NCBI GenBank assembly: GCA_964424705.1
Contig: CAYRKB010000001.1
Location: 22,575 to 86,574, forward strand
Source: an uncultured Victivallales bacterium
Lineage (GTDB): Bacteria > Verrucomicrobiota > Kiritimatiellia > UBA8416 > CAYRKB01
Reading direction: 5' to 3'
DNA length: 64,000 nucleotides
Each line of letters starts with the position of its first letter. The stretch's first letter is position 1. The notes beneath the pieces were generated by a model. The model was not told where the DNA came from. It saw only the letters and a list, made by a program, of their open reading frames with translations, and ran no database searches. Positions 1 through 64,000 of this stretch are shown in pieces. A program made the position numbers and the translations under genes.

Positions 1-1
1 C

Positions 2-160
2 GTCATCGGCAGTCGCTGCAAGCAATCCGGCATGCACTGGAGCGTGCCCGGCGCCCAACACGTCCTCGCCTTGCGCTGCATCCACGCCAGCAATCGCTTG
101 GCTGACTTCTGGAAACATCGCCTCTATAACCACGCCATACCACTCGCCCGGGCCGCCTGA
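2..160 (+). CDS. 3' end of an upstream gene truncated by the window edge; product unknown (C-terminal fragment ...GMHWSVPGAQHVLALRCIHASNRLADFWKHRLYNHAIPLARAA*)
   Basis: Open frame 2 runs from the window edge to TGA at 158-160 with no in-window start. I recognise no family; a vague transposase-C-terminus impression is unsupported. Confidence 0.3.
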   Translation, partial: VIGSRCKQSGMHWSVPGAQHVLALRCIHASNRLADFWKHRLYNHAIPLARAA

Positions 161-376
161 CGGAAGAATCTTGTCTCGCACCCTACGTTCCTGGCAGAAC
201 AGGGGCGCTGCTTCGGCCGGTCCGTCAGATCGCGGACGCGGATTGGGTGGCGTAACGGAGGATTGTGCCTTGGCCGGTATTGGCCAAACCTCTTGACGGC
301 GCGGTTGTTTGTGCATCACTATGACTCCGACATCGCTGGTACGGGCTGTCAGAAAACACCACGGGAGGACGCAAGT

Positions 377-967
377 ATGAAACTGGCATGGGTTCGGGTT
401 TTGATTGCGGCGGCAGTGCTCTCTTGTTGCTTTGCAGCGCTTGCGGGGGAAGACGCGGAAAAGGGCATCAAGGGGAAGGTCCAGGAGGTGGGCTTCGGCA
501 AGTTCAAATTGGCGGAGAAGAGCGGCACCGGCTGGCTGTTTCACCTCTCGAAGGATGGCACGGTGTACAAGCCCGACGACTGGCGCCCGATGGTCGGGGA
601 CGAGGTATCGGTGGCGCACATGGAGGTGCTGCGAAAAGGAAATCCCATCTCCCAGGCAACCAGCGTCACGCTCCTCAAGGCCGGGCCCAACACGCCGAGG
701 ATCCAGAGCCCCGTGGAAGTCCAAATAGCGGAGGTTGGGCGCAGCGGGTACAACGCCAAGATTTCTTCATCGGGGCTGATTGTCAAGTTCGCCAGTCACC
801 GTGGCACCAAAGTCGTTCCGGCCGGCTGGGTCCCCGCTCCCGGCGAAAAGGCTATCATGACGTTCACCGTTAAGTCGGCAGGCGTCTTCTCGGTGGGTTC
901 CGCGGGGTTTGGCGGGATCGTGTATGCTGTGGACAAGGTGGAGAAGGCAGGCGCCGGAAGCAAGTGA
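377..967 (+). CDS. secreted hypothetical protein (N-terminal signal peptide)
   Basis: ATG at 377 is preceded by GGAGG. The N-terminus MKLAWVRVLIAAAVLSCCFAALAGE is a classic signal peptide. The mature part is beta-rich, Gly/Val/Lys-rich, with two similar halves. The track ORF 263..967 begins further upstream, but the internal Met is the likely start. Confidence 0.6.
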   Translation: MKLAWVRVLIAAAVLSCCFAALAGEDAEKGIKGKVQEVGFGKFKLAEKSGTGWLFHLSKDGTVYKPDDWRPMVGDEVSVAHMEVLRKGNPISQATSVTLLKAGPNTPRIQSPVEVQIAEVGRSGYNAKISSSGLIVKFASHRGTKVVPAGWVPAPGEKAIMTFTVKSAGVFSVGSAGFGGIVYAVDKVEKAGAGSK

Positions 968-1049
968 CGGAGCTAGCGAGCGGCACCCATCAGCAGGAGA
1001 CGAAAGGTTCTTTTTGCCTTTTCCGGCACGGTAGCAGAAAGGCCGTAGC

Positions 1050-2567
1050 GTGAGCTGTCACAAGCGGATCAGCGACTTTGAGTTCGAGGCCAGGGAGATC
1101 GGCGAGGCGGTACGGCAGGGCCGGCTGCTCTCCATGGAGATTGAGTTCAGCCAGAAGTGCAACTTCGAGTGCAAGTACTGCTATGTGCCGGGGCGCACCC
1201 ATGCGCGGCCCGAGCTGTCGGCGGAGGAGAGCAAGGATGCCATCCTCCAGGCGCGCGAGATGGGCGCAAAGAAGATCATCGTGCTCGGCGGCGAGCCGAT
1301 GATCTACCCGCTGATCCGGGAAATGATCGAGTACATCCGCAGCCTCGGCCTGGATGTCGAGGTGTTCACGAACGGAAGTCAGATCACCGCGGATATGGCG
1401 CGGTTCCTGGCAGGCCACCAGGTGCGCGTGGCGCTGAAGATGAACAGCCGCCAGCGGCACGTGCAGGACGTCTTGTGCGGGCGTGACGGCGCGCACGAGA
1501 TCATCTGGGACGCCTTTCGCAACCTGCAGGACGCCGGGTATCCTGCGCCTGACAAGTTCCTGGCCGTCAGCACGGTGATTTGCCGGGACAACGCGGACGA
1601 GCTGGTCGAGCTCTGGGCGTGGCTGCGCGAGCAGAATATTGAGCCATACTTCGAAATGATCACGCCGCAGGGGAATGCGGCGCGCAATGAAACGCTCGAC
1701 GTTCCCGTCGAGAAGGCGAGGGCGATCTTCCAGGCCATCGCGGAGATTGATCGGACCCGCTATGGCATCCACTGGGATCCGCAGCCGCCGCTGGTTGGCG
1801 GCCGTTGCCTGCGGCACTGCTTTTCCTGCCTGCTCAATGCGTATGGCGACGTGATGCCCTGCGTGGGCGTGACGATCCCGCTGGGCAACATTCGCGAGAA
1901 GAAGCTGAAGGCAATCCTGCGCGATAGCGAAGTGCTGCAGGACCTGCGGAACTACCAGAACATGATCAAGGGCCCCTGTGCGGCGTGTGACAAGGCGATG
2001 GAGTGCTACGGCTGCCGCGGCGCGGCGTACCAGATGACCGGGGACTACCTGGCGTCGGATCCGATGTGCTGGCACAATACGGACCGGGAGACCGATATCG
2101 TCCGGCTGCCGGCGCCGGTGGGCAGCATGATCCCGCACGCTGCGCCCATGCGCTTGGTGGATACGCTTCTCATGATGGGCGAACGGACCGCCGTGGTGGA
2201 AATGGTTGTGCCGTCACGCGGGCCGTTTGTGGCCGATGACGGCCGCCTTGATGAGACGGCCTATCTTGAGATCCTGGCGCAGGCGGCGGCCGTCATGAAT
2301 GGCTTTCGCACCCTTCGCAATGGCGCGCTCCGGCGGGGCTATCTGGTGGGCGCGCAAGGCCTGCAGATCCTTGGCGAGGCACGGGCCGGCGACCGCCTTC
2401 AGGCGACGGTCTTCAAGGAGACGCGGTACGGCGACTTCGGCGTGGTCCAGGGGACTATCACCCGCGGGTCGGAGCTTCTTGCGAAGGGCGAGATCAAGGT
2501 CTGGCATGAAGGAGGGGGCGTCACGCCTTCCCAGGGCGAGCCGCCTCGGGTCGCGTGCGCCGTTTGA
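1050..2567 (+). CDS. radical SAM / SPASM-domain enzyme fused to a C-terminal hotdog-fold (FabZ/MaoC-like) domain
   Basis: The CNFECKYCY motif (CxxxCxxC) lies near the N-terminus. A second Cys-rich region (CLRHCFSC...C, CAACDKAMECYGC) is typical of a SPASM twin auxiliary-cluster domain. The last ~130 aa (YLEILAQAAAVMNG...GEIKVWHE) resemble hotdog dehydratase/thioesterase folds. GTG start at 1050; an alternative ATG at 1134 is possible. Confidence 0.8.
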   Translation: MSCHKRISDFEFEAREIGEAVRQGRLLSMEIEFSQKCNFECKYCYVPGRTHARPELSAEESKDAILQAREMGAKKIIVLGGEPMIYPLIREMIEYIRSLGLDVEVFTNGSQITADMARFLAGHQVRVALKMNSRQRHVQDVLCGRDGAHEIIWDAFRNLQDAGYPAPDKFLAVSTVICRDNADELVELWAWLREQNIEPYFEMITPQGNAARNETLDVPVEKARAIFQAIAEIDRTRYGIHWDPQPPLVGGRCLRHCFSCLLNAYGDVMPCVGVTIPLGNIREKKLKAILRDSEVLQDLRNYQNMIKGPCAACDKAMECYGCRGAAYQMTGDYLASDPMCWHNTDRETDIVRLPAPVGSMIPHAAPMRLVDTLLMMGERTAVVEMVVPSRGPFVADDGRLDETAYLEILAQAAAVMNGFRTLRNGALRRGYLVGAQGLQILGEARAGDRLQATVFKETRYGDFGVVQGTITRGSELLAKGEIKVWHEGGGVTPSQGEPPRVACAV

Positions 2568-2572
2568 ACGAT

Positions 2573-3223
2573 ATGCGCAATGTACTTTGTCTTCTGCTGG
2601 CAGCCTCGCTGCTGATGCCGGCGGCCGCGCGATGCGCGGAAACGAACGCCGCGGCGGGAGCGAACGCGATGCGCGTCATCCAGGAGCGGCTTGGAACTGT
2701 GCGGACGGTACAGGCGGACTTTGAGCAGGAGAAGAACATTTCGCTCTTCAAGGAGAAGGTAGTGATTGTGGGACGGATCTACCTTGAGAACCCGGGGCGG
2801 TTCGCCTGGCACGCCGAGAAGCCGGTGCGCTATCGGCTTCTGATTAACGGGGATGACGTGCGGCAGTGGGATGAGGATACGCGCCAGGCGCAGCGCGTGC
2901 CAGTGGCGGGGAACCCTCTGTTCAAGATGGCGACCGGACAGATGCGCGACTGCTTTGCCGGGCGCTACGAGGGGATGCTGAAGGAATACGACATGACCGT
3001 ATCGGGCGATTCCACGCTGACGATCCGGTTTGTGCCCAAGCCCGCCGCCCTTACGGCGAAGGCGCTGCGGGCGTTGGAGGTGACGCTGCAGGAAAAGGAT
3101 CTCTACATTTCCAGCATTCGTTTTGAAGATCTCAATGGCGACGCCACGACAATCCGGTTCAAGAACGCAGTGTTGAACGAAGCCATCGACTCCCGGGACT
3201 GGGAGGTCGTGCCGCGTGAGTAG
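2573..3223 (+). CDS. LolA-like outer-membrane lipoprotein carrier family protein (periplasmic)
   Basis: ATG at 2573 lies 5 nt after the rSAM stop. The signal peptide is MRNVLCLLLAASLLMPAAA. The LolA-family signature region ...VRTVQADFEQEKNISLFKEKVVIVGRIYLENPGRFAW... is present. The track ORF starts at 2555 and overlaps the upstream gene. Confidence 0.7.
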   Translation: MRNVLCLLLAASLLMPAAARCAETNAAAGANAMRVIQERLGTVRTVQADFEQEKNISLFKEKVVIVGRIYLENPGRFAWHAEKPVRYRLLINGDDVRQWDEDTRQAQRVPVAGNPLFKMATGQMRDCFAGRYEGMLKEYDMTVSGDSTLTIRFVPKPAALTAKALRALEVTLQEKDLYISSIRFEDLNGDATTIRFKNAVLNEAIDSRDWEVVPRE

Positions 3224-5624
3224 ACATCCGTTTCTAGTCATCCACGGCTTCTGTCAACGCCGCCGGCGTCTACTCCTAGCCCTTTCCGCTGCCGCGACGC
3301 TGGCCGCTGGCGTCTCGCTGTGGTTCGTCCAATACGACAAGACGCTGGACGCCATGCTGCCGGCTCGCAGTTCGATTCCCCGCGTGATGGAGGTCCTCCG
3401 CGACGCCCACCTTTCGAACAAGATCGCCATCAGCGTCGGCTCTGCCGTGCCCGGAGCCTCAGTGCACGATATCATGGCCGCGGCCGACGGCCTGGCAGCG
3501 GCGCTTGGGCAATCGCCGCTGATCATCCAGGCCACGTCGGATTTTTCGCGCCTGGCGTCTATTGACGACATGGCCCTGTTCTTCCAGGCGGCGCCGGAAC
3601 TTCTGGGAGAGCAGGACCTCCTTGCGATGGCGGCCGATGTGACGCCGGATGGGGTCCGTAGCGTGCTAAGGCGGCGATATGTGCAGCTCATGAAGCCCGA
3701 GGGAAACTTCCTCGCGTCCTCGATACGTGCCGACCCTTTGGGGTTCCGCTGGCGGGCCGTGGAGCGGCTGCAGTCCGTGATGTCGTCCTTCGGGTACGAT
3801 GTCAACATGGTCGAGGGTCACCTCGTAAGCCGCGACGGACGGCGCTGCATGATTGTGGCCGAAACCCCGATTGCGCCAACCGACAATGTCGGCTCCCTGG
3901 CGTTGTCGAAGGTGCTGGCCGAGAAGGTCAAGATGCTGCCGAAAGGCTTCACGGCGGATACGATCTGCGGGCACATGCATACGGTGAGCAACGAGCGCAC
4001 GATCAAGCGGGACATTGCGTTGACCAACACGGTGGCGACCCTCGCATTCCTTGCGCTCTTCTTCGTGGTGTTCCGTGACAAGTGGGCGGTGTTCACGCTT
4101 CTTGCCATTCCTGTCTCGGCGTCGTTGATCGCGATTCCCCTGACGGCCTTGGTCTTTGGAAGGGTCGCCCTGATCGTGGTCGGCCTGGGTTCGGTGATTG
4201 CGGGCGTGTCCGTCGACTATGCCATGCATGTGTACGTCGCGTCGCGCCGAAGCGGGAACGCGGCGGAAGCCCTTATGCATGTCGCGCTGCCAGTTTCGGT
4301 GGGCGCCCTGACGACCTGCGGAATGTTCGTGGCGTTTATCTCGTCCAGCGTGCCCGGCTACCACCAGCTGGCGGTCTTCTCGATCCTGTCGATCGTCCTT
4401 GCGCTCGTCTTCGCGCTCGCGGTGTTTCCTCACTTTGTGAGGCGCGGGGAAGTCGGGCTGGCCAGCGGCGGGGAGAAGGGCGTCGTGGCGCCACGGCTAG
4501 CCCCTCGCGGCGTGGTTACGGCGTGGGTCGGGCTGTTCGCGCTCTGCCTCTGGGGGTGCCGCGGCCTCGGATTCGATTCCAATATCCTCCGGATGGACGG
4601 CACGGAGGAGAGTATTCTGGCCGGGGAAAACCGTTTCTACGCGGCGTGGGGACAGGGGGATACGAACCAGGCGATTGTCGTGTGTGAGGGCCCGACGGCC
4701 GAGGCCGCGCAGCGGGCGAGCGACGAGGTGTATCGGGCTGTGCGGGCTACGGGCGTTGAGGCGGGGGTCGCCACTTTGTCCGCGGTGTGGCCGTCGCAGC
4801 GTACGCGGGAGGAGAATCTCGCGCGGTGGCAGTCGTTCTGGGACGCTGAGCGCGTCGCGCAGCTGCGGCAGACGCTGATGCAGGAAGGCGAGGGGTTTGG
4901 TTTCGCCACAAATGCCTTCGATCCATTCTTCGAGGGCCTGGCTGGACCCGCTGGCGCGCATGCGGGAGACGTTACGAACGGGCTGCTCACCCGGCTGCGG
5001 GGGCAATTCTTGCAGCAAAAAGGCGGCGGCTGGCAATGTCTCTCGTTCTACCCGGATACCCCGGCCATGCAGGCGCTCGTAAAAGCCAGGGACGGCAACG
5101 GGCATCGGGTATTCATGGTTTCTCCGCAGGCGGTGGCGGGCGACCTGTCGCGTATCTACGCCTCGGAGATTCTCCGCATTTCGACCGTCGCCGTCACAAT
5201 TATCCTGCTCGTGACTTTTGCCCTCGTGCGGAATGTGCGAGTGGTAGCAATCTCTCTGATCCCGTCTCTAACCGCGGTGGTGGCCCTCCTCGCGGCTATG
5301 GCTGTGAGCGGACGGATGGTGAATATGGCGAACGTCTTCGCAGGGATTGTGGTCTTCGGCCTCAGCCTCGACTACGGGTTCATTATGATGCACTCGTACC
5401 GGCATCGCCTGACCGATTCTGCCAGGGTCTCCGTGCACGTTTCAGCGATCACCACGGTGATCGGCACGGCGGCCCTGCTTTTCGCGCACCACCCTGTGCT
5501 GTTCTCGCTTGGGATCACGCTGACGATCGGCATTCTGGCCGGTTACGTGACGGCGATGTGGGTGGTGCCGGCGCTCTACAGCCTGTGGGTGGAGCCGCGC
5601 GGCGGGGAGGGGGCCCCGTCGTGA
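3216..5624 (+). CDS. MMPL/RND-superfamily exporter (HpnN-like lipid transporter)
   Basis: 802 aa with two blocks of ~6 TM helices and two large periplasmic loops, the typical MMPL topology. The GTG start overlaps the LolA-like stop by 8 nt, indicating translational coupling. Confidence 0.85.
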   Translation: MSRHPFLVIHGFCQRRRRLLLALSAAATLAAGVSLWFVQYDKTLDAMLPARSSIPRVMEVLRDAHLSNKIAISVGSAVPGASVHDIMAAADGLAAALGQSPLIIQATSDFSRLASIDDMALFFQAAPELLGEQDLLAMAADVTPDGVRSVLRRRYVQLMKPEGNFLASSIRADPLGFRWRAVERLQSVMSSFGYDVNMVEGHLVSRDGRRCMIVAETPIAPTDNVGSLALSKVLAEKVKMLPKGFTADTICGHMHTVSNERTIKRDIALTNTVATLAFLALFFVVFRDKWAVFTLLAIPVSASLIAIPLTALVFGRVALIVVGLGSVIAGVSVDYAMHVYVASRRSGNAAEALMHVALPVSVGALTTCGMFVAFISSSVPGYHQLAVFSILSIVLALVFALAVFPHFVRRGEVGLASGGEKGVVAPRLAPRGVVTAWVGLFALCLWGCRGLGFDSNILRMDGTEESILAGENRFYAAWGQGDTNQAIVVCEGPTAEAAQRASDEVYRAVRATGVEAGVATLSAVWPSQRTREENLARWQSFWDAERVAQLRQTLMQEGEGFGFATNAFDPFFEGLAGPAGAHAGDVTNGLLTRLRGQFLQQKGGGWQCLSFYPDTPAMQALVKARDGNGHRVFMVSPQAVAGDLSRIYASEILRISTVAVTIILLVTFALVRNVRVVAISLIPSLTAVVALLAAMAVSGRMVNMANVFAGIVVFGLSLDYGFIMMHSYRHRLTDSARVSVHVSAITTVIGTAALLFAHHPVLFSLGITLTIGILAGYVTAMWVVPALYSLWVEPRGGEGAPS

Positions 5625-6316
5625 TGAATGCGCTAAGCGGAAAGATGTTGCGCCTTTGGGTGCCCGTCATCCTCGGTGCCTGCCTAGGGGCGGGCTGCGC
5701 GACGGTTCGCTGGGAGTCGCCGCAGCGTGCCGGGTCGGCCCCTGAGCCGGCGGCGGCCCTGCAGGCCATGTCCCGGGGTGCGCCGGTGCGGCTGCAGGTT
5801 GTCAACTCCGTCCTGTTCGAGTATCGCGGGCGGAAGATGTCGGGCCTCGGTTTTCTGGACGTTGACGTGGCGACTCGCTCCTTCGGATTGGCCTGCATGG
5901 CGCAGTCCGGCGTAACGCTGTTTGAAGTGACGGGCACCAATGGAGCCGTGCGGTGCCATTTCGCGATGCCGGCTCTGGCCGGGCGCGGAGAGGCTTTCGC
6001 CAAGGTTCTCGGGCGTGACGTGGAGCGCATGTTCTTCGATGTGCAGCCGCCGGCCGGCGCGGCGGTTGGATTCGAGCCAGGGGCCGCTGTGTTTTCCGAC
6101 GTCAGGGGCTCCGGGCGGGTGGAATGGATTGCGGGCTGTGACGGCGGCCTGTTGGAGAAGCGCTACTACGAAGGCAGGCGGCTGGTTTGCAGGGTAGGGT
6201 ACTACGCGACCGTCGGACACTCAGGGCGCAGGATACCGGGGCGGGTCTGCCTGCAGAATCTCAAGGATGGGTACGGTCTCACCATCACAATGCGGGAGAT
6301 CCGGCGATGCGACTGA
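5624..6316 (+). CDS. lipoprotein of unknown function (lipobox LGAGC)
   Basis: ATG overlaps the MMPL TGA (TGATGA). The N-terminus MNALSGKMLRLWVPVILGACLGAGCAT is a signal peptide ending in a lipobox Cys. This gene completes the LolA-like/MMPL/lipoprotein triad seen in lipid-export loci. The track ORF 5036..6316 is an upstream in-frame extension. Confidence 0.6.
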   Translation: MNALSGKMLRLWVPVILGACLGAGCATVRWESPQRAGSAPEPAAALQAMSRGAPVRLQVVNSVLFEYRGRKMSGLGFLDVDVATRSFGLACMAQSGVTLFEVTGTNGAVRCHFAMPALAGRGEAFAKVLGRDVERMFFDVQPPAGAAVGFEPGAAVFSDVRGSGRVEWIAGCDGGLLEKRYYEGRRLVCRVGYYATVGHSGRRIPGRVCLQNLKDGYGLTITMREIRRCD

Positions 6317-6687
6317 CGAAAGGAAGACGAAGAAAGCAGAGCCCTCCCTATCGCGCAGCGTGCCAATAACGGGATCATGATAGTTGCAGCATTCCTTCGG
6401 CTTCGCTTGCACTTTCCCCGGGGCGGAGTACCTATTGTGGAAAGCACCTGCTCGAGAGTCGGATCGTCATTTGCGATCTCAGAAAACGAGGAGATCTTCT
6501 GCTTTTCGCCAAGCCCGGAAAGAGCTGCTGAATTACGAAATGCGCGAAGGTCACGAAGACAGGGCGCTGATGACGAATCGGAGTGCGCCAACTGCGGTGA
6601 CTTGAACTGCTCCTTGTTGGCGGCAAGAAGGGCGTTGTATTGTGGCGCCATTTTCTGCGACACTGCGTTCGCGTTGTGGCTGCACTT

Positions 6688-7947
6688 ATGAAGACCGCGC
6701 AAAAGATTAGCTTTCCTCGGGAGTTCATCCGGCTGATCCCGAAGACGGATCTGCACGTGCACCTTGACGGCTCGCTGCGCCTGCAGACGCTGATCGACCT
6801 GGCGCGGACGGAACGTGTGAAGCTGCCTTCGTTCGAGCCTGGCGGCCTGCGGGAGCTGGTGTTCAAGGATAAGTACGCCAGCCTGCGCGAGTACCTTCTC
6901 GGGTTTCAGTATACCTGCGCGGTGCTGAACAAGGCCGACCACCTTGAGCGGGTGGCGTTCGAGCTGGCGGAGGACAACATCGCCGAGGGCGTACGCTACG
7001 TGGAGCCCCGCTTTGCCCCGCAGCTTCACGTGCAGCCGGGGCTGACGATGGAGCATGCCGTGAGCGCCGTGGCGCGGGGCCTCGACAGGGCGCGGCGCTC
7101 CCACAACGCAACGCGCGCGGTGACGCAGGGGAAGGACCTGCCGTTCGAGTTCGGCATCATCGTTTGCGCCATGCGAGCCTTCAACAGCCGGATGGGGCAC
7201 TACTTCCGGGAGCTGCTTTCCGTCATGCCGGGCGCGCCCCGTCGCGAAGTCTACGTGGCCGCCTCCCTCGAGCTGGTGCGGGAGGCGATTGACCTGCGGG
7301 ACCGGTGCGGGCTGCCGATTGTGGGATTCGACCTGGCGGGCGAGGAGGCTGGATATCCGGCTTGCGACCACGTCAAGGCGTACCAGCAAGCGCAGGATAA
7401 CTTCCTCAAGAAGACGGTGCATGCGGGCGAGGCGTACGGGCCGGAGTCCATCTTCCAGGCGATCACCTGCTGCCATACCAACCGGCTCGGACACGGAACG
7501 TTTCTTTTCGCGCAGGACATGCTGCAGGACAAGTCGATCGTGAACCCGTCCCGCTTCGTGGATCAGCTGGTCGAGTACATCGCCAGTGAACGGATTCCGG
7601 TCGAGGTGTGCCCGACGAGCAACCTGCAGACCAGCCCGCAGATTCTCCTGATGCAGGACCATCCTCTTCGGCACATGCTGAAGCATAACCTCTCGATCTG
7701 CATCTGCACGGACAACCGGCTGGTGTCGAACACGAGCGTTACGGGCGAGCTGGAGAAGGTGGCGGAGAATATGTCCGTCACGCGGCGCGACTTCCGCAAT
7801 CTTATCATCGCCGGGTTCAAGGGAAGCTTCTTTGCGGGGAGCTACAACGAGAAAAGGCAGTTCGTGCGCAAGGCCATTCGCAGGTACGACCTGCTGGCGA
7901 GGCGTTGGCTAGGGCCCGATCATTCCGTGTCGGACGAGATGGGGTAA
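6688..7947 (+). CDS. add: adenosine deaminase
   Basis: The metal-binding motifs DLHVHLDGS and HAGE and a C-terminal SNLQT-like region are present, with overall length and order as in Add. The ATG at 6688 (MKTAQKISFPREF) is preferred over the track start at 6640. Confidence 0.85.
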   Translation: MKTAQKISFPREFIRLIPKTDLHVHLDGSLRLQTLIDLARTERVKLPSFEPGGLRELVFKDKYASLREYLLGFQYTCAVLNKADHLERVAFELAEDNIAEGVRYVEPRFAPQLHVQPGLTMEHAVSAVARGLDRARRSHNATRAVTQGKDLPFEFGIIVCAMRAFNSRMGHYFRELLSVMPGAPRREVYVAASLELVREAIDLRDRCGLPIVGFDLAGEEAGYPACDHVKAYQQAQDNFLKKTVHAGEAYGPESIFQAITCCHTNRLGHGTFLFAQDMLQDKSIVNPSRFVDQLVEYIASERIPVEVCPTSNLQTSPQILLMQDHPLRHMLKHNLSICICTDNRLVSNTSVTGELEKVAENMSVTRRDFRNLIIAGFKGSFFAGSYNEKRQFVRKAIRRYDLLARRWLGPDHSVSDEMG

Positions 7948-7953
7948 GCTGCG

Positions 7954-8757
7954 ATGTGCCGACCTCTTATTCTGCTGACGAATGATGACGGCATCGAGTC
8001 GCCGGGCCTGCGCGCGGCCGCGGAAGCCGTCTTAGACCTCGGCGACCTGCTGATTGCGGCGCCGCGGCATCAGCAGTCTTCCATGGGCCGCAGCCTCTGG
8101 GGCAACCGCAATGACCGGCTGGAGCCCTGGGACTACGAGGTGCTGGGGCAGCGCGTGCCCGCCTACGCCTGTAACGCCGCGCCGGCGCTGACGGTGCTTC
8201 ACGCGCTGCACGTGCTCTGCACCGGGCGGCGTCCCGCGCTGGCGGTTGCCGGCATCAACTACGGAGAGAACCTCGGGCGCAACGTCACGCTCTCCGGCAC
8301 CGTGGGAGCCGGGCTGGAGGCGGCCAGCCTCGGCGTGCCGGCGCTGGCGATGTCGCTGCAGACGGACGTGGAGTCGCACTATTGCCACGGCGAGGAGGAC
8401 TGGACGGGGGCGAAGCACTTCACGCGCTGGTTTGCGCGCCGCATGCTGCGCGCCCGCATGCCGCACGACGTGGATGTGCTGAACGTCAACGTGCCCCGCG
8501 GGGCGTCGGCCGATACGCCCAGCCGGATCACCCGGCTCTCGCGGCACTCCTATTTCTCGATCCAGATGGATGCGCCCGGGCTTCACAGCCGCATCAGCGA
8601 CGGGCGCGTGGGAGTCTACCTTGACCGCGCGCTCATCGAGGTGGATTCCGATATCCACGCGCTGGCCGTCGAGCGGGTGGTGTCGGTCTCTGCGCTCAGC
8701 CTGGACCTGACGTCGCGGGTGGCGCTGGGCTCGCTGGACCACCTGCTGCAGGAGTGA
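7954..8757 (+). CDS. surE: 5'/3'-nucleotidase SurE
   Basis: The N-terminal ILLTNDDGI motif is present and the 267-aa length fits the SurE family. Confidence 0.9.
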   Translation: MCRPLILLTNDDGIESPGLRAAAEAVLDLGDLLIAAPRHQQSSMGRSLWGNRNDRLEPWDYEVLGQRVPAYACNAAPALTVLHALHVLCTGRRPALAVAGINYGENLGRNVTLSGTVGAGLEAASLGVPALAMSLQTDVESHYCHGEEDWTGAKHFTRWFARRMLRARMPHDVDVLNVNVPRGASADTPSRITRLSRHSYFSIQMDAPGLHSRISDGRVGVYLDRALIEVDSDIHALAVERVVSVSALSLDLTSRVALGSLDHLLQE

Positions 8758-8761
8758 TGCC

Positions 8762-9364
8762 GTGAATGTGCGACGCATGTTGCTGGCGGCTGTCGCTCTG
8801 GCGTTCCTGCTGCCCGGCGCCGCGCCGGCGCGCGAGGGACGTTGGACCGTCTACAAAGACTGCCAGCTTCAGGAGAACCCGTCGAACGACGGGGACAGCT
8901 TCCACGTCAAGACGGCGCGGTACAAGTACCTGTTCCGGCTCTATTTCGCGGATTGTCCTGAAACCAGCCGGCAGGTGCCCGAGCGCGTCAAGGAGCAGGC
9001 GGCGCACTTCGGCGTTCCGGAGGATACGGTGCTCAAGGCCGGGAAGCGGGCGCGGGAGTTCACGCGCCAGTTCCTGGCGCGGGGATTCACCGTTTCCACG
9101 AAGAAGGAGGACGCGCGCGGCGCGAGCCGGGTGAGACGCTACTATGCGGTGGTGGAGGCCGGGGGCAAGGATCTTGCCGAGGAGCTGGTGGCGCATGGGC
9201 TGGCGCGGGCCTACGGCGAGGGCACCAACCTGCCGGACGGCGGGGACGAGCATCGCTGGCGCGGAAAGCTGGCGCGCGCGGAGAAGAGCGCCAGGGCCCA
9301 GCACCTGGGGATCTGGCGCAACGATCGCGAGCCGGCTGAGCCGAAGGCCGGCGGGGAGCCGTGA
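8762..9364 (+). CDS. secreted thermonuclease (staphylococcal-nuclease/SNase-like) family protein
   Basis: The signal peptide is MLLAAVALAFLLPGAAPA. The SNase-like core includes ...KYLFRLYFADCPE...GLARAYGEG...HLGIWRN. Start is GTG at 8762 or ATG at 8777. Confidence 0.8.
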   Translation: MNVRRMLLAAVALAFLLPGAAPAREGRWTVYKDCQLQENPSNDGDSFHVKTARYKYLFRLYFADCPETSRQVPERVKEQAAHFGVPEDTVLKAGKRAREFTRQFLARGFTVSTKKEDARGASRVRRYYAVVEAGGKDLAEELVAHGLARAYGEGTNLPDGGDEHRWRGKLARAEKSARAQHLGIWRNDREPAEPKAGGEP

Positions 9365-9365
9365 C

Positions 9366-9968
9366 ATGGATCGACCGGGCATGGAGCTGCGGCTTCCGGC
9401 GTGGGTGGGCGAGGTGCTCTCCCGCTGCGGAGACACCTATTTCTCGCAGGAGGACCGCATGGGGCTGGTCCTCCGCCTGGCGGAGGAGAACGCGCGGCGG
9501 GCGACCGGCGGGCCTTTTGCCGCCGCCGTGTTTGAGGTGGAGAGCGGGCGACTCGTGGCGCCCGGGGTGAACATGGTTGTGCCCGCGCGCTGCTCAAGCG
9601 CGCACGCGGAGATTGTCGCGCTGTCGGCTGCGCAGCAGCGTCTCGGCACGTTCGACCTGGGCGCGGCAGGCCTGCCGGCGCACGAGCTGGTCGCCAGCGC
9701 CGAGCCCTGCGCCATGTGCATGGGGGCGGTGCCGTGGTCGGGCGTGCGGCGGCTGGTGTGCGGCGCGCGGGGCGACGATGTCTGCTGCATCGGCTTTGAC
9801 GAGGGCGCGAAGCCGGCCGACTGGGTCCGGGCTCTGAAATCGCGCGGCATCGAGGTGCGGCGCGACGTCCTTCGCGCGGAGGCCGCCGCCATCCTGCAGC
9901 GCTACGCGGCGGCGGGCGGGCAGATCTACAATGGCAGCCGGGCCGGGGCTGCGGGCGCGCCCGAGTAG
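9366..9968 (+). CDS. CMP/dCMP-deaminase-fold nucleoside deaminase (TadA/GuaD-like)
   Basis: The zinc-ligand motifs HAE(IVAL) ... PCAMCMGA are present. ATG at 9366 lies 2 nt after the thermonuclease stop. The first part of track ORF 9144..9968 is an out-of-frame overlap with the upstream gene. Confidence 0.75.
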   Translation: MDRPGMELRLPAWVGEVLSRCGDTYFSQEDRMGLVLRLAEENARRATGGPFAAAVFEVESGRLVAPGVNMVVPARCSSAHAEIVALSAAQQRLGTFDLGAAGLPAHELVASAEPCAMCMGAVPWSGVRRLVCGARGDDVCCIGFDEGAKPADWVRALKSRGIEVRRDVLRAEAAAILQRYAAAGGQIYNGSRAGAAGAPE

Positions 9969-10056
9969 CGCCGTCCTCGAATGATAGACAGTTTCCTGGA
10001 AGTCCTCTATCATTCGCCTGCGTGGGAATATGCCGCAAGCTGCCTGAAAGGATGCC

Positions 10057-11235
10057 ATGCTGTATCGCCGATTCGGAAAGACCGGGCTGAACATGCCTGT
10101 GCTCACGTGCGGGGGAATGCGCTACCAGCAGTCCTGGCAGGACATCGATCCGAAGGATCTTGACGCGAAGGTGCAGGACAACGTCGCCGCCACCGTGCGG
10201 GCCGCGTACGCCGCCGGCATCAACCACATTGAAACGGCGCGCGGCTACGGCTCCAGCGAGTACCACCTCGGGTTCGTGCTCCCCGAGCTGCCCCGCGACA
10301 AGATCATCGTGCAGACAAAAGTCGGCCCGAAGGCCAGCGAGTCGGAATTCCGGGCGACGTTCGAGACGTCGCTGCGGCACCTGCGCCTGGCGCGGGTCGA
10401 CCTGCTCAGCGTGCACGGCCTCAACACGCGCGAGTTGCTGGCGGAGACGCTGACGAAGGGGACGCTCAAGGCCTGCCGCAAGCTTCAGGACGAGGGGCTT
10501 GTCGGCCACGTGGGCTTCTCCTCGCACGGCCCGCTCGACGCGGTGCGCGCCGCCGTTGAGACGGGCGAGTTCAGCTATGTCAACCTGCACTGGTACTATT
10601 TCGACCAGCAGAACGGGCCTGCGATCGAGGCCGCGCGCGCCCGTGACATGGGCGTGTTCGTGATCAGCCCCTCGGACAAAGGCGGCAAGCTCTATGCGCC
10701 GCCGGCGAAGCTGGCGCGCTTGTGCGCCCCGCTGGCGCCGATGACGTTCAACGACCTCTTCTGTCTTTCGCGGCCCGAGGTGCACACCCTGAGCATCGGC
10801 GCCGCGCGCCCTTCCGACTTTGACGCGCACCTCGCCGCCCTGCCGCACCTCGCCGACCCCGGGAGCGCCCTGCGCCCGGTGCTGCAGCGGCTGCAGGAGG
10901 AGGGGCGCCGCTGCCTCGGCGCGGAGTGGTATGATCACTGGTCCGAGGGCCTGCCGCCGGTCGTGAACATCCCGCAGCCCGTGCCGCTCTATCACATCCT
11001 GCGCCTGTTCAACCTCGTCAAGGCGTTCGACATGCTGGAGTTCGGGCAGATGCGCTACAACCTGCTCGGCGGCGCCGACCACTGGTTTCCGGGCCACAAG
11101 GCCGCGGAGTTCGACAAGGCCATGCTGCTCGCCGCCCTGAAGGGCTATCGCTTTGCCGACCAGGTTCCGGACCGCCTGCGGGAGGCCCACAGCCTTCTTA
11201 ACGGCGAAGACAAACAGCGCCTGAGCAAATCATGA
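10057..11235 (+). CDS. aldo/keto reductase family oxidoreductase
   Basis: The AKR N-terminal signature MLYRRFGKTGLNMPVLTCGGMRY, a GINHIETARGYG-type motif and a (beta/alpha)8 layout are present. At 392 aa it carries a C-terminal extension. Confidence 0.85.
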   Translation: MLYRRFGKTGLNMPVLTCGGMRYQQSWQDIDPKDLDAKVQDNVAATVRAAYAAGINHIETARGYGSSEYHLGFVLPELPRDKIIVQTKVGPKASESEFRATFETSLRHLRLARVDLLSVHGLNTRELLAETLTKGTLKACRKLQDEGLVGHVGFSSHGPLDAVRAAVETGEFSYVNLHWYYFDQQNGPAIEAARARDMGVFVISPSDKGGKLYAPPAKLARLCAPLAPMTFNDLFCLSRPEVHTLSIGAARPSDFDAHLAALPHLADPGSALRPVLQRLQEEGRRCLGAEWYDHWSEGLPPVVNIPQPVPLYHILRLFNLVKAFDMLEFGQMRYNLLGGADHWFPGHKAAEFDKAMLLAALKGYRFADQVPDRLREAHSLLNGEDKQRLSKS

Positions 11236-12449
11236 AACGGGGCTTTCTCGATAAACTGATTGAGCGGCTGGACCGGCTGGATCCAGCCAGCCTGCAGACG
11301 CACTTCCTTCGCCTTGCCCAGGAGCGCGGGCTGCTGGAGACTATCTTCCAGTCGATCCAGGAAGGGGTGGTGGTGATCGATGCCGGGGGGCGCCTGAGCT
11401 ACGCCAACCGCGCCGCGGAGCATCTGCTGGGATTCTCTTTCGAGTCCGCGCAGGGCCGCCCGGTGGCCGGCTACATCCGCGATATTGACTGGGATCGCAT
11501 CCTCAAGCTCGATGCCGGCGAATGGTCGAAGCTCATCACGCACGAAATCGAGATTACCTATCCGCAGCACCGCTATGTCAGCTTCTACGTCGTGCCCCTG
11601 CTGACCACCGAGCCCGTCTCGGAGGAGGGCGCGGTCGTGATCCTGCGCGATGTCACGCACGACCGCATTCACGAGGCGAGCCTGCTGGAGTCCGAGCGGC
11701 TCAACGCCATCAAGCTGCTGGCGGCGGGCGTCGCGCACGAGATCGGCAATCCGCTCAACGCGCTGCACATTCACCTTCAGCTGCTTGAGCGCGAGCTGCA
11801 GGTGCTCAAGAAGCCCGCGCGGGAGCCGCTGGCCGAGCTGGTGCGGGTGGCCCGCAACGAGGTCTCGCGGCTCGACCTGATCATTGCGCAGTTCCTGCGT
11901 GCGATCCGCCCCTCGAAGCCCAAGTTCGCCCTGGCGCAGATCGAGACCATCCTGCGCGAGGTCCTGGTGCTGATGCAGCAGGAGATCAAGGACCGCGGCG
12001 TCACGGTCGAGGTGGGCGCGCAGGCCCCGCTGCCCAAGACCCGCGTGGACAGGAATCAGATCAAGCAGGTCTTCTTCAACCTCATCAAGAATGCCTCGCA
12101 GGCCATGCCCGGCGGCGGCATCTTGCGAATCACCCTTTCCGCCACGGATCAGTTCTACGGGATTTCGTTTCAGGATACGGGGTGCGGCATCAAGCCGGAG
12201 GATTTCGGGCACATTTTTGACGCGTACTACACGACGAAGGCGGAGGGCTCGGGCCTCGGGCTGATGATCGTTCAGCGGATCGTGCAGGAGCACGGCGGGC
12301 AGATCAAAGTGGTGAGCCTGCCGGAGAAGGGGACGAACTTCACGATCCTGCTGCCGCTGGCCGAGCGGCGAATCCGCCTCCTGAAGGCGCCCTTGGCGGC
12401 ATCGGGCGCCTACGATTTCGAGCCCCCGGGCGGGCAGGCCGGGGAGTGA
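11232..12449 (+). CDS. sensor histidine kinase (PAS - HisKA - HATPase_c; NtrB/AtoS-like)
   Basis: The H-box is HEIGNPLNALHIHLQLLE. The N/G boxes NLIKNASQAM...GGG and GSGLGL are present, with a PAS-like N-terminus. The start overlaps the AKR stop (ATGA). Confidence 0.85.
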   Translation: MKRGFLDKLIERLDRLDPASLQTHFLRLAQERGLLETIFQSIQEGVVVIDAGGRLSYANRAAEHLLGFSFESAQGRPVAGYIRDIDWDRILKLDAGEWSKLITHEIEITYPQHRYVSFYVVPLLTTEPVSEEGAVVILRDVTHDRIHEASLLESERLNAIKLLAAGVAHEIGNPLNALHIHLQLLERELQVLKKPAREPLAELVRVARNEVSRLDLIIAQFLRAIRPSKPKFALAQIETILREVLVLMQQEIKDRGVTVEVGAQAPLPKTRVDRNQIKQVFFNLIKNASQAMPGGGILRITLSATDQFYGISFQDTGCGIKPEDFGHIFDAYYTTKAEGSGLGLMIVQRIVQEHGGQIKVVSLPEKGTNFTILLPLAERRIRLLKAPLAASGAYDFEPPGGQAGE

Positions 12450-12486
12450 GCCGGAGCGCACAGCGGATCTCAATATCTAAGTCCAG

Positions 12487-13899
12487 GTGTTTGCCATGAA
12501 AGAGCCGAAGAAGAAGCCGGTTGTTCTGATTGTCGATGACGACAAGAACACGCGCGAGGGGCTGTCGCGCGCGCTGCGCGACGCCTACAACGTCCTGGCG
12601 GCGGACAACGGCGCTGCGGCGCTGGAGCTGCTGGGCGAACACCCCGTCGAGATTCTCCTGAGCGATGTCAGGATGCCCGGGATGGATGGCATTACGCTGC
12701 TGCAGCGCGCCCTGGCGCGCTGCCCCGGGCTGCTGTGCATTCTTCTGACGGCGTACGGTAACGTCGAGACGGCCGTGGAAGCGATGAAGCTGGGCGCGTA
12801 CGATTTTCTCATGAAGCCGGTGAATCTCGACCACCTCGATCTGCTGCTGAAGCGCTCTCTGCGGTCGCGGGACGTGGAGGCGGAGAACGCCACGCTGCGC
12901 GAGGAGCTCGATTCACGGTACGGGCTGGAGAGCATCCTGGGCGAGTCGCCGGTCATGCGTCAGCTCTTCGATGTGATCCGCCAGGCGGCCCCGACGCAGG
13001 CCACCGTGCTCATCCAGGGCGAAAGCGGGACCGGCAAGGAGTTGGTGGCGCATGCGATCCACCGCCTGAGCACGCGAAGCAAGGGGCCGTTCGTCGCGGT
13101 GCACTGCGCCGCGCTGGCGCCCAGCCTGCTGGAAAGCGAGCTGTTCGGCCACGAGAAGGGCGCGTTCACGAATGCGCTCGGGCGCCGCCGTGGCCGCTTT
13201 GAACTGGCGGACGGCGGGACGCTGTTCCTGGACGAAATCTCGGAGATTGAGCTCTCCGCGCAGGTGAAGCTGCTGCGCGTCCTCGAGGAGCGCCAGTTTG
13301 AGCGCGTGGGCGGCGACGAGACCGTGGAGGTGGATATCCGGCTCATTGCCGCCACGAATCGCAACCTGAAGAAGCGCGTGGAGGAAGGCAAGTTCCGCGA
13401 GGATCTGTTCTTCCGCCTCGACGTGGTGGACATCACCTTGCCCCCGCTGCGCGAGCGGAGCGAGGACATTCCGATCCTTTGCGACAGCTTTGTCCGGGAG
13501 TTTGCGGAGAAGAACCAGAAGCATCTGGAAGGCATCACGCCCGATGCGGTGCAGGTGCTCGCGGCGCATCCGTGGCCCGGCAACGTGCGGGAGCTGCGCA
13601 ACACGGTGGAGAAGATGGTGGTGCTCGGGCGTGGCCCGCGCCTGACCGCGCGCGATATTCCCGCCAGCATCCGCGACACGGTGCGGGACGCGGCGCCGGG
13701 CCTGCTGCCCCAGCGGCGCACGGTGGTGGCGGTGGGCGAGTCGCTCGCCGCCACGGAGAAGGCGATGATCATGGCCGCGCTCCTGAAGCATGGCGACAAC
13801 AAGACCAAGGCCGCGCAGGAGCTCGGGCTCAGCCGCCGCACGCTGCACCGCAAAATCAGGGAGTACAAGGCGGAACTCTCCGCCGGCCCATCGGCCTGA
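12487..13899 (+). CDS. sigma-54-dependent response regulator (NtrC family)
   Basis: The receiver domain is VLIVDDDKNTREGL...D. Walker A GESGTGKE, an intact GAFTNA/GAFTGA-type segment (EKGAFTNALGRRRGRFELADGGTLFLDEI), an arginine finger and a C-terminal Fis-type HTH (LGLSRRTLHRKIREY) are all present. Confidence 0.9.
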   Translation: MFAMKEPKKKPVVLIVDDDKNTREGLSRALRDAYNVLAADNGAAALELLGEHPVEILLSDVRMPGMDGITLLQRALARCPGLLCILLTAYGNVETAVEAMKLGAYDFLMKPVNLDHLDLLLKRSLRSRDVEAENATLREELDSRYGLESILGESPVMRQLFDVIRQAAPTQATVLIQGESGTGKELVAHAIHRLSTRSKGPFVAVHCAALAPSLLESELFGHEKGAFTNALGRRRGRFELADGGTLFLDEISEIELSAQVKLLRVLEERQFERVGGDETVEVDIRLIAATNRNLKKRVEEGKFREDLFFRLDVVDITLPPLRERSEDIPILCDSFVREFAEKNQKHLEGITPDAVQVLAAHPWPGNVRELRNTVEKMVVLGRGPRLTARDIPASIRDTVRDAAPGLLPQRRTVVAVGESLAATEKAMIMAALLKHGDNKTKAAQELGLSRRTLHRKIREYKAELSAGPSA

Positions 13900-13922
13900 G
13901 GGTCTGGCGGGGATGCATCGCA

Positions 13923-13941
13923 GGGCGCGCGCCGCGCGCCC
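13923..13941. terminator. GC-rich perfect palindrome gggcgcgcg-ccg-cgcgcgccc between convergent genes; candidate bidirectional terminator
   Basis: A 9-bp perfect inverted repeat with a 1-nt loop lies in the 53-nt gap between the NtrC-family gene (+) and cmk (-). There is no clear U-tract, which is common in high-GC genomes. Confidence 0.35.
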
Positions 13942-13952
13942 GGATCGCGGGC

Positions 13953-14618
13953 TCAGGATGCCCGCACGCGCTCAAGGATAAGGGCCACGACCTGGTCGAT
14001 ACCCAGCGCCGTGGAATCGATGACCACGGCGCCCGGGGCAACGCGCAGCGGCGCGGCCGCGCGGGAGCTGTCCATCCGATCGCGCCGCTGCAGCGACTGC
14101 GCGACCGTGTCCACGTTCGAGGCGGGCGCGGCGGCGGAGACTTCCTGGTGCCTGCGGCGTGCGCGTTCCTCGGGCGATGCGTCGAGGTAGAACTTGTGCG
14201 GGGCGTCGGGGAAAACGACGGTGCCGATGTCGCGCCCCTCGATCACCAGCGGCCCGAACTGCGTTGCGCGGTGAAGGAGCTGCCCGACCCGGGCGCGGAT
14301 CTCCGGAACGGCCGAAACCGGGCTGACGGCCTCGGTCACATCCTGGCCCCGGAGTTCCAGGCCCGGATCCTTCGCGCCGATCGTGAACCGCACCGCGCCC
14401 TCTTCCAGGCGCAGTGCGATTTCCAGGCCGTTGAGCATCTGCACGAGCGCCGCAGGCTGCCGCACATCCACGCCCTGCCTCAGGGCATGCCAGGTGATTC
14501 CGCGGTACAGGGAGCCGGAATCGACGTATACTCGTCGCAGCGCCGAGGCAACGCGGCGCGCCACGGTGGATTTTCCGGATGCGGAGGGCCCGTCGACGGC
14601 AATGACAGAGTGGTTCAT
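13953..14618 (-). CDS. cmk: cytidylate kinase
   Basis: The P-loop is IAVDGPSASGKST and the length is 221 aa. The ATG is 2 nt downstream of the aroA stop. The track ORF 13953..15500 is an in-frame run-through into aroA antisense. Confidence 0.9.
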   Translation of the reverse strand: MNHSVIAVDGPSASGKSTVARRVASALRRVYVDSGSLYRGITWHALRQGVDVRQPAALVQMLNGLEIALRLEEGAVRFTIGAKDPGLELRGQDVTEAVSPVSAVPEIRARVGQLLHRATQFGPLVIEGRDIGTVVFPDAPHKFYLDASPEERARRRHQEVSAAAPASNVDTVAQSLQRRDRMDSSRAAAPLRVAPGAVVIDSTALGIDQVVALILERVRAS

Positions 14619-14620
14619 CG

Positions 14621-15940
14621 TCAGCCGCCCCGCGTCAGATTTTGCAGGTCCTGCCAGAAGGCCGGGTAGGACGTGGCAATGCAATCCACGTGAAGGATTC
14701 GCACCGGCGCGTCGGCGCTGAGGGCCAGCAGCGCGGCGCACATTGCGATGCGGTGGTCGCCGAGGCTGTCGATTTCCGCGCCGCCCCGCATGTGGCGGGC
14801 GCCGCGGATAATCATGCCGTCGGGGGTCTCTTCCACGGGCACCCCGAAGGCGCGCAGCGCAGCCGCCATCGCGGCGATGCGATCCGATTCCTTGTGGCGC
14901 AGTTCGGAGGCATCGCGGATGACCGTCACCCCTTCGGCCATGGCGGCGGCCACGGCGGCGCAGGGCAGCTCGTCGATCAGGTTTGAAATCTCGTCGCCGG
15001 CGATCACGGTGCCCGCCAGGTGCCGTCCGCGCACGCTGATGGTTCCCACCGGCTCGCCGCCCTCTCCGGAGGAGGCCTGCGCGCTTACTTCTACATCGGC
15101 GCCCATGCGCCGCAGAACATCGAGAAAGGCCGTTCGCCGCGGGTTCAGTCCGACTCCTTCGATGACAACGCGCGCGCCTTCGCGGCAGGCGGCGGCTGTC
15201 AGCCAGAATGCGGCGGATGAGAAATCGCCCGGCACCACCCAGTTCCGGGCGCGCAGCGCCGGGGCGCCGCCCCCGCAGCCGTCCACGGAGATCGTGTTTC
15301 CCTGCGCGGCGACAGGAATGCCGGCCGCGCGGAGCATGCGCTCCGTGTGGTCCCGCGTGGGAGAGGGCTCGATCACGGTCGTTCGCCCGTCGGCGAACAG
15401 GCCGGCGAGCAAGACGCAGGATTTTACCTGGGCCGAGGCCATCGGCATGGCATATTCGATGCCGTGCAGGCGCCCGCCGGTGATGCGGACCGGCGCGCAC
15501 CCGTTGGCTCCGAGCAGTTCCACCCGGGCGCCCATGGTTTGGAGCGGGTCCTGAATGCGGCGCATCGGGCGCGAGCGCAGCGACGCGTCACCGGTCAGCG
15601 TGGCACCGAACGGCTGGCCGGCGAGAATGCCGGCGAGAAGACGCATGCTGGTGCCGGAATTGCCCATGTCCAGGACCGCCGCGGGGGCGCGGAGTCCTTG
15701 CGTGGCGCCGCGGATGTACAGCACGGAGCCCGCGCGGCGCGCCGTGGCGCCCATGGCCTCCATGGCCCGGAGGGTGTTCAGGCAGTCTTCGCCGTCGAGG
15801 AACCCCTCGACCGTGGATTCGCCTGCGGCAAGCGCGGAGAGCATCACGGCGCGATGCGATATGCTCTTGTCGCCGGGCACGCGGAGCGTGCCGGCTAATG
15901 GGGGCGCCGGTTCAACGACGCGCTGGTCCCCGTTGTTCAT
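14621..15940 (-). CDS. aroA: 3-phosphoshikimate 1-carboxyvinyltransferase (EPSP synthase)
   Basis: The N-terminus ...LRVPGDKSISHRAVMLSALAAGESTVEGFL... is the EPSP-synthase signature, and the length is 439 aa. Confidence 0.9.
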   Translation of the reverse strand: MNNGDQRVVEPAPPLAGTLRVPGDKSISHRAVMLSALAAGESTVEGFLDGEDCLNTLRAMEAMGATARRAGSVLYIRGATQGLRAPAAVLDMGNSGTSMRLLAGILAGQPFGATLTGDASLRSRPMRRIQDPLQTMGARVELLGANGCAPVRITGGRLHGIEYAMPMASAQVKSCVLLAGLFADGRTTVIEPSPTRDHTERMLRAAGIPVAAQGNTISVDGCGGGAPALRARNWVVPGDFSSAAFWLTAAACREGARVVIEGVGLNPRRTAFLDVLRRMGADVEVSAQASSGEGGEPVGTISVRGRHLAGTVIAGDEISNLIDELPCAAVAAAMAEGVTVIRDASELRHKESDRIAAMAAALRAFGVPVEETPDGMIIRGARHMRGGAEIDSLGDHRIAMCAALLALSADAPVRILHVDCIATSYPAFWQDLQNLTRGG

Positions 15941-16806
15941 GGCTCGTTTCCTTTCGCGCGCGGGCCGACGGCGGAGCGCTTGGCTCGCGCTGCGGCCAGG
16001 AACTCGCGCAGCGAGTCGAACTCGCCTCGCTGCACCATTTCCTGCACGCGATGCAGCGCCTTCTCAAAATCCTCCAGGGCCTGGCCCACTGCGGCGCGGT
16101 TGGTCTTGACGATGTCGTGCCAGATCTCTTCCGAGCCTGCGGCGATGCGCGTCGTATCCCTGAATCCGGTGCCGCAGAAATCCGCCCCGAAATCGCCCTC
16201 CGCCGCGTGGATGCTTTCTACGAGCATCGCGGCGACGAGATGCGGAAGGTGGCTGGTGCGCGCGATGATGCGGTCGTGCCGGGCGGGATCCATGACCGAT
16301 ACGCGCGCCCCGAGATCGCGCCAGAAGGCGGCGACGGCTTCGACCGACGTGCCCGAGGTGCGGCCCGGGGCGACGACCACCATGGCGCCGTGGTAGAGGT
16401 CCGAACGCGCCGATTCCAACCCCGTCTGCTCCGAGCCACAGATGGGATGACTTCCCACGAAGTGGACCGGCAGGCCGCTGAATATGCTGTCAAGGGCGGC
16501 CACGAGCTCTTTTTTGGTGCTGGCCACGTCGGTCACGACGGCGCCGGCCTTGAGATGGTCGCGGCATTGCATGGCGGCGGCGGGTATGGCCAGCACGGGC
16601 AGGCAGAATATAACGAGGTCCGCGTCGCGCACGGCGTCCTCCGGCGTGGCGAAGACTTCATCCGCCGCAGCCAGGCGCAAGGCCAGCGCGCGGGTTTCCG
16701 GGCGGCGCGCGCACGCGGCGATGGTCCACGGCAGCCGGCGCTGCCGCACGGCCATGCCGAGCGCCCCTCCCATCAGTCCCAAACCAACAATGGCCAGCCG
16801 CTTCAC
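15937..16806 (-). CDS. tyrA: prephenate/arogenate dehydrogenase
   Basis: The Rossmann motif is IVGLGLMGGALG. The PDH catalytic region ...GSHPICG... is present. The gene overlaps the aroA start by 4 nt. Confidence 0.85.
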   Translation of the reverse strand: MKRLAIVGLGLMGGALGMAVRQRRLPWTIAACARRPETRALALRLAAADEVFATPEDAVRDADLVIFCLPVLAIPAAAMQCRDHLKAGAVVTDVASTKKELVAALDSIFSGLPVHFVGSHPICGSEQTGLESARSDLYHGAMVVVAPGRTSGTSVEAVAAFWRDLGARVSVMDPARHDRIIARTSHLPHLVAAMLVESIHAAEGDFGADFCGTGFRDTTRIAAGSEEIWHDIVKTNRAAVGQALEDFEKALHRVQEMVQRGEFDSLREFLAAARAKRSAVGPRAKGNEP

Positions 16807-16822
16807 GCCCCCGTCCTCCTCG

Positions 16823-17938
16823 TCAGGTCTGCTTCACCGTCAACACGAGGCGCAGCGCCTCGACGAATTTCCTGTTCTCGGCTGCGGCGCCCACGGTGAT
16901 TCGCAGGTACTCGGGCAGCCCGTACGGGTCCATCGGCCGCACGATGATCCCCTCGCGCAGGAGAAGATCGAAGATTTCGCGGCCTTTCCCGACTTTGACG
17001 AGAATGAAGTTGGCCACGGCCGGCACATAGTCCAATCCCATGGTGTCGAACGCGCCCTGCAGATAGGCGAGGCCCTCCTGCACCATGAGGCGCGTGCGCT
17101 CGACATGTTCGTCGTCGGCGAGGGCTGCCTCTGCCGCGGCGAGCGCCATGGCGTTGACGTTGAACGGCTGCCGTACGCGGTTGAGAAGCTCCAGGCAGGG
17201 CGGGGGGGCGATAGCGTAGCCTATGCGCAAGCCGGCGAGGCCGTAGGTCTTGGAGAAGGTGCGCAGCACAATGACGTTGCGCTGCCCGCGCACGTAGCGC
17301 AGGCAGTCGGGCTGCGCAGCGGGTGGGATCAGCTCGATGTACGCCTCGTCAAAGCACACGATCACGTCCTCCGGCACGCGCGCCATGAACCGCTCAATTG
17401 CCCCGGCGTCCACCATGGTGCTGGTGGGGTTGTTCGGGTTGCCGATGAACACGATCTTCGTGTCCGGGCGGATGGCGGCGAGCATGGCGTCAAGGTCATG
17501 CGCGAAGTTGCGCATGGGCACCGCCACGACGTGCGCGCCGAAGCTCATGGCCACAAGCCGGTAGACCACAAACGCGCGGTCCGCCATGACGATGCTGCTG
17601 GATGGATTCAGGAACGCGTGCCCGAGGAGCTCGATCAATTCGTTGCTGCCGTGGCCCGGAAGGATCTGGTCCGTCTGGAGCCGCAATTTGTCGGCGAGGG
17701 CACGCCGAAGGTAGAACGCACCCCCGTCGGGATAAAGGTGCATGCGGCTCGCGCATTTGCGCATGGCCTTCAGGGCGAGTGGCGAGGGGCCCAGCGCATT
17801 CTCGTTCGAGGCCAGCTTGGTCACGTCCTCGGCGCCGTCGAACCCCATTTCCCGCGCCACTTCCTCGATGGGCCGCCCCGGCTCGTAGATGGCGAGGTTC
17901 TTCACATTCGGATTGGCAAGGTCGGCGAACGTTTTCAT
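16823..17938 (-). CDS. hisC: histidinol-phosphate/aromatic aminotransferase (class II PLP aminotransferase)
   Basis: The HisC-family layout is present, with a PLP lysine region ...FSKTYGLAGLRIGY. ATG at 17938 (MKTFADLANPN) is preferred over the track start at 18001, and it overlaps the chorismate-mutase stop by 4 nt. Confidence 0.85.
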   Translation of the reverse strand: MKTFADLANPNVKNLAIYEPGRPIEEVAREMGFDGAEDVTKLASNENALGPSPLALKAMRKCASRMHLYPDGGAFYLRRALADKLRLQTDQILPGHGSNELIELLGHAFLNPSSSIVMADRAFVVYRLVAMSFGAHVVAVPMRNFAHDLDAMLAAIRPDTKIVFIGNPNNPTSTMVDAGAIERFMARVPEDVIVCFDEAYIELIPPAAQPDCLRYVRGQRNVIVLRTFSKTYGLAGLRIGYAIAPPPCLELLNRVRQPFNVNAMALAAAEAALADDEHVERTRLMVQEGLAYLQGAFDTMGLDYVPAVANFILVKVGKGREIFDLLLREGIIVRPMDPYGLPEYLRITVGAAAENRKFVEALRLVLTVKQT

Positions 17939-18234
17939 GCCGGCTTCCTCTTGTGCGCGCGCTTTTCGCCGAATGCCGTTCGCGCCTGGACCTGCGTGCA
18001 CTTGTTGATGATCACCTCGTAGACGGCCTCGAGATGCTCGGGCGCCAGGGGGCCCTTGCCGGACTTGCGAATGCGCGCCAGAACCTGGCGCTCCCGGGTC
18101 GGGTCGAGGAGCGGCGCGCCGCAGCGGCGCTTTTCGGCTCCGATCTTCAGCGCGAGGGCCGCGCGCTGGTTGAGGATGCGCACCAGCCGCGTGTCGAGCA
18201 GGTCAATCTTTTGCCTGAGCTGGTCCAGCGTCAT
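17935..18234 (-). CDS. chorismate mutase (AroQ class)
   Basis: The 99-aa all-helical protein shows the AroQ pattern MTLDQLRQKIDLLDTRLVRILNQRAALALKIGAEKRR. Confidence 0.75.
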   Translation of the reverse strand: MTLDQLRQKIDLLDTRLVRILNQRAALALKIGAEKRRCGAPLLDPTRERQVLARIRKSGKGPLAPEHLEAVYEVIINKCTQVQARTAFGEKRAHKRKPA

Positions 18235-18940
18235 GGGCCTGTTCTCCTTCCGCAGCCTCCGCTATTTCCGGCGGGGCTTCCGCCCCGGGCGTTGCGCCGG
18301 GCGGTTCCGCCGCGGCCGCCGCCGGCCCGGTCGCGTGCTCGTTCTTGTCGGCTTCAATCATCTCGCGGCGCAGCATGGGCTCGAGATCCCCGAGTTCGTC
18401 GAGGCTGCGCAGTCCGAACTGTTCAAGAAACGTCTGCGTTGTGCCGTAGAGGAACGGCCGGCCCGGGAGATCGCTTCGTCCCACGATGCGCACGAGCTGC
18501 ATTTCCATGAGAAGCTTGAGGATGTGATCGATCGTTACGCCGCGGATGCCTTCAATCGTGATTTTCGTCACCGGCTGGCGGTAGGCGATGATCGCGAGCG
18601 TCTCCAGCGCCGGGCGAGACAGGCGGCTGGGCTTGCCGAGGTCAAGCAGATGCCGCAGCCAGGCGCCGCAGGCCGGGTCGCTCTCAAGGCGGAATCCGCC
18701 CGCCACTTCGCGCAGCACGAACCCCGCCCGCACCCGCTGCAAGTCGACGGCGAGCTCCTGCACGGCGGCCGCGACGTCCGCTTCGCGCACTTCGGCGAAA
18801 GGCGCCAGCGGCCCCTTCTGTTCTTCGGCCACGGCCACCACGCATTTTCGCATTTCGGCGATCTTTAGAGGGCGCTCCGCCCCGAAAATGATCGCGCCCA
18901 GGATCGTTTTCAACTCAGGAACCACGGAGACCTCTTCCAT
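18203..18940 (-). CDS. scpB: segregation and condensation protein B
   Basis: Two winged-helix ScpB repeats (...LETLAIIAYRQPVTKITIEGIRG...) are followed by an acidic Ala/Pro-rich tail. Confidence 0.85.
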   Translation of the reverse strand: MEEVSVVPELKTILGAIIFGAERPLKIAEMRKCVVAVAEEQKGPLAPFAEVREADVAAAVQELAVDLQRVRAGFVLREVAGGFRLESDPACGAWLRHLLDLGKPSRLSRPALETLAIIAYRQPVTKITIEGIRGVTIDHILKLLMEMQLVRIVGRSDLPGRPFLYGTTQTFLEQFGLRSLDELGDLEPMLRREMIEADKNEHATGPAAAAAEPPGATPGAEAPPEIAEAAEGEQAHDAGPAQAKD

Positions 18941-18956
18941 AGCGAGTGCCCTTCCT

Positions 18957-19700
18957 CTACCGCGCTGCTTCCGCCTCCACTGCTGCCTCGATCGTGATTT
19001 CGCCGAACCGCTCTTTTTGCTTCACGTCCACCTGCCGGAGGCGGATAAGCTCCAGCAGCGCAAGGAACGTGCAAATGACCTCATGGCGGCTCGCCTGGGG
19101 GTGGAACATGTCCGCAAAGCGGACGGCCCGCTCCGCGGCGACGCGCCTCAGAATCTTTTCCAGCTGGTCGGCCACGGTGAAGTTTTCGCCGTAGATTTCA
19201 CGGATCTCTTCGGGCCGGGCGCTCTTGAGCACCTCGCGGAACGCGGTGATCAGATCGAACAGGCTCACGTCCTGCATGCCGACGTCGGGCTCCAATTCGA
19301 GCACGACGTTCGGGCCGCCCAGCGCGAATACGTTTTCACGCTCGTAGGCAATCTCTTCCAGCCGTCCGGCGGCATCCTTGAACTTCTTGTATTCGATTAG
19401 CTGGCGCACCAGGTCCCAGCGCGGGTCCTCGCCTTCCTCCTCCTCCAGCTCGGGGCGCTCCTCCACCGGGAGCAGCATGCGGCTCTTGATCATCATCAGC
19501 GTGGCGGCCATGACGATGAATTCCCCGGCGATGTTCAGGTCGAGCATTCGCATCAGGCTCAGGTATTCCATGTACTGGGTGGTGATGCGCTCGATGGGGA
19601 TGTTGTAGATGTCCACCTCTTCCTTCTTGATCAGGTAGAGGAGGAGATCGAGCGGCCCCTCGAACACTTCAAGCTGCACTTTGTAGTCGTCAATTGCCAT
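18957..19700 (-). CDS. scpA: segregation and condensation protein A
   Basis: The ScpA N-terminal signature is FEGPLDLLLYLIKKEEVDIYNIPIERITTQY, and the gene lies immediately upstream of scpB. Confidence 0.85.
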   Translation of the reverse strand: MAIDDYKVQLEVFEGPLDLLLYLIKKEEVDIYNIPIERITTQYMEYLSLMRMLDLNIAGEFIVMAATLMMIKSRMLLPVEERPELEEEEGEDPRWDLVRQLIEYKKFKDAAGRLEEIAYERENVFALGGPNVVLELEPDVGMQDVSLFDLITAFREVLKSARPEEIREIYGENFTVADQLEKILRRVAAERAVRFADMFHPQASRHEVICTFLALLELIRLRQVDVKQKERFGEITIEAAVEAEAAR

Positions 19701-19721
19701 GGTGGTGCCGTGTGAAAACTG

Positions 19722-20687
19722 TTATTCGAGGCCAACGGATTGCCGGGCGTTCTTTAGGGTCTTGGCGGCTTCCGCGCGGGCGCGCTCCGCGCCCTGGCTG
19801 AGCACGGACTCGACATACCCGAGATTGTTGGCAAGTTCGGTCCGACGGCGGCGGAACTCTGCAAAGTAAGCTTGGATCGCCGCGAGCAGCGCCTTCTTGG
19901 CGTCGCCGTAGCCGGTGCCCCCGCGGCGGTAGCGCTCTTCCATGTCGCGGAGGTCGGCCTCGCCGGCGACAAGCCGGTAAAGCGCCATGATGTTGCACTT
20001 GGCCGGATCCTTCGGGGACTCCATCGGCGTGCTGTCCGTGACGATCCGCATCACGCGTGCCTTCGTTTCCTTTTCGTCGCCGAAGATCTCGATGTGGTTG
20101 TTGTAAGACTTCGACATCTTCTGCCCGTCGATCCCCGGCACGACCGCCACGGCGTCGCGGATCGAGGGCTCCGGCACCGTGAAGATGCCGGGGCCGTACT
20201 GGTTATTGAACTTGATCGCCAGGTCGCGCGCCACTTCGACATGCTGCTTCTGGTCGCGGCCGACGGGCACTACGTTGGACTGGTAGGCCAGGATATCCGC
20301 CGCCATCAGGACGGGATAGGCAAACAGCCCGTGGCTTGCCCCCAGGCCGCGCGCGGTCTTGTCCTTGTACGAATGGCAGCGCTCCAGAAGTCCCATGGGC
20401 GTGATGGTCGAGAGAATCCAGGTCAGTTCCGTGACCTCCGGGACGTCGCTTTGCCGGAAGAAAACCGTCCGCTTCGGGTCCAGGCCGCAGGCCAGAAAGT
20501 CCAGTGCGACGTCGAGCGTCGCCGCGCGCAGCGCAGCCGCATCCGTGACTGTGGTCAGCGCGTGATAGTTCGCGATGAAGAGGTAGGCGTCGCCCTGCAT
20601 TTGCAGTTCGAGGGCCGGCTTCATCATGCCGAAATAGTTTCCGAGGTGCAACTTGCCCGAGGGCTGTATACCCGATAGGATTCGCAT
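19722..20687 (-). CDS. trpS: tryptophan--tRNA ligase
   Basis: HIGH-type (GKLHLGNY) and KMSKS motifs are present; length is 321 aa. The ATG at 20687 was verified by frame counting. The track ORF continues upstream into the repeat element. Confidence 0.9.
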   Translation of the reverse strand: MRILSGIQPSGKLHLGNYFGMMKPALELQMQGDAYLFIANYHALTTVTDAAALRAATLDVALDFLACGLDPKRTVFFRQSDVPEVTELTWILSTITPMGLLERCHSYKDKTARGLGASHGLFAYPVLMAADILAYQSNVVPVGRDQKQHVEVARDLAIKFNNQYGPGIFTVPEPSIRDAVAVVPGIDGQKMSKSYNNHIEIFGDEKETKARVMRIVTDSTPMESPKDPAKCNIMALYRLVAGEADLRDMEERYRRGGTGYGDAKKALLAAIQAYFAEFRRRRTELANNLGYVESVLSQGAERARAEAAKTLKNARQSVGLE

Positions 20688-20775
20688 AGCTGTTGACTCC
20701 ACTCCGCTTAGGTGGGGTAACATAGCCAAGACAGTGGGTTTTACAAAGAAAAAGTTCTGCGTGAGATGGCGGGGG

Positions 20776-21070
20776 GCGTATGTGAGTTCCGGAGACCGCC
20801 GCCCGGGGGAGATGCGGCGAAGCTCGGAGCGAACGCGGTGGGGGCACCGCGACTCCAGCGGAACGTCTGATTTCGCTCGTTTCCGTGCTCCTGGAGACGC
20901 GACGCCCTCGTCGCGGGGTGCAAGAGGAGGAGCGAGAGAACGCGGCGGGGTCGCCGCATCTCCAGTCGGAGTTGCCCGTTGTCGCTCCCGGCTTGCTCCT
21001 GGAGATGCCCTCGTCGCGGAGATAAAGAAACGCGCCTGAACGGACACCTCCCCGGAACTCACATGCGCCC
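20776..21070. repeat. MITE-like palindromic repeat element, copy 1 (long variant, ~295 bp) with 20-bp terminal inverted repeats
   Basis: The termini are gcgtATGTGAGTTCCGGag ... ctCCCCGGAACTCACATgcgccc. Internal nested palindromes include ggagatgcggcgac/gtcgccgcatctcc and cgcgacgccctcgtcgcg. A second copy at 59259-59451 is >90% identical. Copy 1 carries a ~110-bp internal duplication or insertion. Confidence 0.7.
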
Positions 21071-21091
21071 GATGGCGGGCGTGTTGAAACG

Positions 21092-24000
21092 GTGTTGAAA
21101 GCTCTTGAAGAGAAGTCCGGTAATAAGTACAAGGGCGCAGGGTACTTCGGAGGCCAACAGGGTCGCATGTTCAAACTCCACGAGTCTCAGGTGAGAAACG
21201 AAGGCGCGGGCCAGCGGTGGCACGTCAAGTTTTCCGAGGACTGTGTTTTCGGCCCCGTCGGCCTTCCGGAGCTGCGCGACTGGGCGGAGCAGGGCCGCAT
21301 CGTAGCGGGCAACCTTTTGTCGCGAGACCGCGAGAGCTGGATGCCTGCCGAGAGTTTGCCTGAGCTCGATATGATGTGGGTCGCCGAACTGGGCGGCCGC
21401 CGTCGGTTCGGGCCGTTCAACCTGGCAACGGTGCCCCTGCTTGTCAAACGAGGCAAAATCAACAGAGCTACGCCGCTGCAGCACTGCAGCACGGGCGAGG
21501 TCCGGTTGGTTTCGTCAGTCCTGGAGAGCGGGGCCAAGCAATTGACGTATTCAATCCCCGCTCCCGTCACCGTGAGAACGGCGGATGTCAAAACGGACGG
21601 TGAGCCACGCTCGAGTGGAGCTGAGAAGGGCGGGCCTGCTGCGCCCGTTGCCGTGAAGAGGATTCAAGACGAAGGATTGCCTGACAGGAATGACCAGGCA
21701 CACAAGGCCCTGCGCAGTGAGCTGTCGGCGTTGCAGGAAAGTGTAGCCCGGGCGAAACAAGAACTTGAGATGGAGCGTGTCCGGGCTGTTGCGCTGGAGT
21801 CCGCCGCCAACCAGAAGCAAGGCCACGCTGCTGACGTCGAGAAGAAGCTAGCCGCGGAGAAAAATCTGCGTGAGGAACAAGCTGACCGCTTGAAGAAGAC
21901 TCAGGCTGAAGCCGCTGCTTTCGCTGCGAAGGCCACGAAGGTTGAAGCCGAGCTGAATCGTGAGCTGAGCGCTGCAACGGAACGCGCGGCTGTCGCAGCG
22001 CGCGAGGTTGCGGCTGAGCGGAGCCGGGCTGCGGCGCTGGAGTCCGCCGCCAACCAGAAGCAAGGCCAAGCTGCTGACATCGAGAAGAAGCTAGCCGCCG
22101 AGAAGAAACAGCGCGAAGAACAAGCTGAGCGCTTGAAGCAGGCGCAGTTTGAAGCCGCTGCTTTTGCTGCGAAGGCCACGAAGGTTGAAGCCGAACTGAA
22201 GCGTGAACTGAGCGCTGCAACGGAACGCGCGGCTGTCGCAGCGCGCGAGGTTGAGGCTGAGCGGAGCCGGGCTGCGGCGCTGGAGGCAGCCGCCAACCAG
22301 AAGCAAGCACATGCCGTAGAGATCGAGAAAAGGCTTGCCGCGGAGATGAAGCTGCGGGAGGACCAGGCTGGCAGAATTGACAAGCTTGAGCGCGAGCTCA
22401 AAGCCCGCGCGGAGGAAGTCGGTCTTGCAGCCGGGCAATTGGATGAGCAGCGGAAAGCACGCGCCGGGCTGGAAGCTCAGATGCGCCGCAGTGAAAGGGA
22501 CCAGGCCGAACGCTCGAAGCAGTCGCAGGCAGAGGCCGTTTCTCTCTCTACAAAGGCCGCGACGCTTGAAGCTGAACTGAAACAAGCGCGGAGCGACGCG
22601 GCGGAGAGTGCTGCTGCTGCCGTCCGTGAAGGTGAAGAACGAATCAGGGCCCACGAAGCCCTGCAGCGCGAGCTGGCGGCCCTGCAGGAGCGTGCAGTCC
22701 AGGCGCGACGAGAGGTTGAGGCTGAGCGGAGCCGGTCCGTTACGTTGGAATACACGGCCAGCCAGAAGGAAGGGCATGCAGCAGAGATTGAGAGTAAACT
22801 CGCCGCCGAGAAGCAGCAGCGCGAAGGGCAGTCTGCGCTATTGAAGGAGGCGCGGGCCAAGGTCAGCGCCGTCGGCGCGAAGGTCGCAGCGCTGGAGAAA
22901 GCATTCGCGGAGGAGAGGCATCTGCACGAAGAGGTAGTCAGAAAATGGCTCGCGAAAGAAGCGGATCTCTCCGGCAGGATCGGCAAACTCGAGCAAGCGC
23001 TCAAGAATAAGGCGGAGGAAGCGGTCCGGGCCGTCGCGCAACTGGTCGAGCAGAAGAATGCGCATGCCGGGCTGGAGGAGCGCGGCCAGAGGCGTGAATT
23101 GGATCTGACGGGGCAGATTGGCCGCCTGACGGCAGAGAACGTGGAGCTACAGGCTGGTGTGCGCCAGAGCGCGGATGAACTGGCGCGAGCCCGGGCCGGT
23201 CTGGCGAGGGCTGCCGAGGCGAGCGTGGAACTTATGCAGCAATACCTTGGCCCGCAGGGAAGCGGCAAACCGACCTGGTACTTGCAGGGCGATGATAAGT
23301 CCGTGTACGGACCGGTTGATCTGTCTGAGCTTTGGGCCTGGGCCTGCCAGAGCCGCATTGGCCCGAAGCATAGCGTGTCGCAGGACAAGAAAAACTGGGT
23401 GATGGCCGAGACGATTCCCGAACTTCACATGGAGTGGATCTGTAAACTCCCGGACGGAGTAGACATCGGCCCGCTCAATCCGTTCGCTTACAGGGATCTC
23501 GTTGCTGATGGATCCGTAGATCCCGGGCAAGTGGTCCAGAGCCGCCTGAGCGGCGAGACGATTGCGGCCGGGGCGCTCGTTAAGGCCACGGAAGGCGGCA
23601 CATTCCTGCGGCGTACGTCAACTGATGCTGACAGGCAGAAGATGAAGGATTTGGAGGCCTGTCTAGCCCAGGCACGACGTGAGCTTGAGGAGGCGAGCGG
23701 CCGTTCCCGTACGCTGGAGGGTGCTATTGGCCAGAAGGAAGGGCAGGTCGCGGGGCTGGAGAAGAATCTCGCGGCGGAGAAGAAGCTGCGCGAGGATTTG
23801 GCAGGCAGGATCGATAAGCTTGAGCGGGCTCTAAAGGACAAGACAGACGAAGCGGGCAGGGCAGCCGCACAGCTGGGCGAGCAGAAGAAGGAGCATGCCG
23901 GACTGGAGATGCGCAGCCAGGTTCAAGAGCTGGAGCTGAAGGGACAGATCGGCCGCCTGACTGATGAGAGTTCCAGGAGAGCCCTGCAACTGGAGACGGA

Positions 24001-24718
24001 GAAGGCCCGGGCTGTTCAGGCGAGCGTGGAACTTATGCAACAATGCCTTGGCCCGCAAGGAAGCGGCACTCCGAGCTGGTATTTGCAGGGCGATGATATG
24101 TCCGTGTATGGCCCGGTTGACTTGCCTCAGCTTTGGGCCTGGGCCTGCCAGAGCCGCATTGGTCCGAAGCACAGCGTGTCGCAGGACAAGAAGAACTGGG
24201 TATTGGCCGAGACCGTTCCCGAACTTCGCATGGAATGGATCTGTAAGCTGCCTGACGGAGCAGACCTGGGCCCGCTCAACCCCTTTGCATTCAGGGATCT
24301 GGTTGCAGATGGGTTCGTAGATCCCGGGCAAGCTGTCCAGAACCACCTGAGTGGCGAGACGATTGCGGCCGGGGAGCTGGTTAAGGCCACTGAGGGCGGA
24401 GCGCTTTTGCGACATTTGGGACCGGGTCCTGACGGACGGGAATGGAAGCAGCGATGTTCCGCAGCTGAAGAACGAGGCAGGCTTGTTGACGAGGAGTTGG
24501 CCAGAGTGGGTAGCCTTTTCGAAGCTGAGAAGGCCCGGCGGCTTCAACTTGAGCATGATCTATTGAGGGCGCTTGAAGAGCTGGCTGGTGCGACGGCCCG
24601 GTTCCAGCTTTCCGTTGAAGCTCAGGGGCAGGGCGGAGCCGTGCCGCCACGGCGTCTGAGTGAGAAGCTTCTTGCCGCAGATCGGGCGGCGCGGGCCCTC
24701 AAGGGAACAAAGGGATAA
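21092..24718 (+). CDS. giant coiled-coil protein with N-terminal and twice-duplicated internal GYF-like (DUF4339) domain pairs
   Basis: The W-x-Y-x-GP-V...EL...W...ELxMEW pattern (WHVKFSEDCVFGPVGLPEL...; WYLQGDDKSVYGPVDLSELWAWA...ELHMEW) recurs three times. Long heptad-rich Ala/Glu/Lys/Arg segments lie between them. The track start is GTG at 21092; an ATG at 21167 (MFKLHES) with an upstream GGAGG is an alternative. Confidence 0.75.
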   Translation: MLKALEEKSGNKYKGAGYFGGQQGRMFKLHESQVRNEGAGQRWHVKFSEDCVFGPVGLPELRDWAEQGRIVAGNLLSRDRESWMPAESLPELDMMWVAELGGRRRFGPFNLATVPLLVKRGKINRATPLQHCSTGEVRLVSSVLESGAKQLTYSIPAPVTVRTADVKTDGEPRSSGAEKGGPAAPVAVKRIQDEGLPDRNDQAHKALRSELSALQESVARAKQELEMERVRAVALESAANQKQGHAADVEKKLAAEKNLREEQADRLKKTQAEAAAFAAKATKVEAELNRELSAATERAAVAAREVAAERSRAAALESAANQKQGQAADIEKKLAAEKKQREEQAERLKQAQFEAAAFAAKATKVEAELKRELSAATERAAVAAREVEAERSRAAALEAAANQKQAHAVEIEKRLAAEMKLREDQAGRIDKLERELKARAEEVGLAAGQLDEQRKARAGLEAQMRRSERDQAERSKQSQAEAVSLSTKAATLEAELKQARSDAAESAAAAVREGEERIRAHEALQRELAALQERAVQARREVEAERSRSVTLEYTASQKEGHAAEIESKLAAEKQQREGQSALLKEARAKVSAVGAKVAALEKAFAEERHLHEEVVRKWLAKEADLSGRIGKLEQALKNKAEEAVRAVAQLVEQKNAHAGLEERGQRRELDLTGQIGRLTAENVELQAGVRQSADELARARAGLARAAEASVELMQQYLGPQGSGKPTWYLQGDDKSVYGPVDLSELWAWACQSRIGPKHSVSQDKKNWVMAETIPELHMEWICKLPDGVDIGPLNPFAYRDLVADGSVDPGQVVQSRLSGETIAAGALVKATEGGTFLRRTSTDADRQKMKDLEACLAQARRELEEASGRSRTLEGAIGQKEGQVAGLEKNLAAEKKLREDLAGRIDKLERALKDKTDEAGRAAAQLGEQKKEHAGLEMRSQVQELELKGQIGRLTDESSRRALQLETEKARAVQASVELMQQCLGPQGSGTPSWYLQGDDMSVYGPVDLPQLWAWACQSRIGPKHSVSQDKKNWVLAETVPELRMEWICKLPDGADLGPLNPFAFRDLVADGFVDPGQAVQNHLSGETIAAGELVKATEGGALLRHLGPGPDGREWKQRCSAAEERGRLVDEELARVGSLFEAEKARRLQLEHDLLRALEELAGATARFQLSVEAQGQGGAVPPRRLSEKLLAADRAARALKGTKG
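21791..22400. repeat. intragenic 243-bp (81-codon) tandem repeat, ~2.5 copies, first two copies near-identical
   Basis: The unit gcgctggagtccgccgccaaccagaagcaagg... restarts at 21791, 22034 and 22277. It encodes LESAANQKQGxAADxEKKLAAEK...AAFAAKATKVEAELxRELSAATERAAVAAREVxAERSRAAA. Confidence 0.8.
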
Positions 24719-24770
24719 GCGCGGCCGATCCTTCGGCAGCGGAGCCCCATTCATCCGCCCGTTTCATGTT

Positions 24771-26081
24771 TCAGGCCCGCTTGGCGATGGCGGGTTCTGT
24801 CACGGTGCTGTCGGGCTTGACGCTGGAGTCTGTTCTCTTCTGCAGCTTGTCATGCAGGAATCTCGTCAGGGAATCGCCGCGCTGGGTGGCGGAGAGGCCC
24901 AGCGGCTCTCTCGCGTCCTTTGCCCCGAGCGCCGCAATATGTGCGGGGAGGATATCCTTCGTGATCGTGCCATTCTTCACCAGGGGCAAGATGTCGTTCG
25001 CGAGGTCGGCCACTTCCGTGTGGTTGCCCGGCCACGAGTAGCGCAACAGCAGCGAATGGGCTTCCGGAGAGATGACCGGGAGTTTGCTCCAATCTCCGGT
25101 GTGCTCATGGAAGAAGTGGGATAACAGGGGGAGCAGGTCCGCGGTCCTCTCCCGCAGCGGTTTCAAATCGATGGCCACGCCGCTCATCTTGGTGAGAAGG
25201 TCTCTCGATTCGCCAGCTTGTGACAGGCTGACCAACGATGCATCTGCCGACAGGATCAGGCTGGCCTTTCGGGCCAGCGCGCGGCCGCGATGAGCGTCTC
25301 CGGTGCCTGCCAGATGAAGGCGCAGCGTCTCAAGGAGACCGGGAGGCATCATCATTACCTCGTCCAGCAGGATGGTGCAGGGCTTTCTGCCCGCCTTTGT
25401 GTCGTCGGCCTGCGGCGCAGCGCTGGCGCCCCTCTTCGTTGTTTCAAAGAGCTGTTGATCCAGCACCGGCTCGGGCATCTCCGCGCAATTCAGGACAATG
25501 AACTCGCCGTTCTTTCTCGGGCTGCACTCATGAATGGCGCGCGCCAGCTGTGCCTTGCCGGTGCCTGCCTCCCCGCACAGAAGCACCGGCGATGATGTAA
25601 TCGCGGCGACCTCGATGGACTCGCAGACCTTCTGCATTTCTGGGCTCTCCGCGACGATCCCGGGAAACCGGTACGACACAGGGGCTGGGAGCGGAATGTT
25701 CTTGTCCGCGATGCGGGCGCTGACGCTGCCGAGAGCATTCCTGATGACGCTGACCAGCTCTTCGACACGGATCGGCTTGGTAACGTAGTCAAACGCGCCG
25801 GCGGCTATGGCTGATACGGCGGCCGTTTCCGTTCCCTGGCCTGACATCAGCACGACCGGCAGCCGCGGGCTCTGTATCTTCACAAGCGAAAGAAGCCGAA
25901 GGCCGTCCATGGGGTGCATACCCACGTCGGCGAGTATCAGATCAACGTGTTTGGCCTTGAGGCATTCCAGCGCTTCCAGGCCGCTTTGCGCTAACGTGAC
26001 CTCGTATTCCCGCTGGCTGAATACAGCTGAGAGGACGTTGAGAACCAGCCTGTTGTCATCCACAATCAGAATCGATGCCAT
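24771..26081 (-). CDS. response-regulator receiver + AAA+ (sigma-54-activator-like) protein lacking GAFTGA motif and DNA-binding HTH
   Basis: A receiver domain (MASILIVDD...ILADVGMHPMDG) and a Walker A (GEAGTGKAQLARAIH) are present. Where NtrC has GAFTGA the sequence reads LFETTKRGASAAPQ. The C-terminus has no Fis-type HTH. The track start is GTG at 26114; Met-12 at 26081 is the likely start. Confidence 0.7.
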   Translation of the reverse strand: MASILIVDDNRLVLNVLSAVFSQREYEVTLAQSGLEALECLKAKHVDLILADVGMHPMDGLRLLSLVKIQSPRLPVVLMSGQGTETAAVSAIAAGAFDYVTKPIRVEELVSVIRNALGSVSARIADKNIPLPAPVSYRFPGIVAESPEMQKVCESIEVAAITSSPVLLCGEAGTGKAQLARAIHECSPRKNGEFIVLNCAEMPEPVLDQQLFETTKRGASAAPQADDTKAGRKPCTILLDEVMMMPPGLLETLRLHLAGTGDAHRGRALARKASLILSADASLVSLSQAGESRDLLTKMSGVAIDLKPLRERTADLLPLLSHFFHEHTGDWSKLPVISPEAHSLLLRYSWPGNHTEVADLANDILPLVKNGTITKDILPAHIAALGAKDAREPLGLSATQRGDSLTRFLHDKLQKRTDSSVKPDSTVTEPAIAKRA

Positions 26082-26136
26082 GCAACACTCCCAGAGTTGG
26101 AGTGAGATAACCACGGTGGATTCGGACCGTCAAGGC

Positions 26137-26883
26137 TTATACTGCGGCGTAGAATTCAAGAGGCCTGATCCAGATGTTCCGGTAGCGCACCAGGTCGCCA
26201 TGATCCTGGAGCCGCAGCGGCGCCTCGGGCGGATGAGGCACATAACTCGACAGGGTGCGGTGGCAGGTTAGGCCGTGGAGCGCGCGGTGATGCTGCACCA
26301 CCACGCCATTTTGCAGGATGGTCAGGTAGGCTGGCGAGACGGTGCTCGTACCTTCGAAACGCGGTGCCACAAAGAGGATGTCGTAGGTCTGCCATTCGCC
26401 GGGCCTTCGGCAGGCGTTGACCAGCGGGGAAAACTGCCCGTAGATCGAGCCGGCGCTTCCGTCCGGATAGGTCGGATTCTGAAAACAATCCAACACCTGG
26501 ATCTCGTACCGGTCCATCAGGAAGACCCCGCTGTTGCCGCGCCCCTGGCCGTCGCCTTTGACGACGGACGGCGCGGACCACTCTACGTGAAGCTGGCAGT
26601 CCCCGAAGCCCTGCTTTGTGCTGATGTCGCCTGCGCCCGGGACGACTTCCATACATCCGCTGTGCAGCTTCCATCGCGCCGCGCCGCCGCCCTCCGCACT
26701 GCTTCTCCATCCGTCGATGCTACTCCCGTCGAACAGAATGACCGCGTCCGACGGCGGCTGCCCCGGCGCCTCCGCAGAAGAGGGCGTGCCGGGGCTGACT
26801 ATGCGCGGTTGGGGGCGACGTCCGTCGTGAACGGTCCACTTTCCTCCAGGAAGCAGGGGCGTATCTTCGTATCCGAGCGACAT
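26137..26883 (-). CDS. DUF1080 (3-keto-disaccharide hydrolase / LamG-like) domain protein
   Basis: The motifs ...WKLHSGCMEV...GNSGVFLMDRYEIQVLD...PLRLQDHGDLVRYRNIWIRPL match the DUF1080 family. ATG at 26883 (MSLGYEDT) was chosen. Confidence 0.75.
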   Translation of the reverse strand: MSLGYEDTPLLPGGKWTVHDGRRPQPRIVSPGTPSSAEAPGQPPSDAVILFDGSSIDGWRSSAEGGGAARWKLHSGCMEVVPGAGDISTKQGFGDCQLHVEWSAPSVVKGDGQGRGNSGVFLMDRYEIQVLDCFQNPTYPDGSAGSIYGQFSPLVNACRRPGEWQTYDILFVAPRFEGTSTVSPAYLTILQNGVVVQHHRALHGLTCHRTLSSYVPHPPEAPLRLQDHGDLVRYRNIWIRPLEFYAAV

Positions 26884-27069
26884 GGGCGATTCCTTTCTAA
26901 AGAATTTGTACGCATGGTAAGTGGCTCGGCACGGGAATACAATCTGAAAGGGCCTTGTGAAACGGCATTCCGGGATCACCGGGTGTTTCTTCATGGCGCT
27001 ACCGGGTTGAAGGATTGCTTACTGATGGTTGTGCGGGGGCCAACAGCGCGGTCAATTCGACTTACTAAT

Positions 27070-27205
27070 CCGGCCATTGAATAGTAGGCGATCCCTGAGA
27101 ATGGGGCTCCCTGAGCCGTTGCGGCGCAGGAGCCGAAATTCAGGCTCCTGCCGCGCAAGGCGGCAGGGAGCCGTTCCTTCGTCAACGAAACTATTCAATG
27201 GCCGG
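27070..27205. repeat. 136-bp triple-nested inverted-repeat element (candidate structured RNA or MITE-like element)
   Basis: The outer perfect 16-bp inverted repeat is ccggccattgaatagt ... actattcaatggccgg. Inside lie ggctccctg...cagggagcc and a central hairpin gcaggagcc-gaaattca-ggctcctgc. It sits in a ~700-bp non-coding gap upstream of pdxJ. Confidence 0.5.
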
Positions 27206-27594
27206 GGTAATAAGGCGGGTCGACTACGCGTAACCGGTGAAGTGCGGGACCAAGCCGGAACGATGCAGTCTTGGAATTGGAGAAGCCACGCCCGCCTGCA
27301 GCGCTGTACGGGCGCGCAGCGACAGCACTGCGGGCAGAGTGTCGCGGATAGACGCGGCTCAAAGAGGCCTGCTGCAGCGCGCAGGGCCTCGCCCTCGGGC
27401 GAGATGCAAACGGTATTGATCGTTGTCTTGGACCCGCGTCTCCCGCTGCGCATCCGTGGCGCCGTGCAATCGAAAGGCCGCCTTTCTTCTGGATATTGAA
27501 TTGCGGCCTGCCTAGTATTGCTCATCGACGGCGTCCAACGGGTCTGCCGGAGGGTGTGCGGCCCGAGGCTGCAAAACGCTGAAGAGGGGCGAGT

Positions 27595-28335
27595 ATGAGC
27601 ACGGTGCGGCTGGGTGTAAACATCGACCACGTGGCGACGATTCGCCAGGCGCGGAGGACCGTTTATCCCGATATTGTCGAGGCGGCGCGGGCCGTCAAGG
27701 CTGCGGGAGCGCACGGCATTACGGTGCATTTGCGTGAGGACCGGAGGCATATCCAGGACGCGGATGTGTATGTGCTGCGCAAGATGCCTGGCATCCGGAT
27801 GAATCTTGAAATGGCGAACAGCCCCGAGATTGTCGGGATCGCGTTGAAGGTGCGCCCGGACGAGGTCTGCCTTGTGCCGGAGCGACGCCAGGAACTGACG
27901 ACCGAGGGCGGGCTCAACGCGGCTGGCCAGAAAGGCGAGCTGGCCGGCCCGGTGCAGCAGCTCCGCGCGGCGGGCATCGCGGTGAGCCTCTTCATCGATC
28001 CGGATGCCGTGCAGGTGGAGGCGGCCGCGGAGCTTGGCGCGCCCTATGTTGAGCTGCACACCGGAACCTACTGTGACGCAGCCGCGCGTGACGCGGGGCG
28101 CGAGCTGGACCGGCTGGTCGCGGCGGCCGCGCGGGCACATGCCCTGGGGCTGAAGGTGAACGCGGGGCACGGAATCAATTTGCAGAACATCGTGGGCATT
28201 CTCGAAATCCCGCATCTTGATACGCTCAACATCGGGCATAGCCTGGTGGCCCGCGCGGTGTTCGTCGGCCTGACGGCGGCCACGCGCGAGATGATGGCGG
28301 CCATGGCCGAGTATCGCGGGGGGCGCCATGGTTGA
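27595..28335 (+). CDS. pdxJ: pyridoxine 5'-phosphate synthase
   Basis: The PdxJ signature is MSTVRLGVNIDHVATIRQAR...ITVHLREDRRHI...; length is 246 aa. Confidence 0.9.
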   Translation: MSTVRLGVNIDHVATIRQARRTVYPDIVEAARAVKAAGAHGITVHLREDRRHIQDADVYVLRKMPGIRMNLEMANSPEIVGIALKVRPDEVCLVPERRQELTTEGGLNAAGQKGELAGPVQQLRAAGIAVSLFIDPDAVQVEAAAELGAPYVELHTGTYCDAAARDAGRELDRLVAAAARAHALGLKVNAGHGINLQNIVGILEIPHLDTLNIGHSLVARAVFVGLTAATREMMAAMAEYRGGRHG

Positions 28336-28723
28336 AGGGCGCGTACTTGGGACCGGCGTGGACCTGGTTGAGAACGAACGCATCGCGGATGTGATGCAGC
28401 GCTGGGACAGGCGCTTTGCCGACCGCGTGTTTCTGCCCGAGGAGCAGCGTTACTGCAGGGGGAAGGCTTTTCCTTTCATGCATCTTGCGGCCCGTTTTGC
28501 GGTGAAGGAAGCGGTTTCGAAGGCTTTCGGAACAGGTTTTGGACCCAGTATCGGATGGCTCGATATCGAAGTGGTGCGCAATGAGGAGACCGGCGCGCCC
28601 TCGGTGCGACTGCGGGGCAAGGCTGAAGAATTGGCCCGGGCCAACGGCGTGGGGCAGGTGCTGGTGAGCCTTGCGCACACCCGGAAATACTCCGTGGCGA
28701 CCGCGCTCCTGATTGCGCAGTGA
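28328..28723 (+). CDS. acpS: holo-[acyl-carrier-protein] synthase
   Basis: The motifs GTGVDLVENERI...FAVKEAVSKAFG match 4'-phosphopantetheinyl transferase AcpS. The gene overlaps the pdxJ end, a conserved pdxJ-acpS linkage. Confidence 0.85.
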   Translation: MVEGRVLGTGVDLVENERIADVMQRWDRRFADRVFLPEEQRYCRGKAFPFMHLAARFAVKEAVSKAFGTGFGPSIGWLDIEVVRNEETGAPSVRLRGKAEELARANGVGQVLVSLAHTRKYSVATALLIAQ

Positions 28724-28727
28724 TCTT

Positions 28728-30290
28728 ATGAAGACCGTGACAACCACCCAGATGCGCGAACTGGACCGGCGCATGATCGAGGAGCTTCACGTCCCGGGCG
28801 AAGTACTCATGGAGCGCGCCGGAGAGGGCGTGGCTCGCCATGTCCGTGCGCTGGCGCAGGAGTCCGGCCGCGGCGCGTGCCTCATCACCCTCGTCGCAGG
28901 AAAGGGGAACAACGGCGGCGATGCGCTGGTCGCGGCGCGGCTGCTTGCGGCGTGGGGCTTCCCTGTGCGCGTATGGCTTGCAGCGCGCCTCGGCGACCTG
29001 GCGGGGGATGCGCTTCGCAATGCGCGGCGGCTCGTCGATGCGGGGCACGCGATTGAGGAGCGGTCCGCGGAGGCCGCGTGGGACGCGGGCGCCCACGAGT
29101 TGATCGAAGGCATCGTGGTGGATGGCGTCTTCGGGACGGGGTTCGGCGGGCCGGCGCGAGGGGTGGGCGCCGCCGCAATCCGCTGCGTAAACCGGATGTC
29201 GGCGCGTAGCCCGGTTGTGGCCATCGATGTCCCGTCCGGGCTTGATGCGGATACAGGCCGGGCGGAGGGCGATGTCGTCAAAGCAGACGTTACGGTTACG
29301 CTGGCCTTCCCCAAGGCGGGGCTGCTTGTGCCACAGGCGGTGGATTGTGTGGGGAGCCTGAGCGTTGTCGATATCGGGATCCCCGCGCATCTCACCGCAG
29401 AATGGGCTCCGGACGTTGCTCTGATCACCGCTGAGGATTTGCGCCCGCTCTTTGCCCGGCGGCACCGCGCTTCCCACAAGGGCAGCTACGGCCATGCGCT
29501 GATTATTGGCGGCTCGGCCGGCTATTCCGGCGCCGTCTCGATGGCGGCGGCCGCAGCGGTGCGCTCGGGCGTGGGGCTGGTGAGCGTGCTGGTTCCGCAG
29601 CGCCTGGCGCAGGCCGTGGCGGCCGTTGTGCCGGAGGCCATGGTGCACCCGGGCGAGGAAACGCCGTCGGGTGAACTTGCGCCGGATGCCCTGTCCAGAT
29701 TGAAGCGCGGCCTCTCGGATTTCGACGCGGTCCTGATGGGGCCGGGCATGACGGCGGAGCCCTCCACTCGGCTGATTTTGGACAAGGCGCTCGCCAGCGG
29801 CTGCGGTTGCCTCGTGCTCGATGCGGATGCGCTCAGCGTAATCGCCGGGCAGATGGATCTGACACGGCGCTGTACCGTTCCGCTGGCTCTCACGCCGCAT
29901 CCCGGCGAAATGGCGCGTATGATGCGTACCACGGCGGAGGAGATCCAGTCCGACCGGTTCGGCTTTACCCGGCGCGCTGCGGAGTTGACGCGCGGCGTTG
30001 TTGTGCTGAAGGGCGCGGGCACCGTGGTGGGCGAGCGCGAGGGGCCTCTGCGGGTGAATCTCACGGGAAACCCCGGCATGGCCCGTGGTGGCTCGGGCGA
30101 CGTGCTTGCGGGGCTGCTCTGCGGACTCGCGGCGCAAGGGATTTACCTCGGCGCTGCTGCGGCCGCCGCCGTCTACTTACACGGTCGGGCGGGGGACCTC
30201 GCGGCGCGGCACGGCACGCAGGCCGGGATGGCGGCGATGGACATTGTTCGATGCTTGCCGGAGGCGTTTCGCGACGTCACGTTCCGGTAA
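28728..30290 (+). CDS. nnr: bifunctional NAD(P)H-hydrate epimerase/dehydratase (YjeF-N/YjeF-C)
   Basis: The N-terminal YjeF_N region is AGKGNNGGDALVAARLL. The C-terminal carbohydrate-kinase-like region is GPG...GSGDVLAG. ATG at 28728 lies 5 nt after the acpS stop. Confidence 0.85.
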   Translation: MKTVTTTQMRELDRRMIEELHVPGEVLMERAGEGVARHVRALAQESGRGACLITLVAGKGNNGGDALVAARLLAAWGFPVRVWLAARLGDLAGDALRNARRLVDAGHAIEERSAEAAWDAGAHELIEGIVVDGVFGTGFGGPARGVGAAAIRCVNRMSARSPVVAIDVPSGLDADTGRAEGDVVKADVTVTLAFPKAGLLVPQAVDCVGSLSVVDIGIPAHLTAEWAPDVALITAEDLRPLFARRHRASHKGSYGHALIIGGSAGYSGAVSMAAAAAVRSGVGLVSVLVPQRLAQAVAAVVPEAMVHPGEETPSGELAPDALSRLKRGLSDFDAVLMGPGMTAEPSTRLILDKALASGCGCLVLDADALSVIAGQMDLTRRCTVPLALTPHPGEMARMMRTTAEEIQSDRFGFTRRAAELTRGVVVLKGAGTVVGEREGPLRVNLTGNPGMARGGSGDVLAGLLCGLAAQGIYLGAAAAAAVYLHGRAGDLAARHGTQAGMAAMDIVRCLPEAFRDVTFR

Positions 30291-30408
30291 GCGTTGAGGT
30301 GCGCGGGGCTTCACGCGTTGGCTGGCACGATTGGATCGAATCGCAGCTCGCCGGGCATTCCAAAGACGGCGAAGAGAGGGCGCTTTTGCGATACCTCGAA
30401 ACGCCGGA

Positions 30409-30437
30409 TTGACGCGTACGGCGCTTACGGCTAAACT
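30409..30437 (+). promoter_or_regulatory. candidate sigma-70-type promoter (TTGACG - 17 nt - TAAACT) upstream of the HAD-like/mazG genes
   Basis: This is the only good -35/-10 pair in the 200-bp gap and lies ~55 nt upstream of the 30494 start. Applying the E. coli-like consensus to this organism is an assumption. Confidence 0.3.
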
Positions 30438-30493
30438 CACAGCTCGCGTTGTTTCAGAGGAGGTTTGCAGTGGCATTCAAGAAAGAGGAGATC

Positions 30494-31186
30494 ATGGTAA
30501 AAACGACCAAAAGGCGTCCGTCGGCCGTTGTGTTTGAGCTGGAATACGTTGGAGCGAGCGGCCGTCAGGTTGTTTTCGATGCGCTGCGAAGCGTGTTGGA
30601 CAAGAAGGGGATCACTCTGACCGCGGAGCAGTTCGCTCACCTGTGTACGGAGAAGTATCCTCAGGATTACGTCGGCGCGCTGCTGAAGAATGCCGGGAAG
30701 GAGCGGTTCTCCGACGAGAAGGCCATTGAAGAGGTGAAGGCTGCGATTGCGGCAGGCTTCGCGAAGCCAGGCTTGAAGGCCGCTCCAGGGCTCAAGAAGA
30801 TACTTACGGCGGCGGCTGCGCAGGGAATGGCCGTTGGATGCGTAGGTTCGCTTGAGAAGGACGCGATGCAGGAGTTGGTCGTGGCCCTGGGACTAGGCGA
30901 GCCAGGCGTAACGATGTTGTCAAACGCCGGCGGCCGGTTGAGCGTACCGGGCGTTGAGTCGTGGATGAAGATCGCGCGAATGACGGGCGCGCACCCGTCA
31001 CGCTGCCTCGCTCTGGCGTCGTCTTCCTCATCGTGCCGGGCGGCGGTAAGGACCCACATGCACTGCGTGGCTGTGACGGACCGCTTCACGGAATGCGCGG
31101 ACTTCAGCGGCGTCGATTTCTGCGTCAAGTCCCTCGACGACCTGGTGCCTGCAGAAGCCTTTGCGTCGATAGAGACGGGTCTGTGA
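30494..31186 (+). CDS. HAD-superfamily-like protein with non-canonical nucleophile motif (FELEY instead of DxDGT)
   Basis: ATG at 30494 has an AGGAGA RBS. HAD motif II/IV-like segments (VGCVGSLEKD; ...HMHCVAVTD) are present, but the Asp nucleophile position is Glu-Leu-Glu. Confidence 0.5.
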   Translation: MVKTTKRRPSAVVFELEYVGASGRQVVFDALRSVLDKKGITLTAEQFAHLCTEKYPQDYVGALLKNAGKERFSDEKAIEEVKAAIAAGFAKPGLKAAPGLKKILTAAAAQGMAVGCVGSLEKDAMQELVVALGLGEPGVTMLSNAGGRLSVPGVESWMKIARMTGAHPSRCLALASSSSSCRAAVRTHMHCVAVTDRFTECADFSGVDFCVKSLDDLVPAEAFASIETGL

Positions 31187-32061
31187 CCGTACGGCGCGCG
31201 AAAGCGGCCGGCGGGCGGAAGCGAAGGCCGGGCCTCGATCGCCTGCTCAAGGTGGTGGCCACTCTGCGCGGGCAGGGGGGCTGCCCGTGGGACCGCGAGC
31301 AGACTCTGGAATCCCTCAAGCGTTACGTCATCGAGGAAAGCTACGAGCTTGTCGATGCCGTTGAGTCAGGCGACCCGGCCCGCCACTTGGAAGAGCTGGG
31401 AGACGTGCTGCTGCAGGTCGCGCTGCACGCCCAGATTCGCAGCGAGGAAGGGCGGTTCGCCTTCGACGACGTGGCGGCCGCGCTTGCCGACAAGCTGATC
31501 CGCCGCCATCCCCACGTCTACGGGCAGGCCAAGGCCCGTGACTCCGCGGCCGTCTTGAAGAACTGGGAAGTCATCAAGGCGGGCGAGAAGGCGTCCGGCC
31601 CGCGCTCGGTGGTGGAGGGTATTCCGCGCCACCTTCCCGCGCTGCACCGGGCGCAGCGCATCCAATCGCGCGTTGCGCGCGTCGGGTTCGACTGGAAGCG
31701 CGTCGACGCCGTGCTTGAAAAGGTGGAAGAGGAGATCGGCGAGCTGCGCGCCGCGATGAAGCGCAAGAACGCACGCATGGTGCGCGAGGAGATCGGCGAC
31801 CTTCTCTTCACGATTGTCAATTTCTGCCGCTTCCAGAACGTTGACGCTGAAGAGGCCCTTGAGCTGACGATCAACAAGTTCCTCGCCCGATTCCGGATTG
31901 TGGAGGCGCGCGTGTTTGCGTCGGGACGCAAGCTGACCGACTGCACGCTGAAGGAACTCGACGGCTACTGGGATGACGCCAAGCGGGAGCTGCGCGCCCC
32001 GGCGCGCAGGAGGAAGCGCAGCGGGCCCGCGCAGAAGCGTGGGGCGAAGACGGGGAAATGA
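31183..32061 (+). CDS. mazG: nucleoside triphosphate pyrophosphohydrolase MazG
   Basis: Two MazG repeats with EExxE/ELGDxL motifs are present (...ESYELVDAVESGD...ELGDVLLQV...; ...EEEIGELRAAM...EIGDLLFTIVN). The GTG start overlaps the upstream TGA. The track ORF 30961..32061 includes an out-of-frame upstream extension. Confidence 0.85.
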   Translation: MTVRRAKAAGGRKRRPGLDRLLKVVATLRGQGGCPWDREQTLESLKRYVIEESYELVDAVESGDPARHLEELGDVLLQVALHAQIRSEEGRFAFDDVAAALADKLIRRHPHVYGQAKARDSAAVLKNWEVIKAGEKASGPRSVVEGIPRHLPALHRAQRIQSRVARVGFDWKRVDAVLEKVEEEIGELRAAMKRKNARMVREEIGDLLFTIVNFCRFQNVDAEEALELTINKFLARFRIVEARVFASGRKLTDCTLKELDGYWDDAKRELRAPARRRKRSGPAQKRGAKTGK

Positions 32062-32197
32062 CAAAGAGGGCATCGGCGGCTGTCTCTGGCGATTCCCCCC
32101 GCACGTAGGGTTGCGGATTCGCTCCGCCGTTCCTTCTTCTCTCTTGCATCATGAAATCCGTGCCAGGGGACATCCGGGCCAAGGTGATCGGGACGCC

Positions 32198-34039
32198 ATG
32201 ACAGAATATCGGGCACTGATGGACCGGATGGGGAGCGGCTGGAATACGTGGTATGTGAAGAGCATGCTTGCGCACGTGCTCATGCCGGAGGGCCTGGTGA
32301 TCAACCTTGGCCTGAAGGAGTATCGCGGCGGACAGCATCTGCGAGAGATCTTGAAGGGCCCCATTAACGTCGTTCCGGGATTGCGTTCCTATGACGGCGC
32401 CTATACGGACCTGACGCTCACCTGGGAAGACATCGGGCTGCGGGTGCAAACCGGGTTGGACGGCGACGATTGGGTCGCGCTGGTGACCCCGCTTGCCATG
32501 CAGAAGTGCCCGGCGCTGCTTGTGGCGGAATGCGGCTTGCTCTGGAACCGACCCGGCTCGTGGCGATGGGAAGGCGGCATCCTGCGCGGCGAAGCAGGCG
32601 CGCGGCGCGTCGATCTCTTCACCACAGCGGCCCCGGTCCCGGAGGGATGTCTATGGGCGCTGTCGCCCTACCTGGCCGTGTCCCTCGCGGGGACTGTGGG
32701 GTTGAGCACGGGGCGGGCGAGAAGCCTGGCGGACATCGAGACGATTCTGGCAAGGCAGCGGGGCATTGAGGAGCAGCGCATGGCCCGGTACGGCGAGCTG
32801 GCCGAGGTGGCGCGCGCCACCCGCGCGGTGCTCGCCTGGAACACCATCTATGACCCTGTCCGGCGCCGCGTGATCACGCCCGTGGCGCGCACCTGGTGCA
32901 GCACCCACGGATGGGTCCTGTTCGAGTGGGATACGTTTTTTGCGGCGTACATGCTGTCGCTGGACAATCCGGATCTGGCCATGGCGAACGCGATCGCCAT
33001 TACCAGCGAGATCACGCCGGAGGGGCTGGTTCCCAATTTCGTCAACGCCACCGGCTTTTCCAGCCGGGATCGATCCGAGCCGCCGGTCGGCGCGTGGGTG
33101 TGCCGGGAGATCTATCGTGGCCATCGCGTTCGCTGGTTCCTGGAGGAAGTCTACCCGAACCTGCTGACCTGGAACCGCTGGTGGTGGCGGGCGCGCCGCA
33201 ACAACGGCGACCTGCTGTCCTGGGGATCCACACCCTACGAGTCTGTCTACGATGCCTACTGGGAGAAGAACGGCGTAAATGAGCGGTTCGGCGCGTCGCT
33301 GGAGTCGGGCCTCGACAATTCGCCCATGTATGACGATGTGCCTTTCGACAGCAGCCGGCACGTCCTGCAAATGTGGGACGTGGGGCTGAACGGGCTGTAC
33401 GTCGCGGACTGCGAGGCGCTCGCCGACATCGCCGATGTCCTGGGCCGCACCGCGGAGGGCGCGGAACTTCGGACGCGAGCCGAGGCCGTGCGCGCTGGCA
33501 TGTCCGCGGAGCTGTGGGACGGGCCGTTTGGCCTCTTCCTGAACAAGCGCGTGGATACGGGCGAATTGAGCCGGCGCATTTCTCCGACGAATTTCTATGC
33601 CCTCCTCGCGCAGGCGGCGACGCCCGGGCAGGCGGAGCGAATGATTCGCGAGCACTTCTACAATCCGGCTGAGTTTTGGGGCGAGTGGGTTCTGCCCTCG
33701 ATTGCGCGCAACGACCCTGCCTACCCGGAGCAGAGCTACTGGCGCGGAAGGATCTGGGGCCCCATGAACTTCCTGGTCTACGTGAGTCTACGCCGCTGCG
33801 GACAGGCCCAGGCGCGCCTGGACCTTGTGGAGAAGTCCATGGCGCTGCTGCTGAAGAGCTGGCGCTCGCACGGTCATGTGCTCGAGAACTACAACGCCGA
33901 GACCGGCGACAACAGCGTCGCGCAAGGCAAAGCCGGCGGGGACTCATTCTACTACTGGGGCGGCTTGCTGGGCACCATTGCGCTCATGGAGGCGGGCTAC
34001 TACCCTTCGCCCGAGGCGCCGCTCGGCGGGGAAAGGTGA
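32198..34039 (+). CDS. GH63-like six-hairpin (alpha/alpha)6 glycoside hydrolase with N-terminal beta-sandwich domain (YgjK-like)
   Basis: Aromatic-rich toroid signatures are present (...WGPMNFLVYVSL..., ENYNAETG, YYWGGL). ATG at 32198 (MTEYRALMDRMGSGW) is chosen; the track start is at 31973. Confidence 0.7.
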   Translation: MTEYRALMDRMGSGWNTWYVKSMLAHVLMPEGLVINLGLKEYRGGQHLREILKGPINVVPGLRSYDGAYTDLTLTWEDIGLRVQTGLDGDDWVALVTPLAMQKCPALLVAECGLLWNRPGSWRWEGGILRGEAGARRVDLFTTAAPVPEGCLWALSPYLAVSLAGTVGLSTGRARSLADIETILARQRGIEEQRMARYGELAEVARATRAVLAWNTIYDPVRRRVITPVARTWCSTHGWVLFEWDTFFAAYMLSLDNPDLAMANAIAITSEITPEGLVPNFVNATGFSSRDRSEPPVGAWVCREIYRGHRVRWFLEEVYPNLLTWNRWWWRARRNNGDLLSWGSTPYESVYDAYWEKNGVNERFGASLESGLDNSPMYDDVPFDSSRHVLQMWDVGLNGLYVADCEALADIADVLGRTAEGAELRTRAEAVRAGMSAELWDGPFGLFLNKRVDTGELSRRISPTNFYALLAQAATPGQAERMIREHFYNPAEFWGEWVLPSIARNDPAYPEQSYWRGRIWGPMNFLVYVSLRRCGQAQARLDLVEKSMALLLKSWRSHGHVLENYNAETGDNSVAQGKAGGDSFYYWGGLLGTIALMEAGYYPSPEAPLGGER

Positions 34040-34153
34040 TCGGGCGGTGCGTTCGCCCCATCGGCCACGGATGTCGGGATTGCGGCGCCGCGATCTTTTG
34101 AGTAATCTCCGGCCCCGTGGACCGAATCGTCCGCGAGAAGGAGCTGAGTTCGC

Positions 34154-35359
34154 ATGCAATCAGACGCTGATATCCTGCTTCGCCATTTCGAGCGCTTGCG
34201 CCCCCTGGTCGTCAAGCCGGCCAACGGCTTCATCCGGTATCCGTACTGCATTCCGGGCGGATTCTACCAGCAGCAATGGGACTGGGATGGATTCTTCATT
34301 GCGACCCACCTGGCGGGGCGTACGCCCGCCCAGCCGGAGTACCTCAAGTACTGGGCGTTGAACTTCCTGGGGGCCGCCCTGCCAGGCGGCGAGATGTCCG
34401 CGTGCGTCAGCCCCGGGGGGCCAACGCCGGGACACGCATCGCTGCATATGAAGCCGTTTCTGGCGCAGGGCGCTGAGCTGGGCGCCCGGCTGCTTGGCGA
34501 CCGTTCCTGGCTGGCGGAGCATTACGAGTCCGTCGTGCGCATTGCCACGCGGCGGGAGACCACGCACTTTCACCCCGGGTGCGGGCTGTTTGCCTGGGAC
34601 GACGCGATGCAGTCGGGGGCGGACAACAACCCCGCGGTCGGCAACGATCCCGCCTCGGCGCGCCGGATCGCATCCTGCGACGTGAACGCCTTCCAGTGGC
34701 GCGAATACCTTGCCCTGGCGCGCATCGCGGCGGATCTCGGAAAGCCCGGGGACGCAGAGAAATTCAACCAGAAGGCCGCCGCGCTTGCGGCCGCGGTCAA
34801 CGCCCGCCTGTGGGACGCGGCGGCAGAGTCGTACTGGAATGTTGACACGCGATCGGGCGAGATGGTTCGCCGCGTCTCGTACTCCAATTTCGTGCCGCTG
34901 TGGGCCTGCATGGTTCCGGCCGACCGGGCGCGGGCCATGATCCGGCGCTATCTGTGGACCGAGGCGCACCTGCTGACGCCGTTCGGGCTGCGCTCGCTGT
35001 CGAAGGCGGATCCCGAGTACAACAACGAGAACATCATTATCCCGTACTCGAACTGGCAGGGCCCGGTCTGGCCGATTGCCAACTACTTCTACTTCGCGGC
35101 GCTGACGAGCTATGGCTTCGCGTCCGAGGCGCAGGAGCTGGTCCGGCGGCTTGTGGCGCTCTATTTGCGCGACATCGAATTCTGCGGCTCGCTGCATGAG
35201 AACTACGACGCCGAGACCGGCGCGCCGCTGGCGCCATCCGCTTCGCAGTCCAAGTCGGGCCTCGAGGGCGGCTTTATCGGGTGGAACCTGCTTCTTCAGG
35301 ACATGATGGAGATGGCCGACGGCCGGGCTTCTCTGCTTGCTCTTCAGCCGCAGGGGTGA
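34154..35359 (+). CDS. GH63-family hydrolase, short bacterial form (mannosylglycerate/glucosylglycerate hydrolase-like)
   Basis: It has 401 aa and a catalytic toroid only (...WQGPVWPIANYFYF..., HENYDAETG). It is a paralogue of the preceding gene. Confidence 0.7.
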   Translation: MQSDADILLRHFERLRPLVVKPANGFIRYPYCIPGGFYQQQWDWDGFFIATHLAGRTPAQPEYLKYWALNFLGAALPGGEMSACVSPGGPTPGHASLHMKPFLAQGAELGARLLGDRSWLAEHYESVVRIATRRETTHFHPGCGLFAWDDAMQSGADNNPAVGNDPASARRIASCDVNAFQWREYLALARIAADLGKPGDAEKFNQKAAALAAAVNARLWDAAAESYWNVDTRSGEMVRRVSYSNFVPLWACMVPADRARAMIRRYLWTEAHLLTPFGLRSLSKADPEYNNENIIIPYSNWQGPVWPIANYFYFAALTSYGFASEAQELVRRLVALYLRDIEFCGSLHENYDAETGAPLAPSASQSKSGLEGGFIGWNLLLQDMMEMADGRASLLALQPQG

Positions 35360-35451
35360 GGGGGGAGCGGGCCCGGCATTCCCTGGCAACCACGACGCCC
35401 GGCGTAACGCGAGCTGCTTGCAGAGACGTGATGCGCGGCCCGATCGCCCGC

Positions 35452-37353
35452 CTATTCTTCCGCCGCTCTCCGTGCGCGGGCTCGCACTGTGCCGATGACA
35501 ATGCGCGGGGGCGGCGGCGCCTCCTGCGGCGAGGACGAGGGAGCGCCCGGGATCATGTGCCGATCGATGGCCGCCGCGGCGTGGTCCTTGATGGTCAGCG
35601 CCCGCCGGAACTCCGCGAGTTCCTTCTCCAGCCGCAGAATCGTGTTGCGGAGCTCAAGGGCCAGGGGGTGCGCGAGCTCCGCGGCCGTAAGCTTTGTCCC
35701 CGTGCGGCAGTTCGTGACGGCTGCGCCCGGCTGCGCGGAGCCGTCCTTCACGAGATGGGAAACGGCGAGCAGGTTTACGGGGCCATACCCGGTGCCGTCG
35801 ACGAGCTGGATGCTCCACTCCATGCAAAGCTCCGGGACCTCGCGCGCCTTGCGCCACGGCGCCCCGTCCCGCGCAACCTCGGTGTCGGGCGCGATGCGAC
35901 AGTCAGCGGCCCACGCATACATCTCGGTGGTTGAGACCGGGCCATAGACAGATTCGCCGAACTTGGCTGTCCATCGCGCGGGCTCGGCAATCGCGCGCAG
36001 AGACGAGAGGTCCCGCGCGAAATCGGCGGCGGCGCGCTCCTGAGCGGCGCGCACTTCACGGACTTCAGCGCGCAGCGCGCCGTTTTCCCGCTGCCGTGCG
36101 GCGGCATCCCGGTCGGACTCGTCTGCCCGGTGTCTTGCCGCCCGCAGAGCCTTCTCCGTTTCGGCGCGCTGCTGCTCCGCAGCCTCAAGATTCAGGGACA
36201 GACGCTCGCCCTGCGCGGCGCCCGCAGCCTGCTCCTGCCGCAGCGCTTCGGCGGCGCGTTGTGCCCCGGCGAGTTCGCTTTGCAGGGCGGCCGCGCGGGA
36301 CAGCGAGTCTGTCTGCCGGGCTTCGAACTCCGCGCCGGCCTGGCGCAGCTGGCGGATTTCCGCAGCGCCCTTCTGCGCCTGGATGGCAAACTCGTCTTTC
36401 GCCTGGATCAGGCACTTCTTGAGATTCTCGACGTCCTGCCGCAGCGCTTCAGAGGCGCGCTGCGTCCCGGCGAATTCGCTCTGCAGGGCTGCCATGCGGG
36501 CCTGCATGTCCGCATGCCGGGTTTCAAGGCTCTCGTTGAGAAGCTGAAGCGCGCGCGCCTCCGCAGCGCCTTTTTGGGCCTGTTCAGCGGCATGGCCATT
36601 CGCCTGATCCATGCTCCTTTTATGATTTGTCGCCGCCTTCTTGAGCTCCTCGTTCTCGCGGCGGAGGTTGGCGAGCGCCTTGGTGGCCTTGGCATTCGCA
36701 TCCGTGGCGACTTCGCTGTCGGCCGTATTCTTTTTCTGGCGCTGCAGTTCGATGCGGGCGGCTTCAAGGAGCAGGTTGGCGGTGTGCAGGTCGTCCTGCG
36801 CTTTGTCGAGGCGCCCGGCGGATAGGGCGAGCTCGTCCGCGTGGCGGGCCTGCGCTCGCTCCAGTTCGCTGAGGCGCGCGTGCAGGGCCTTGACTTCCTC
36901 CTGCGCAGCGGCGGGTTGGCCGGTCGCAGTGGCCGGGTCGGACGGCGGCAGCGCGAAACTCCCCTGGGAAGAAGACGCTTCGAGACCGGCCGGGTTGACG
37001 AACGACGCGACCGCCACCGTGCGGCCGGTCAACCGATGCGTCAGCGTGCAGGCGGGATCGAGGAGACCGTGCTGGATAAGGTGCGGCACGGCGAGCAGAT
37101 TGAATGGTCCGAATTCCTTGCCGTCGACCCGGCGGCCGAGCCACTCCATTTTCAGGTCCGGCAGGTTTGTGGCCGGCATCCACAGCTTGCGGTCGTGCGA
37201 CACCTCGTCGCCCCCGGCCACGCGCCCGGCCTCGGCCCATTGCGCGAGGACGAGGTAGGAGACCGGCCCGTACACGTTGGCGCCCGGCGTGCGAAGGTAG
37301 AACTGAAGCTCGTTCAGGACCGCCGCGCTAGGTCTGTAATCCTTCTCTGACAT
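35452..37353 (-). CDS. coiled-coil protein with N- and C-terminal GYF-like (DUF4339) domain pairs; paralogue of 21092..24718
   Basis: The N-terminus is ...VYGPVSYLVLAQWAEAGRV...LPDLKMEW...GPFNLLAVPHLIQHG. The C-terminus is ...VYGPVSTTEMYAWAADCRIAP...ELCMEW...GPVNLLAVSHLVKDG. The middle contains ~60-aa degenerate coiled-coil repeats (KGAAEARALQ...). An ATG at 37353 was verified. Confidence 0.75.
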   Translation of the reverse strand: MSEKDYRPSAAVLNELQFYLRTPGANVYGPVSYLVLAQWAEAGRVAGGDEVSHDRKLWMPATNLPDLKMEWLGRRVDGKEFGPFNLLAVPHLIQHGLLDPACTLTHRLTGRTVAVASFVNPAGLEASSSQGSFALPPSDPATATGQPAAAQEEVKALHARLSELERAQARHADELALSAGRLDKAQDDLHTANLLLEAARIELQRQKKNTADSEVATDANAKATKALANLRRENEELKKAATNHKRSMDQANGHAAEQAQKGAAEARALQLLNESLETRHADMQARMAALQSEFAGTQRASEALRQDVENLKKCLIQAKDEFAIQAQKGAAEIRQLRQAGAEFEARQTDSLSRAAALQSELAGAQRAAEALRQEQAAGAAQGERLSLNLEAAEQQRAETEKALRAARHRADESDRDAAARQRENGALRAEVREVRAAQERAAADFARDLSSLRAIAEPARWTAKFGESVYGPVSTTEMYAWAADCRIAPDTEVARDGAPWRKAREVPELCMEWSIQLVDGTGYGPVNLLAVSHLVKDGSAQPGAAVTNCRTGTKLTAAELAHPLALELRNTILRLEKELAEFRRALTIKDHAAAAIDRHMIPGAPSSSPQEAPPPPRIVIGTVRARARRAAEE

Positions 37354-37531
37354 GATCGTGGGTGCCCCGCGGGTTATGCGCAGTGGCGGGGATCATGCAG
37401 GGGAAACGACAAAAGGTCAAGAATGTGACCTTCCGGCTAGAATACCATTGCGGCCTGCGCGCCGCTCCTGTATAAGAAGCGGCTCTAAAAAAAGACCCCG
37501 TCTGTTTTGTGTTGGCAGAGCCCATGCGTAA

Positions 37532-38281
37532 ATGAGCGAGGACGTTAAACATATTGTTCTGCGAGCCGTTGACGTGAAGCGCTACTATCACGGTGAGGAC
37601 GGCTCGGTCACGAAGGCGCTGGACGGCGTGACCCTCGACGTGGTCCGCGGCGAGTATCTTTCCATCATGGGCCCGTCGGGATCCGGGAAGTCCACCCTGT
37701 TCAACATGATCGGCGGAATCGACTGTCCGACCGAGGGCATGGTGTTTATCGACGAGATCGACATGGCCCAACTCGACGCCTACGAGCTGGCTTGGATGCG
37801 ATGCTACAAGATCGGCTATATATTCCAGAGCTACAACATTCTGCCCACCCTGAGCGCGCTGGAAAACACCACGCTGCCGATGCTTTTTGCGGGGCTCAGC
37901 CCGGGCGACGCCCGGGACAAGGCGGCGGAGATCCTGAAGATGGTGGGGCTGGGCGAGCGGCTGTTTCACCGGCCCTACGAGCTTTCCGGCGGCCAGCAGC
38001 AGCGCGTGGCCGTCGCGCGCGCGATCGCCAATGACCCGGTCATCATCCTTGCAGACGAGCCTACGGCCAACCTTGACACCAAGACCGGCGCGGAGATTAT
38101 CGACCTGCTCAACCGCCTGCGCAAGGAGCGCAACATCACGATCATTTCCGCGACGCATGACATGAAGATGCTCGACGTGTCCGACCGGATCCTGTGGATT
38201 CGCGACGGGCGGGTCGACCGGCTGGAGAAGCGGAAGGATTTGAATATCACGGTGGGCACCATCGGCGCGGCGGATCACTAG
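37532..38281 (+). CDS. ABC transporter ATP-binding protein (LolD/MacB-ATPase/FtsE-like), ATPase 1
   Basis: Walker A GPSGSGKST, the Q-loop, the signature LSGGQQQRVAVARA, Walker B ILADEPT and an H-loop are present. Confidence 0.9.
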   Translation: MSEDVKHIVLRAVDVKRYYHGEDGSVTKALDGVTLDVVRGEYLSIMGPSGSGKSTLFNMIGGIDCPTEGMVFIDEIDMAQLDAYELAWMRCYKIGYIFQSYNILPTLSALENTTLPMLFAGLSPGDARDKAAEILKMVGLGERLFHRPYELSGGQQQRVAVARAIANDPVIILADEPTANLDTKTGAEIIDLLNRLRKERNITIISATHDMKMLDVSDRILWIRDGRVDRLEKRKDLNITVGTIGAADH

Positions 38282-38299
38282 CGGCGACCGGGGCGTAAT

Positions 38300-38974
38300 T
38301 TGCAGGAAAGGGCGGACGTGGAAGCAGGCAACATACCCGAACAGATACGGCTGAGCTGGGCGATCGCCTTCCAGGTGAGCCTGGCTGGCCTGCGCCGGCG
38401 CTTCGGGCGGTCGATGATCACGATGTCGGGCGTGGTCCTTGCCATTGCCTTCCTGGCCTACATGCTTTCTTCGGAGAGCATCATCAAATCCCTGATTCAG
38501 CTCGATGACGATCAGCTCAACATCCGGCTCCAGGAGATGGGTGTAAACATTTTCCGCGGCGGCGGCACGGATCCCATGACCTACCTGCTGCTGGGGCTGA
38601 CGCTTCTGACCTGCACCGTCGGCATCACGAATTCCATGCTCATGGCCGTCACGGAGCGAACCCGAGAGATCGGGACGCTGAAGTGCCTGGGCGCCAGCGA
38701 TGACTTCATTCTCAAGACCTACTTCATCGAGTCCTCGCTCCACGGGGTCTGCGGGGCCGTGTTGGGCATGGTCATCGGGCTGCTCGTTGCCATCGGGGTG
38801 AACTGGATCAACTATGGCCACCAGGCGCTGTTCGCGCTGCCCCTGGTCGGCCTGCTCAGAGCCCTGGTCATATCCCTTGTCATGGGCGGCCTGATGACGG
38901 TCACCGCATCGCTGTTCCCCGCCTATGTGGCGGCGCGGAAGCAGCCCGTGGAAGCCTTGAGGGTGGAGGAATAG
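38300..38974 (+). CDS. minimal FtsX-domain ABC permease (4 TM, no large periplasmic domain)
   Basis: TM1 is MITMSGVVLAIAFLAYML and only ~45 aa lie before TM2. The C-terminal FtsX 3-TM bundle ends ...FPAYVAARKQPVEALRVEE. The track start is TTG at 38300; GTG at 38318 with a GGAAAGGG RBS is likely. Confidence 0.75.
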   Translation: MQERADVEAGNIPEQIRLSWAIAFQVSLAGLRRRFGRSMITMSGVVLAIAFLAYMLSSESIIKSLIQLDDDQLNIRLQEMGVNIFRGGGTDPMTYLLLGLTLLTCTVGITNSMLMAVTERTREIGTLKCLGASDDFILKTYFIESSLHGVCGAVLGMVIGLLVAIGVNWINYGHQALFALPLVGLLRALVISLVMGGLMTVTASLFPAYVAARKQPVEALRVEE

Positions 38975-39711
38975 TGAGCGACGCCATCATTACCATTCGC
39001 GGGGTCTCGAAGGTGTACCGGAAGGGCGAGGAGGAGGTCCACGCGCTCCGCGGGGTGACCCTCGACATCCAGAAGGGCCAGTACGTGTCGATCATGGGGC
39101 CGTCCGGGTCGGGGAAGTCCACGCTCTTCAATATCATCGGCGGGCTCGACACCCCGACTTCGGGGGACGTGCTGGTGGAAGGCCACAAGCTCGACCAGCT
39201 GAACTCGTCGCAGCTCTCGTGGTTCCGCTGTCACAAGATTGGCTTCATCTTCCAGTCGTTCAACCTCGTCCCCACGATGACCGCGCTGGAGAACGTTGCC
39301 ATCGCGCGCACCTTTGCGGGCGCGTCGCCGTCCGAGGCCCGGCGCGATGCGGCCGCGGTGCTCGAGAGCGTCGGCCTGGGCCATCGGCTGGACCACCTTC
39401 CGTCGCAGGTGTCGGGCGGGCAGCAGCAGCGCATTGCCATCGCGCGGGCCCTGGTGAACAAGCCTCTCATCATTCTGGCGGACGAGCCGACCGGGAACCT
39501 GGATCTCAAGACGGGCGAGGAAATCATCAACCTGCTGTCCGCGATGAAGAAGGACCTGGGGATCACGATCGTGACGGCCACGCACGATATGAAGATGCTG
39601 TCCCGCTCTGATTTTGTCATCCGGATCGACAGCGGCGCGATTGAGAGCATCACGGCGAAGAAGGACCTGAAGATCGTTGTGGGGTCGATTGACGGCAAGA
39701 CGGTGCTCTGA
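38974..39711 (+). CDS. ABC transporter ATP-binding protein (LolD/MacB-ATPase-like), ATPase 2
   Basis: Walker A GPSGSGKST and the signature LSGGQQQRIAIARA are present. It is ~55% identical to ATPase 1. Its start overlaps the permease stop. Confidence 0.9.
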   Translation: MSDAIITIRGVSKVYRKGEEEVHALRGVTLDIQKGQYVSIMGPSGSGKSTLFNIIGGLDTPTSGDVLVEGHKLDQLNSSQLSWFRCHKIGFIFQSFNLVPTMTALENVAIARTFAGASPSEARRDAAAVLESVGLGHRLDHLPSQVSGGQQQRIAIARALVNKPLIILADEPTGNLDLKTGEEIINLLSAMKKDLGITIVTATHDMKMLSRSDFVIRIDSGAIESITAKKDLKIVVGSIDGKTVL

Positions 39712-39718
39712 GGCCGGG

Positions 39719-40066
39719 ATGAATAAAATTGATCGGAGAAGCTCCCTCGCGGGAGTTCCGGTGATGCTGGATGGCGTTGCGGCGGAGCATAAGCCGGATG
39801 GGGCGATGGCCCTGCGGGTGAGGATCGGGCGCGGCGCGGGTTTTCTTGAGCGGTTCCGGCCTGCGGTGACGGAGCGGACGTACGAGCTGGACCGGTTCGG
39901 CGGGTTCGTGGTGGACGAGATTGACGGCAAAAGGAATGTGCTGAGCATCATTGACGCGTTTCAGGAGAGATTCAGGATGTCGCGCCGTGAGTCGGAGCTT
40001 GGCGTGGTGGCGTTTCTGAAGATTCTCTTAAAGAGAAACCTGATCGCGATTGTGGCGAAAGATTGA
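39719..40066 (+). CDS. PqqD-like protein (RiPP-recognition-element / peptide-chaperone fold)
   Basis: The segment ...RTYELDRFGGFVVDEIDGKRNVLSIIDAFQERFRMSRRESELGVVAFLKILLKRNLI fits the PqqD family pattern (YxLD..G..vW..iDG.rtv.eI...l...f.....a..dv..Fl..L...gLI). The ATG at 39719 follows the ATPase 2 stop. The track ORF starts at 39677. Confidence 0.6.
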   Translation: MNKIDRRSSLAGVPVMLDGVAAEHKPDGAMALRVRIGRGAGFLERFRPAVTERTYELDRFGGFVVDEIDGKRNVLSIIDAFQERFRMSRRESELGVVAFLKILLKRNLIAIVAKD

Positions 40067-40096
40067 CGCAGCGCGGGCTGTGCTGAAACAAGCGAG

Positions 40097-43000
40097 TTGT
40101 CCGTGACGATTATGAATGTGATGCGGTCTGAGGCCGGAAAGCGAGCGGGGCGGGGTCTGTCGAGGCCCGCGCTGAACATGGCCTGCGCTGTGGTGCTGGC
40201 TCTAACGGCGTTGGTTTCCCTCGGCCAGGAGGTCCCTGCGGCGCCTTCCGCGGAGGCCCGCGCCATGATTTCCGAGATGCGCGAGCTCTTCGGGTCGGCC
40301 GGGTCGATGGCGCCGGGGCAGCCGGGCAACATGGCTCTGGAGGCCGAGGTGGCCCGTCGCTTCGCAAAGAGCGGCTTCGCCACGGGATCGATTCCCTTCA
40401 GCGCGCCGGTCTTTGTGCCGGGCCGGACCGTTCTCACGCGGACCAACGAAGCCCCGGTGACTCTGTACACGATGCATCCCACGATGTACCGGCCGGGCAA
40501 TTTCGCCGAATCCGAGTTTGCGGCCGACCTGGTGTATCTAGGGAAGGGCGAGTATGAGGACCTGGCGCGGGTCAAGGGCTCGCAGCTGGAGGGCGCCATC
40601 GCGTTGATGGACTTCAACTGCGGCGCCCGGTGGCGGGACCTGCTGCGGTTCGGCGTGAGCGGCTTTGTCTTCATCGGCGCGCCGTCCTACGAGTATGCCG
40701 ATTCCTACTCGAAGGTGTACAACACCGAGGTCTCCGTGCCGCGCTTCTTCGCTGAGGCGGAGTCCGGCGGGAAGCTGAAGGCCGCCTGCCTTGCCGCCGA
40801 AAAGGACGCGTTCGCAATCCGGGTCGACGTCCAGTCCGAGCCGTCGCGATTCCAGCCGGGAGAGCTGAAGGACCTCTGGGTTCTTGTCCCCGGAAGCGAT
40901 CCTGAGCTGGGCAAGGAGATCGTGCTGTTCACGGCGCGGATGGACGCCAATAGCGTGGTGCCGGAGCTGGCGACCGGCGGCCAGGCCGCGATCAACCCGT
41001 ACCTCATGCTCAAGATGCTGGAAGATTTCACGGCGAAGCCGCCGAAGCGATCCGTGCTGCTCGTTGCGGTGAACGCGCACACGCAGGCGCACTTGGGCGA
41101 GCGCATCCTCGCGTGGCACCTGCTGGCGGATAGCAATGATGCCGCGAAGCTCCGCGGCGAGATGGCCCGCGAAATGAGGGTCGCGCGCCTGTACAGCGAG
41201 AACTACGGGCTGCTCAAGCTGGCCCCGGTGTCGCTCGACCAGGGCAGGCTTTTTGCCGCGGTCGAAATCCTTACCCAGCTTGACCTCAAGCGGCAGGCGC
41301 AGCGCAAGGCGCAGCGGGACGCGGCGAAAGACGGGGTGCCAGCGCTTGAAGCGACGCCAGCCGCCACGAACGCAAATGCCGAGATTTCCGAGGTCGATAC
41401 GAACGACGTGCTCGACCTCGCGGTCTTTGAGGAGCGGGACTATCGCGAAGCCATCGAGCGGGGCGTCAAGGCCGCGCGGGAGGAGGAGAAAGGCAGCTTT
41501 TTCTCGCGGCGCATGCGCGATGAGAAGATGGACCTGGCGCTCGCGCAGGAGCGGCAATGGCTCGAAAGCATGGAAGGCATGCCCTACGCCGAGATCCTGG
41601 AGATGGCGCAGCTGGCCAAGCCGGTGTTTGACGACGAAAAACTGTTCGAAAGCTGGCGGATTGACCTCGATTCATCGAGCGGGCAGCGCCTTTCCGTCAA
41701 GAAGGAAATTCAAACTGCGGCAATGAAGACCAAGAACGCGCTGCTGCAGGAGCGGATCCGCGCGACCCGGGACAAGCAGCTGAGCGAGGCCGAGCGAAGC
41801 GCGCGCCTGGCCGACGTGGAGCAGCGGAGGGTGGACGCAACCCGCGTGCTCGTGATGTTCAACAAGATCGACTTCGGCATCGGCCGGCGGAAAGTGCGCT
41901 ACAGGGACATTGCGGCGAACGAGGCGCAGCGCACGCTGCTCAAGCGGTACCGGGACGAGCTCACGGAGAAGTTCTCCTTCTGGCAGCGCCACCATCGGGG
42001 CCGGCTGGAGGCCGATGCCGCCGGGGATTCGGTCCGCGATCAGCTCGGGGGCGGGAAGGTTGTCCTCGCGCTGACCTTGGAGATGACAGCCAACAGCGGG
42101 AAGCTTGCTTTTTCCGCGAGCTGCCCGGGCTTCGAGCCGTCGTGGCAGAAGAACTTCGGCCAATTTGTCTCCGGGATTGTTGGCAATCTCTCCTCCAACC
42201 GTGCAGACCGGTGGACCCCCTACGTGGATTCGCTGAACCCCGTGCCGGGTCTGCAGCAGGTGGACCTGCTCTATTCAACGGACTCGGCCGTGCGGTACTT
42301 TGTCGCGGCGAAGAACGGAGTCCAGGGCTGCGGCACCCCGGCCCTGGCCCTCAAGAATGCGCTGGCCGGCAAGGGGCGGGTCTTCAGCCCGGGGGACACG
42401 CTGGAAGCGCTTGATGCGCAGCAGATCTTCGACCAGCAGGCGTGGCTGCGCGAGTTCCTGCCGGCGCTTCTGAACGATCCGAAGATGACCGCCCGCGAGA
42501 ACCTGGACGTTACGCTGGTGGGGCATGGCGCCACGTTCGACACGAGCCGGGGCCTGTGGTCCACGCTTCTCGGGACGTTCGCCATGGAGGAGATGACCGC
42601 GAACATTGTGCCGGAGAAGGCCCTGCCGGGCTGCATGGTCGTGCTTTACAGCAAAGCGGATCCTACGGCCGCGGCGAACTTCCTGTTGGATGGCGACGTC
42701 GTCAACTGCTATGCGGCGATGAGCGATATTACCGGGAAGGCTGTGGTCTACGGAATCGCCGAGGGCGGCGGCATGGCGCCGCTGGCCTACCAGATGGATA
42801 AGAACTGGCGCCAGGTGGTGGAAGCGCTGGACAAGGGCCGCATCCAGACCACCATGCAAATGGACAGCAACATCGCCCGCGACCCCGCCAAGACGCTGCC
42901 CATGTTCCCGTGCCGCGAGTTCCCGATCTTGGACAGGGTGGACCCGACGCTGGTGGGAACTGAACCGATTACCGTCGCGACCATCTGGCCGAAGATAGGA

Positions 43001-45625
43001 AGCAGCAAGTCGGATCCCGCGAAGTACGGGGTGCACGGCTTCTTCCTGCCGAACAGCGTCTGGTCGCACGCTGCGTCCGGCCCCGGCGCGGTCTACCTGA
43101 ACCGGAAAGACGGTGCGGCGGCTCAGGAATCCCTGATGGTCATCACGGAAAAGAAGCGCTGTTCGATCAATGCCACCCCTGAGAAGCCGGAGGGCACCGG
43201 CTACGCCACCGCCGGGGAGCTTGGGTCCGACCTTTTCGCGCACACGGCGGAGGACATGGATTCGCTGAACGGGTTCCGGAGAAATCGGCTCAAGGGCGTT
43301 GCCAACTCGCTTGTCGAGCGGTTCATCGGGGAGGGGAAGAAATCGCTCCAGGCCATGGATGTTGCGCGGCGAGCCAAGGACCACGGGGCGTTTCTGCAGG
43401 CGAACTACCGGGCGCTGGGAAGCGAGATCAAGGCGTACCTGCAACTCAGCGCCATGAATGCCGACATGCTGAAGGCCATCATCCTGTACATGGCCCTGAT
43501 GCTGCCTTTCTGCTTCTTCATCCAGAAGCTGCTTTTCGATTTCGACCTGCTGCAGCATGAGCTGCTCGCGTTCTCGGGATGCTTCGTCGCGATGTACAGC
43601 CTTTTCCGCGTGATCCACCCCGCCTTCACCGTTGCGGAAACGCCGGAGGCGATCTTCATTGCGTTCGTTCTAGGGGCGATCGGGCTCTTCGTCACCATGA
43701 TCATGCATTCCCGGTTCAAGTCGGACATGCAGATGATTTTCGGGAAGGTCGGCGGCATAGGTGACGACGCGGCCTATGGCACGGTCGGCACGACGGCCAT
43801 GATGGTGGGAATTCACAACATGCGGCGCAGGCGGGTGCGCACGGTGCTGACCACCTCGACCGTGATGCTCGTGATCTTCACGATGCTGACGTTCTCCAGC
43901 GTTTCGCAGCGGCTGGACCCCACGCTGATCAGGAAGGCGTCGGATGCGCCGTATACCGGGCTCTTCTTCCACTGGCCCGGCGGGAAGAATATGGACCAGG
44001 ATACGGTCAACGTCCTGCGAAACATCTTCTCGGACCGGGCGGATGTTGTTGTGAGGCGGACGATGGCGCTCACGGGCGCTTGGCCGATCGAGCCGGTGGG
44101 CGGCGGGCGGAGCGAGAGCGCCACGAATCTTATTCACGGCATCAAGAGCCTTGTCGGGCTGCCGTCGAACGATAGGGTGTTTGCCATGTCGCGACCCCTG
44201 GTTGCGGGCCGCCATTTCTCCGCCGATGATGCGAGCGAGATCATTCTGCCGGCGAAGGCCGCGGAGGCCATGAATTTGTCCGTGGCGGACGTGGGCCGGA
44301 CCACGCTGCGCTTTCATGGCGCGGACCTTGCGCTGGTGGGCATTGCGGACGACCAGCGCCTGCGCCTCGTCCGCGACATGAATCCCAATCTGCCGTTTCT
44401 GCCGTTTCTTGCGAATCAGGCGATGGGCGGTCCGAAGAAGGATCCCGAGTCGCTCGAGATCGCGGAGGATGACGTGAGCGCGATCGTGGCCGACACGGCC
44501 TCGCTGGTGCTGCTCCCCGCGACGGTGGCGAAGAACTGCGGCGCGCTCCCGCACAGCGTTTCCGTCCGCTTCCTTGATGAAGTGGTGGCGGGCCCCGGCT
44601 TTCACCTGTGGGAGGAGATGGACCGCCTGCTGACGATTACGCACGCCCGGTTCTACATCGGCAGCGAGAGCGCGTTCAAGGCCAACTCGGAGGCCGAGCG
44701 TGTCACGCAGGCGGGCATCTATTTCGTGAACAGTAACTACCGGACGTCCATCGGCGGGCTTGCGCGGCTTATCATTCCGCTGCTGATTGCCGGCCTGATC
44801 ATTCTCAACACGATGCTGGGCACGGTCTACGAGCGCAAGTCCGAGATCGCCATTTACAACGCCATCGGCCTGAACCCGACGCACATCTTCATGTTCTTTC
44901 TGGCGGAGGCGTTCGTGTACAGCTTCATCGGGTCCGTGGGCGGGTATCTCATCGGGCAGAGCCTGGCGATGACGCTGCAGCATTTTCACCTGATCCGGGA
45001 CATCGGCGTCAACTTCTCGTCGCTGATGGTGGTGTATGCCATCCTGTTCACCATTGGCCTGGTGCTTCTCTCCACGATCTACCCGGCCTACGTGGCGACG
45101 CGCACGGCGGTGCCCTCCGGAAAGCGGCGCTGGTCCATGCCGGCGCATGACGGCCACACGATGGACGTGGCGTTCCCCTTCATTTACGAGGGCAGCCTTT
45201 CTTCCGGCGTGATGTACTACATTTACGAGGACTTCCTCGCGTGCACGGAGAAGTCGCTCGGCAGCGTGATCGCCACGTTCGAGAGCAAGGCCGTTACCAC
45301 GGACGCCGAGGGAATGCCGGTGTACGCGCTGACGTATTCGATCGGGCTTGCGCCCTTTGACCTGGGCGTTACCCAGCGGGTGAAGTTCGTGGCGCGCTAT
45401 GAGAAGCGCGTGAGCAGTTACCGCCTGTCCGTCTCCATCGAGCACCTGTCCGGGCTGGACTCGAACTGGGTGAGCTTGAACCGCACGTTCCTGGAGCGCA
45501 TGCGGAAGTTTCTCATGGTGTGGCGCAATATGCCGCCGGCGATGTACGGGTGGTATTCGGATTGTGGAAAGAAGTTGTATCTGGACCAGCCGCTGCCGAC
45601 AAAGCCGGAGAGGGCTGTTCAGTAG
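40097..45625 (+). CDS. 1842-aa fusion: signal anchor + PA/M28-peptidase-like ectodomain + long charged/coiled linker + MacB/FtsX-type ABC permease
   Basis: The N-terminus ...MACAVVLALTALVSLG leads into M28/PA-like blocks (EGAIALMDFNCG...; LFTARMDANSVVPELATGGQAAIN; VAVNAHTQAHLGER). A MacB-like TM1 (RVRTVLTTSTVMLVIFTMLTFSSVSQRLDP) is followed by a ~300-aa periplasmic domain, then FtsX TM2-4 (...IAIYNAIGLNPTHIFMFFLAEAFVYSFIGS...). The start codon is uncertain: TTG 40097, GTG 40103 or ATG 40112. Confidence 0.75.
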   Translation: MSVTIMNVMRSEAGKRAGRGLSRPALNMACAVVLALTALVSLGQEVPAAPSAEARAMISEMRELFGSAGSMAPGQPGNMALEAEVARRFAKSGFATGSIPFSAPVFVPGRTVLTRTNEAPVTLYTMHPTMYRPGNFAESEFAADLVYLGKGEYEDLARVKGSQLEGAIALMDFNCGARWRDLLRFGVSGFVFIGAPSYEYADSYSKVYNTEVSVPRFFAEAESGGKLKAACLAAEKDAFAIRVDVQSEPSRFQPGELKDLWVLVPGSDPELGKEIVLFTARMDANSVVPELATGGQAAINPYLMLKMLEDFTAKPPKRSVLLVAVNAHTQAHLGERILAWHLLADSNDAAKLRGEMAREMRVARLYSENYGLLKLAPVSLDQGRLFAAVEILTQLDLKRQAQRKAQRDAAKDGVPALEATPAATNANAEISEVDTNDVLDLAVFEERDYREAIERGVKAAREEEKGSFFSRRMRDEKMDLALAQERQWLESMEGMPYAEILEMAQLAKPVFDDEKLFESWRIDLDSSSGQRLSVKKEIQTAAMKTKNALLQERIRATRDKQLSEAERSARLADVEQRRVDATRVLVMFNKIDFGIGRRKVRYRDIAANEAQRTLLKRYRDELTEKFSFWQRHHRGRLEADAAGDSVRDQLGGGKVVLALTLEMTANSGKLAFSASCPGFEPSWQKNFGQFVSGIVGNLSSNRADRWTPYVDSLNPVPGLQQVDLLYSTDSAVRYFVAAKNGVQGCGTPALALKNALAGKGRVFSPGDTLEALDAQQIFDQQAWLREFLPALLNDPKMTARENLDVTLVGHGATFDTSRGLWSTLLGTFAMEEMTANIVPEKALPGCMVVLYSKADPTAAANFLLDGDVVNCYAAMSDITGKAVVYGIAEGGGMAPLAYQMDKNWRQVVEALDKGRIQTTMQMDSNIARDPAKTLPMFPCREFPILDRVDPTLVGTEPITVATIWPKIGSSKSDPAKYGVHGFFLPNSVWSHAASGPGAVYLNRKDGAAAQESLMVITEKKRCSINATPEKPEGTGYATAGELGSDLFAHTAEDMDSLNGFRRNRLKGVANSLVERFIGEGKKSLQAMDVARRAKDHGAFLQANYRALGSEIKAYLQLSAMNADMLKAIILYMALMLPFCFFIQKLLFDFDLLQHELLAFSGCFVAMYSLFRVIHPAFTVAETPEAIFIAFVLGAIGLFVTMIMHSRFKSDMQMIFGKVGGIGDDAAYGTVGTTAMMVGIHNMRRRRVRTVLTTSTVMLVIFTMLTFSSVSQRLDPTLIRKASDAPYTGLFFHWPGGKNMDQDTVNVLRNIFSDRADVVVRRTMALTGAWPIEPVGGGRSESATNLIHGIKSLVGLPSNDRVFAMSRPLVAGRHFSADDASEIILPAKAAEAMNLSVADVGRTTLRFHGADLALVGIADDQRLRLVRDMNPNLPFLPFLANQAMGGPKKDPESLEIAEDDVSAIVADTASLVLLPATVAKNCGALPHSVSVRFLDEVVAGPGFHLWEEMDRLLTITHARFYIGSESAFKANSEAERVTQAGIYFVNSNYRTSIGGLARLIIPLLIAGLIILNTMLGTVYERKSEIAIYNAIGLNPTHIFMFFLAEAFVYSFIGSVGGYLIGQSLAMTLQHFHLIRDIGVNFSSLMVVYAILFTIGLVLLSTIYPAYVATRTAVPSGKRRWSMPAHDGHTMDVAFPFIYEGSLSSGVMYYIYEDFLACTEKSLGSVIATFESKAVTTDAEGMPVYALTYSIGLAPFDLGVTQRVKFVARYEKRVSSYRLSVSIEHLSGLDSNWVSLNRTFLERMRKFLMVWRNMPPAMYGWYSDCGKKLYLDQPLPTKPERAVQ

Positions 45626-45764
45626 TCGGTGATCCGTGGCCGGTGATCAGTAACGAGTGGCGGAAGATTGGGAGTCAGGATGAAGAGGACAGGGGTATAT
45701 TCGAGGTCCATTCTGGATACTGACTACTGGATTCTGTCTTCTGCTTACGTAAGAGGAGGTCTCT

Positions 45765-47774
45765 GTGTCGTTCACTGACGACAAAGAACTGAACGAATAT
45801 CGGCAGATCATGGCGCCGCCCGAAGTGTCAGGCTTCGAGGATGGCTTCAACTGGAAAGCCATCGCCGGCGCTATTTTCCTGGGCTTCATCGTGATGCCCG
45901 CGTCGGACTATCTCAGCCTTGTCATCGGCGGCGACGCCGGGCTTGGCAACACCATGAAGTGGATTCTGGTGATCCTCTTCGCCGAAATCGCGCGCCGCTC
46001 GTTCACCAGTCTGAAATGTCAGGAGCTGTACGTTCTGCAGTTCATGGTCGGCTATGCGATGGCCGACCAGTTCACCGGATACCTGTGGACCCAGTACGTG
46101 GCGCAGTCGGACTATATCAAGGGGCTGGGGCTCGACCTCCCCAAATGGGCGTTTCCCGCCGCCGAGGAATTGGAGCGGAGCGGCCGCACGTTCCTGGCTA
46201 AGCCGTGGCTGCCCATCATTGCCCTTACCATGTTCGGGGTCTTCATCAGCCGCATCCACAACTACGGCCTCGGCTACGTGCTTTACAGGGTTGTCAACGA
46301 CGTTGAGAAATTACCCTTCCCGTTCGCGCCCGTTGCGGCGGCAGGCATTGTGGCCCTGTCCACCGACCGCGGCGACGAGGCGAAGTGGCGCCGGCGCTGT
46401 TTCAGCATCGGCGGCATCGTTGGGATTACGTGGGGCATGATCTACATTTGCGTGCCCGTGATCACGGAGGCCATTCTTCCCAAGCGCGTCGAGCTCGTCC
46501 CCCTGATCTTTCTCGATTTCACGACGCAGTTCGGCAAGCTGCTGCCGGCCGTCCCTTTCAACCTCGTGCTGGACGTTGGCGCGTTTCTGGCCGGTATGAT
46601 CGTGCCGTGGTGGGGGGTGATCGGAGGAGCGGTCGCGCTGCTCATGACCTGGATTCTGAACCCGTTCCTCCAGCATATCGGCGTCCTCTCCCAGTGGCGG
46701 CCGGACATGGGCTACATCAATACGACGTTCGTCAACAGCATTGATTTCTATCTGTCGTTCGGAATCGGGGTGTCCCTGGCCATTACGTTCAGCCAGATGT
46801 TCATCACGGTCGGGGAGCGGATCAGGGAAAAGATGAAGCCCGGCGCGCAGCGCGTGATCACCCACAGAAAGACCATGGGGCAGGGGTTTCGTGAGAATTG
46901 GAAGATCCTGTTCACTAACAACCGTGCCCGCGGCGATTTCTCGATTTGGGTCGCCATCGGCATTTACCTCTTTGAGACGTTCGCATGGATCGGGCTAGGC
47001 CTGTACCTGATCGGGCCGCGCTATCCGTGGATGCTGCTGACCTTCTTTGCGCTGGTCTACACGCCGCTCTTCTCGTATGCGACGGCCAAGATGGAAGGGC
47101 TGATCGGCCGCGGGCTGAACCTGCCGATGCTCAGGGAAGTGACGATTCTCGCCACGGGGTACCAGGGCTCGGCCATCTGGTTCGCGCCCATGCCGATCGC
47201 GAACGTGGGGAGCGAGACGTCCGGCTTCCGGGTGCTCGAATTGACGGGCACGAAGATCCAGAGCCAGATCAAAACCATCGTGCTCACTCTGCCTATTGTC
47301 GTCATTGCGTCATTCTTCACGGCGGAGATTCTCTGGCGCATGGCGCCTGTGCCGTCGGCCGCGTACCCATGGACCGAGCGCATGTGGGAGATGAATATCC
47401 GGAACTGGGGCGTAATCTACACCTCGACGCTGGAGGGCGGATCCCAGTTCCTGGAGGCCCTGAACGGCAATTACGTGGTCTGGGGCCTCGTGGCCGGGTC
47501 TACGCTGCTTGGCTCGTTGACCATGCTGGGGCTGCCGGTCATGTTTATTTTCGGCGCGCTGGGCGGCCTGTCGCAGGTGTCCCCCGGCGCGATGTTCTGC
47601 GGCCTGGTCGGCGCCATTGTGGGACGGTTCTATTTCAGGAAACGTTACAAGGACATGTGGCTGAAGTATATGACGGTCGTGCTGGCAGGCTTCGGTTGCG
47701 GGATGGGCATTATCGCCATGGTCGGGATGGCCTTTACTGTGATCACGCGAATGTTAAGCCCCACGTTGTGGTGA
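45765..47774 (+). CDS. large polytopic integral membrane protein (>=14 predicted TM helices), family unknown
   Basis: GTG at 45765 is preceded by AAGAGGAGG. Hydrophobic helices run throughout (AIFLGFIVMP..., ILVILFAEIA..., WLPIIALTMFGVFI..., etc.). It has no ABC or MFS signatures. Confidence 0.7.
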   Translation: MSFTDDKELNEYRQIMAPPEVSGFEDGFNWKAIAGAIFLGFIVMPASDYLSLVIGGDAGLGNTMKWILVILFAEIARRSFTSLKCQELYVLQFMVGYAMADQFTGYLWTQYVAQSDYIKGLGLDLPKWAFPAAEELERSGRTFLAKPWLPIIALTMFGVFISRIHNYGLGYVLYRVVNDVEKLPFPFAPVAAAGIVALSTDRGDEAKWRRRCFSIGGIVGITWGMIYICVPVITEAILPKRVELVPLIFLDFTTQFGKLLPAVPFNLVLDVGAFLAGMIVPWWGVIGGAVALLMTWILNPFLQHIGVLSQWRPDMGYINTTFVNSIDFYLSFGIGVSLAITFSQMFITVGERIREKMKPGAQRVITHRKTMGQGFRENWKILFTNNRARGDFSIWVAIGIYLFETFAWIGLGLYLIGPRYPWMLLTFFALVYTPLFSYATAKMEGLIGRGLNLPMLREVTILATGYQGSAIWFAPMPIANVGSETSGFRVLELTGTKIQSQIKTIVLTLPIVVIASFFTAEILWRMAPVPSAAYPWTERMWEMNIRNWGVIYTSTLEGGSQFLEALNGNYVVWGLVAGSTLLGSLTMLGLPVMFIFGALGGLSQVSPGAMFCGLVGAIVGRFYFRKRYKDMWLKYMTVVLAGFGCGMGIIAMVGMAFTVITRMLSPTLW

Positions 47775-47795
47775 CAAGGGGAGTACGGGAATTTC

Positions 47796-50735
47796 ATGAG
47801 CGAAAAGACTGAAGGTTTAGGAAGAATGACGGGGCGGGCGTTTGTCCTCGGCCTCTTCTTTGCGGCGGTTTTTGCCTGGTTTACGGTCCTGCGCGAAAAC
47901 CGTCCTCCCTATGAGGCTTTGACGGCGACCAACATTCCCGTCCTCCCGTATGCCCTGCTCGTGGTCTCCGTGCTCGTTATCAACCCGCTGGTCAAGTTTC
48001 TGCGGCTGGCGCGGGTTTTTTCGCGCGTTGAGCTGCTCGTGATCTTCTTGATGGGAATGGTGTCGAACGGCATCGTTTCCTACGGTCTGCAGGCGCAGCT
48101 CGTGCCGCTTGTAGCGGGCCCGTCGAGCCGCTTCAACCACCCCGGGGTCAGGTGGAACGTGTATGTCGAGCCGTACCTCAATGAGGATTTCTATCTCGTC
48201 TCGAAGGGTTCCAGCAAGGCCGCCGCCAGCTACAGGGACGCGGACGCGGCCGCGGAGAAGGCAAAGTCCGTGCTCAAAGCGGCGCAGGACCTGACGGTGT
48301 GCAGGGAGGACCAGCAACGGGCCCAGGAGGCGCTGGACGGGCTTGTCGCGCCGCAGGGCCAGCCGCAGGTGCCTGAGACCGTGCGGCAGGGCTACGAACG
48401 CAAGCTGCGCATTGCCCAGCGCCAGTACCAGCAGGCTGAGAAGGCTTGGCAGGTGTATGCCGCCGCGAACGTGGAGCGTGAGGTCATTGCCACATTTGGC
48501 GAGAAGATCAAGCTGCTGGATGTCGAAAAGGCGGCGCGGAAGGAAGCCCTGGCGGCCATCAAGAAGCCGGCGACCGATTTCGTCAGCGAGTTTGAGAAGG
48601 GATTTGCGCCGGAGAAGCGGGCGATCCCCGGGTTTATCTATATCACGGGCGAAGGCTGGGAGAGCTACTCGTCCCGCTTCGAGCGCATGGTAAAGGGCCG
48701 GAAGGCCTTCGCCGAGCTGTATGAGGCAGATTGCCTGCTGGCCAGAGCCCGGCAGGGCGAAGGCCTCGACGTGGCAGCCGTGGACGCGGCTCTGGGAAGA
48801 GCGATTGTCCTGCTGGAACACATCGGCGACATGTCGCAGCTTGCTGAGCGGAAAGCTGCGTTCTCGGCCAAGCAGGCGGAGCTCGATGCCATCCGCGCGA
48901 AGGAGCAGTCAGGGCTGAAGGACCTCCAGGAGCGCGGCTACTATGCTAAGGACCGCGACATCGCATCGATCGAGAAGCAGACCAAAGCTACGACGAAGCG
49001 GATCGAGCTGCTGGACAAGCAGATTCTCAAGCTGACGGAGGCCGTGAAGGCGAAGATCGACCCGGAGGCGACAGTGCGCGGGCGCGCCGTCGCCGTGCTG
49101 GAGACCGCGCGCTCGATCCGCGCTGAATTCGGCACGGCGAAGGATATCCCGGCGCTGCGCGGCCGGCTGGCGGCAAGCCTTGCGACGTTCCGCTCGTTCG
49201 ACGCGTCCCTGCGCCGGTTCCTTGTGGGGGATATCCAGTGGAGCGTCTGGGCGAAGCCTCTCTTCAACTGGAGCCTGATCGTCTTTGCGACGTACATCGT
49301 CCTGATGTCGCTTAACGTCCTTATCTTCAGGCAGTGGGCCCATAATGAGAAGCTCATCTACCCGCTGGCAGAGCTTCCGCTGATCATGGCTGGCGCGGAT
49401 GACGTGGAACAGAAGGGCGTGCTGCCCCTGGTGTTCAAGAGCGGACTTTTCTGGACCGGGTTCTGCATATCCGCGGTCATCCTCGGGTGGAACCATCTGG
49501 CGGACGCCAGGATCATTGCCAACATCAGCCCGATCTCGCTCGACTACAAGTGGGGATCCTATGTGGACGGCAGCGTATTCAACGCGCTCAAGGAGACCCG
49601 CTTCAAGATTATCTTCTCCGTGATCGGCCTGACATTCCTCGTTCCGGCGGGAGTTTCTTACTCCATGTGGTTTTGGCAGGTGCTATGCATGGTGGAACTG
49701 CTCGTCATGGTCTGGCTTGGCATGGGGCAGAGCCGCGACTCATTCCAGTACCACTTCACGTATCTCATGAACTACCAGACGGCGCAGGGCGGCGGCGCCC
49801 TCATCGTCTTCGCCTCGGTCATTCTCTGGAAGTGCCGGAAGTACCTCTTGTCCGCCTTCTCGGCGCAGTCCGTTGCGGGCCTGGATCCGTCCGAGCGCAG
49901 CGAGCTGCGGGTGTCGTCCGCGCTATTCCTTGCGGGGTCCGTTGCGCTCGTGGCCATGTTCACGCTACGGCTCAACGTGAACATCTTTTACTCTGTCATC
50001 ATGTACCTGCTTTTGCTCGTCCTGACGATCGGCCTGGTGCGCGCGGTCGCAGAAGGCGGCGTCCTTGGCACCCAGGCGTTCTTCAACCCCTTCCACTTTA
50101 TCCGGCATGTGTTCGGCATGGACAAGGCCTGGAACTCGCCCGTGCTGATGGCGCCGCTGTGGATCTTTGTGGCGATGATGTACGTCGACATCAAGTCCTT
50201 CATCGCGCCCGCGATGGCCAACGCGATGAAGCTCCGCGACGACATGCGCATCAACCGCCTCAAGTTCCACGGTGCCGTGTGGGCCAGCATTCTGGCCGCG
50301 ATGGCCGTCGGGTTTGCGGTGCACCTGATCCTCGCCTACTCGGGCGGCACCGGCAAGATGAGCGGGTGGCATTACTCGGGCGGCGTGCAGGACCAGATGG
50401 GCTTTGGCTTCATCCAGCGCATGATGGAAGAGAAGCCCGTGGACGTGGCGGGGGTGCGGTGGTGGATGCTCGCCGGCGCGTCGATCATGGTGATGGTGAT
50501 CCTGCTGCGCCAGCAGTTCAACTGGATTACGCATCCGATCGGCCTGATCATGTGCATCAACCCGATGATGTTCCTGTTCTGGGGATCCATGTTTATCGGA
50601 TGGTGTTTCAAGTCGCTCGTGAGCAAATACGGGAATCGGGAAACCTACCAGCGCCTCCGCTATCTGGCCGTCGGCCTGATCGTTGGCGAGCTTTTTGTTG
50701 CGGTCCTCGGGTGGCACCGGTTTGACTTCTGGTGA
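47796..50735 (+). CDS. 979-aa integral membrane protein: N-terminal TM cluster, ~300-aa cytoplasmic/periplasmic coiled-coil insert, C-terminal multi-TM domain; family unknown
   Basis: TMs lie at residues ~15-110. Residues ~150-470 are charged and helical (AAEKAKSVLKAAQDL...QERGYYAKDRDIASIEKQTKATTKRIELLDKQILKLTEAVKAK). About 11 further TMs follow to the C-terminus. Confidence 0.7.
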   Translation: MSEKTEGLGRMTGRAFVLGLFFAAVFAWFTVLRENRPPYEALTATNIPVLPYALLVVSVLVINPLVKFLRLARVFSRVELLVIFLMGMVSNGIVSYGLQAQLVPLVAGPSSRFNHPGVRWNVYVEPYLNEDFYLVSKGSSKAAASYRDADAAAEKAKSVLKAAQDLTVCREDQQRAQEALDGLVAPQGQPQVPETVRQGYERKLRIAQRQYQQAEKAWQVYAAANVEREVIATFGEKIKLLDVEKAARKEALAAIKKPATDFVSEFEKGFAPEKRAIPGFIYITGEGWESYSSRFERMVKGRKAFAELYEADCLLARARQGEGLDVAAVDAALGRAIVLLEHIGDMSQLAERKAAFSAKQAELDAIRAKEQSGLKDLQERGYYAKDRDIASIEKQTKATTKRIELLDKQILKLTEAVKAKIDPEATVRGRAVAVLETARSIRAEFGTAKDIPALRGRLAASLATFRSFDASLRRFLVGDIQWSVWAKPLFNWSLIVFATYIVLMSLNVLIFRQWAHNEKLIYPLAELPLIMAGADDVEQKGVLPLVFKSGLFWTGFCISAVILGWNHLADARIIANISPISLDYKWGSYVDGSVFNALKETRFKIIFSVIGLTFLVPAGVSYSMWFWQVLCMVELLVMVWLGMGQSRDSFQYHFTYLMNYQTAQGGGALIVFASVILWKCRKYLLSAFSAQSVAGLDPSERSELRVSSALFLAGSVALVAMFTLRLNVNIFYSVIMYLLLLVLTIGLVRAVAEGGVLGTQAFFNPFHFIRHVFGMDKAWNSPVLMAPLWIFVAMMYVDIKSFIAPAMANAMKLRDDMRINRLKFHGAVWASILAAMAVGFAVHLILAYSGGTGKMSGWHYSGGVQDQMGFGFIQRMMEEKPVDVAGVRWWMLAGASIMVMVILLRQQFNWITHPIGLIMCINPMMFLFWGSMFIGWCFKSLVSKYGNRETYQRLRYLAVGLIVGELFVAVLGWHRFDFW

Positions 50736-50742
50736 TGCTCCC

Positions 50743-51681
50743 GTGAAGAAACCCGACCGCCAGCCGCGCGAGTTCGCCTGGGACGGCGTCGAGTTCCAGA
50801 TCCCCTGGAACTGGGAGCTCGGGCTCTATGAGTTCATGCGCAAGGGGGTTTCCCGTATCGAGGTGGAAGACGAATACGTCGTCCGGCTCGAAGCGGAATG
50901 GATCCGGCCGACGAAGCGGGCGCTGAGGCCGGCTGCCATCCTTGAAAAATACAAGGATGCAGCGGGCGCCCTCACGCGCATGGCGCATGAAACGATCGAA
51001 ATTCATGGCCTGCCGCCCGGCTGGGCGGCCACGCGTGCCCTGCAGAGGACCACGGGCAGCTCCCGGAAGAAGCGCGGGCTGGCGGTGTCGGAGCGCGAGA
51101 GCATTTGCGCGATCTACGTGTGCCCCCAGTCGAAGCTCCTCCTCTTCGTCCTGCTGCACTTTTCATCCGAAGACAAGGAAAACCCGGAAGAGGTGATGCG
51201 CATGATCGCGGGCAGCTTCCGGGATCACGCTGAGGCCCCGCTCATCCCCTGGAAGCTGTTCGATATCGCGTTTGAATTGCCGCGCGAATTCAAGCTCGCC
51301 CGCGCGTCGTTCGATGTCGGCGCCAAGCATATGGTGTTTCGCTGGAAGACGCGCCGGCTCCATCTGTGGCATTTCGCGTGCGCCGACATGTTCCTCAAGG
51401 GCGGGGAAGGCATGGAGGAGTGGGTCACCGGCTACCTGAACGCCTATTCGCAGATTCGCGGAATTGTCTTCATGCCCGGAAAGAACGGGGAAATCCTCTG
51501 GCGGCGGCGCGCGCGGCATCTCTTTGGGCACCGCAACGAGATTGCCAGCTGGTGTTTCCAGTACAAGGCCGGGTGCCGCCTGGACGCTGGAAGAAACCAG
51601 CTCCTGGCCTGGGTCTATCACTACCGCGAGGCGGGCGACCTGCACGTAATCCCCGCGTCCTGCCTGCCGCTCGGGAGTTGA
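50743..51681 (+). CDS. soluble hypothetical protein (312 aa), last gene of the plus-strand operon
   Basis: A GTG start lies 7 nt after the preceding stop. The protein is Trp/aromatic-rich with two similar halves (...FAWDGVEFQIPWNWELGLYEF... / ...PLIPWKLFDIAFELPREFKL...). The track ORF 50683..51681 extends upstream in-frame across the previous stop region. Confidence 0.55.
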   Translation: MKKPDRQPREFAWDGVEFQIPWNWELGLYEFMRKGVSRIEVEDEYVVRLEAEWIRPTKRALRPAAILEKYKDAAGALTRMAHETIEIHGLPPGWAATRALQRTTGSSRKKRGLAVSERESICAIYVCPQSKLLLFVLLHFSSEDKENPEEVMRMIAGSFRDHAEAPLIPWKLFDIAFELPREFKLARASFDVGAKHMVFRWKTRRLHLWHFACADMFLKGGEGMEEWVTGYLNAYSQIRGIVFMPGKNGEILWRRRARHLFGHRNEIASWCFQYKAGCRLDAGRNQLLAWVYHYREAGDLHVIPASCLPLGS

Positions 51682-51729
51682 CGGGGCCGGGGCCCGTGAT
51701 TCCCCGGTCTGCCAGCGGCGACGATTCGC

Positions 51730-52824
51730 CTATTTCACGTCCGCCATGTCGTAGCGCGTCGTGCCCAGCCCGAGTTTCTCCAGCCACTGGACCTGCACGT
51801 AGGGATCCTTGCCGTGCAGCTTTTCAAAGAGGTGTTTTCCGTCGCGCAGCATGTACGGCGGCGTGATGGAGCCCGGAATCACCTCCTCGGACTTGATCAT
51901 GTCGAGGCACGCCTGCTCGACGGCCACGATGTCCTGGCCCGCAGCGATGCCGATGTCGGGGACGAGCGCCGGGGTGGTGAAGCCCCAGCAGTCGCAGTAG
52001 ATCGTGATGTGCATGAGCGTATTGATGAAGAAGACGTCTTCCGGCTTGAACGTGTCCAGCACCAGCTTGGCGACCCGCGCCAGGCCTTCCTGGAAGAGGT
52101 TGAACTGCGGCGCTTGGATGCGGATTGCCTTGGTAGGGCAGGCGAGCATGCAGTGCATGCACCGCCGGCAGTGGTGCCAGAAGATGTTGTAGTCGCCCTG
52201 TTCGTTGAACGTGTTGGCCTGGGTCGAGCACTCCTCGAGGCACTTGTTGCAGTGCGTGCACTTGCTCTTATCCCATACCAGCTCCCCTTCAAGCCCGTGC
52301 ATGGCCCCTCGGGTCTCGCCGGGCGTGCAGCCCATGGCGAGGTTCTTGCACGCACCCCCGAACCCGCACGCGCCATGCCCTTTGATATGCGAGAAATCGA
52401 TCAACACGTCCGCTTCCACAATGGGCCGTCCAAGCCAGGCCACGGGCAGGCTGGGCCACCCGGTTTCCAGGCGCACGAGGTCCTTGCCGTCCGCGCCCAG
52501 GGCCGGCACGAGCTCAGCGCCGATGGTCTCCTTCGCGTAGCCGCGGTCGGAGGCCCCCGTGATGCTGCCGTCCGTCACGAATACGCGCTTGGGGTTGCCG
52601 GTCTTGATGTGGTCCACGAGGAGCTTCACGAAGAGCGGATGAATGGTCGAGTAGCCGATGCCGCCGCCCAGGTGCATTTTGATGGCCACGGTCTTCCCGG
52701 CGACGCGCTCCTGGATGGGAAGCAGCGCGAGCAGGCGGCTGAACTTGGCGGGCAGCGTGCGGTCGCGGTCGAGCTTCTCCGGACGGGCCGATGCGAACAG
52801 AACTTTGGACGCGGTCGTAGCCAT
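51730..52824 (-). CDS. DUF362-domain protein with 4Fe-4S ferredoxin-type cluster motifs
   Basis: The motifs CTHCNKCLEEC and CRRCMHCMLACP are present. DUF362 family blocks include GKTVAIKMHLGG and DFSHIKGHGACGFGGACKN. The ATG at 52824 has a GGAGAGG RBS. Confidence 0.75.
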   Translation of the reverse strand: MATTASKVLFASARPEKLDRDRTLPAKFSRLLALLPIQERVAGKTVAIKMHLGGGIGYSTIHPLFVKLLVDHIKTGNPKRVFVTDGSITGASDRGYAKETIGAELVPALGADGKDLVRLETGWPSLPVAWLGRPIVEADVLIDFSHIKGHGACGFGGACKNLAMGCTPGETRGAMHGLEGELVWDKSKCTHCNKCLEECSTQANTFNEQGDYNIFWHHCRRCMHCMLACPTKAIRIQAPQFNLFQEGLARVAKLVLDTFKPEDVFFINTLMHITIYCDCWGFTTPALVPDIGIAAGQDIVAVEQACLDMIKSEEVIPGSITPPYMLRDGKHLFEKLHGKDPYVQVQWLEKLGLGTTRYDMADVK

Positions 52825-53019
52825 GATTCCTCTCCCCGGGTTGTCGCTCTTAATGCGTCCCATATTGACCATATCGGCCGCATGGTTGGCAAGCCTGCAG
52901 ATTGCGTTAGCCGGGGTCCGCGCGGGTCCTCCATGGGACCGCGGGAGCACACGCGTGCCCTGTCCCGCCCAATGCCCAAGGGCGCGCAGGCCGGATGTCT
53001 GAAGCGACCCCTAAGCATT

Positions 53020-53970
53020 CTACTTGATGGGGGATATCTTCCTGATCGTTTCGAGCGCAACGGGCTCGCCTACGTCGGTCATTTTCCCGTTGATGTCGGC
53101 TTCGAGGTAATAGATGCGACCGGCCTTGAAATCGAATCGCGTGGCGCTCATAGAGAGCCCGAGATGCGAGGAGAAGACGTGAGGTCCCGGCGTCGTAAAG
53201 AAGTGTCCGAACCGGCCGTTGCCGAGCGACAGGATGCTGGTGTTCTCCTCCTTTAGGCCGAAGCTTACGGCGGCGGAGACGAAGCGCTTCTTCCTGAATA
53301 CGCACACCGTGGCCTTGTCGGCAGGCAGTTGGGCGAGAAAGAAAGGTGGGGTGCTCGCTCCGAGATCGTCCTCGGATGTTCCCGAACGCACAGTTCGACT
53401 GCTTGGCGAGGCTGCTGTCCCGGCTGCGGGCGCGGCATTCGTCCCGTAGGGGGAAGCGCCTGCGACGACCGTTCCATCGGCGTCGGTCATCCAGAAGATC
53501 GCCGACTCTTTTCCGTACCTGCTGGTGCGCAGGAAGCACAGCGAATACTGTGCGCCCGGCGTCGCATGGAGAACGAGATCCTCATTGTTGTTTAACGTCA
53601 GCATGTGATCAACTGCGGAAAGCATGGACCCGCCGGAGACGCTATCGCCCGCCGCAGAGCGGCAGTGCAGGACATGCTTGCCCGGCAAGACATAGCAGGC
53701 TCCATTTCGCGCGGCGGCCGGGGGGAGTGGCTGGCCATCCAGTTGCGTGATGGTAGCCGTCTCCACAAAGCTCTTCTTCATTCCCAAAGAGGAGAAGGTA
53801 TTGGTCTTGGCCGCCATGCAGAACACCAGGGCAAGCTCTGATGGCTGCCTCATGGGGCCCTCATAGGCGTGGTAGCGACCCGGTGTTGCGCAACCCGCAA
53901 GCATGCACGCAATCATCGCCAATATTCCTGAAGTTCCGAATCCGACCCGTCGGTGTCCTGCGAAGGTCAT
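53020..53970 (-). CDS. lipoprotein of unknown function (lipobox LAGC)
   Basis: ATG at 53970 has a GGGAGA RBS. The signal peptide is MTFAGHRRVGFGTSGILAMIACMLAGCAT. The remainder of track ORF 53020..55131 is antisense to the 54256 gene and is rejected. Confidence 0.65.
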   Translation of the reverse strand: MTFAGHRRVGFGTSGILAMIACMLAGCATPGRYHAYEGPMRQPSELALVFCMAAKTNTFSSLGMKKSFVETATITQLDGQPLPPAAARNGACYVLPGKHVLHCRSAAGDSVSGGSMLSAVDHMLTLNNNEDLVLHATPGAQYSLCFLRTSRYGKESAIFWMTDADGTVVAGASPYGTNAAPAAGTAASPSSRTVRSGTSEDDLGASTPPFFLAQLPADKATVCVFRKKRFVSAAVSFGLKEENTSILSLGNGRFGHFFTTPGPHVFSSHLGLSMSATRFDFKAGRIYYLEADINGKMTDVGEPVALETIRKISPIK

Positions 53971-54255
53971 GCAATATTCTCCCTGTGGCGTTCTGCTCCG
54001 ACAATGCCTGATGAAGACTGTATAGAAATCAATTGCCGCTGCAAACCCGAATAGTCCGCCGGCGTGTACCACCTCTTCCGTATCCGCAGCGCATCCTCCC
54101 CCCCGGCCCCGCTGTCGCTGTGTCCATCGGCTCTGTGGTTGTGGTCGCGCGTCGGGGAGCTGGCTTGACTCGACTGCGGCATTGGCCATACTTCGGGCTT
54201 TTCCGAGTGCGGGGGCGCGCGGGCGGCGTGCAGAGCGAAAGGGGATGGCAGCATC

Positions 54256-55533
54256 ATGCGAAGACAGGAACTGCTGAAGAAAATCGCGTCGTTCGGCCTG
54301 GACAAGTTTCCGATCAGCTTCTGGAACTACACCAGCCTCGCGCTGCACGGCGAGCATATGACAGAGGCGGAGGTCGCGTCGTGGGCGGATGCGGGTTTTA
54401 GCGTGCCGCAGGGCTCGATCTGTGACCCCGGGAACCCCGGCGAGATAGAGCACACGTTGAAGATGCTCGACTGGGCGCTGAAGTGCGGGATGAAGCTGAT
54501 CCCCTGGGACGTCCGCTGTATGGCGGGGAGCGACCCGACCGGCCGCTTCCCCCGGGAGGGTTTCCGCCGCGGAGCCGAGGCCGCTGTCCGGGACCTGGGC
54601 GCCCATCCGGGCCTGTTTGGTTTCTACGTGGCCGACGAAGCAACAAACGACGGCCTGTACGAGTGCCAGCGAATCCAGAAGGAACTCGCCCCGCATCTGA
54701 AGCCTTACTACAACCACCTGCCGGTTTGCGGCAGGACCGACGAAGCCATGGCGAAGGACCTCGATGACTACGTTGCGAAAACAAACGCCGACCTTTTTAG
54801 CTACGACTGCTATACGCAGATGACCATGACGGGGCCGCTGCTGGACGACTACTTCCGGAACCTGCGCCTCTACCGGGAGGCCTCCCTGCGACACGGCCTG
54901 CCGTTCTGGAACACGCCCATGTGTGTCGGGCACAACCAGTACCGCTGCCCGAACTTCGACGACATCCGCTGGCAGTTCAATACGTCCATCGCCTCGGGTG
55001 CCAACGGGATTGTGTGGTTCTTCTACTACATGCGCCATCCGCACGCCAACTATCGGTTCTCTCCCGTCAATGAGCTTTGGGAGAGGACGCAGACGTACCA
55101 CGATATCCGCCTCGTGCAGAGGAGCTTTCATCGCCGCTACGGCGATTTGTTCAACCGGCTGGCTTCAACGCGCGTCAGCTTCTACCCTACGGCCTTTGGC
55201 GGCGGCGAGACCTGGGCCCCGAATGAGCTGCTCAGCACGGTGTGGCCGGCATACGACAACAGCACGCCGATCCTGGTCGGCGAATTTGTTGACGCTCAGG
55301 GCCGGCGCTACGTCATGATCGTCAACAACAGCATGACCAAGACGGACCGGGTGTTGCTGAAGTTCCCCAAGAAGGCCCGGATCTACTCATGGGACTGGAG
55401 CGGGCTCCAGCGCGAGGGCGCGGCGTATTGCTCGGATGACATTGCGCGGACCGACAAGGAGGACGGCACGACCGTGACGTGGTGCTGGCTTGCGCCCGGC
55501 CAGGAGGCCGTCTTCCGGGTGGAGTTGGCATAG
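54256..55533 (+). CDS. putative TIM-barrel glycoside hydrolase-like protein (family uncertain)
   Basis: Trp/Tyr-rich barrel-like segments are present (FGFYVADEATNDGLYE..., NGIVWFFYYMRHPH...) and it has 425 aa. The family assignment is weak. Confidence 0.45.
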   Translation: MRRQELLKKIASFGLDKFPISFWNYTSLALHGEHMTEAEVASWADAGFSVPQGSICDPGNPGEIEHTLKMLDWALKCGMKLIPWDVRCMAGSDPTGRFPREGFRRGAEAAVRDLGAHPGLFGFYVADEATNDGLYECQRIQKELAPHLKPYYNHLPVCGRTDEAMAKDLDDYVAKTNADLFSYDCYTQMTMTGPLLDDYFRNLRLYREASLRHGLPFWNTPMCVGHNQYRCPNFDDIRWQFNTSIASGANGIVWFFYYMRHPHANYRFSPVNELWERTQTYHDIRLVQRSFHRRYGDLFNRLASTRVSFYPTAFGGGETWAPNELLSTVWPAYDNSTPILVGEFVDAQGRRYVMIVNNSMTKTDRVLLKFPKKARIYSWDWSGLQREGAAYCSDDIARTDKEDGTTVTWCWLAPGQEAVFRVELA

Positions 55534-55553
55534 CGCCTGACGATAGAGCCCAA

Positions 55554-56828
55554 CTATGCCGGTTCGGTCACTCCCTCGGGGCCGGGAGGAAGCGTGTCGC
55601 CGCGCAGGCCGTCCTGCTCAAGGGACAGTCGGCGGCCCAGACTGAGAAAGCCCAGCGAAGCCACCCCTGCCGTGGCTGCCACGATGAACCACGGGCCCTG
55701 CTGGAAGAACGGAGAGATCGCGCCGATTGCGTTCGATCCCATCAGAATGCCCGTGGCGCTGCCGATCTGTTGGAACAGGCCCTGCACGCCGAGGTAGCGC
55801 CCCTTTTCGCCCTGCGGGGCCATATTCGCCCCAAGCGCCTGGAGCCCAGGCGAAACCGCCAGTTCGCCCAGCGTCACTACCGCGACAGCCAACGCGGCGG
55901 CGAAGAAGACCGTGGAGTATCCGAACAAGAGGTAGCCCACTCCATAGAGAAACGCCCCGGCGGCCAGTCCGGATGTTATGCGGCGGCGCTCGAGCACGCG
56001 CGTCATGAAGTACTGCGCCAGAACCACCATACCGCCGTTAATGGAAAAAAGGAGGCCGACCTGGGCCGCGGAGAACCCCAGGTACTTCGAGGAGTAGAGG
56101 GATGTGGAAACTACAAGCTGGCTCATTACGGCGCAGATGATCAGGGTAAAGAGGCAAAAGCGCAGGAAATGAGCATTCTTAAGGGTCGTGTAACCCGCGC
56201 TGAGAGTGGGCGCGACAAATCTGCCGCTGGCCGCGCCCGGGGCGTCCTTGATCGCGAGGGCGATGACCACGGTGCAGCCGGCGAACAGGGCGGCCGTCAC
56301 AACGAACAGCGATGCATACGAAGTCTTCGCCAGAAACCCGCCCAGCGCGGGCCCAAGCGCCCAGCCGGCATTGCTGCCCATGCGCAGGAACCCGTAAGCC
56401 TTCATTCTTTGCGAGGGCCCGACATAGTCCGCCACCCAGGATCTGGCGGCGGGATGGAAGAAGGATCCGATGAAAGTTCCCATCGGATGGAACACGAGAA
56501 TGGCCCACAATCCGGCATCGCTGTATACAATCCATGCCAGGATCGCTGTGAGAATCGACCGCAGCGCCAGGGAGGCGACCATGACCTTGCGCCGCCCTAT
56601 GGCGTCGGAGATCTCTCCGCCGACAAATTGTGCGAGAGAGCCTGCCAACATGGAGCACGACAGGAATACGCCGACCCAAGCCGTGGGCACGCCGCGCTGG
56701 GTGCTGAGGTAGATGGCCAGGAAGGGGAAGGAGATCGCGTAGCCCGCGGTCATGAAACCTTCCGTCACGGTCAATATCCAGAAACCGGGTTGATACTTCA
56801 TGTCAGGCAAACGGACTCTCAAGGCCAC
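55554..56828 (-). CDS. MFS transporter
   Basis: There are twelve TM helices. The MFS motif A-like segment is GEISDAIGRRKVM. Start is at 56828 or at Met-10 (56801). Confidence 0.8.
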   Translation of the reverse strand: MALRVRLPDMKYQPGFWILTVTEGFMTAGYAISFPFLAIYLSTQRGVPTAWVGVFLSCSMLAGSLAQFVGGEISDAIGRRKVMVASLALRSILTAILAWIVYSDAGLWAILVFHPMGTFIGSFFHPAARSWVADYVGPSQRMKAYGFLRMGSNAGWALGPALGGFLAKTSYASLFVVTAALFAGCTVVIALAIKDAPGAASGRFVAPTLSAGYTTLKNAHFLRFCLFTLIICAVMSQLVVSTSLYSSKYLGFSAAQVGLLFSINGGMVVLAQYFMTRVLERRRITSGLAAGAFLYGVGYLLFGYSTVFFAAALAVAVVTLGELAVSPGLQALGANMAPQGEKGRYLGVQGLFQQIGSATGILMGSNAIGAISPFFQQGPWFIVAATAGVASLGFLSLGRRLSLEQDGLRGDTLPPGPEGVTEPA

Positions 56829-57004
56829 GAGTTCTCGTCAATGAGCGAACAGTAATCGGTGGAGAGTAATCAGTCATCAGTAATCAGTCATCGGCTCCTG
56901 ACTCCTGACTGAAGGCTGCCAACCGTTCTTGAATTCCTGAGCAGGCGTCTGGTACAGTCGCGTCCTCTTTTTTTTGCCGCGGCACGCTGAAGGTTGGGGA
57001 GTCC

Positions 57005-59110
57005 ATGATCGATTTCACAGCGGGGTTGAATCCCGAACAACGCAGGGCGGTGCTGACGACCGATGGCCCCCTGTTGGTGCTCGCGGGCGCCGGGACCGGG
57101 AAGACGCGCGTCATTACCCACCGCATCGCCCACATGCTGGCGAACGGCGTCCCGGCGCGCTCGATTCTGGCCATGACCTTCACCAATCGGGCCGCCGGCG
57201 AAATGAAGGAGCGCATTGCCAAGCTGGCGTCGAAGGCGCACGTCGAGGAGCTGACCGTCGGTACGTTTCACTCGTTTTGCGTGAAAGCCCTGCGCCAGTT
57301 CGGAGAAACGGTCGGCATTCGGAAAAACTTCGCAATCTGTGATGCCGACGACCAGCTGACGGCGATGAAGAAGGCCCTTCGGGAGTTGCAGATTCCGGAA
57401 AAGGCGATCCCCCCCAGGCTGGTGCTCAGCCGCGTGTCGCTGCTCAAGAATCGGCTCGCCGGCCCCGAGGCGGGCCTCGGCTCGAGCGACCCGCAGGAGG
57501 CCGAGCTCAGCCGCGTGTACCAGAAGTATGATGCCGGCCTGCGGGCCAGCGGCGTGCTGGACTTCGACGACCTGCTCCTGTTCATGGTCAAACTGCTCCA
57601 GGAGAAGGCGCCCCTGGCCCAGTTTCAGAAGCGCTACCGGTACCTGCTGATTGATGAGTATCAGGATACCAACGGCCCGCAGTACGAGATTGTCAAGCAG
57701 ATCGGCGGGGCGCATCGCAACGTGTGCGTGGTGGGGGATGACGATCAATCGATCTACGGCTGGCGCGGGGCGGACATCAGCAAGATCCTCAACTTCGAAA
57801 AGGACTTTCCCGGCGCCGCGGTCGTCCGCCTGGAGACCAACTATCGTTCCACGGCGCAGATTATCGCCGGCGCCAACGCGGTCATCCGCAATAACACGGC
57901 GCGGCATGAGAAGGCGCTTCGTTCGGCCCTGGGCGACGGGCAGGCGATCGTCGTCAGGCGGCTGCCCGATGAAGAGACCGAGGCGCTGTACGTCGTGGAG
58001 GACATCCTTCAGCGCGCGCGGGAGAACCGGCTGCCGCTGGGCACTTTTGCGGTACTCTTTCGAACCGCCATGCAGCCGCGGATGTTTGAAATGCGGCTGC
58101 GGGAGAAAGGCGTGCCCTACAACCTGGTGGGCGGCATGTCCTTCTTCGACCGCAAAGAGGTGCGCGACGTGCTGTCGTACCTCAAGCTCGTGGCGAACCC
58201 CGAGGATGAGCTTTCGCTGCTGCGGGTCATCAACACTCCTCCCCGGGGGATCGGGGACACGACGGTGCAGAAGATGCTGGCCGTCGCGGCCGAGCGGAGT
58301 ATGTCGTTGGCCGAGGTGATCCGGCGCGGCGACGAGTTTCCGGCGCTGCCGGCGCCGGCGCCGGCGCTGTCGGCGGCGCGGAAGTTTCTCGGCGCGCTGG
58401 CCGCGCTGAGCGGCCTCCAGGCCGGTCCGGAGCTCGTGAAGCTCGTCAGGCAGGTGGTCAGCGCGGTGGACTACCAGGAGGAAATCAAGCGCAACTATCC
58501 TGATCCTGCCGTGCGTGCCAAGCGCTGGGACGCCGTTAACGAGATCATGAACATGGCGGAGGTGCACGCGCGCTACCGGCCGCAGGCCACGCTGAACAGC
58601 TTCCTTGAGGACTTGACCCTCAACGCCAACGACGACAGCGATAAGGAGCCGTCGGGCGACGACAAGCTGACTCTCATGACGCTGCATTCCGCCAAGGGGC
58701 TGGAGTTTGGCGAGGTGTACCTCGTGGGCATGGAGGAGGGCCTTCTGCCGCACGCGAGATCGATCGAGGACGGGAATGTTGCGGAGGAGCGGCGGCTGGC
58801 CTATGTCGGCATTACGCGCGCCAGACAGCGGCTGACCGTCACCTACGTCGCCAGCCGGGCGCGCTATGGTCAGCGCGAGGCCGTGATGCCGTCGCGCTTC
58901 CTGTACGAGATGCTCGGCCGGCCGCCCCCGCCCGAGATCCGTGAAAGCGCTTTCCGGCCGGCCGCCGCGCCACCGGTCGTCGCCGGCAAGAAGAAACAGG
59001 CCAAGCGCAAGCGCGCCAAGAAGAGCTCGCCACGCCCTACGGCGACGGCCTCAAGCAGGTCCTGCGCGTCTGCCCGTTCAATGCTGAGCACCGCAACAGC
59101 TCCGCCGTAA
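57005..59110 (+). CDS. pcrA: ATP-dependent DNA helicase, UvrD/PcrA/Rep family
   Basis: Helicase motif I is AGAGTGKTRVITHRIAHML. Motifs II (DEYQDTN), III and the C-terminal LTLMTLHSAKGLEF...VGITRA are present. Confidence 0.9.
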   Translation: MIDFTAGLNPEQRRAVLTTDGPLLVLAGAGTGKTRVITHRIAHMLANGVPARSILAMTFTNRAAGEMKERIAKLASKAHVEELTVGTFHSFCVKALRQFGETVGIRKNFAICDADDQLTAMKKALRELQIPEKAIPPRLVLSRVSLLKNRLAGPEAGLGSSDPQEAELSRVYQKYDAGLRASGVLDFDDLLLFMVKLLQEKAPLAQFQKRYRYLLIDEYQDTNGPQYEIVKQIGGAHRNVCVVGDDDQSIYGWRGADISKILNFEKDFPGAAVVRLETNYRSTAQIIAGANAVIRNNTARHEKALRSALGDGQAIVVRRLPDEETEALYVVEDILQRARENRLPLGTFAVLFRTAMQPRMFEMRLREKGVPYNLVGGMSFFDRKEVRDVLSYLKLVANPEDELSLLRVINTPPRGIGDTTVQKMLAVAAERSMSLAEVIRRGDEFPALPAPAPALSAARKFLGALAALSGLQAGPELVKLVRQVVSAVDYQEEIKRNYPDPAVRAKRWDAVNEIMNMAEVHARYRPQATLNSFLEDLTLNANDDSDKEPSGDDKLTLMTLHSAKGLEFGEVYLVGMEEGLLPHARSIEDGNVAEERRLAYVGITRARQRLTVTYVASRARYGQREAVMPSRFLYEMLGRPPPPEIRESAFRPAAAPPVVAGKKKQAKRKRAKKSSPRPTATASSRSCASARSMLSTATAPP

Positions 59111-59258
59111 TCATCATGCGCGCCAGCCTTCGGTCGATGGACAAAGTAAGTTAGCCTTTGGCTGAGTTACTGCGCCTGGGGGGCGCGCTTACTAGTTCCG
59201 AAGTATCCGCGGACAGCGGTCGCTGTCCAGTTGTCCTGGGGACATGAGATATTGTTGG

Positions 59259-59451
59259 GCGCATGTGAGTTCCGGGGATCGCCGCCCGGGGGAGATGCGG
59301 CGAAGCTCGGAGAGAACGCGGCGGGGTCGCCGCATCTCCAGTCGGAGTTGCCCGTTGTCGCTCCCGGCTTGCTTCTGGAGTCGCGACGCCCTCGTCGCGG
59401 AGATGAAGAAACGCGCCTGAACGGACAACTCCCCGGAACTCACATGCGCCC
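59259..59451. repeat. MITE-like palindromic repeat element, copy 2 (short variant, 193 bp)
   Basis: It has the same 20-bp terminal inverted repeats (GCGCATGTGAGTTCCGGGGA ... TCCCCGGAACTCACATGCGC) and internal palindromes as the copy at 20776-21070. Track ORFs 59192..59455(-) and 59231..59503(+) over it are artefacts. Confidence 0.7.
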
Positions 59452-59914
59452 TCAACTTTTCACTGCTCGCCCAAATCTACGGATAAGGAACGAAAGTGGG
59501 TGAGACGGCGGCGGAGTGGGCTCGGGGCTCCGAATTAAGGCGCGAAGGCGACGTTGATGGTGCGGGAGAGGGGAAAGAGCGAATGCGGGCAAAGGGACGA
59601 CATTCAATGTTCATTTTCCCCGCGTCGCATCCGCCGCCAGGCCGGCGGCTTCAGCGGGAGGGGCCCTGGAAATAGAAGATAAACAATCCGGGGAGACTGG
59701 TTGCGTGCAGTAAAGGAAGCGCTGACGTGTAACTCAAGGGCTGGCGCTATGCCATCTCAGCAACATGGCGCCTGTGAACCACGACGGGCGCGCCCTGCTG
59801 TTGGTATTGGAGCCTATATATGCCAACGACTCATCGATGAGTAACTTTGGATTTCGCGTATACATAGTTCCCGCTGATCTGAAAGAACGTGTGTCAGCGC
59901 GCAGCCTTCGGGAT

Positions 59915-60820
59915 CTACCCGGCTTCGTTCACGACGCGGACTCCAAGATCGCGCAATGTGCGAATCCATGAAGTCACTGTGGCGGGCGAGGGGGAAATGA
60001 TGGTGCCCAGCGCGTCTTTCGTGCCGAACCTCTGGTGCTTGCCAGTACCCAGCGGGTGATAGGGCATGACCTCAAACCCGAGAAGCTGTGGCAGGCCGGC
60101 GGACAGGCGCGCAATGGCCTGGAAATGATCCTCCCGATCGTTGAGCCCCGGGATGATGGGGAGGCGGACCAAAACGGCGGCGCCTGCATCGTGGAGGAAC
60201 CGGAGGTTGTTCAGGATCTGTTCGTTGGGGGCGCCTGTCAGCTCCCGGTGGCGTTCCGGGTCGCAGTCCTTGATATCGTAGAGGAAGCGGTCCACGTCGG
60301 GCAGGATGCGCCGGATCGCGTCCTGGGAGACCTGGCCGCAGGTCTCGACGGCGCAATCGAGGCCCGCCTGCTTTGCCGCGCGGAGCAGCGCGGCCGCGAA
60401 CTCCGGCTGCATCAGCGGCTCGCCGCCGGACAGCGTCATCCCCCCGCCCGAGGTGTCGTAGAAAGGCTTATCCCGCAGGACTTCGGTAAGCACTTCGGGC
60501 ACGGTCGCGTCCCTGCCGACCAGATCCAGTGCGCGGGCGTAGCACTCCGCGGTGCATGAGCCGCACACGACGCAGGCCTCGCGGTCCAGCGCGTGGTGTT
60601 CGCCGTCCATCCGGTGGGCGTTGCGCTTGCAGACGCGAAAGCAGTAGCCGCAGCCGATGCACCGGTCGGGCAGAAAGGCGAGCGCGGGCCCCGCGTCAAG
60701 TCCTTCCGGGTTGTGGCACCAGAGGCAGCGCAGCGTGCAGCCTTTCAGGAATACCGTCGTACGGATGCCGGGCCCGTCGTGCACGCTGAATCGCTGGATT
60801 TCGAAGATCCGTCCGGTCAT
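59915..60820 (-). CDS. glycyl-radical enzyme activating protein (radical SAM, PflA family)
   Basis: The motif CTLRCLWCHNPE (CxxxCxxC) and a ferredoxin-like insert (CIGCGYC...CVVCGSC) are typical of GRE activases other than PflA itself. Confidence 0.85.
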   Translation of the reverse strand: MTGRIFEIQRFSVHDGPGIRTTVFLKGCTLRCLWCHNPEGLDAGPALAFLPDRCIGCGYCFRVCKRNAHRMDGEHHALDREACVVCGSCTAECYARALDLVGRDATVPEVLTEVLRDKPFYDTSGGGMTLSGGEPLMQPEFAAALLRAAKQAGLDCAVETCGQVSQDAIRRILPDVDRFLYDIKDCDPERHRELTGAPNEQILNNLRFLHDAGAAVLVRLPIIPGLNDREDHFQAIARLSAGLPQLLGFEVMPYHPLGTGKHQRFGTKDALGTIISPSPATVTSWIRTLRDLGVRVVNEAG

Positions 60821-60840
60821 TGTGTCTCCTTCATTGCTGC

Positions 60841-63081
60841 CTAGACGCCATGTTCCGTCCGTGCAATGACATCATCCTGGTATCCCTTGCACAGTTCGAC
60901 GAAGCGTGCGCTCATGCCCCAGACCCGGACGACCAGGTCCCGGTGTTTGTGCGGCTCGCGCTGGGCCTCCCTCAGCGTGGCGGCATCCACCACGTTGAGC
61001 TCGAGCTGCATGCCGCCCATGGCGAAGAACGTTCTAAGCATGGCGATGAACTTCTGCAGCCCTGCCTCGCCGCGTATAGCCATGGGGTGAAAGCTCAGAA
61101 GCAGCGCGCTGTTCCACTGGGATAGCAGGGGATCAATCTTTGCAGCCGACTTCATGGCGGCGGTCGGCCCGTGCCGATCCGTGCCGTTGGCCGGGCTTAG
61201 CGTCACTGGAATGGGGTCCTGGCTGTGCCGCCCGTCCGGGGTGGCGGTGTAGTTGCGCCCCGCGCCATAGGAATGCGGCTGGTGGACGCCCGCCAGCACC
61301 CGGGCCCCGTTGGACGTGAGGTGCTTCATGATTTCGCGGCAGGCGCACTCGATCAGCTCCTTGCCGAGCAGGTCCGCGGAATCGTCGTCATTGCCCCACT
61401 TCGGGGCCTGGATGCACTTCTGCCGGAGCGGCTCCTGGCCTTCCCAGTTGGATGCCAGGGCGGCCTTGATCGCGCTCAGCGACACCTCGCGGCGCTCGAA
61501 CACCACTTCGCGCAGGGCCGCAAGGCTGTTGATGGCCGTCACCGGGGAGCACACCATCATTCCCTTATTGGGAAAGCGCAGGCCGCCTTGCGTCATGTCG
61601 AGCCCTCTTTCCACGCAGTCGTCCATGGTGCCCGAAAGGAACGGCAGGATCACCGCCTGGCGGCCGGGGATGAGCTGGGCGTTCCAGTTGTCGACGTCCC
61701 TGCGGACCACCTCGGCGGTTCGTTCCTTGCATCGCTCCAGGAATCGGGCGAAGGTCCAGCTGTCGTCGGCCTCCGCGAGCGTGTCCAGCACGATGCCCGT
61801 CAACGAGACGCCGGAAAGGAGGAAGAAGCTGCTCTTGCCGTCGATCAACACGTCCTGGCATGCGTCCAGGACGTAGTCCCGCGCGGCGGCGGGCGGGAAC
61901 CCCACGCCCTGCAGCGCGGGGACAAACGCGTCGTCGTTGAAGTAGGCCAGCTGGCCGAAGTGGCTCGTGGACAGCCTCGCCAGCCGCTCGATGTATTGGG
62001 GGAGGCTGTCCCGGTGAACGCGGGCCGCAACCTGCGGATTGGGGAGCCGCACGTCGTCGAGCGCGTCGAGCAGCGCATAGGTCAACGCGTTGACGCCGTC
62101 CCCGCCATCAGGAAGCAGCCCGCCCAGGACCACGTTGTCCATGCCGTCGTACGCGACGTCGCCCAGGTTCACGTCGCCCTGGTCGTTCAGTTTTATGAGC
62201 AGACACCGGAGCAGGAGCGCCGCCTCGCCCGGTTCGCACGTCTGGTACGTCGGCAGGAGATACTGATCCATGCGCCCCTGGGACATGAGCGCGTGGTTTT
62301 CCATGATGGCCAGCAGATGCACGAAGAAGGTGAGCTGGCAGGCCTCATGGAACGTTCGCGGCGGGTTGGCGGCAATATTGCGGCAAGCCGCGGCGATCGC
62401 CATCAGTTCCCCGGCGCGTGCCGGCGGCTGCCCGGGCGCCATGGATTCGGCGAGCGCGGCGTAGCGTCGCGCCAGGGCGCCGGCGCTCTCGAAGGCGACG
62501 CACACGGCGCGCAGAAAATCCTGCCGGACCGGGTCGGCCTCAACGGCCAGCCGCGCCTCGGCCTGGTCGCGAATGCCGCCAAATCCAAGACGCATGACCT
62601 TCGGGTAGTTAGGCACATAGTGGCCCTGTGAAACGCCTTCCAGATGCCCCGGGTGCATGGTCTCTTCGGCCCTGGCGTAAGACGGGAAGGCGCAGAGATC
62701 GACATCGTCGACCGGCCGTGGCGGCCGGTCAAGGTGTTCGAGGTCCCCGCCGCGTCGCCCGAAGACGGTTCGCGCGCCGACGATGAGCTCATCATCCTCG
62801 ATAAAGACAGGCATGCGTTCGAGCATCAGGCCCATCGCGCGGGCCTTGCGCTCGGCCAGGCCGTACGGGAGGTCGCGCACCGACCAGTCTTTCGGGAGGA
62901 AGATGCGGTGGCGCGCGTGCTCCGCGTCGAGCATGCGCTGGCGCAGGCGCGCCACGCGGCGGGCCATATCATCTGTCATTTCCATTGGATGGGCTGCACG
63001 CTGCTTTCGTCGACCTGTTCCACGTATCGCGGCGTTGAGAATAGTCATCTCTTCCGCGATGGCAAGCCATCGTTTGTTCAT
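60841..63081 (-). CDS. glycyl radical enzyme (PFL-fold; substrate unknown)
   Basis: The C-terminal glycyl-radical motif is ...VVRVWGMSARFVEL... (RVxG). The N-terminus resembles GRE families (choline lyase/glycerol dehydratase/HPA decarboxylase-like). At 746 aa it is on the short side, and it lies adjacent to the activase. Confidence 0.8.
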   Translation of the reverse strand: MNKRWLAIAEEMTILNAAIRGTGRRKQRAAHPMEMTDDMARRVARLRQRMLDAEHARHRIFLPKDWSVRDLPYGLAERKARAMGLMLERMPVFIEDDELIVGARTVFGRRGGDLEHLDRPPRPVDDVDLCAFPSYARAEETMHPGHLEGVSQGHYVPNYPKVMRLGFGGIRDQAEARLAVEADPVRQDFLRAVCVAFESAGALARRYAALAESMAPGQPPARAGELMAIAAACRNIAANPPRTFHEACQLTFFVHLLAIMENHALMSQGRMDQYLLPTYQTCEPGEAALLLRCLLIKLNDQGDVNLGDVAYDGMDNVVLGGLLPDGGDGVNALTYALLDALDDVRLPNPQVAARVHRDSLPQYIERLARLSTSHFGQLAYFNDDAFVPALQGVGFPPAAARDYVLDACQDVLIDGKSSFFLLSGVSLTGIVLDTLAEADDSWTFARFLERCKERTAEVVRRDVDNWNAQLIPGRQAVILPFLSGTMDDCVERGLDMTQGGLRFPNKGMMVCSPVTAINSLAALREVVFERREVSLSAIKAALASNWEGQEPLRQKCIQAPKWGNDDDSADLLGKELIECACREIMKHLTSNGARVLAGVHQPHSYGAGRNYTATPDGRHSQDPIPVTLSPANGTDRHGPTAAMKSAAKIDPLLSQWNSALLLSFHPMAIRGEAGLQKFIAMLRTFFAMGGMQLELNVVDAATLREAQREPHKHRDLVVRVWGMSARFVELCKGYQDDVIARTEHGV

Positions 63082-63252
63082 GGGCGAGTAGTCTTACGGA
63101 GCATGGGTTCCACTGCGCAAGACGCGAAAGTTGCAAAGACTGTCCAGAGTGCCCGTGCTGGGAGAAGTGTGCGCATCTGCCTTTTTCTTGTGGATGATGC
63201 GGCAGCATGGCATATAGTCACCTCTTTCGAGAAACACGCAACGGAGGCAGCA

Positions 63253-64000
63253 ATGGACATCGCAAAACCGAATACCTTGTATCACGAAGTGCACAGGCCC
63301 CAGTTCCACTTCACTCCGCGGGTAAATTGGACGAACGATCCCAACGGGCTGGTGTTCTACAAGGGCGAGTACCACATGTTCTTCCAGCTGAACGCGAAAA
63401 GCATCAACTGGGGGCCCAACACGTGGGGCCACGCCATCAGCCGTGATCTCGTGCATTGGGAGCAGATCGCAGACGCGATCAAGCCCGACACATACGGGTG
63501 GATCTGGTCGGGTTCGGCCGTGGTGGACTGGGAGAACACCGCAGGGCTCCAGAAGGGGCGCGAGAAGACGCTCGTGGCCATCTATACGACAGGCGGCACG
63601 ATCGGCACGGCCGGGTGGGAACACCCGTCGACTCCGGCGGTGCAGGCGATTGCCTACAGCAATGACCGCGGCCGGACCTGGAAGAAGTACAAGGGAAACC
63701 CGGTGCTTGGTCACATCCGTGGGAGCAATCGCGATCCGAAGGTCATCTGGCATGCGCCGACGCGGACCTGGATCATGGCCTTGTACGTTGATGAGAACGA
63801 CTTCGCCTTGTTCAGCTCCAAGAATCTAATCAAGTGGGAGCACCTTCAGGACCTTCACCTGTGCGGGTCGAGCGAGTGCCCGGACTTCTTTGAGATTCCC
63901 GTTGATCCGCCTTCGCCTGGAGGCTCCGGCGCGGCACGCGGCCGCAAGACGGATACACGCTGGGTCTTTTGGGGTGGGGACAGCCGGTACCTGATCGGCC
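63253..64000 (+). CDS. glycoside hydrolase family 32 (beta-fructofuranosidase/levanase-like), 3'-truncated by window end
   Basis: ATG at 63253 has a GGAGG RBS. The motifs WTNDPNG (WMNDPNG block), RDP and ECPDFF (EC) are present. There is no stop before position 64000. Confidence 0.8.
   Translation, partial: MDIAKPNTLYHEVHRPQFHFTPRVNWTNDPNGLVFYKGEYHMFFQLNAKSINWGPNTWGHAISRDLVHWEQIADAIKPDTYGWIWSGSAVVDWENTAGLQKGREKTLVAIYTTGGTIGTAGWEHPSTPAVQAIAYSNDRGRTWKKYKGNPVLGHIRGSNRDPKVIWHAPTRTWIMALYVDENDFALFSSKNLIKWEHLQDLHLCGSSECPDFFEIPVDPPSPGGSGAARGRKTDTRWVFWGGDSRYLIG

Follow-up and report, generated by a model that had tools for sequence, protein, structure and literature searches.

Four open reading frames follow one another on the plus strand near the start of the window, the 64-kb stretch of DNA from an uncultured Victivallales bacterium analysed here, and lie where an earlier note on this DNA had placed them. 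The first (1050..2567) encodes a 505-aa fusion of a radical SAM/SPASM enzyme with a hotdog domain, as seen in Pfam and NCBIfam scans, an AF2 model and Foldseek searches. It is followed by the genes for a LolA-like, ApeL-like periplasmic carrier (2573..3223, start ATG at 2573; Pfam LolA), for an 802-aa inner-membrane transporter of the RND/MMPL type, ApeM-like and related to HAE3 and HpnN (3216..5624), and for a 230-aa lipoprotein of the DUF3261 family, ApeN-like and LolB-like (5624..6316). The sequence, read directly, has the tight junctions that the note had described at 2565-2575, 3216 and 5622-5626 (TGATGA): the TGA stop of the fusion gene (2565-2567) is followed by the ATG of the LolA-like gene (2573-2575; an alternative GTG lies at 2555), the GTG start of the transporter gene at 3216 and the TAG stop of the LolA-like gene (3221-3223) give an 8-nt overlap, and the transporter TGA (5622-5624) has one base in common with the lipoprotein ATG (5624-5626).

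Located 83 nt 5' of the fusion gene, on the same strand, is an ORF (377..967) for a secreted protein of 196 aa to which no family could be assigned, there being no match in Pfam or NCBIfam; it may, with some uncertainty, be a lineage-specific addition to the operon. (On a sister contig, a 182-aa protein without a Pfam match is encoded directly upstream of the fusion gene.) The whole 64-kb window gave no matches in Rfam, and a promoter and terminator scan of positions 1-7000 returned nothing exceeding shuffled expectation.

The fusion enzyme

The radical SAM core occupies residues 31-188 (1140..1613, plus strand), matches PF04055 with an E-value of 9e-22 (78 bits, cut-off 29.5), and contains the C37xxxC41xxC44 motif and a G80-G81-E82 SAM-binding motif; these cysteines and the GGE are invariant in 26 and in 81 aligned family sequences. 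The SPASM region extends over residues 253-340 (1806..2069, plus strand), of which residues 253-314 match PF13186 (E 9e-8, 32.8 bits, cut-off 21.5). SPASM proteins are recognised by a seven- or eight-cysteine extension, Cx9-15Gx4C ... Cx2Cx5Cx2-3C ... C, with two auxiliary [4Fe-4S] clusters. In the fusion this pattern reads C253-x12-G266-x4-C271, C310-x2-C313-x5-C319-x2-C322 and C340, plus C260. Each of these eight cysteines is kept in 80-81 of 81 family sequences, and the set is, to judge from the motif, enough for two auxiliary clusters. The N-terminus fits the family consensus MxSC..I..FEF, and 134 of the 136 columns that are at least 95% conserved in the family are kept. By Pfam and motif, and for the radical SAM core also by Foldseek, the protein belongs to the radical SAM superfamily and to its SPASM subfamily. 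None of the named SPASM equivalogs in NCBIfam was reached: the top matches, all under their cut-offs, were NirJ2 (131 bits against 500), AhbD (129 against 500), GeoRSP and PqqE (95 against 381), and MftC scored 87 against 265. In Foldseek, the N-terminal part of the AF2 model (pLDDT 84 and pTM 0.83 for the 505-aa fusion) retrieved SPASM/twitch radical SAM enzymes, including PqqE, anSME, SuiB and SkfB.

An ApeP-like hotdog domain lies at about residues 350-488 (2097..2513, plus strand), as delimited by Pfam, phmmer, AF2, Foldseek and alignment. The Pfam match to PF22817 (residues 356-439) scores 20.9 bits, under the gathering cut-off of 27, and a precomputed PF22817 match is present on all of the 120 best homologues. 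The chain of ApeP in 6qsr_B is matched by the fusion in phmmer (E 1.9e-4) and by the C-terminal part of the model in Foldseek, with a target-normalised TM-score (TMt) of 0.80, an rmsd of 2.3 Å, 25% identity and an E-value of 2.4e-10. The predicted structure confirms that the C-terminal domain has an ApeP-like hotdog fold, as had been proposed from the sequence, and Pfam, AF2 and Foldseek together bear out the combination of radical SAM core, SPASM region and hotdog in one polypeptide of 505 aa.

A self-sufficient dehydratase of the FabZ/FabA type was not found in the fusion, which keeps the Glu but lacks the catalytic His of the GHFP motif. We take E407 and R399 to be the equivalents of the Glu and His of E. 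coli FabZ. The Glu equivalent E407 is invariant (81 of 81 family sequences), whereas the FabZ His position falls in a variable column without His, with R399 in the window and K, T, I, R or V across the family. The ApeI-like protein of full clusters, on the other hand, has the His in 48 of 48 cases and, in 45 of 48, a Gln in place of the Glu. ApeI and ApeP form a published heterodimer with a single active site (PMC8041823). Since the two halves are complementary in full clusters, the fusion hotdog fits one half of a heterodimeric dehydratase, and the residue pattern suggests that hotdog (Glu) and ApeI-like protein (His) form a two-part dehydratase that would dock the radical enzyme on ACP-bound chains. 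The earlier note was right that the hotdog has no catalytic His; the binding or thioesterase-like role that it drew from this alone does not follow, because the Glu is invariant and an ApeI-like partner could supply the His. No ApeI-like gene was detected in the 64-kb window or the 8.6 kb upstream with tblastn and profile HMMs, and the PVC-type 10-gene clusters are likewise without one nearby.

Is the fusion real? The identical protein is found on all seven contigs read (the six shown are from six different sequencing runs), and the 120 best of more than 1,800 homologues all have the same three domains, at about 470-520 aa apart from one of 720 aa. The fusion is genuine, and the frameshift or assembly artefact against which the note had cautioned is excluded. 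(The 720-aa protein is a radical SAM-hotdog-LolA fusion, P0051; the locus L008, on a contig of almost equal length, holds a normal ORF of 517 aa.) At least 578 loci with a relative are present in a species-representative genome collection, and the carriers include Nitrospirota, Omnitrophota, Desulfobacterota/Geobacteraceae, the PVC group and Planctomycetes. Placement by relatedness is based on an NJ tree of the fusion protein only, without bootstrap support.

The export genes

The LolA-like protein belongs to the LolA family (PF03548, 53.9 bits, cut-off 23.6); its best NCBIfam match is LolA2_flexi (99 bits, under the cut-off of 125), and it scores 231 bits against the cluster profile HMM. Read from the sequence, its N-terminus, MRNVLCLLLAASLLMPAAARCAE, resembles a signal peptide, and 21 of 24 highly conserved family columns are kept. 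The transporter matches Pfam MMPL with 22.8 bits (cut-off 20.5) and the cluster profile HMM with 857 bits, and keeps 55 of 59 conserved family columns. In NCBIfam it scores 80 bits with HAE3 and 72 bits with HpnN, both well under the cut-offs; the HpnN equivalog level is not reached (72 bits against 752, 22 bits against 1100), so that the HpnN to which it had been likened is merely a distant relative. In the lipoprotein, DUF3261 (PF11659) is matched weakly (E 0.0048, 17.2 bits, cut-off 22.3). The same domain is found in 19 of the 25 aligned family members, this protein included, with a best E-value of 3e-9, and one member matches LolB. The lipobox cysteine, Cys25, is invariant in the family, and 9 of 10 highly conserved columns are kept. 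With the reservation that the DUF3261 match is weak, Pfam and the cluster profile HMMs uphold the assignment of LolA-like, MMPL and lipoprotein genes beside the fusion.

Gene clusters in related genomes

In related loci, the four genes form the centre of a conserved cluster, which can comprise as many as 17 genes. The 5' part of the full layout consists of genes for a KR, an FAD-oxidoreductase (phytoene-desaturase-like), a KS, an ACP, an LPLAT acyltransferase and an AMP-ligase; fusion, LolA, MMPL and DUF3261 form the middle, and an ApeI-like dehydratase, a 4HBT thioesterase, a KS, a CLF-like protein, two B12 radical SAM enzymes and a GT make up the 3' part. Across 80 related loci, a LolA-like gene adjoins the fusion in 72 and MMPL is present in 67. 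A ligase and/or acyltransferase gene lies immediately upstream of the fusion in 77 of the 78 related loci having at least 500 nt of upstream sequence; in the exception, L008, another ORF separates the fusion from a ligase fragment some 1.1 kb upstream. Chain-building genes are present in most related loci where the sequence reaches, a few being without the ligase or having a partial cluster. Shrunken layouts, such as L088, in which only an FAD-oxidoreductase fragment, the ligase and the fusion are left, indicate that cluster decay does occur in the group. No RiPP context, which the note had named as contrary to a lipid role, was seen among the related loci examined; type II FAS/PKS lipid genes (KS, KR, ACP, acyltransferase, lipid exporters) adjoin throughout.

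The window is unusual because just the four middle genes of the cluster are kept. With tblastn and profile HMMs, no KS, KR, ACP, ligase or acyltransferase gene was detected in the 64-kb window or the 8.6 kb upstream, and no thioesterase, CLF-like, B12 radical SAM or GT gene in the window or in L001. The four proteins that remain are intact. The sister contig, whose fusion is 83% identical, has the same upstream break, with no ligase or acyltransferase, and the same order of fusion, LolA and long ORF up to the contig end, which falls before the lipoprotein position. The chain-building genes are not adjacent here: either they have another location in this genome, or the enzyme draws on housekeeping acyl-ACP.

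Relationship to known systems

The closest parallel to the export genes is found in the aryl-polyene (APE) clusters of E. coli, Xenorhabdus and Acinetobacter, which have a LolA-like, RND and DUF3261-lipoprotein trio in an order identical to that of the window (PMC8253772). ApeL, ApeM and ApeN, to which the window trio corresponds, are described as a path to the outer membrane by way of LolA-like, RND and DUF3261 LolB-like proteins (PMC8253772; bioRxiv 10.1101/2020.12.19.423268). The adjacent KS/CLF, KR, DH pair, ACP(s), ApeH-type ligase and acyltransferases of an APE cluster were not found in the window and the 8.6 kb upstream, but relatives carry ApeI-like, ApeH-like (ligase), ApeD-like (acyltransferase) and ApeK-like (thioesterase) proteins together with KS/CLF, KR, ACP and a glycosyltransferase. 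There are clear differences as well. Here a radical SAM/SPASM enzyme, a type not listed among the E. coli APE genes (PMC8253772), is joined to ApeP in one protein, although a dehydratase half fused to a pathway enzyme has a precedent in ApeH::ApeI of A. baumannii (PMC8041823). The relatives' clusters add a phytoene-desaturase-like flavoenzyme and two B12 radical SAM enzymes, and their hosts are mostly anaerobes. The aryl starter and the aryl-polyene product belong to APE, whereas the fusion cluster is known from genes alone.

The earlier note knew of no described pathway with this fusion and export module. The four genes are not a free-standing, undescribed pathway, however, but the middle section of a cluster family that is very widespread and had been noticed before (PMC2649909, PMC9902471). 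A similar cluster type was reported in Kuenenia, Desulfotalea, Geobacter and Pelobacter (Rattray 2009; PMC2649909), and "ladderane" BGC calls in non-anammox phyla (PMC9902471). These ladderane-like clusters (kuste3335-3352 of Kuenenia stuttgartiensis, DP185x of Desulfotalea psychrophila, and those of Geobacter and Pelobacter; PMC2649909) share with the fusion cluster radical SAM enzymes (kuste3342/3343 and DP1853/1855 in the published clusters), a phytoene-dehydrogenase-like enzyme, a phenylacetyl-CoA-ligase-like enzyme and an Mmp-like membrane protein, as well as several FabF paralogues, FabG, ACP and a glycosyltransferase, the likeness being one of gene content and host range. The hosts match in Geobacteraceae, Pelobacter, Desulfobacterota, Omnitrophota, Verrucomicrobiota and Planctomycetota. 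Distinct from these is the anammox-specific "Cluster I" (kuste3603-3608), currently the favoured candidate for ladderane synthesis. To our knowledge, no ladderanes are known from the phyla carrying the fusion cluster. Polyunsaturated hydrocarbons such as those of D. psychrophila are usually products of the Ole/Pfa pathway. A link of the cluster to the hydrocarbons of D. psychrophila (Rattray 2009) is treated here as unproven. The literature search found no relevant paper uniting radical SAM with aryl polyene, LolA and MMPL, and a GBE 2025 paper on anammox evolution (PMC12758564) and a 2026 amxFabF preprint contain nothing on the radical SAM::hotdog fusion.

With characterised SPASM enzymes (anSME, PqqE, SuiB, SkfB, AhbD/NirJ), the fusion has the CxxxCxxC and GGE motifs, the full SPASM cysteine set and the overall fold in common; unlike them, it has a C-terminal domain of the acyl-ACP dehydratase type and is not found in a peptide or tetrapyrrole context. 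Lipid chains are established targets of radical SAM chemistry, and SPASM domains are present in Tes and Gms (PMC13459092). What Tes/GDGT-MAS, Mss and Gms modify is membrane-lipid tails and not ACP-bound chains, Jaw5 belongs to a polyketide pathway, and a hotdog domain is described in none of these; GDGT-MAS (PDB 7tom) is a distant structural match to the fusion, at rank 48 in Foldseek. HpnN/MmpL exporters share with the transporter the RND/MMPL fold and the movement of lipid towards the outer membrane (best NCBIfam matches HAE3, HpnN and BstA), but the window transporter has LolA-like and LolB-like partners, a pairing that it shares with APE clusters.

Possible function and origin

What might the four genes do? 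Probably they are a functional, reduced core of an aryl-polyene-like ("ladderane-like") type II FAS/PKS lipid cluster, a reading that builds on domain content, gene order, conservation and the synteny with lipid genes. The hotdog fold, the genuine fusion and the lipid-cluster synteny also support the earlier suggestion of a lipid tailoring-and-export cassette akin to aryl-polyene loci. The substrate, the chemistry and the destination of the lipid product we infer as follows. In the cytoplasm, the ApeP-like hotdog of the fusion would bind a 3-hydroxyacyl, enoyl or polyenoyl chain carried on ACP. Where a genome has the full cluster, the hotdog would contribute the catalytic Glu, and the separate ApeI-like protein the His, of a composite dehydratase site, and this docking would present the chain to the radical SAM active site. 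A 5'-deoxyadenosyl radical would then take a hydrogen from the chain, and the electron would go to the two SPASM auxiliary clusters. The net result would be a two-electron oxidative modification, most likely a C-C cross-link or cyclisation, or a desaturation. By analogy with ApeM, ApeL and ApeN, respectively, the RND/MMPL transporter would pull the finished lipid out of the inner membrane, the LolA-like protein would ferry it through the periplasm, and the DUF3261 LolB-like lipoprotein would put it into the outer membrane, an export that is itself just inferred in the aryl-polyene literature. Several points speak against this scheme. In this genome, nothing that could pair with the dehydratase half-site or provide the enzyme with substrate is seen in the window or the 8.6 kb upstream, and PVC-type 10-gene clusters likewise have no ApeI-like gene close by. 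The Pfam matches of the window proteins to the ApeP-like and DUF3261 families stay under the gathering thresholds, and shrunken layouts such as L088 show that clusters of this group do decay.

Why are the chain-building genes missing? One answer is that there is no dedicated synthase, and that the fusion acts on an intermediate of housekeeping FAS II or on an ordinary membrane lipid, the product being exported by the trio. Chain-building genes are indeed absent from -8.6 kb to +62 kb, the reduced layout is common to the sister contig at 83% identity, conserved family residues are kept in all four proteins, and the fusion gene is the most persistent one when clusters shrink. We nevertheless consider this answer unlikely: the ligase and/or acyltransferase directly upstream in 77 of 78 related loci argues that the enzyme depends on a dedicated pathway, the hotdog is without the His that it would need to work by itself, and the evidence spans the window and 8.6 kb upstream rather than the entire genome. 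Less probable still is that the four genes are the non-functional residue of a lost 10- to 17-gene cluster. All synthase genes are absent from the window, and related PVC lineages have partial clusters and a fragment of an FAD-oxidoreductase gene (in L088), as would be expected of decay; however, the reading frames are intact with tight start/stop overlaps, the conserved residues are kept in the enzyme (134/136) as in the transporter (55/59), and a second lineage, distinct at species level with 83% protein identity, shows the same reduced layout up to the contig end.

A SPASM enzyme could also act on a peptide or tetrapyrrole, like PqqE, the sactisynthases, AhbD and NirJ, its neighbours being unrelated to it. 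The best NCBIfam matches (NirJ2, AhbD, GeoRSP, PqqE) and the best structural matches (RiPP maturases such as SkfB and SuiB) point that way, as does a gene of the URO-D family, which lies upstream in L001 (at about 6.5 kb) and in L088 (at 4 kb). Yet the NCBIfam scores are far under the cut-offs (131 bits against 500, for example), the related loci examined hold KS, KR, ACP, acyltransferase and lipid exporters in place of any RiPP context, and the enzyme is covalently fused to a domain of the acyl-ACP dehydratase type. A role as RiPP or cofactor maturase is therefore very improbable and was rejected on the synteny and the sub-threshold scores.

The preferred reading, a reduced lipid cluster, does not amount to a new kind of system, since there is earlier documentation for cluster type, export trio and split dehydratase alike. 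A bolder proposal, speculative and in our estimate rather unlikely, is that the fusion represents a new class of lipid-modifying radical SAM enzyme acting on ACP-tethered fatty or polyketide chains, with a dehydratase half-site as its docking module, and that it may here have been freed from the synthase to remodel FAS II intermediates into a specialised outer-membrane lipid with its own Lol-like/RND export. Among ketoacyl lipids, the radical SAM targets proposed so far are of two kinds only, the ladderanes and the Jaw5 product (PMC13459092), and ladderane-like clusters are reported across anaerobic phyla (PMC9902471, PMC2649909). In clusters of this kind, the radical SAM/SPASM::ApeP-type fusion is a constant and central member, and the complementary His and Glu halves of the ApeI-like partner and the fusion suggest, in concrete and testable form, how the enzyme may be tied to chain elongation. 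The window, as a natural minimal version consisting of enzyme and exporter, could make it easier to find the substrate and the exported lipid.

Gene organization

The four open reading frames claimed in the earlier note are all present in the window, on the forward strand: a 505-aa radical SAM/SPASM::ApeP-like hotdog fusion (1050–2567), a LolA-like protein (2573–3223), an RND/MMPL transporter (3216–5624) and a DUF3261 lipoprotein (5624–6316). As read from the sequence, the fusion gene ends in a TGA at 2565–2567 and the LolA-like gene starts with the ATG at 2573, with an in-frame GTG at 2555 as an alternative start. The transporter starts with GTG at 3216, in an 8-nt overlap with the LolA-like gene (TAG 3221–3223), and its TGA (5622–5624) has one base in common with the lipoprotein ATG (5624–5626). 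A scan for promoters and terminators in and around the cassette genes returned nothing above shuffled expectation. The layout therefore fits a single operon spanning 1050–6316 and possibly starting at 377.

The gene at 377–967 (+), 83 nt 5' of the fusion gene, encodes a secreted protein of 196 aa that matches neither Pfam nor NCBIfam families and in which two similar β-rich halves and a Gly-rich tail can be made out by eye. A 182-aa protein, also lacking a Pfam match, occupies the equivalent position on the sister contig that encodes the closest relative of the fusion (P0002).

Downstream of the cassette is a nucleotide-metabolism run (6640–9968, +), across which GC content rises to 0.69–0.72. 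It encodes adenosine deaminase (6640–7947, +), SurE 5'-nucleotidase (7954–8757, +), a secreted SNase-like nuclease (8762–9364, +) and an ORF whose HAE...PCxxC motif is of the cytidine/tRNA-adenosine-deaminase type (9144–9968, +). Further along are a PAS-type histidine kinase (11232–12449, +) followed by a sigma-54-dependent response regulator (12487–13899, +), and two proteins in which a GYF_2 domain is the sole recognisable feature (1208 aa, 21092–24718, +; 633 aa, 35452–37353, −). A giant 1842-aa protein has a C-terminal FtsX-like permease domain (40097–45625, +), and a 979-aa membrane protein has DUF6785/DUF6784 (47796–50735, +). The pyruvate-formate-lyase-like glycyl radical enzyme at 60841–63081 (−), with PFL-like and Gly_radical domains, fits an anaerobic host.

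The fusion protein and its family

Pfam places Radical_SAM at aa 31–188 (78 bits), SPASM at aa 253–314 (33 bits) and an ApeP-like dehydratase at aa 356–439 (20.9 bits, below the cut-off of 27). Several Pfam matches of window proteins are sub-threshold in this way, and the support for them is family-level or structural. NCBIfam matches to NirJ2, AhbD, GeoRSP, PqqE and MftC all fall far below threshold, so the fusion belongs to no named equivalog. The AlphaFold2 model, built from an alignment of 26 sequences, has high confidence (pLDDT 84, pTM 0.83). Compared with the PDB by Foldseek, its N-terminal two-thirds resemble the SPASM/twitch radical SAM enzymes SkfB, SuiB, PqqE, anSME and BlsE. For the C-terminal domain, the matches are FabZ-type structures and chain B of 6qsr (TMt 0.80, rmsd 2.3 Å, E 2.4e-10), entitled 'The Dehydratase Heterocomplex ApeI:P from Xenorhabdus doucetiae'; phmmer recovers the same chain (E 1.9e-4), and the C-terminal hotdog domain proposed earlier is thus supported.

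Thirteen cysteine columns are conserved among 81 aligned family members. They include the radical-SAM triad (37/41/44) and eight cysteines in the SPASM region (253, 260, 271, 310, 313, 319, 322 and 340), enough to ligate two auxiliary clusters fully. Two further conserved cysteines, Cys3 (80/81 sequences) and Cys178 (79/81), lie outside these motifs.

Is the fusion real? The earlier note had called for a check against a frameshift or assembly artefact. The identical protein was read on seven contigs, the six shown coming from six different sequencing runs. A word-indexed search gave 1,841 homologues at E ≤ 1e-10, the best 120 of which all have the Radical_SAM, SPASM and ApeP-like Pfam domains and, except for one of 720 aa, are 471–520 aa long. 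Contigs and homologues agree that the fusion is genuine. The 720-aa protein (P0051) unites radical SAM, SPASM, ApeP-like and LolA domains, and in one Nitrospirota locus (L069, 2575–4410) the LolA-like and MMPL genes lie within one open frame; these joined genes may be genuine, or they may stem from errors in sequencing or gene calling.

A survey covering one genome per species gave at least 578 loci that encode relatives of the fusion. Hosts among the matches listed include Nitrospirota/Thermodesulfovibrionia, Omnitrophota, Geobacteraceae, Desulfobacterota, Syntrophales, Planctomycetes, Verrucomicrobiota, Kiritimatiellia and Victivallales/Lentisphaerae. With the hotdog domain alone as query, an exhaustive library yielded 312 representatives at E ≤ 1e-10, comprising fusions and stand-alone proteins of ~145 aa.

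The cluster in related genomes

The ORFs of 80 related loci were clustered and representatives annotated; the fusion, being the query of the locus survey, is found in every locus by construction. These loci share one co-directional, strongly conserved cluster. It opens with a KR (SDR), a phytoene-desaturase-like FAD oxidoreductase, a KS and an ACP, followed by a lysophospholipid-type acyltransferase and a PaaK/ApeH-like AMP-ligase. The fusion, LolA-like, MMPL and DUF3261 genes form the middle. After DUF3261 come an ApeI-like hotdog protein, a 4HBT thioesterase, a KS and a truncated, CLF-like KS, and at the 3' end two B12-binding radical SAM enzymes and a glycosyltransferase. A 10-gene version terminates after DUF3261 in PVC-group genomes (L007, L010, L024, L034, L089).

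The ligase and/or acyltransferase lies directly upstream of the fusion in 77 of the 78 related loci whose upstream sequence extends for 500 nt or more; in L008 a ligase fragment is found ~1.1 kb upstream, with another ORF intervening. Four Nitrospirota loci have no AMP-ligase gene between acyltransferase and fusion (L057 and L068, where the cluster is otherwise complete, and L069 and L074, which are short contigs), and the ligase is therefore dispensable to the cluster. Reduced loci also occur: L088 (8335–11473) retains the fusion and the AMP-ligase together with a 52-aa piece of the FAD oxidoreductase, but no exporter, L012 has no exporter genes within 10 kb after the fusion, and L013 has none in the 2.6 kb to the contig end. 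Two reduced PVC-type loci have a gene of the URO-D family a few kb 5' of the fusion (L001, 969–2030, −; L088, 4932–6029, +), and GFO_IDH_MocA oxidoreductase genes flank L088 and L089; these neighbours probably reflect common ancestry of the region, not a functional link.

A proposed divided dehydratase site

The FabZ active site is formed at the dimer interface, with a His from one subunit and a Glu from the other. We take the equivalent positions in the fusion to be R399 and E407, by alignment to the E. coli FabZ sequence. The Glu ('LEILAQ') is invariant in all 81 family sequences, and the His position ('DG-x-L') is variable and never predominantly His, a pattern also seen in the closest stand-alone ApeP-like relatives. 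In full clusters the ApeI-like gene lies four genes downstream, and its product shows the reverse: the GHFP His is present in all 48 sequences, and 45 of the 48 have Gln where the Glu would be. Since one protein has Glu without His and the other His without Glu, the two would be complementary halves of one composite site, in agreement with the published ApeI/ApeP heterodimer, a dehydratase whose two subunits share one active site (PMC8041823). The same paper notes that A. baumannii carries ApeI as a fusion with the ligase ApeH.

The catalytic His is thus indeed absent, as the earlier note had it, but its suggestion of a 'thioesterase-like' role does not hold up as well: the invariant E407 and the ApeI-like His favour a dehydratase half, and the better reading from these residues would be half of a two-part dehydratase doubling as a docking module. 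No ApeI-like gene lies within reach in the window or in PVC-type clusters; there, either the partner is encoded elsewhere or the domain only binds acyl-ACP.

Probable reduction and proposed function of the cassette

Of the full cluster, the window retains only the four middle genes; tblastn and profile-HMM searches found none of the other eleven gene families in its 64 kb or in the 8.6 kb further upstream reached by L001. Upstream of the cassette are two proteins without a family match, then divergently oriented genes. P0002 is 83% identical to the window's fusion, and its 7.3-kb contig has the same upstream break, with no ligase or acyltransferase, and runs fusion, LolA-like, long ORF to its end. 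In a rough NJ tree of the fusion protein, both fusions group among Victivallales, Kiritimatiellae and Lentisphaerae sequences, and it is by this tree that the host is assigned to the PVC group. The simplest account of the four-gene layout is therefore that the PVC 10-gene layout was secondarily reduced or split.

What does such a cassette do? It could be a decaying remnant of the cluster, but of the family columns at least 95% conserved, the window proteins retain 134/136 (enzyme), 21/24 (LolA-like), 55/59 (transporter) and 9/10 (lipoprotein). The cassette is not visibly decaying, and we regard a remnant as improbable. A peptide or cofactor maturase is very improbable indeed, no RiPP-like locus having been seen among the 80 related loci. 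That the four genes form an autonomous module acting on housekeeping lipids we consider rather unlikely.

We favour, as reasonably likely, that the cassette is a functioning core for tailoring and export in an APE-like lipid pathway. In this view, the hotdog domain would hold the ACP-bound chain while the radical SAM/SPASM part, judging from how SPASM enzymes generally behave, might carry out a two-electron oxidative modification, either C–C cross-linking/cyclisation or desaturation; the Lol-like/RND trio would then bring the end-product lipid to the outer membrane. The LolA-like protein scores above the Pfam LolA threshold (best NCBIfam, flexirubin LolA2, below cut-off), the families nearest the transporter (HAE3, HpnN, BstA) are all far below NCBIfam cut-offs, and, of 25 members of the lipoprotein family, 19 match DUF3261 and one matches LolB. 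For APE, ApeL (LolA-like), ApeM (RND) and ApeN (DUF3261, LolB-like) have likewise been proposed to bring the finished lipid to the outer membrane (PMC8253772; bioRxiv 10.1101/2020.12.19.423268).

Relation to known clusters

The relatives' cluster has the same gene set as aryl-polyene-type type II PKS/FAS clusters but adds radical SAM enzymes and a desaturase-like flavoenzyme. Its gene content also agrees with what Rattray et al. 2009 (PMC2649909) describe for clusters common to Kuenenia stuttgartiensis (kuste3335–3352), Desulfotalea psychrophila, Geobacter and Pelobacter carbinolicus, in which SAM radical enzymes occur together with 'phytoene dehydrogenase', 'phenylacetyl-CoA ligase' and a membrane protein of the Mmp-like type. 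The gene list of Javidpour et al. 2016 is likewise consistent (PMC4790861), and 'ladderane' BGC calls of unknown function are on record in Desulfobacterota, Verrucomicrobiota, Omnitrophota and other non-anammox phyla (PMC9902471). The system is not new in kind: cluster type, export trio and split dehydratase are all documented already. What appears undescribed in the literature searched is the fusion as a constant, central element of the cluster, the His/Glu complementarity tying it to the ApeI-like protein, and the minimal four-gene version. A widespread candidate for an ACP-coupled radical SAM enzyme would be of interest to radical-SAM and lipid specialists alike.

Follow-up and report, generated by a model that had tools for sequence, protein, structure and literature searches.

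A putative MITE family with 9-bp target-site duplications and REP-like internal hairpins in an uncultured bacterial lineage

The window analysed here, a single stretch of 64 kb of DNA, carries two copies of a short, GC-rich element which we consider, at a probability of about 0.85, to be a MITE, non-coding and not able to move by itself. The family shows the features by which MITEs are recognized: small size, no coding capacity of its own, terminal inverted repeats, target-site duplications of fixed length, and dispersed copies with unrelated flanks. A non-autonomous mobile element was among the readings offered by the original prediction, and that reading is now supported by at least eight insertion sites with DNA and by 9-bp duplications at four of the six complete copies. 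In class the element is ordinary, and the family appears to be undescribed. Its less ordinary aspect is the core, which consists of REP-like hairpin doublets conserved base for base in unrelated contexts across many metagenomes.

Copies in the window and their neighbouring genes

A repeat search combined with alignment over the whole window located copy 1 at 20774-21070 (297 nt) and copy 2 at 59257-59451 (195 nt). Two related copies had been predicted at these places; the locations were right, and each copy was found to begin 2 nt further left (at 20774 and 59257) than had been proposed. The terminal inverted repeats described at the same time proved real, with a length of 22 bp rather than 20. 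Both copies are bounded by the 22-mer GGGCGCATGTGAGTTCCGGGGA: according to the repeat search, the arms of copy 2 (59257-59278 and 59430-59451) are 100% complementary and those of copy 1 (20774-20795 and 21049-21070) 91%, the two mismatches of copy 1 to the family 22-mer falling in its left arm only. When up to three mismatches are allowed, the 22-mer occurs four times in the window and not once in 100 shuffles, far above chance expectation, and it is kept in nearly every arm across all copies compared. The element runs from a left terminal repeat (22 nt) and a left subterminal region (31 nt) through either a single module, M, or two modules, M' followed by M, to a right subterminal region and the right terminal repeat. 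Pairwise alignment resolves the long copy 1 into the short form plus a 107-nt block at 20827-20933. The features of both copies are as follows.

20765-20773, no strand: left target-site duplication of copy 1 (GATGGCGGG); the identical 9-mer stands at 21071-21079 (9/9)
20774-20795, plus strand: left terminal inverted repeat of copy 1 (GGGCGTATGTGAGTTCCGGAGA), with two mismatches to the family 22-mer
20796-20826, plus strand: left subterminal region of copy 1, common to the short form (alignments)
20827-20933, plus strand: extra module M', which defines the long subfamily and is not in short copies; hairpin units at 20833-20858 (plus) and 20891-20916 (minus)
20934-21048, plus strand: module M of copy 1, sharing 97% identity with its counterpart in copy 2, and the right subterminal region; hairpin unit at 20940-20965 (plus)
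21049-21070, minus strand: right terminal inverted repeat of copy 1, an exact minus-strand match to the 22-mer
21071-21079, no strand: right target-site duplication of copy 1 (GATGGCGGG), matching the left 9-mer
59257-59278, plus strand: left terminal inverted repeat of copy 2, the exact 22-mer, 100% complementary to 59430-59451
59279-59309, plus strand: left subterminal region of copy 2 (alignment)
59310-59429, plus strand: module M and right subterminal region of copy 2, with an inverted pair of hairpin units and a 33-nt spacer between them
59316-59341, plus strand: hairpin unit 1 of copy 2, ACGCGGCG GGGT CGCCGCAT CTCCAG
59375-59400, minus strand: hairpin unit 2 of copy 2, CCGCGACG AGGG CGTCGCGA CTCCAG
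59430-59451, minus strand: right terminal inverted repeat of copy 2, the exact 22-mer; the flanks of the copy, GATATTGTT and TCAACTTTT, agree at only 4/9 positions

Pfam searches confirmed the neighbours that had been named for both copies. Copy 1 separates two divergent genes, trpS, on the minus strand at 19722-20687 (Pfam tRNA-synt_1b), and a repeat-rich, plus-strand GYF-domain gene of 1208 aa that starts at 21092 or 21167; the in-frame ATG at 21167, with GGAGG ahead of it, is the more likely start. The genes whose 3' ends flank copy 2 encode, on the plus strand, a UvrD-type helicase (57005-59110) and, on the minus strand, a radical-SAM glycyl-radical activase (59915-60820), the latter being followed by a glycyl-radical enzyme gene. 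On the trpS side, copy 1 is placed about 20 nt upstream of a TTGTAA-16-TATGTT motif, with its -35-like hexamer for trpS, which is kept in a relative that is 84% identical (L101); on the other side, TTGAAA/TAATAA-like motifs read from the sequence precede the GYF-domain gene, with copy 1 upstream of them. Copy 1 appears to be placed between two divergent promoters and in neither of them. Both window copies occupy permissive spots, the one between these apparent promoters and the other between convergent gene ends. Promoter and terminator scans around both copies gave nothing above shuffled expectation, and no promoter-like site was found inside either copy.

Dispersal, target-site duplications and proposed mobilization

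Further copies were found with a protein query made by concatenating the six-frame translation of the element. Several frames of the element are free of stop codons, which is accounted for by a GC content of 64%, and gene callers might accordingly have placed spurious ORFs across other copies; the query returned six of them (P0001-P0006), among which no Pfam domain was detected. The copies with DNA outside the window are:

L093, 9656-9850: short copy, complete
L093, about 8915-9183: truncated long copy
L094, 1-106: partial copy at the contig end
L094, 447-641: short copy, complete
L094, 4093-4392: long copy, complete
L102, 10146-10340: short copy, complete

L095 and L096 represent the same place as L094. 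Three more sites (P0002, P0005 and P0006) are known from protein alone, and the family stands at no fewer than eight copies with DNA, two in the window and six elsewhere, plus these three. L097 and L102 lie on one contig of 296,846 bp from JGI sample 3300044987, and since 14 kb of L097 match the window at 99.97% identity, no fewer than three copies are on this contig. The water column of Lake Mendota is the source of the Ga04851xx sample series (PMC13053139), and the host of the family is an uncultured bacterium with 64% GC. Tetranucleotide correlation did not discriminate among possible sources, with controls reaching 0.93-0.95. Copies fall into a short (195 nt) and a long (297-300 nt) length class, with 96-99% identity within a class. 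All eight sites with DNA are intergenic, between divergent, convergent and co-directional gene pairs, and both orientations relative to the neighbouring genes are found among the copies. Contigs with an identical TrpS, each about 1.3 kb long, are present in five Logan short-read assemblies (L088-L092); four of the five enter the element and stop at 20826, the point at which long and short forms diverge, and L091 stops before the element. Assemblers stop in this way at repeats, so that the element behaves as one.

Direct searches at the nucleotide level were negative. A scan of a genome collection with a 16-nt core of the repeat gave 87 single chance matches in unrelated taxa, none of them real by BLAST, and a 20-nt pattern of the repeat had no match in JGI metagenome contigs or in viral contigs. 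The 195-nt element had no match among PLSDB plasmids, literature searches with the repeat and hairpin sequences as strings returned no mention, and in these two sources no sequence similarity to described MITE families was found.

Target-site duplications were sought by comparing, for every one of the six complete copies, the left and right flanking 9-mers:

Window copy 1: GATGGCGGG / GATGGCGGG, 9/9
L093 short: CCGCCCTAT / CCGCCCTAT, 9/9
L094 long: CACAGGCAA / CACAGGCAA, 9/9
L102 short: GGTCTCGCC / AGTCTCGCC, 8/9
Window copy 2: GATATTGTT / TCAACTTTT, 4/9, no duplication
L094 short: GCACAGAAT / TTCACAATA, 1/9, no duplication

Direct repeats of 9 bp are thus present at four of the six, three of them perfect and one with 8/9, and their sequence differs by site; the chance probability of a 9/9 flank match is about 4e-6 per copy. 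Similarity between copies ends exactly at the terminal repeats, and together with the variable direct repeats this argues for insertion via a 9-bp staggered cut. Target-site duplications are the signature of transposase-mediated insertion and point to a MITE, neither to a local duplication nor to a REP/BIME. A local or segmental duplication without mobility, which the original prediction had envisaged should there be only two copies and no target-site duplications, could draw on the fact that just two copies are visible within the 64-kb window. It is ruled out, its probability being close to nil, by the abrupt end of similarity at the terminal repeats, by the eight or more sites with unrelated flanks (besides the three protein-only ones) and by duplications that differ from site to site. 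No empty site was recovered for any copy; the only relative with DNA (L101) has a different gene upstream of trpS, and its homology, 84% identity across trpS, stops 17 nt short of the element. The empty site of copy 1 was reconstructed as ...GCGTGAGATGGCGGGCGTGTTG...

We propose that a transposase encoded elsewhere in the genome would bind both 22-bp terminal inverted repeats, cut a new target with a 9-bp stagger and insert the element there; repair of the cuts would leave a 9-bp direct repeat at either side. The mobilizing enzyme would probably be of the DDE type, from a family that makes 9-bp duplications. Copies without duplications may reflect later recombination between copies, or decay or deletion of a flank. 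In the search for a cognate transposase that had been suggested for this DNA, a Pfam scan of 45 window ORFs brought up housekeeping genes only and not one transposase domain. NCBIfam gave neither a transposase clue nor a lineage clue in the unannotated large window ORFs, and neither the window nor the loci of the other copies contain a longer element with these ends.

Internal hairpins, folding and alternative readings

Read on its G-loop strand, the hairpin unit is 26 nt long and consists of an 8-nt arm, an RGGK tetraloop, a second 8-nt arm and the tag CTCCAG (variant CCCCA). Each MITE module contains two such units in inverted orientation, with their tags facing inward; in copy 1, a 5-nt deletion around 21004 has damaged the second M unit. 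The best-conserved internal hairpin, expressed as the pattern CTGGAG-N-CGCGACGCCCTCGTCGCGG, was used to scan metagenomes and matched 31 stretches, whose BLAST likeness to the MITE is limited to 25-43 nt around the motif and whose flanks are all different. In these loci about half of the units are paired with a second, inverted unit at a distance of 12-25 nt, tags outward, and the stems of partner units differ and are still complementary. A control set of 624 kb of unrelated genomic loci held two such hairpins, and the tag comes after neither of them; every unit in the roughly 134 kb from the MITE-bearing lineage lies within a MITE copy. Among 14 distinct units, six of the eight stem pairs are changed on both sides and one-sided G-U changes number zero, a covariation count that is inflated by the selection of units, which required pairing. 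The lack of wobble pairs in the unit stems agrees better with a palindrome at the DNA level than with a constraint acting on RNA only.

Two further observations concern the surroundings of such hairpins. A true GTAG-tagged REP family adjoins MITE copies in L093 and L094. One hairpin doublet lies in frame within pheT (L122/L123), and rplC of L110 has a doublet too; interpretation of the pheT segment as an insertion was not upheld, since its length is about that of the normal variable linker, judged by E. coli PheT.

Nested palindromes had been noted in both copies, and the RNA folding that had been proposed as a check bears them out, the element being much more stable than shuffled sequences on both strands, with z-scores of -4.5 to -8.1. 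The short copy folds at -117.8 kcal/mol (z = -6.2) as plus-strand RNA, at -118.4 kcal/mol (z = -8.1) as minus-strand RNA and at -66.9 kcal/mol (z = -6.8) on the plus strand with DNA parameters; plus-strand RNA of the long copy reaches -155.5 kcal/mol (z = -4.5). The terminal repeats form the closing stem in every fold, and RNAalifold predicted a module-long hairpin. Because the modules are inverted hairpin pairs, the element in its entirety adopts a long branched hairpin fold, either in single-stranded DNA or, should it be transcribed, in RNA. A search of Rfam 15 gave no match in the window at gathering thresholds and, with E<=1 allowed across the two copies, nothing beyond noise. As a matter of conjecture, copies might act on neighbouring genes as a leader structure, a 3'-end stabilizer or an RNase target, and regulatory effects like those of Correia or BOX elements (PMC3049150) are possible by analogy.

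Stability of this order (z = -6 to -8), together with compensatory changes between M and M' and among the hairpin units, is what would be expected if the copies were structured non-coding RNA genes and the terminal 'inverted repeats' the closing stem of the RNA. We judge this very unlikely, since duplications flank the copies, which lie in either orientation to the neighbouring genes, show no promoter-like site within either window copy in a consensus scan and lack an Rfam match even at E<=1; moreover, both strands fold equally well, and the changes in the unit stems are all full Watson-Crick swaps with no G-U intermediates. The same interior could also be taken to mean that the whole element is a repeat of REP/BIME/REPIN type, owing its spread to a RAYT (HUH tyrosine) transposase with single-stranded hairpins as substrate: its units have a conserved unpaired tag, form inverted pairs like REP dimers and covary in their stems, and the GTAG-tagged REP family lies beside copies in L093 and L094. 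Yet 22-bp inverted repeats and 9-bp duplications of variable sequence delimit the element, and we know of no description of REP or REPIN insertion giving this combination. The units are confined to MITE copies in the roughly 134 kb of the lineage, no Y1 transposase (RAYT) domain was found among the window ORFs scanned, and the tag is CTGGAG, as against GTAG and CGTC in the published classification (PMC3733652). Such an identity for the whole element is therefore highly improbable; the REP/BIME-like reading in the original prediction gives way there to terminal inverted repeats and target-site duplications, and holds for the interior with its REP-like hairpin units.

Within the MITE family, the long form is an old subfamily and not a duplication private to copy 1. 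The internal duplication of about 110 bp that had been reported for this copy does exist as an extra 107-nt module, but M' is only 69-73% identical to the neighbouring M, so that it is old and diverged rather than recent. M' of copy 1 is 100% identical to that of the long copy in L094 and 90% identical to that of the long copy in L093, the M' of L093 being a mosaic of M-like and M'-like parts. Long copies sharing M' stand at three different sites, two of them with perfect target-site duplications of their own, which indicates that the long form is a subfamily that has itself transposed. M and M' are collinear over their full length, spacer and tail included, and are joined head-to-tail at a repeated GAG[A/C]GAAC junction, an arrangement that speaks for tandem duplication long ago rather than for a separate insertion. 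M' might instead have entered the MITE independently of M, as the insertion of a REPIN-like hairpin doublet. Its divergence from M, in a family whose copies are otherwise 96-99% alike, would be in keeping with such an origin, as would the occurrence of hairpin units as free-standing doublets in other genomes and the documented presence of REP dimers inside longer palindromes (PMC3733652). We nevertheless think it unlikely, given that the collinearity and the head-to-tail junction are as a tandem duplication predicts, that M' of L093 is a mosaic, and that no free-standing doublet of the M type (tags inward, same spacer) is found among the metagenome matches.

Relation to REPs and other known systems

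REPs have a stem of 8-9 bp, a loop of 4-5 nt, an unpaired tag, a CCA-containing tail and frequent inverted dimers; they occur occasionally in genes or inside longer palindromes, and the tags GTAG and CGTC are used in their classification (PMC3733652). The internal units of the MITE resemble REP, BIME and REPIN sequences in their 8-bp GC-rich stem, 4-nt loop, unpaired tag, CCA tail and inverted pairs, as well as in turning up at times within genes or longer palindromes, and differ from them in the tag, which is CTGGAG (variant TGGGG), and in being seen, within the MITE lineage, only in an element bounded by terminal inverted repeats and target-site duplications. In size the units fall within the 20-40 nt of REP stem-loops. 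No GTAG or CGTC tag stands ahead of the 5' arm of a unit, the conserved tag being CTCCAG on the G-loop strand and CTGGAG opposite; judged by their sequence, the units fit neither described REP superfamily. A tentative and rather doubtful extension of the MITE reading is that the CTGGAG-tagged hairpin belongs to an undescribed third REP-like class and that the MITE is a chimera with doublets as cargo. Were this true, the hairpin would be spread over many soil, peat and freshwater bacteria in the form of inverted doublets, including in-frame ones within genes, and in the MITE lineage it would propagate only on a DDE-mobilised vehicle, two normally separate kinds of miniature DNA being joined in one element.

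The family accounts for intergenic assembly breaks in this organism and explains 'hypothetical proteins' of about 200 aa called across its copies, calls that need removal. It is also a strain-level marker for a repeatedly sampled Lake Mendota population, and it enlarges the set of well-defined bacterial MITEs by a family of uncultured origin whose 9-bp duplications point to a transposase. For the prokaryotic Mutator-like elements IS256, ISLre2 and ISKra4, inverted repeats that measure 18-39 bp and end in C are reported, along with direct repeats of 8-9 bp (PMC3942029). The MITE is like them in its 22-bp repeats ending ...GCGCCC-3' and its 9-bp duplication, and unlike them in being without an associated transposase gene. 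Duplications of 9 bp, and ends that start with GG, are likewise features of IS903-group IS5 elements and of IS1 elements. The 9-bp duplication and the 22-bp repeat ending in C would fit a Mutator-like IS, as features that are not exclusive to that superfamily.

Bacterial MITEs are small, non-coding, highly base-paired and multi-copy, with terminal inverted repeats and target-site duplications, and are mostly intergenic (PMC3049150). The present family shares all of these properties with the Correia elements of Neisseria and RUP of Streptococcus pneumoniae, and is unlike them in being GC-rich instead of AT-rich. Correia elements occur in length variants, and their 26-bp terminal repeats and TA duplication differ from the 22-bp repeats and 9-bp duplication seen here. 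Transcribed Correia copies are cut by RNase III, and the BOX elements of Streptococcus pneumoniae (boxA - boxB x n - boxC) have ends that are constant and, between them, modules that vary in number and whose folding depends little on those ends (PMC3049150). The MITE is modular in the manner of BOX, with a left end, one or two modules and a right end. The sequences are unrelated, however, and the modules of the long form here are strongly diverged; whereas BOX elements vary their module number at a fixed locus, each length class of the MITE spreads as a unit.

Insertion sites and neighbours of the MITE copies

Upstream of trpS, the window and L101, a relative 84% identical across this gene, share a conserved TTGTAA-16-TATGTT motif, a likely trpS promoter. 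The start of MITE copy 1, including the duplication, lies about 20 nt upstream of this motif. Two of the three MITE copies on the 297-kb Lake Mendota contig, both oriented the same way along it, are located just 3' of genes for two different UvrD-family helicases (701 and 678 aa), a placement that is probably coincidental. On L094, a further MITE-bearing contig, the flanks of a partial, a short and a long copy have CACAG in common, which could represent either a target preference or chance, the latter estimated at roughly 1%.

Window 20716-20745 (-): TTGTAA-16-TATGTT motif
L101 about 4270-4300: the same motif in the relative
Window 59257-59451: MITE copy downstream of a UvrD-family helicase gene
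L102 10146-10340: MITE copy downstream of a UvrD-family helicase gene
L094 107-115: CACAG flank, right of the partial copy (GCACAGGAT)
L094 438-446: CACAG flank, left of the short copy (GCACAGAAT)
L094 4084-4092: CACAG flank, target-site duplication of the long copy (CACAGGCAA)

No convincing gene was found in window 59452-59914, the remainder of the 805-nt helicase/activase spacer beyond copy 2, where the ORFs span only 42-59 aa and the matching contig L097 carries no gene call. Assemblies break within this spacer, two Logan contigs stopping at 59562 and one JGI contig at 59905; none of the three breaks coincides with the MITE, and differences among strains, or some other feature, may be responsible. 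Public annotations place "hypothetical proteins" of 156-222 aa (P0001-P0006) straight through MITE copies (for example L093 9295-9963, L094 3837-4499 and L102 10001-10471). These are annotation artefacts that arise from the high GC content of the element, several of whose frames are free of stop codons.

Other repeats beside the MITE and in the window

The spacers between adjacent MITE copies are occupied by a second family, a classical GTAG-tagged REP/REPIN-like repeat (GTAGAGCCCGCTTTACGCGGG) whose arms form inverted pairs with a 16-nt spacer. Whereas the MITE-bearing contig L093 has six exact arms in 17 kb, the arm is absent from the 64-kb window even when 3 mismatches are allowed, so that L093 may derive from a different genome having the same MITE. 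A run of CACTCAA/CGCTCAA-like heptamer repeats separates two MITE copies at L093 9430-9520.

The window itself contains two genes for GYF_2 proteins, each with internal repeats, and a single-copy imperfect palindrome that was not found in any fetched locus. The palindrome borders an ORF without family match.

L093 88-108, 236-256, 9205-9290 and 17214-17290; L094 223-279: GTAG-tagged REP/REPIN-like family
Window 21092-24718: giant repeat-rich gene, GYF_2 domain; 243-nt tandem repeat units at 21758-22388 and beyond
Window 35455-37353 (-): second GYF_2 protein gene, with its own 201-nt internal repeat
Window 27058-27217: imperfect palindrome of 160 nt with roughly 70% self-complementarity, its 40-nt arms spanning 27046-27085 and 27190-27229

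The hairpin unit outside the MITE

The exact 26-nt hairpin unit, CCGCGACG-AGGG-CGTCGCGG-CTCCAG, was detected in 31 metagenome stretches (L103-L133; examples at L108 260-322, L111 82-139 and L126 1034-1100) from soil, peat and freshwater, representing about 24 distinct sites with mutually unrelated flanks. Inverted doublets are frequent among them; the stem of the partner covaries, and its tail reads CTCCAG or CCCCA.

Some doublets lie within genes. In two related contigs, full-length pheT contains one in frame (L123 1655-4102 (-); L122 1147-2085 (-)), encoding the peptide ...AAL TGAATPSSR...ARGRAGS INISAPNECPFY..., and at L110 about 6100-6160 a doublet lies at the extreme 3' end of a gene assigned by eye, from its translation, as ribosomal protein L3-like, directly ahead of the next gene.

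The unit is also found within larger repeats, as in L107 and L132, where a 346-nt tandem duplication takes it in (L107 1107-1485). We found no match to the 26-nt unit in the literature, and its tag is neither GTAG nor CGTC. In L111 (about 60-200) and L121 (about 1500-1640) a longer palindrome (GGTCTTTTGTTTTG ... CAAAACAAAAGACC) is built around the doublet as its core; these hairpins thus also occur inside different palindromic elements of other genomes.

Follow-up and report, generated by a model that had tools for sequence, protein, structure and literature searches.

Coiled-coil-rich proteins of bacteria include crescentin, FilP, Scy, and AglZ, and golgins and EEA1 are long coiled-coil tethers of eukaryotes. 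The canonical signature of eukaryotic GYF domains, which includes the G-Y-F tripeptide, forms the pocket for PPG peptides, and to our knowledge, GltJ is the only bacterial GYF protein that has been studied experimentally. In Myxococcus, AglZ is a coiled-coil protein with a proline-rich segment to which the GYF domain of GltJ binds; bacterial GYF domains are over-represented in the PVC group, and nearly all of them are without the residues of the G-Y-F tripeptide (PMC11135422).

We analyzed the protein p1 and its paralogue p2, both encoded in a window of 64,000 nt (the whole stretch of DNA that was analyzed). A sequence-only reading had described p1 as a coiled-coil protein carrying pairs of GYF-like (DUF4339/GYF_2) domains, and this identity was borne out by a profile match together with the fold. 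The Pfam GYF_2 profile (PF14237) matched three stretches of p1 (E=1.3e-17, 63.7 bits against a gathering cut-off of 25.8) and also matched p2 (E=7e-12, 45.4 bits). The ORF that had been placed at 21092-24718 is present as the longest ORF of p1, with 1208 aa from a GTG start at 21092. The public call P0001, which is 100% identical to p1, has 1183 aa starting from Met26; the sequence GGAGG is located 13 nt 5' of the ATG at 21167, and the Met26 start puts the first module at residue ~18, matching the rest of the family, so ATG 21167 is the likely start. The module borders in p1 were determined with a profile made from the module copies in the window itself, and the modules fall close to where they had been located before. 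The same kind of search over the 64-kb window found no module copies beyond those in p1 and p2 (Table 1).

Table 1. Features of p1, p2, and the adjacent regulator gene. Positions count from the first letter of the window; p1 residues follow the 1208-aa numbering.
Feature	Position (nt)	Residues	Strand	Basis or remark
p1, GYF-pair coiled-coil protein	21167..24718		+	1183 aa; ATG 21167 likely start
Module 1, N-type tandem-GYF pair	21206..21556	39-155	+	own-copy profile, GYF_2
Pro/Ala/Gly-rich linker, probably disordered	21554..21658	155-189	+	direct reading
Main coiled-coil rod	21704..23236	205-715	+	composition, heptad statistics
243-nt (81-aa) tandem repeat in rod	21781..22350		+	2.3 copies, 89% match
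Duplication copy A (coiled-coil segment + module 2)	22877..23611	596-840	+	self-comparison
Module 2, C-type tandem-GYF pair	23255..23617	722-842	+	own-copy profile
Second coiled-coil segment, modules 2 to 3	23624..24046	845-985	+	heptad statistics
Duplication copy B	23741..24412	884-1107	+	self-comparison
Module 3, C-type tandem-GYF pair	24056..24415	989-1108	+	own-copy profile, identity matrix
C-terminal helix, 65 residues	24434..24628	1115-1179	+	AF2, heptad test
Tail motif AVPPRRLSEKLLAADRAARAL	24638..24700	1183-1203	+	tail survey, AF2
NtrC-like response regulator (receiver + sigma-54-type AAA+ domain), convergent with p1	24771..26114		-	domain matches
p2	35452..37353		-	633 aa; GYF_2 match, module profile
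p2 tail motif APPPPRIVIGTVRARARR	35467-35520		-	tail comparison
p2 C-type module	35638-35997	453-572 (p2)	-	profile
p2 coiled coil	35980-36906		-	heptad z=5.0 for p2 aa 150-458 (home-made test)
p2 N-type module	36964-37320	12-130 (p2)	-	profile

Each module of ~115 aa consists of two GYF folds in tandem, small alpha/beta units with the beta-beta-alpha-beta-beta topology of solved GYF domains, which supports the pairing of domains proposed from the sequence. The pair is an obligate unit: the best stretches span profile positions 5-112, and the second half scores under the Pfam thresholds. In the alignment, the site of the G-Y-F tripeptide reads [GSC]-R-[IV] (e.g., SRI, GRI, or CRI) and thus departs from the canonical signature, in agreement with the general loss of these residues in bacterial GYF domains (PMC11135422). 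By analogy with GltJ, the modules may be regarded as candidate peptide-binding adaptor domains. The transfer of function from GltJ to a tandem pair is uncertain, since the GYF of GltJ is a single domain with a non-canonical binding surface. The identity of module 1 is 45-50% when it is compared with orthologues' N-terminal modules and drops to 27-28% when it is compared with modules 2 and 3 of p1 itself. A classifier of module subtype, for which the training set was five proteins, assigned later modules to the C-type in 45 of 50 cases and the modules of the TM/OmpA proteins described below to the N-type in 19 of 19. By these comparisons, the N-terminal (N-type) and C-terminal (C-type) modules are distinct, position-specific subtypes that are conserved family-wide.

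The coiled-coil spacers expected between the modules were supported by composition, heptad z-scores, and a 65-residue helix in the AF2 model. The main rod of ~510 aa, which would measure ~76 nm if it were a continuous coiled coil, is composed of 70-86% A/E/K/R/Q/L/D with Pro+Gly at ~4%. Over aa 205-715, a home-made test with shuffles as the control, which is not a standard coiled-coil predictor, gave z=6.0 for the occupancy of heptad positions a and d and z=5.8 for a periodicity of 3.5 residues. The second segment (~140 aa, ~21 nm) gave z=4.3 and z=5.4 in this home-made test against shuffles, and the modules gave negative heptad values and no periodicity. The C-terminal helix spans residues 131-195 of the AF2 model, where the pLDDT reaches 98 (heptad z=2.6, same home-made test). 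Pro-rich linkers are placed after the N-terminal module in p2, P0002, and P0003 in a manner similar to that of p1.

Internal duplication is a source of variation both in the rod and in how many C-type modules are present. In the tandem repeat of the rod, units 1 and 2 share 66 of 81 identical residues (dS ~0.24). Between module copies 2 and 3, the identity is 79% across 148 aa and 86% in the core (103/120 aa), and their DNA is 87% identical over 300-391 nt at a spacing of 801 nt; the coiled-coil part of the duplicated unit has ~50-70% protein and 62-82% DNA identity. The internal segmental duplication reported by the sequence-only reading is therefore real, but its size is about 0.7 kb and not ~0.65 kb, and the reported protein identity of 85-90% holds roughly for the module core but not for the preceding coiled coil. 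Calling the duplication recent was an overstatement, as the dS between module copies 2 and 3 is ~0.56 (dN/dS ~0.2), that of the coiled-coil part is ~0.9, and P0008, an orthologue of p1 at only 32-50% identity, has the same three-module layout. On these grounds, the duplication is either old, with copies homogenized by gene conversion, or independently recurrent. It is not an assembly artefact, since an independent JGI metagenome contig matched window positions 18167-26400 at 99.988% and gap-free, and another assembly encodes a 1183-aa protein that differs from p1 by one residue.

The extent of the module family was taken from an exhaustive search of representatives, which gave 2061 cluster representatives at E<=1e-3; word-indexed homologue searches gave 3 and 4 matches. 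Two to four modules are carried by 51 of the 155 analyzed proteins, typically with one module starting the protein at about residue 15 and at least one other close to the C-terminus, and the rods in the family reach about 1400 residues. The source-named members, which are few, are all Verrucomicrobiota or Lentisphaerota. p1 is a member of this large, unstudied family of Verrucomicrobia/Lentisphaerae-type bacteria. No relative was found when the species-representative genomes were searched with P0001. As a separate observation, an AroA scan of species-representative genomes found the nearest ones to be Lentisphaerota and Verrucomicrobiota MAGs at 56-58% identity.

The family includes a sister architecture in which the N-type module and rod are followed by a TM helix and an OmpA-like peptidoglycan-binding domain, replacing the C-terminal cassette of p1. 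In a Pfam scan of 17 long single-module proteins, OmpA was above the cut-off in 13, weak in 1, and absent in 3, and one TM-like segment was present in all 17 as well as in two unscanned proteins. The positive-inside count of the sister proteins was nearly balanced (54 vs 44), so their topology was assigned from the known periplasmic role of OmpA-like domains. The N-type module and rod lie across the TM helix from the periplasmic OmpA domain, and thus the rod of the sister proteins would be cytoplasmic. Neither a signal peptide nor a lipobox is present in p1 or p2, both are without a TM segment and a sorting signal, and the Pfam scan gave no OmpA, LysM, or PG_binding match. These features, together with the sister-protein topology, suggest that p1 is soluble and cytoplasmic. 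A secreted or surface-exposed fibrillar adhesin or spacer, in line with the surface tether considered previously, shares with p1 only the general likeness of long repetitive surface proteins with variable repeat numbers. This assignment is very improbable considering the missing export and anchoring signals, the position of the sister N-type module on the non-OmpA side of the single TM helix, and the intracellular location of characterized GYF domains (PMC11135422).

By comparison with the sister proteins, the C-terminal cassette of p1, composed of the C-type modules and a basic PPK tail, would sit where the sisters have their envelope anchor. Across the family, the tail follows the consensus [LA]-P-P-[KR]-x-[VI]-R-x-x-[LIV], then basic residues. 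The motif was found in 39 of 70 tails, compared with 1.9 expected from shuffles, and always 14-31 residues from the C-terminus; the strict motif is absent from about 44% of the tails. The tails have a net charge of +3.2 and a mean hydrophobicity of -0.37, and binding of the tail to a membrane is not obvious due to this strong polarity. In the AF2 model of module 3 to the tail (pLDDT 88), the terminal helix has a pLDDT of about 90 and starts after the PP kink. The conserved basic tail would be a new, previously undescribed candidate short linear motif. Two explanations for the tail were considered and set aside. Docking of the PPK tail in cis on the last module is geometrically unlikely in the model, as the 65-residue helix lies between them. 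Homology of the tail to the juxtamembrane region of the TM-OmpA proteins is unproven; few of these have P-x-x-[KR]-x-[LIV] ahead of their TM helix, an example of such a stretch being LPPQRVAVII in P0058.

The C-type module and the PPK tail occur together as one cassette, and this co-occurrence also speaks for a self-assembling cytoskeletal filament or network, in which the GYF pairs of each molecule would hold its neighbour by the Pro-rich linker or PPK tail and dimers would polymerize head-to-tail. Such a polymer would resemble those of crescentin, FilP, or Scy, with a latch between domain and peptide as the difference. Every complete member has candidate receptors (the GYF pairs) and candidate ligands (the Pro-rich linker and the invariant PP in the tail), and the two module subtypes could make the assembly directional. 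However, the TM-OmpA sisters keep the N-type module although they have neither the C-type module nor the PPK tail, which means that some further ligand of the N-type module must exist, and the share of tails without the strict motif also argues against such assembly. We therefore consider the filament unlikely. The Pfam Filament profile, with a cut-off of 40 bits, had no match in p1 and p2 and only sub-threshold matches in P0058 (20.7 bits) and P0062 (23.4 bits).

The claim of a p1 paralogue in the window was confirmed by the two modules of p2 and its GYF_2 match, and p2 is of the same design as p1 at a smaller scale. Downstream of p1, adjacency to the convergent response regulator gene is kept beside the orthologue P0008 (locus L005), where the regulator, also convergent, is 46% identical to that of the window. 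On this basis, p1 might couple to two-component systems as an adaptor for signalling or polarity, like the GltJ-AglZ/FrzS module of Myxococcus, where a regulated platform is made up of receiver-domain proteins, coiled coils, and a GYF domain. A receiver-domain or histidine-kinase gene adjoins family members in about four of about eight independent neighbourhoods: the sigma-54-type regulator in convergent orientation in the window and at L005, a divergent histidine kinase, alone or together with a response regulator, at L002 and L026, a histidine kinase and response regulator immediately upstream on the same strand at L024, and PilZ immediately upstream with a kinase/regulator pair nearby at L004. 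Nevertheless, such a coupling is quite unlikely, because gene orientation and regulator type vary by locus, L006/7, L025, L027, L028, and L029 are without such a neighbour, and no conserved operon partner was found among the approximately eight neighbourhoods. Neither the neighbouring response regulators nor the PilZ protein has a proline-rich segment as a candidate GYF ligand, the sampled loci are few, and two-component genes are abundant.

On its other side, p1 is divergent from trpS-scpA-scpB. This adjacency, a weak SMC_prok_B match, and the label "chromosome segregation ATPase" given to the family member P0016 by one source could point to an SMC-like chromosome-segregation protein. The NCBIfam SMC_prok_B match is confined to the coiled coil and scores 19.5 bits, below the cut-off of 567, p1 has no ATPase head or hinge domain and no Pfam SMC_N match, and scpAB is not beside the p1 orthologue at L005. 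The SMC annotation and the scpAB link are thereby effectively refuted, and this assignment is almost certainly wrong. The remaining large ORFs of the window showed no related machinery, an Rfam scan upstream of p1 gave no match, and promoter and terminator scans yielded nothing informative.

Considering these results, we lean towards a scaffold or tether role for p1, as a soluble and putatively polar rod in the cytoplasm that carries adaptor domains at both ends, and the cytoskeletal, tether, or spacer role proposed from the sequence is still the best functional guess. The C-terminal end of p1 would dock on an envelope-proximal site or partner, and the N-type module would thereby be held tens of nanometres off, where it could capture a proline-rich client. 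The extra C-type modules from the duplication may raise avidity at the anchor end, and the gain or loss of repeats may adjust the rod length. The choice of anchor end in p1 follows from positional analogy with the TM-OmpA architecture only. An extension to the whole family, which we hold as a tentative and rather doubtful possibility, is a PVC-clade group of putatively polar, very long cytoplasmic tethers in which the distal N-type pair captures a client and the proximal end is fixed to the envelope either covalently (TM and OmpA-like domain) or non-covalently (C-type pairs and the basic [LA]-P-P-[KR]-S-[VI]-R-x-x-L motif). If true, it would be a bacterial counterpart of the eukaryotic long coiled-coil tethers that could place structures at set distances (tens to >100 nm) from the wall of cells whose biology is largely unexplored.

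Taken alone, p1 is an uncharacterized "hypothetical protein" with a known domain, and the value of this analysis lies in the definition of the family, with no new mechanism demonstrated. In this family, which has thousands of members, GYF domains form obligate pairs of two position-specific flavours that sit at the rod ends. Should the proposed tether or scaffold role be correct, cell architecture in the PVC group would have a major organizer in this family, with the PPK tail as a new short linear motif that lends itself to easy testing. The alternation between the TM-OmpA anchor and the C-type GYF with its tail provides a natural experiment for dissecting function.

Among known systems, GltJ of Myxococcus xanthus (PDB 7z3c; PMC11135422) is a membrane protein of the gliding machinery with a single GYF behind a zinc ribbon, and its coiled coil is on a separate polypeptide, whereas p1 has GYF pairs that are joined to the coiled coil itself, at either end, and is without a zinc ribbon, TM segment, or MglA/AglZ context. 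In comparison with the eukaryotic GYF proteins (CD2BP2, GIGYF1/2, and Smy2), the modules of p1 are obligate pairs with [GSC]-R-[IV] in place of the tripeptide. [quoted passage not shown] The sister architecture follows the logic of PodJ of Caulobacter, with a coiled coil in the cytoplasm, a single TM helix, and a peptidoglycan-binding domain in the periplasm. PodJ and the FimV/HubP-type polar landmark scaffolds have no known sequence relationship to the family, and p1 and p2 are without the TM helix and peptidoglycan-binding domain; the envelope anchor of this type is found only in the sisters. In AglZ and FrzS, an N-terminal receiver is fused to the coiled coil, whereas p1 and p2 have no Response_reg match and the regulator gene of p1 is separate, next door. 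The intermediate filament-like rod signature of crescentin and FilP is above threshold in none of p1, p2, P0058, and P0062. A very long heptad-repeat rod is common to p1 and to crescentin, FilP, Scy, AglZ, golgins, and EEA1, and the rod length of the p1 family evolves through repeats, a likeness to coiled-coil cytoskeletal and tether proteins. As in p1, the golgin and EEA1 tethers carry different binding elements at their two ends.

The GYF-pair coiled-coil gene (p1) was found where the sequence-only reading had placed it, and its open reading frame encodes 1208 aa when counted from the first GTG; residue numbers follow this frame. Public gene calls start at Met26 (ATG 21167) and give an 1183-aa protein (P0001) that matches the window at 100% identity, this ATG has a GGAGG 13 nt upstream, and with this start the first module opens at residue ~18, the family-wide position, so 21167 was taken as the start. 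The window contains two 94% identical copies of a GC-rich intergenic sequence (~140 nt, with strong predicted structure): one precedes the p1 start by ~100 nt, and the other follows a UvrD-like helicase gene. An Rfam search with the copy upstream of p1 gave no match. The sequence may be either a short repeated element or a regulatory region common to both loci.

Features of the p1 and p2 regions and of family neighbourhoods on outside contigs
Feature	Contig	Position (nt)	Strand	Remark
~140-nt element, first copy	window	20934-21070		
p1 ORF	window	21092-24718	+	
81-aa tandem repeat	window	21781-22350		243-nt unit, 2.3 copies, 89% match
Duplicated unit, first copy	window	22877-23611		aa 596-840
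Duplicated unit, second copy	window	23741-24412		aa 884-1107
p1 tail motif	window	24638-24700		AVPPRRLSEKLL
NtrC-like response regulator	window	24771-26114	-	p1 convergent neighbour
Glycoside hydrolase	window	31973-34039	+	
Glycoside hydrolase	window	34154-35359	+	convergent with p2
p2 ORF	window	35452-37353	-	633 aa
p2 tail motif	window	35467-35520		APPPPRIVIGTVRARARR
ABC-ATPase/FtsX gene pair	window	37532-38974		
1842-aa ORF	window	40097-45625	+	
~140-nt element, second copy	window	59310-59451		
PilZ-domain gene	L004	7646-7984		17 nt upstream of family member
Histidine kinase with or without response regulator	L002	6056-7681		beside family member
Histidine kinase with or without response regulator	L024	661-5115		beside family member
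Histidine kinase with or without response regulator	L026	3559-4698		beside family member
MotA_ExbB, TonB_2, TolB-like gene, OmpA/Pal	L028	8841-12255		
ExbD	L002	13359-13742		

The assignment to DUF4339 made from sequence alone was borne out by Pfam GYF_2 (PF14237, formerly DUF4339), which matched p1 in three stretches (E=1.3e-17) and its smaller paralogue p2 (E=7e-12). Alignment of the five copies in p1 and p2 defined a unit of ~115 aa, 20 positions of which are invariant, with the consensus W-Y/H-L..V-Y/F-GPV..L..WA...RI.....VS.D...W..A...PEL-MEW...L.DG...GP.N......L...G. A profile built from this alignment recovered the same five copies, and no further ones, from the six-frame translation of the window. 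The AlphaFold2 model of the module, built on an alignment of 50 diverse modules from the family, consists of two successive beta-beta-alpha-beta-beta subdomains (pLDDT 88.5, pTM 0.77). The second half has diverged below Pfam thresholds in the window copies; weak matches to GYF_ATXR3 were obtained with homologues and to GYF_2 with the first p1 module, and direct reading of the five-copy alignment shows that this half keeps the spacing GP[FL]-x4-phi-x2-L-x3-G-x-phi. These results identify the module as a tandem GYF pair, as the sequence-only reading had proposed. By profile and by fold p1 is a GYF_2 member, and it lacks the canonical eukaryotic GYF signature: [GSC]-R-[IV] stands where the name-giving G-Y-F triad is expected, a replacement typical of bacterial GYF domains (PMC11135422).

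When 1.84 billion cluster representatives were searched exhaustively with a profile, 2061 proteins matched at E<=1e-3, of which 1058 reached E<=1e-10; among the matches listed, nearly all best stretches covered the whole ~110-residue unit. Named members are 'hypothetical protein' entries from Verrucomicrobia and Lentisphaerae MAGs and 'OmpA family protein [Verrucomicrobiota]', and a single 'chromosome segregation ATPase' label was judged to be wrong. The AroA encoded in the window is at most 58% identical to species representatives, the best being Lentisphaerota and Verrucomicrobiota MAGs. In the sample of 155 proteins analysed (best matches listed plus cluster members), 51 carry two to four modules. 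Almost all of these have a module near residue 15 and the others close to the C-terminus, with spacers of about 30 to 1300 residues between modules. The N-terminal module of p1 shares 45-50% identity with its counterparts in orthologues and only 27-28% with the C-terminal modules of the same protein; the latter in turn share 50-54% with the C-terminal modules of orthologues. The modules thus fall into two subtypes, N-type and C-type, tied to position. When two profiles trained on five proteins were applied to the remaining ones, later modules were C-type in 45 of 50 cases, as were all internal single modules from C-terminal gene fragments (21/21), and 85 of 121 first, N-terminal modules were N-type; truncated gene calls probably lie behind many of the exceptions among first modules.

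The spacers agree with the Ala/Glu/Lys/Arg-rich heptad repeats claimed earlier. Residues 205-715 and 845-985 of p1 and 150-458 of p2 consist of 70-86% A/E/K/R/Q/L/D and 4-8% Pro+Gly, and a home-made test of heptad register on hydrophobic residues, with shuffles as reference, gave z values of 6.0, 4.3 and 5.0, respectively, and negative values on the modules. AlphaFold2 predicted p1 aa 1115-1179 as a single 65-residue helix (pLDDT up to 98). If it is a continuous coiled coil, the main rod of p1 would be ~76 nm long.

Direct-repeat, BLAST and codon-level comparisons located two duplicated units of ~0.7 kb with small indels. In the module core, the copies are 86% identical in protein (79% over 148 aa) and 83-90% in DNA, with dS ~0.56 and dN/dS ~0.20; the coiled-coil part reaches ~50-70% in protein and 62-82% in DNA, with dS ~0.90 and dN/dS ~0.48. 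The module duplication is real, with selection maintaining both copies. Of the earlier description, a recent ~0.65-kb duplication ~85-90% identical including the coiled coil, the duplication and the identity of the module core stand, whereas the unit is longer, its coiled coil more diverged and its origin not strictly recent. P0008, an orthologue collinear with p1 (32% identical overall, ~50% in modules), has the same N-C-C layout, yet the two C-terminal modules are more alike within each genome (82% and 57%) than between the two genomes (50-54%), which suggests either an ancestral duplication homogenised by gene conversion or two separate duplications. The p1 coiled coil also contains an 81-aa tandem repeat that the sequence-only reading missed. 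Its units 1 and 2 have 66 of 81 residues in common, and their dS of ~0.24 indicates a younger event than the module duplication; an older version of the unit occurs five times along the protein by direct-repeat analysis. The repeat length is not divisible by 7. An assembly artefact, a possibility raised earlier, is excluded for both repeats, since an independently assembled JGI contig (L001) matches window 18167-26400 gap-free at 99.988% and an 1183-aa protein in another assembly differs from p1 at one residue.

The last module is followed by a helical stretch of 30-90 residues and a conserved tail. Of 70 proteins with a tail of 25-130 residues, 39 contain the strict pattern P-[PG]-[KRQ]-x-[VILM] (1.9 in shuffled tails); its distance from the C-terminus is always 14-31 residues, and its density in this region is about 58-fold that in the remainder of the proteins. 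Conservation extends outside the selection pattern (L/A at -1, R at +5, L/I/V at +8, Arg-rich +9 to +11), giving the consensus [LA]-P-P-[KR]-x-[VI]-R-x-x-[LIV] followed by basic residues, with a net charge of +3.2 over 14 residues. The motif is found in p1, p2, P0002, P0007, P0008 and many others, and the p1 tail was modelled by AlphaFold2 as a helix following a GQGGAVPP break. This tail is a candidate GYF ligand or anchor peptide. The main rival to a scaffold role, head-to-tail self-assembly via GYF-tail or GYF-linker contacts, is considered rather unlikely.

Many single-module members outside the window have a sister layout: an N-type module, a coiled coil of 150-1400 residues and a single hydrophobic helix, ending in an OmpA-family peptidoglycan-binding domain (P0062, P0068, P0073, P0093, P0074, P0075, P0082, P0104, P0116, P0128 and others). 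Pfam OmpA scored above cut-off in 13 of the 17 proteins scanned and weakly in one (P0059); P0058, P0083 and P0155 gave no OmpA match at E<=0.01. A hydropathy scan found one TM-like segment in all 17 and in P0132 and P0148, which were outside the Pfam scan, and the two-profile classifier assigned all 19 modules to the N-type. OmpA-like domains work in the periplasm and these proteins have no N-terminal signal peptide, so the module and rod are inferred to be cytoplasmic; K/R counts around the TM helix show only a weak charge bias (54 vs 44).

The p1 gene is monocistronic; trpS-scpA-scpB diverge from it, and an NtrC-like response regulator gene converges on it. The AAA+ domain of this regulator looks degenerate: the Pfam Sigma54_activat match is limited to positions 1-115 of 168, FETTKRGASAAP stands where the GAFTGA loop is expected, and no C-terminal HTH domain was detected. 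The orthologue locus L005 keeps the same atypical regulator (46% identical) beside the gene, and its upstream genes differ. The p2 gene diverges from genes for ABC-transporter ATPase and FtsX permease and converges with a glycoside-hydrolase gene, itself preceded on the + strand by a second hydrolase, mazG and a yjeF-family gene; P0013, a p2 orthologue, directly adjoins mazG. Compared with L006, where the p2 orthologue has its syntenic locus, the hydrolase pair (MGH1-like/GH63-type) is inserted between mazG and p2. The 1842-aa ORF, whose sole Pfam match is an FtsX-like permease domain near the C-terminus, lies downstream of a separate ABC-ATPase/FtsX gene pair. No operon is conserved across about eight independent family neighbourhoods. 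Two-component genes adjoin members in about 4 of these and a PilZ gene in one, a weak lead on function; a polarity adaptor linked to two-component systems would account for the kinase and regulator genes, but with no conserved operon and no Pro-rich stretch in the adjacent regulators we regard it as improbable. Two members have Tol-Pal/ExbBD-type genes within a distance of 1-2 kb, which may be coincidental.

In summary, p1 is a soluble, cytoplasmic protein, with no signal peptide or TM segment, in which heptad-repeat rods carry tandem GYF folds at the ends and a basic conserved tail, and the GYF subtypes differ by end. GltJ uses a non-canonical beta-sheet surface of its GYF domain to bind, at micromolar affinity, the coiled-coil protein AglZ in its proline-rich segment (PMC11135422), and by analogy the GYF pairs may be peptide-binding adaptors. 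We lean towards a tethering, spacing or scaffolding role for p1. In p1, the C-type modules and PPK tail form a C-terminal cassette that would sit where the TM-OmpA envelope anchor sits in the sister form, making the C-terminus the likelier attachment end; that this cassette attaches and the N-type pair binds a client at the far end is a tentative proposal. Duplication of the C-type module might add avidity, and gain or loss of 81-aa repeats might tune reach. Two other readings of p1, as a surface adhesin and as an SMC protein, were essentially excluded, and p1 gave no match to the IF-like Filament profile.

Taken alone, p1 is an unremarkable 'hypothetical protein' that carries a known domain; its family is large, has a striking architecture and is directly testable now. 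Full-text searches that covered GYF_2/DUF4339, GYF domains of bacteria, and GYF combined with coiled coils or OmpA yielded no account of the coiled-coil dumbbell, the N/C subtypes, the PPK tail or the TM-OmpA sister form; planctomycete pairs of GYF domains are mentioned in passing in a different context (PMC7159879). Among known systems, AglZ is a receiver fusion, which p1 is not, and PodJ is an anchored scaffold; p1 itself is not anchored in this way, whereas the sister architecture of its family has a PodJ-like layout.
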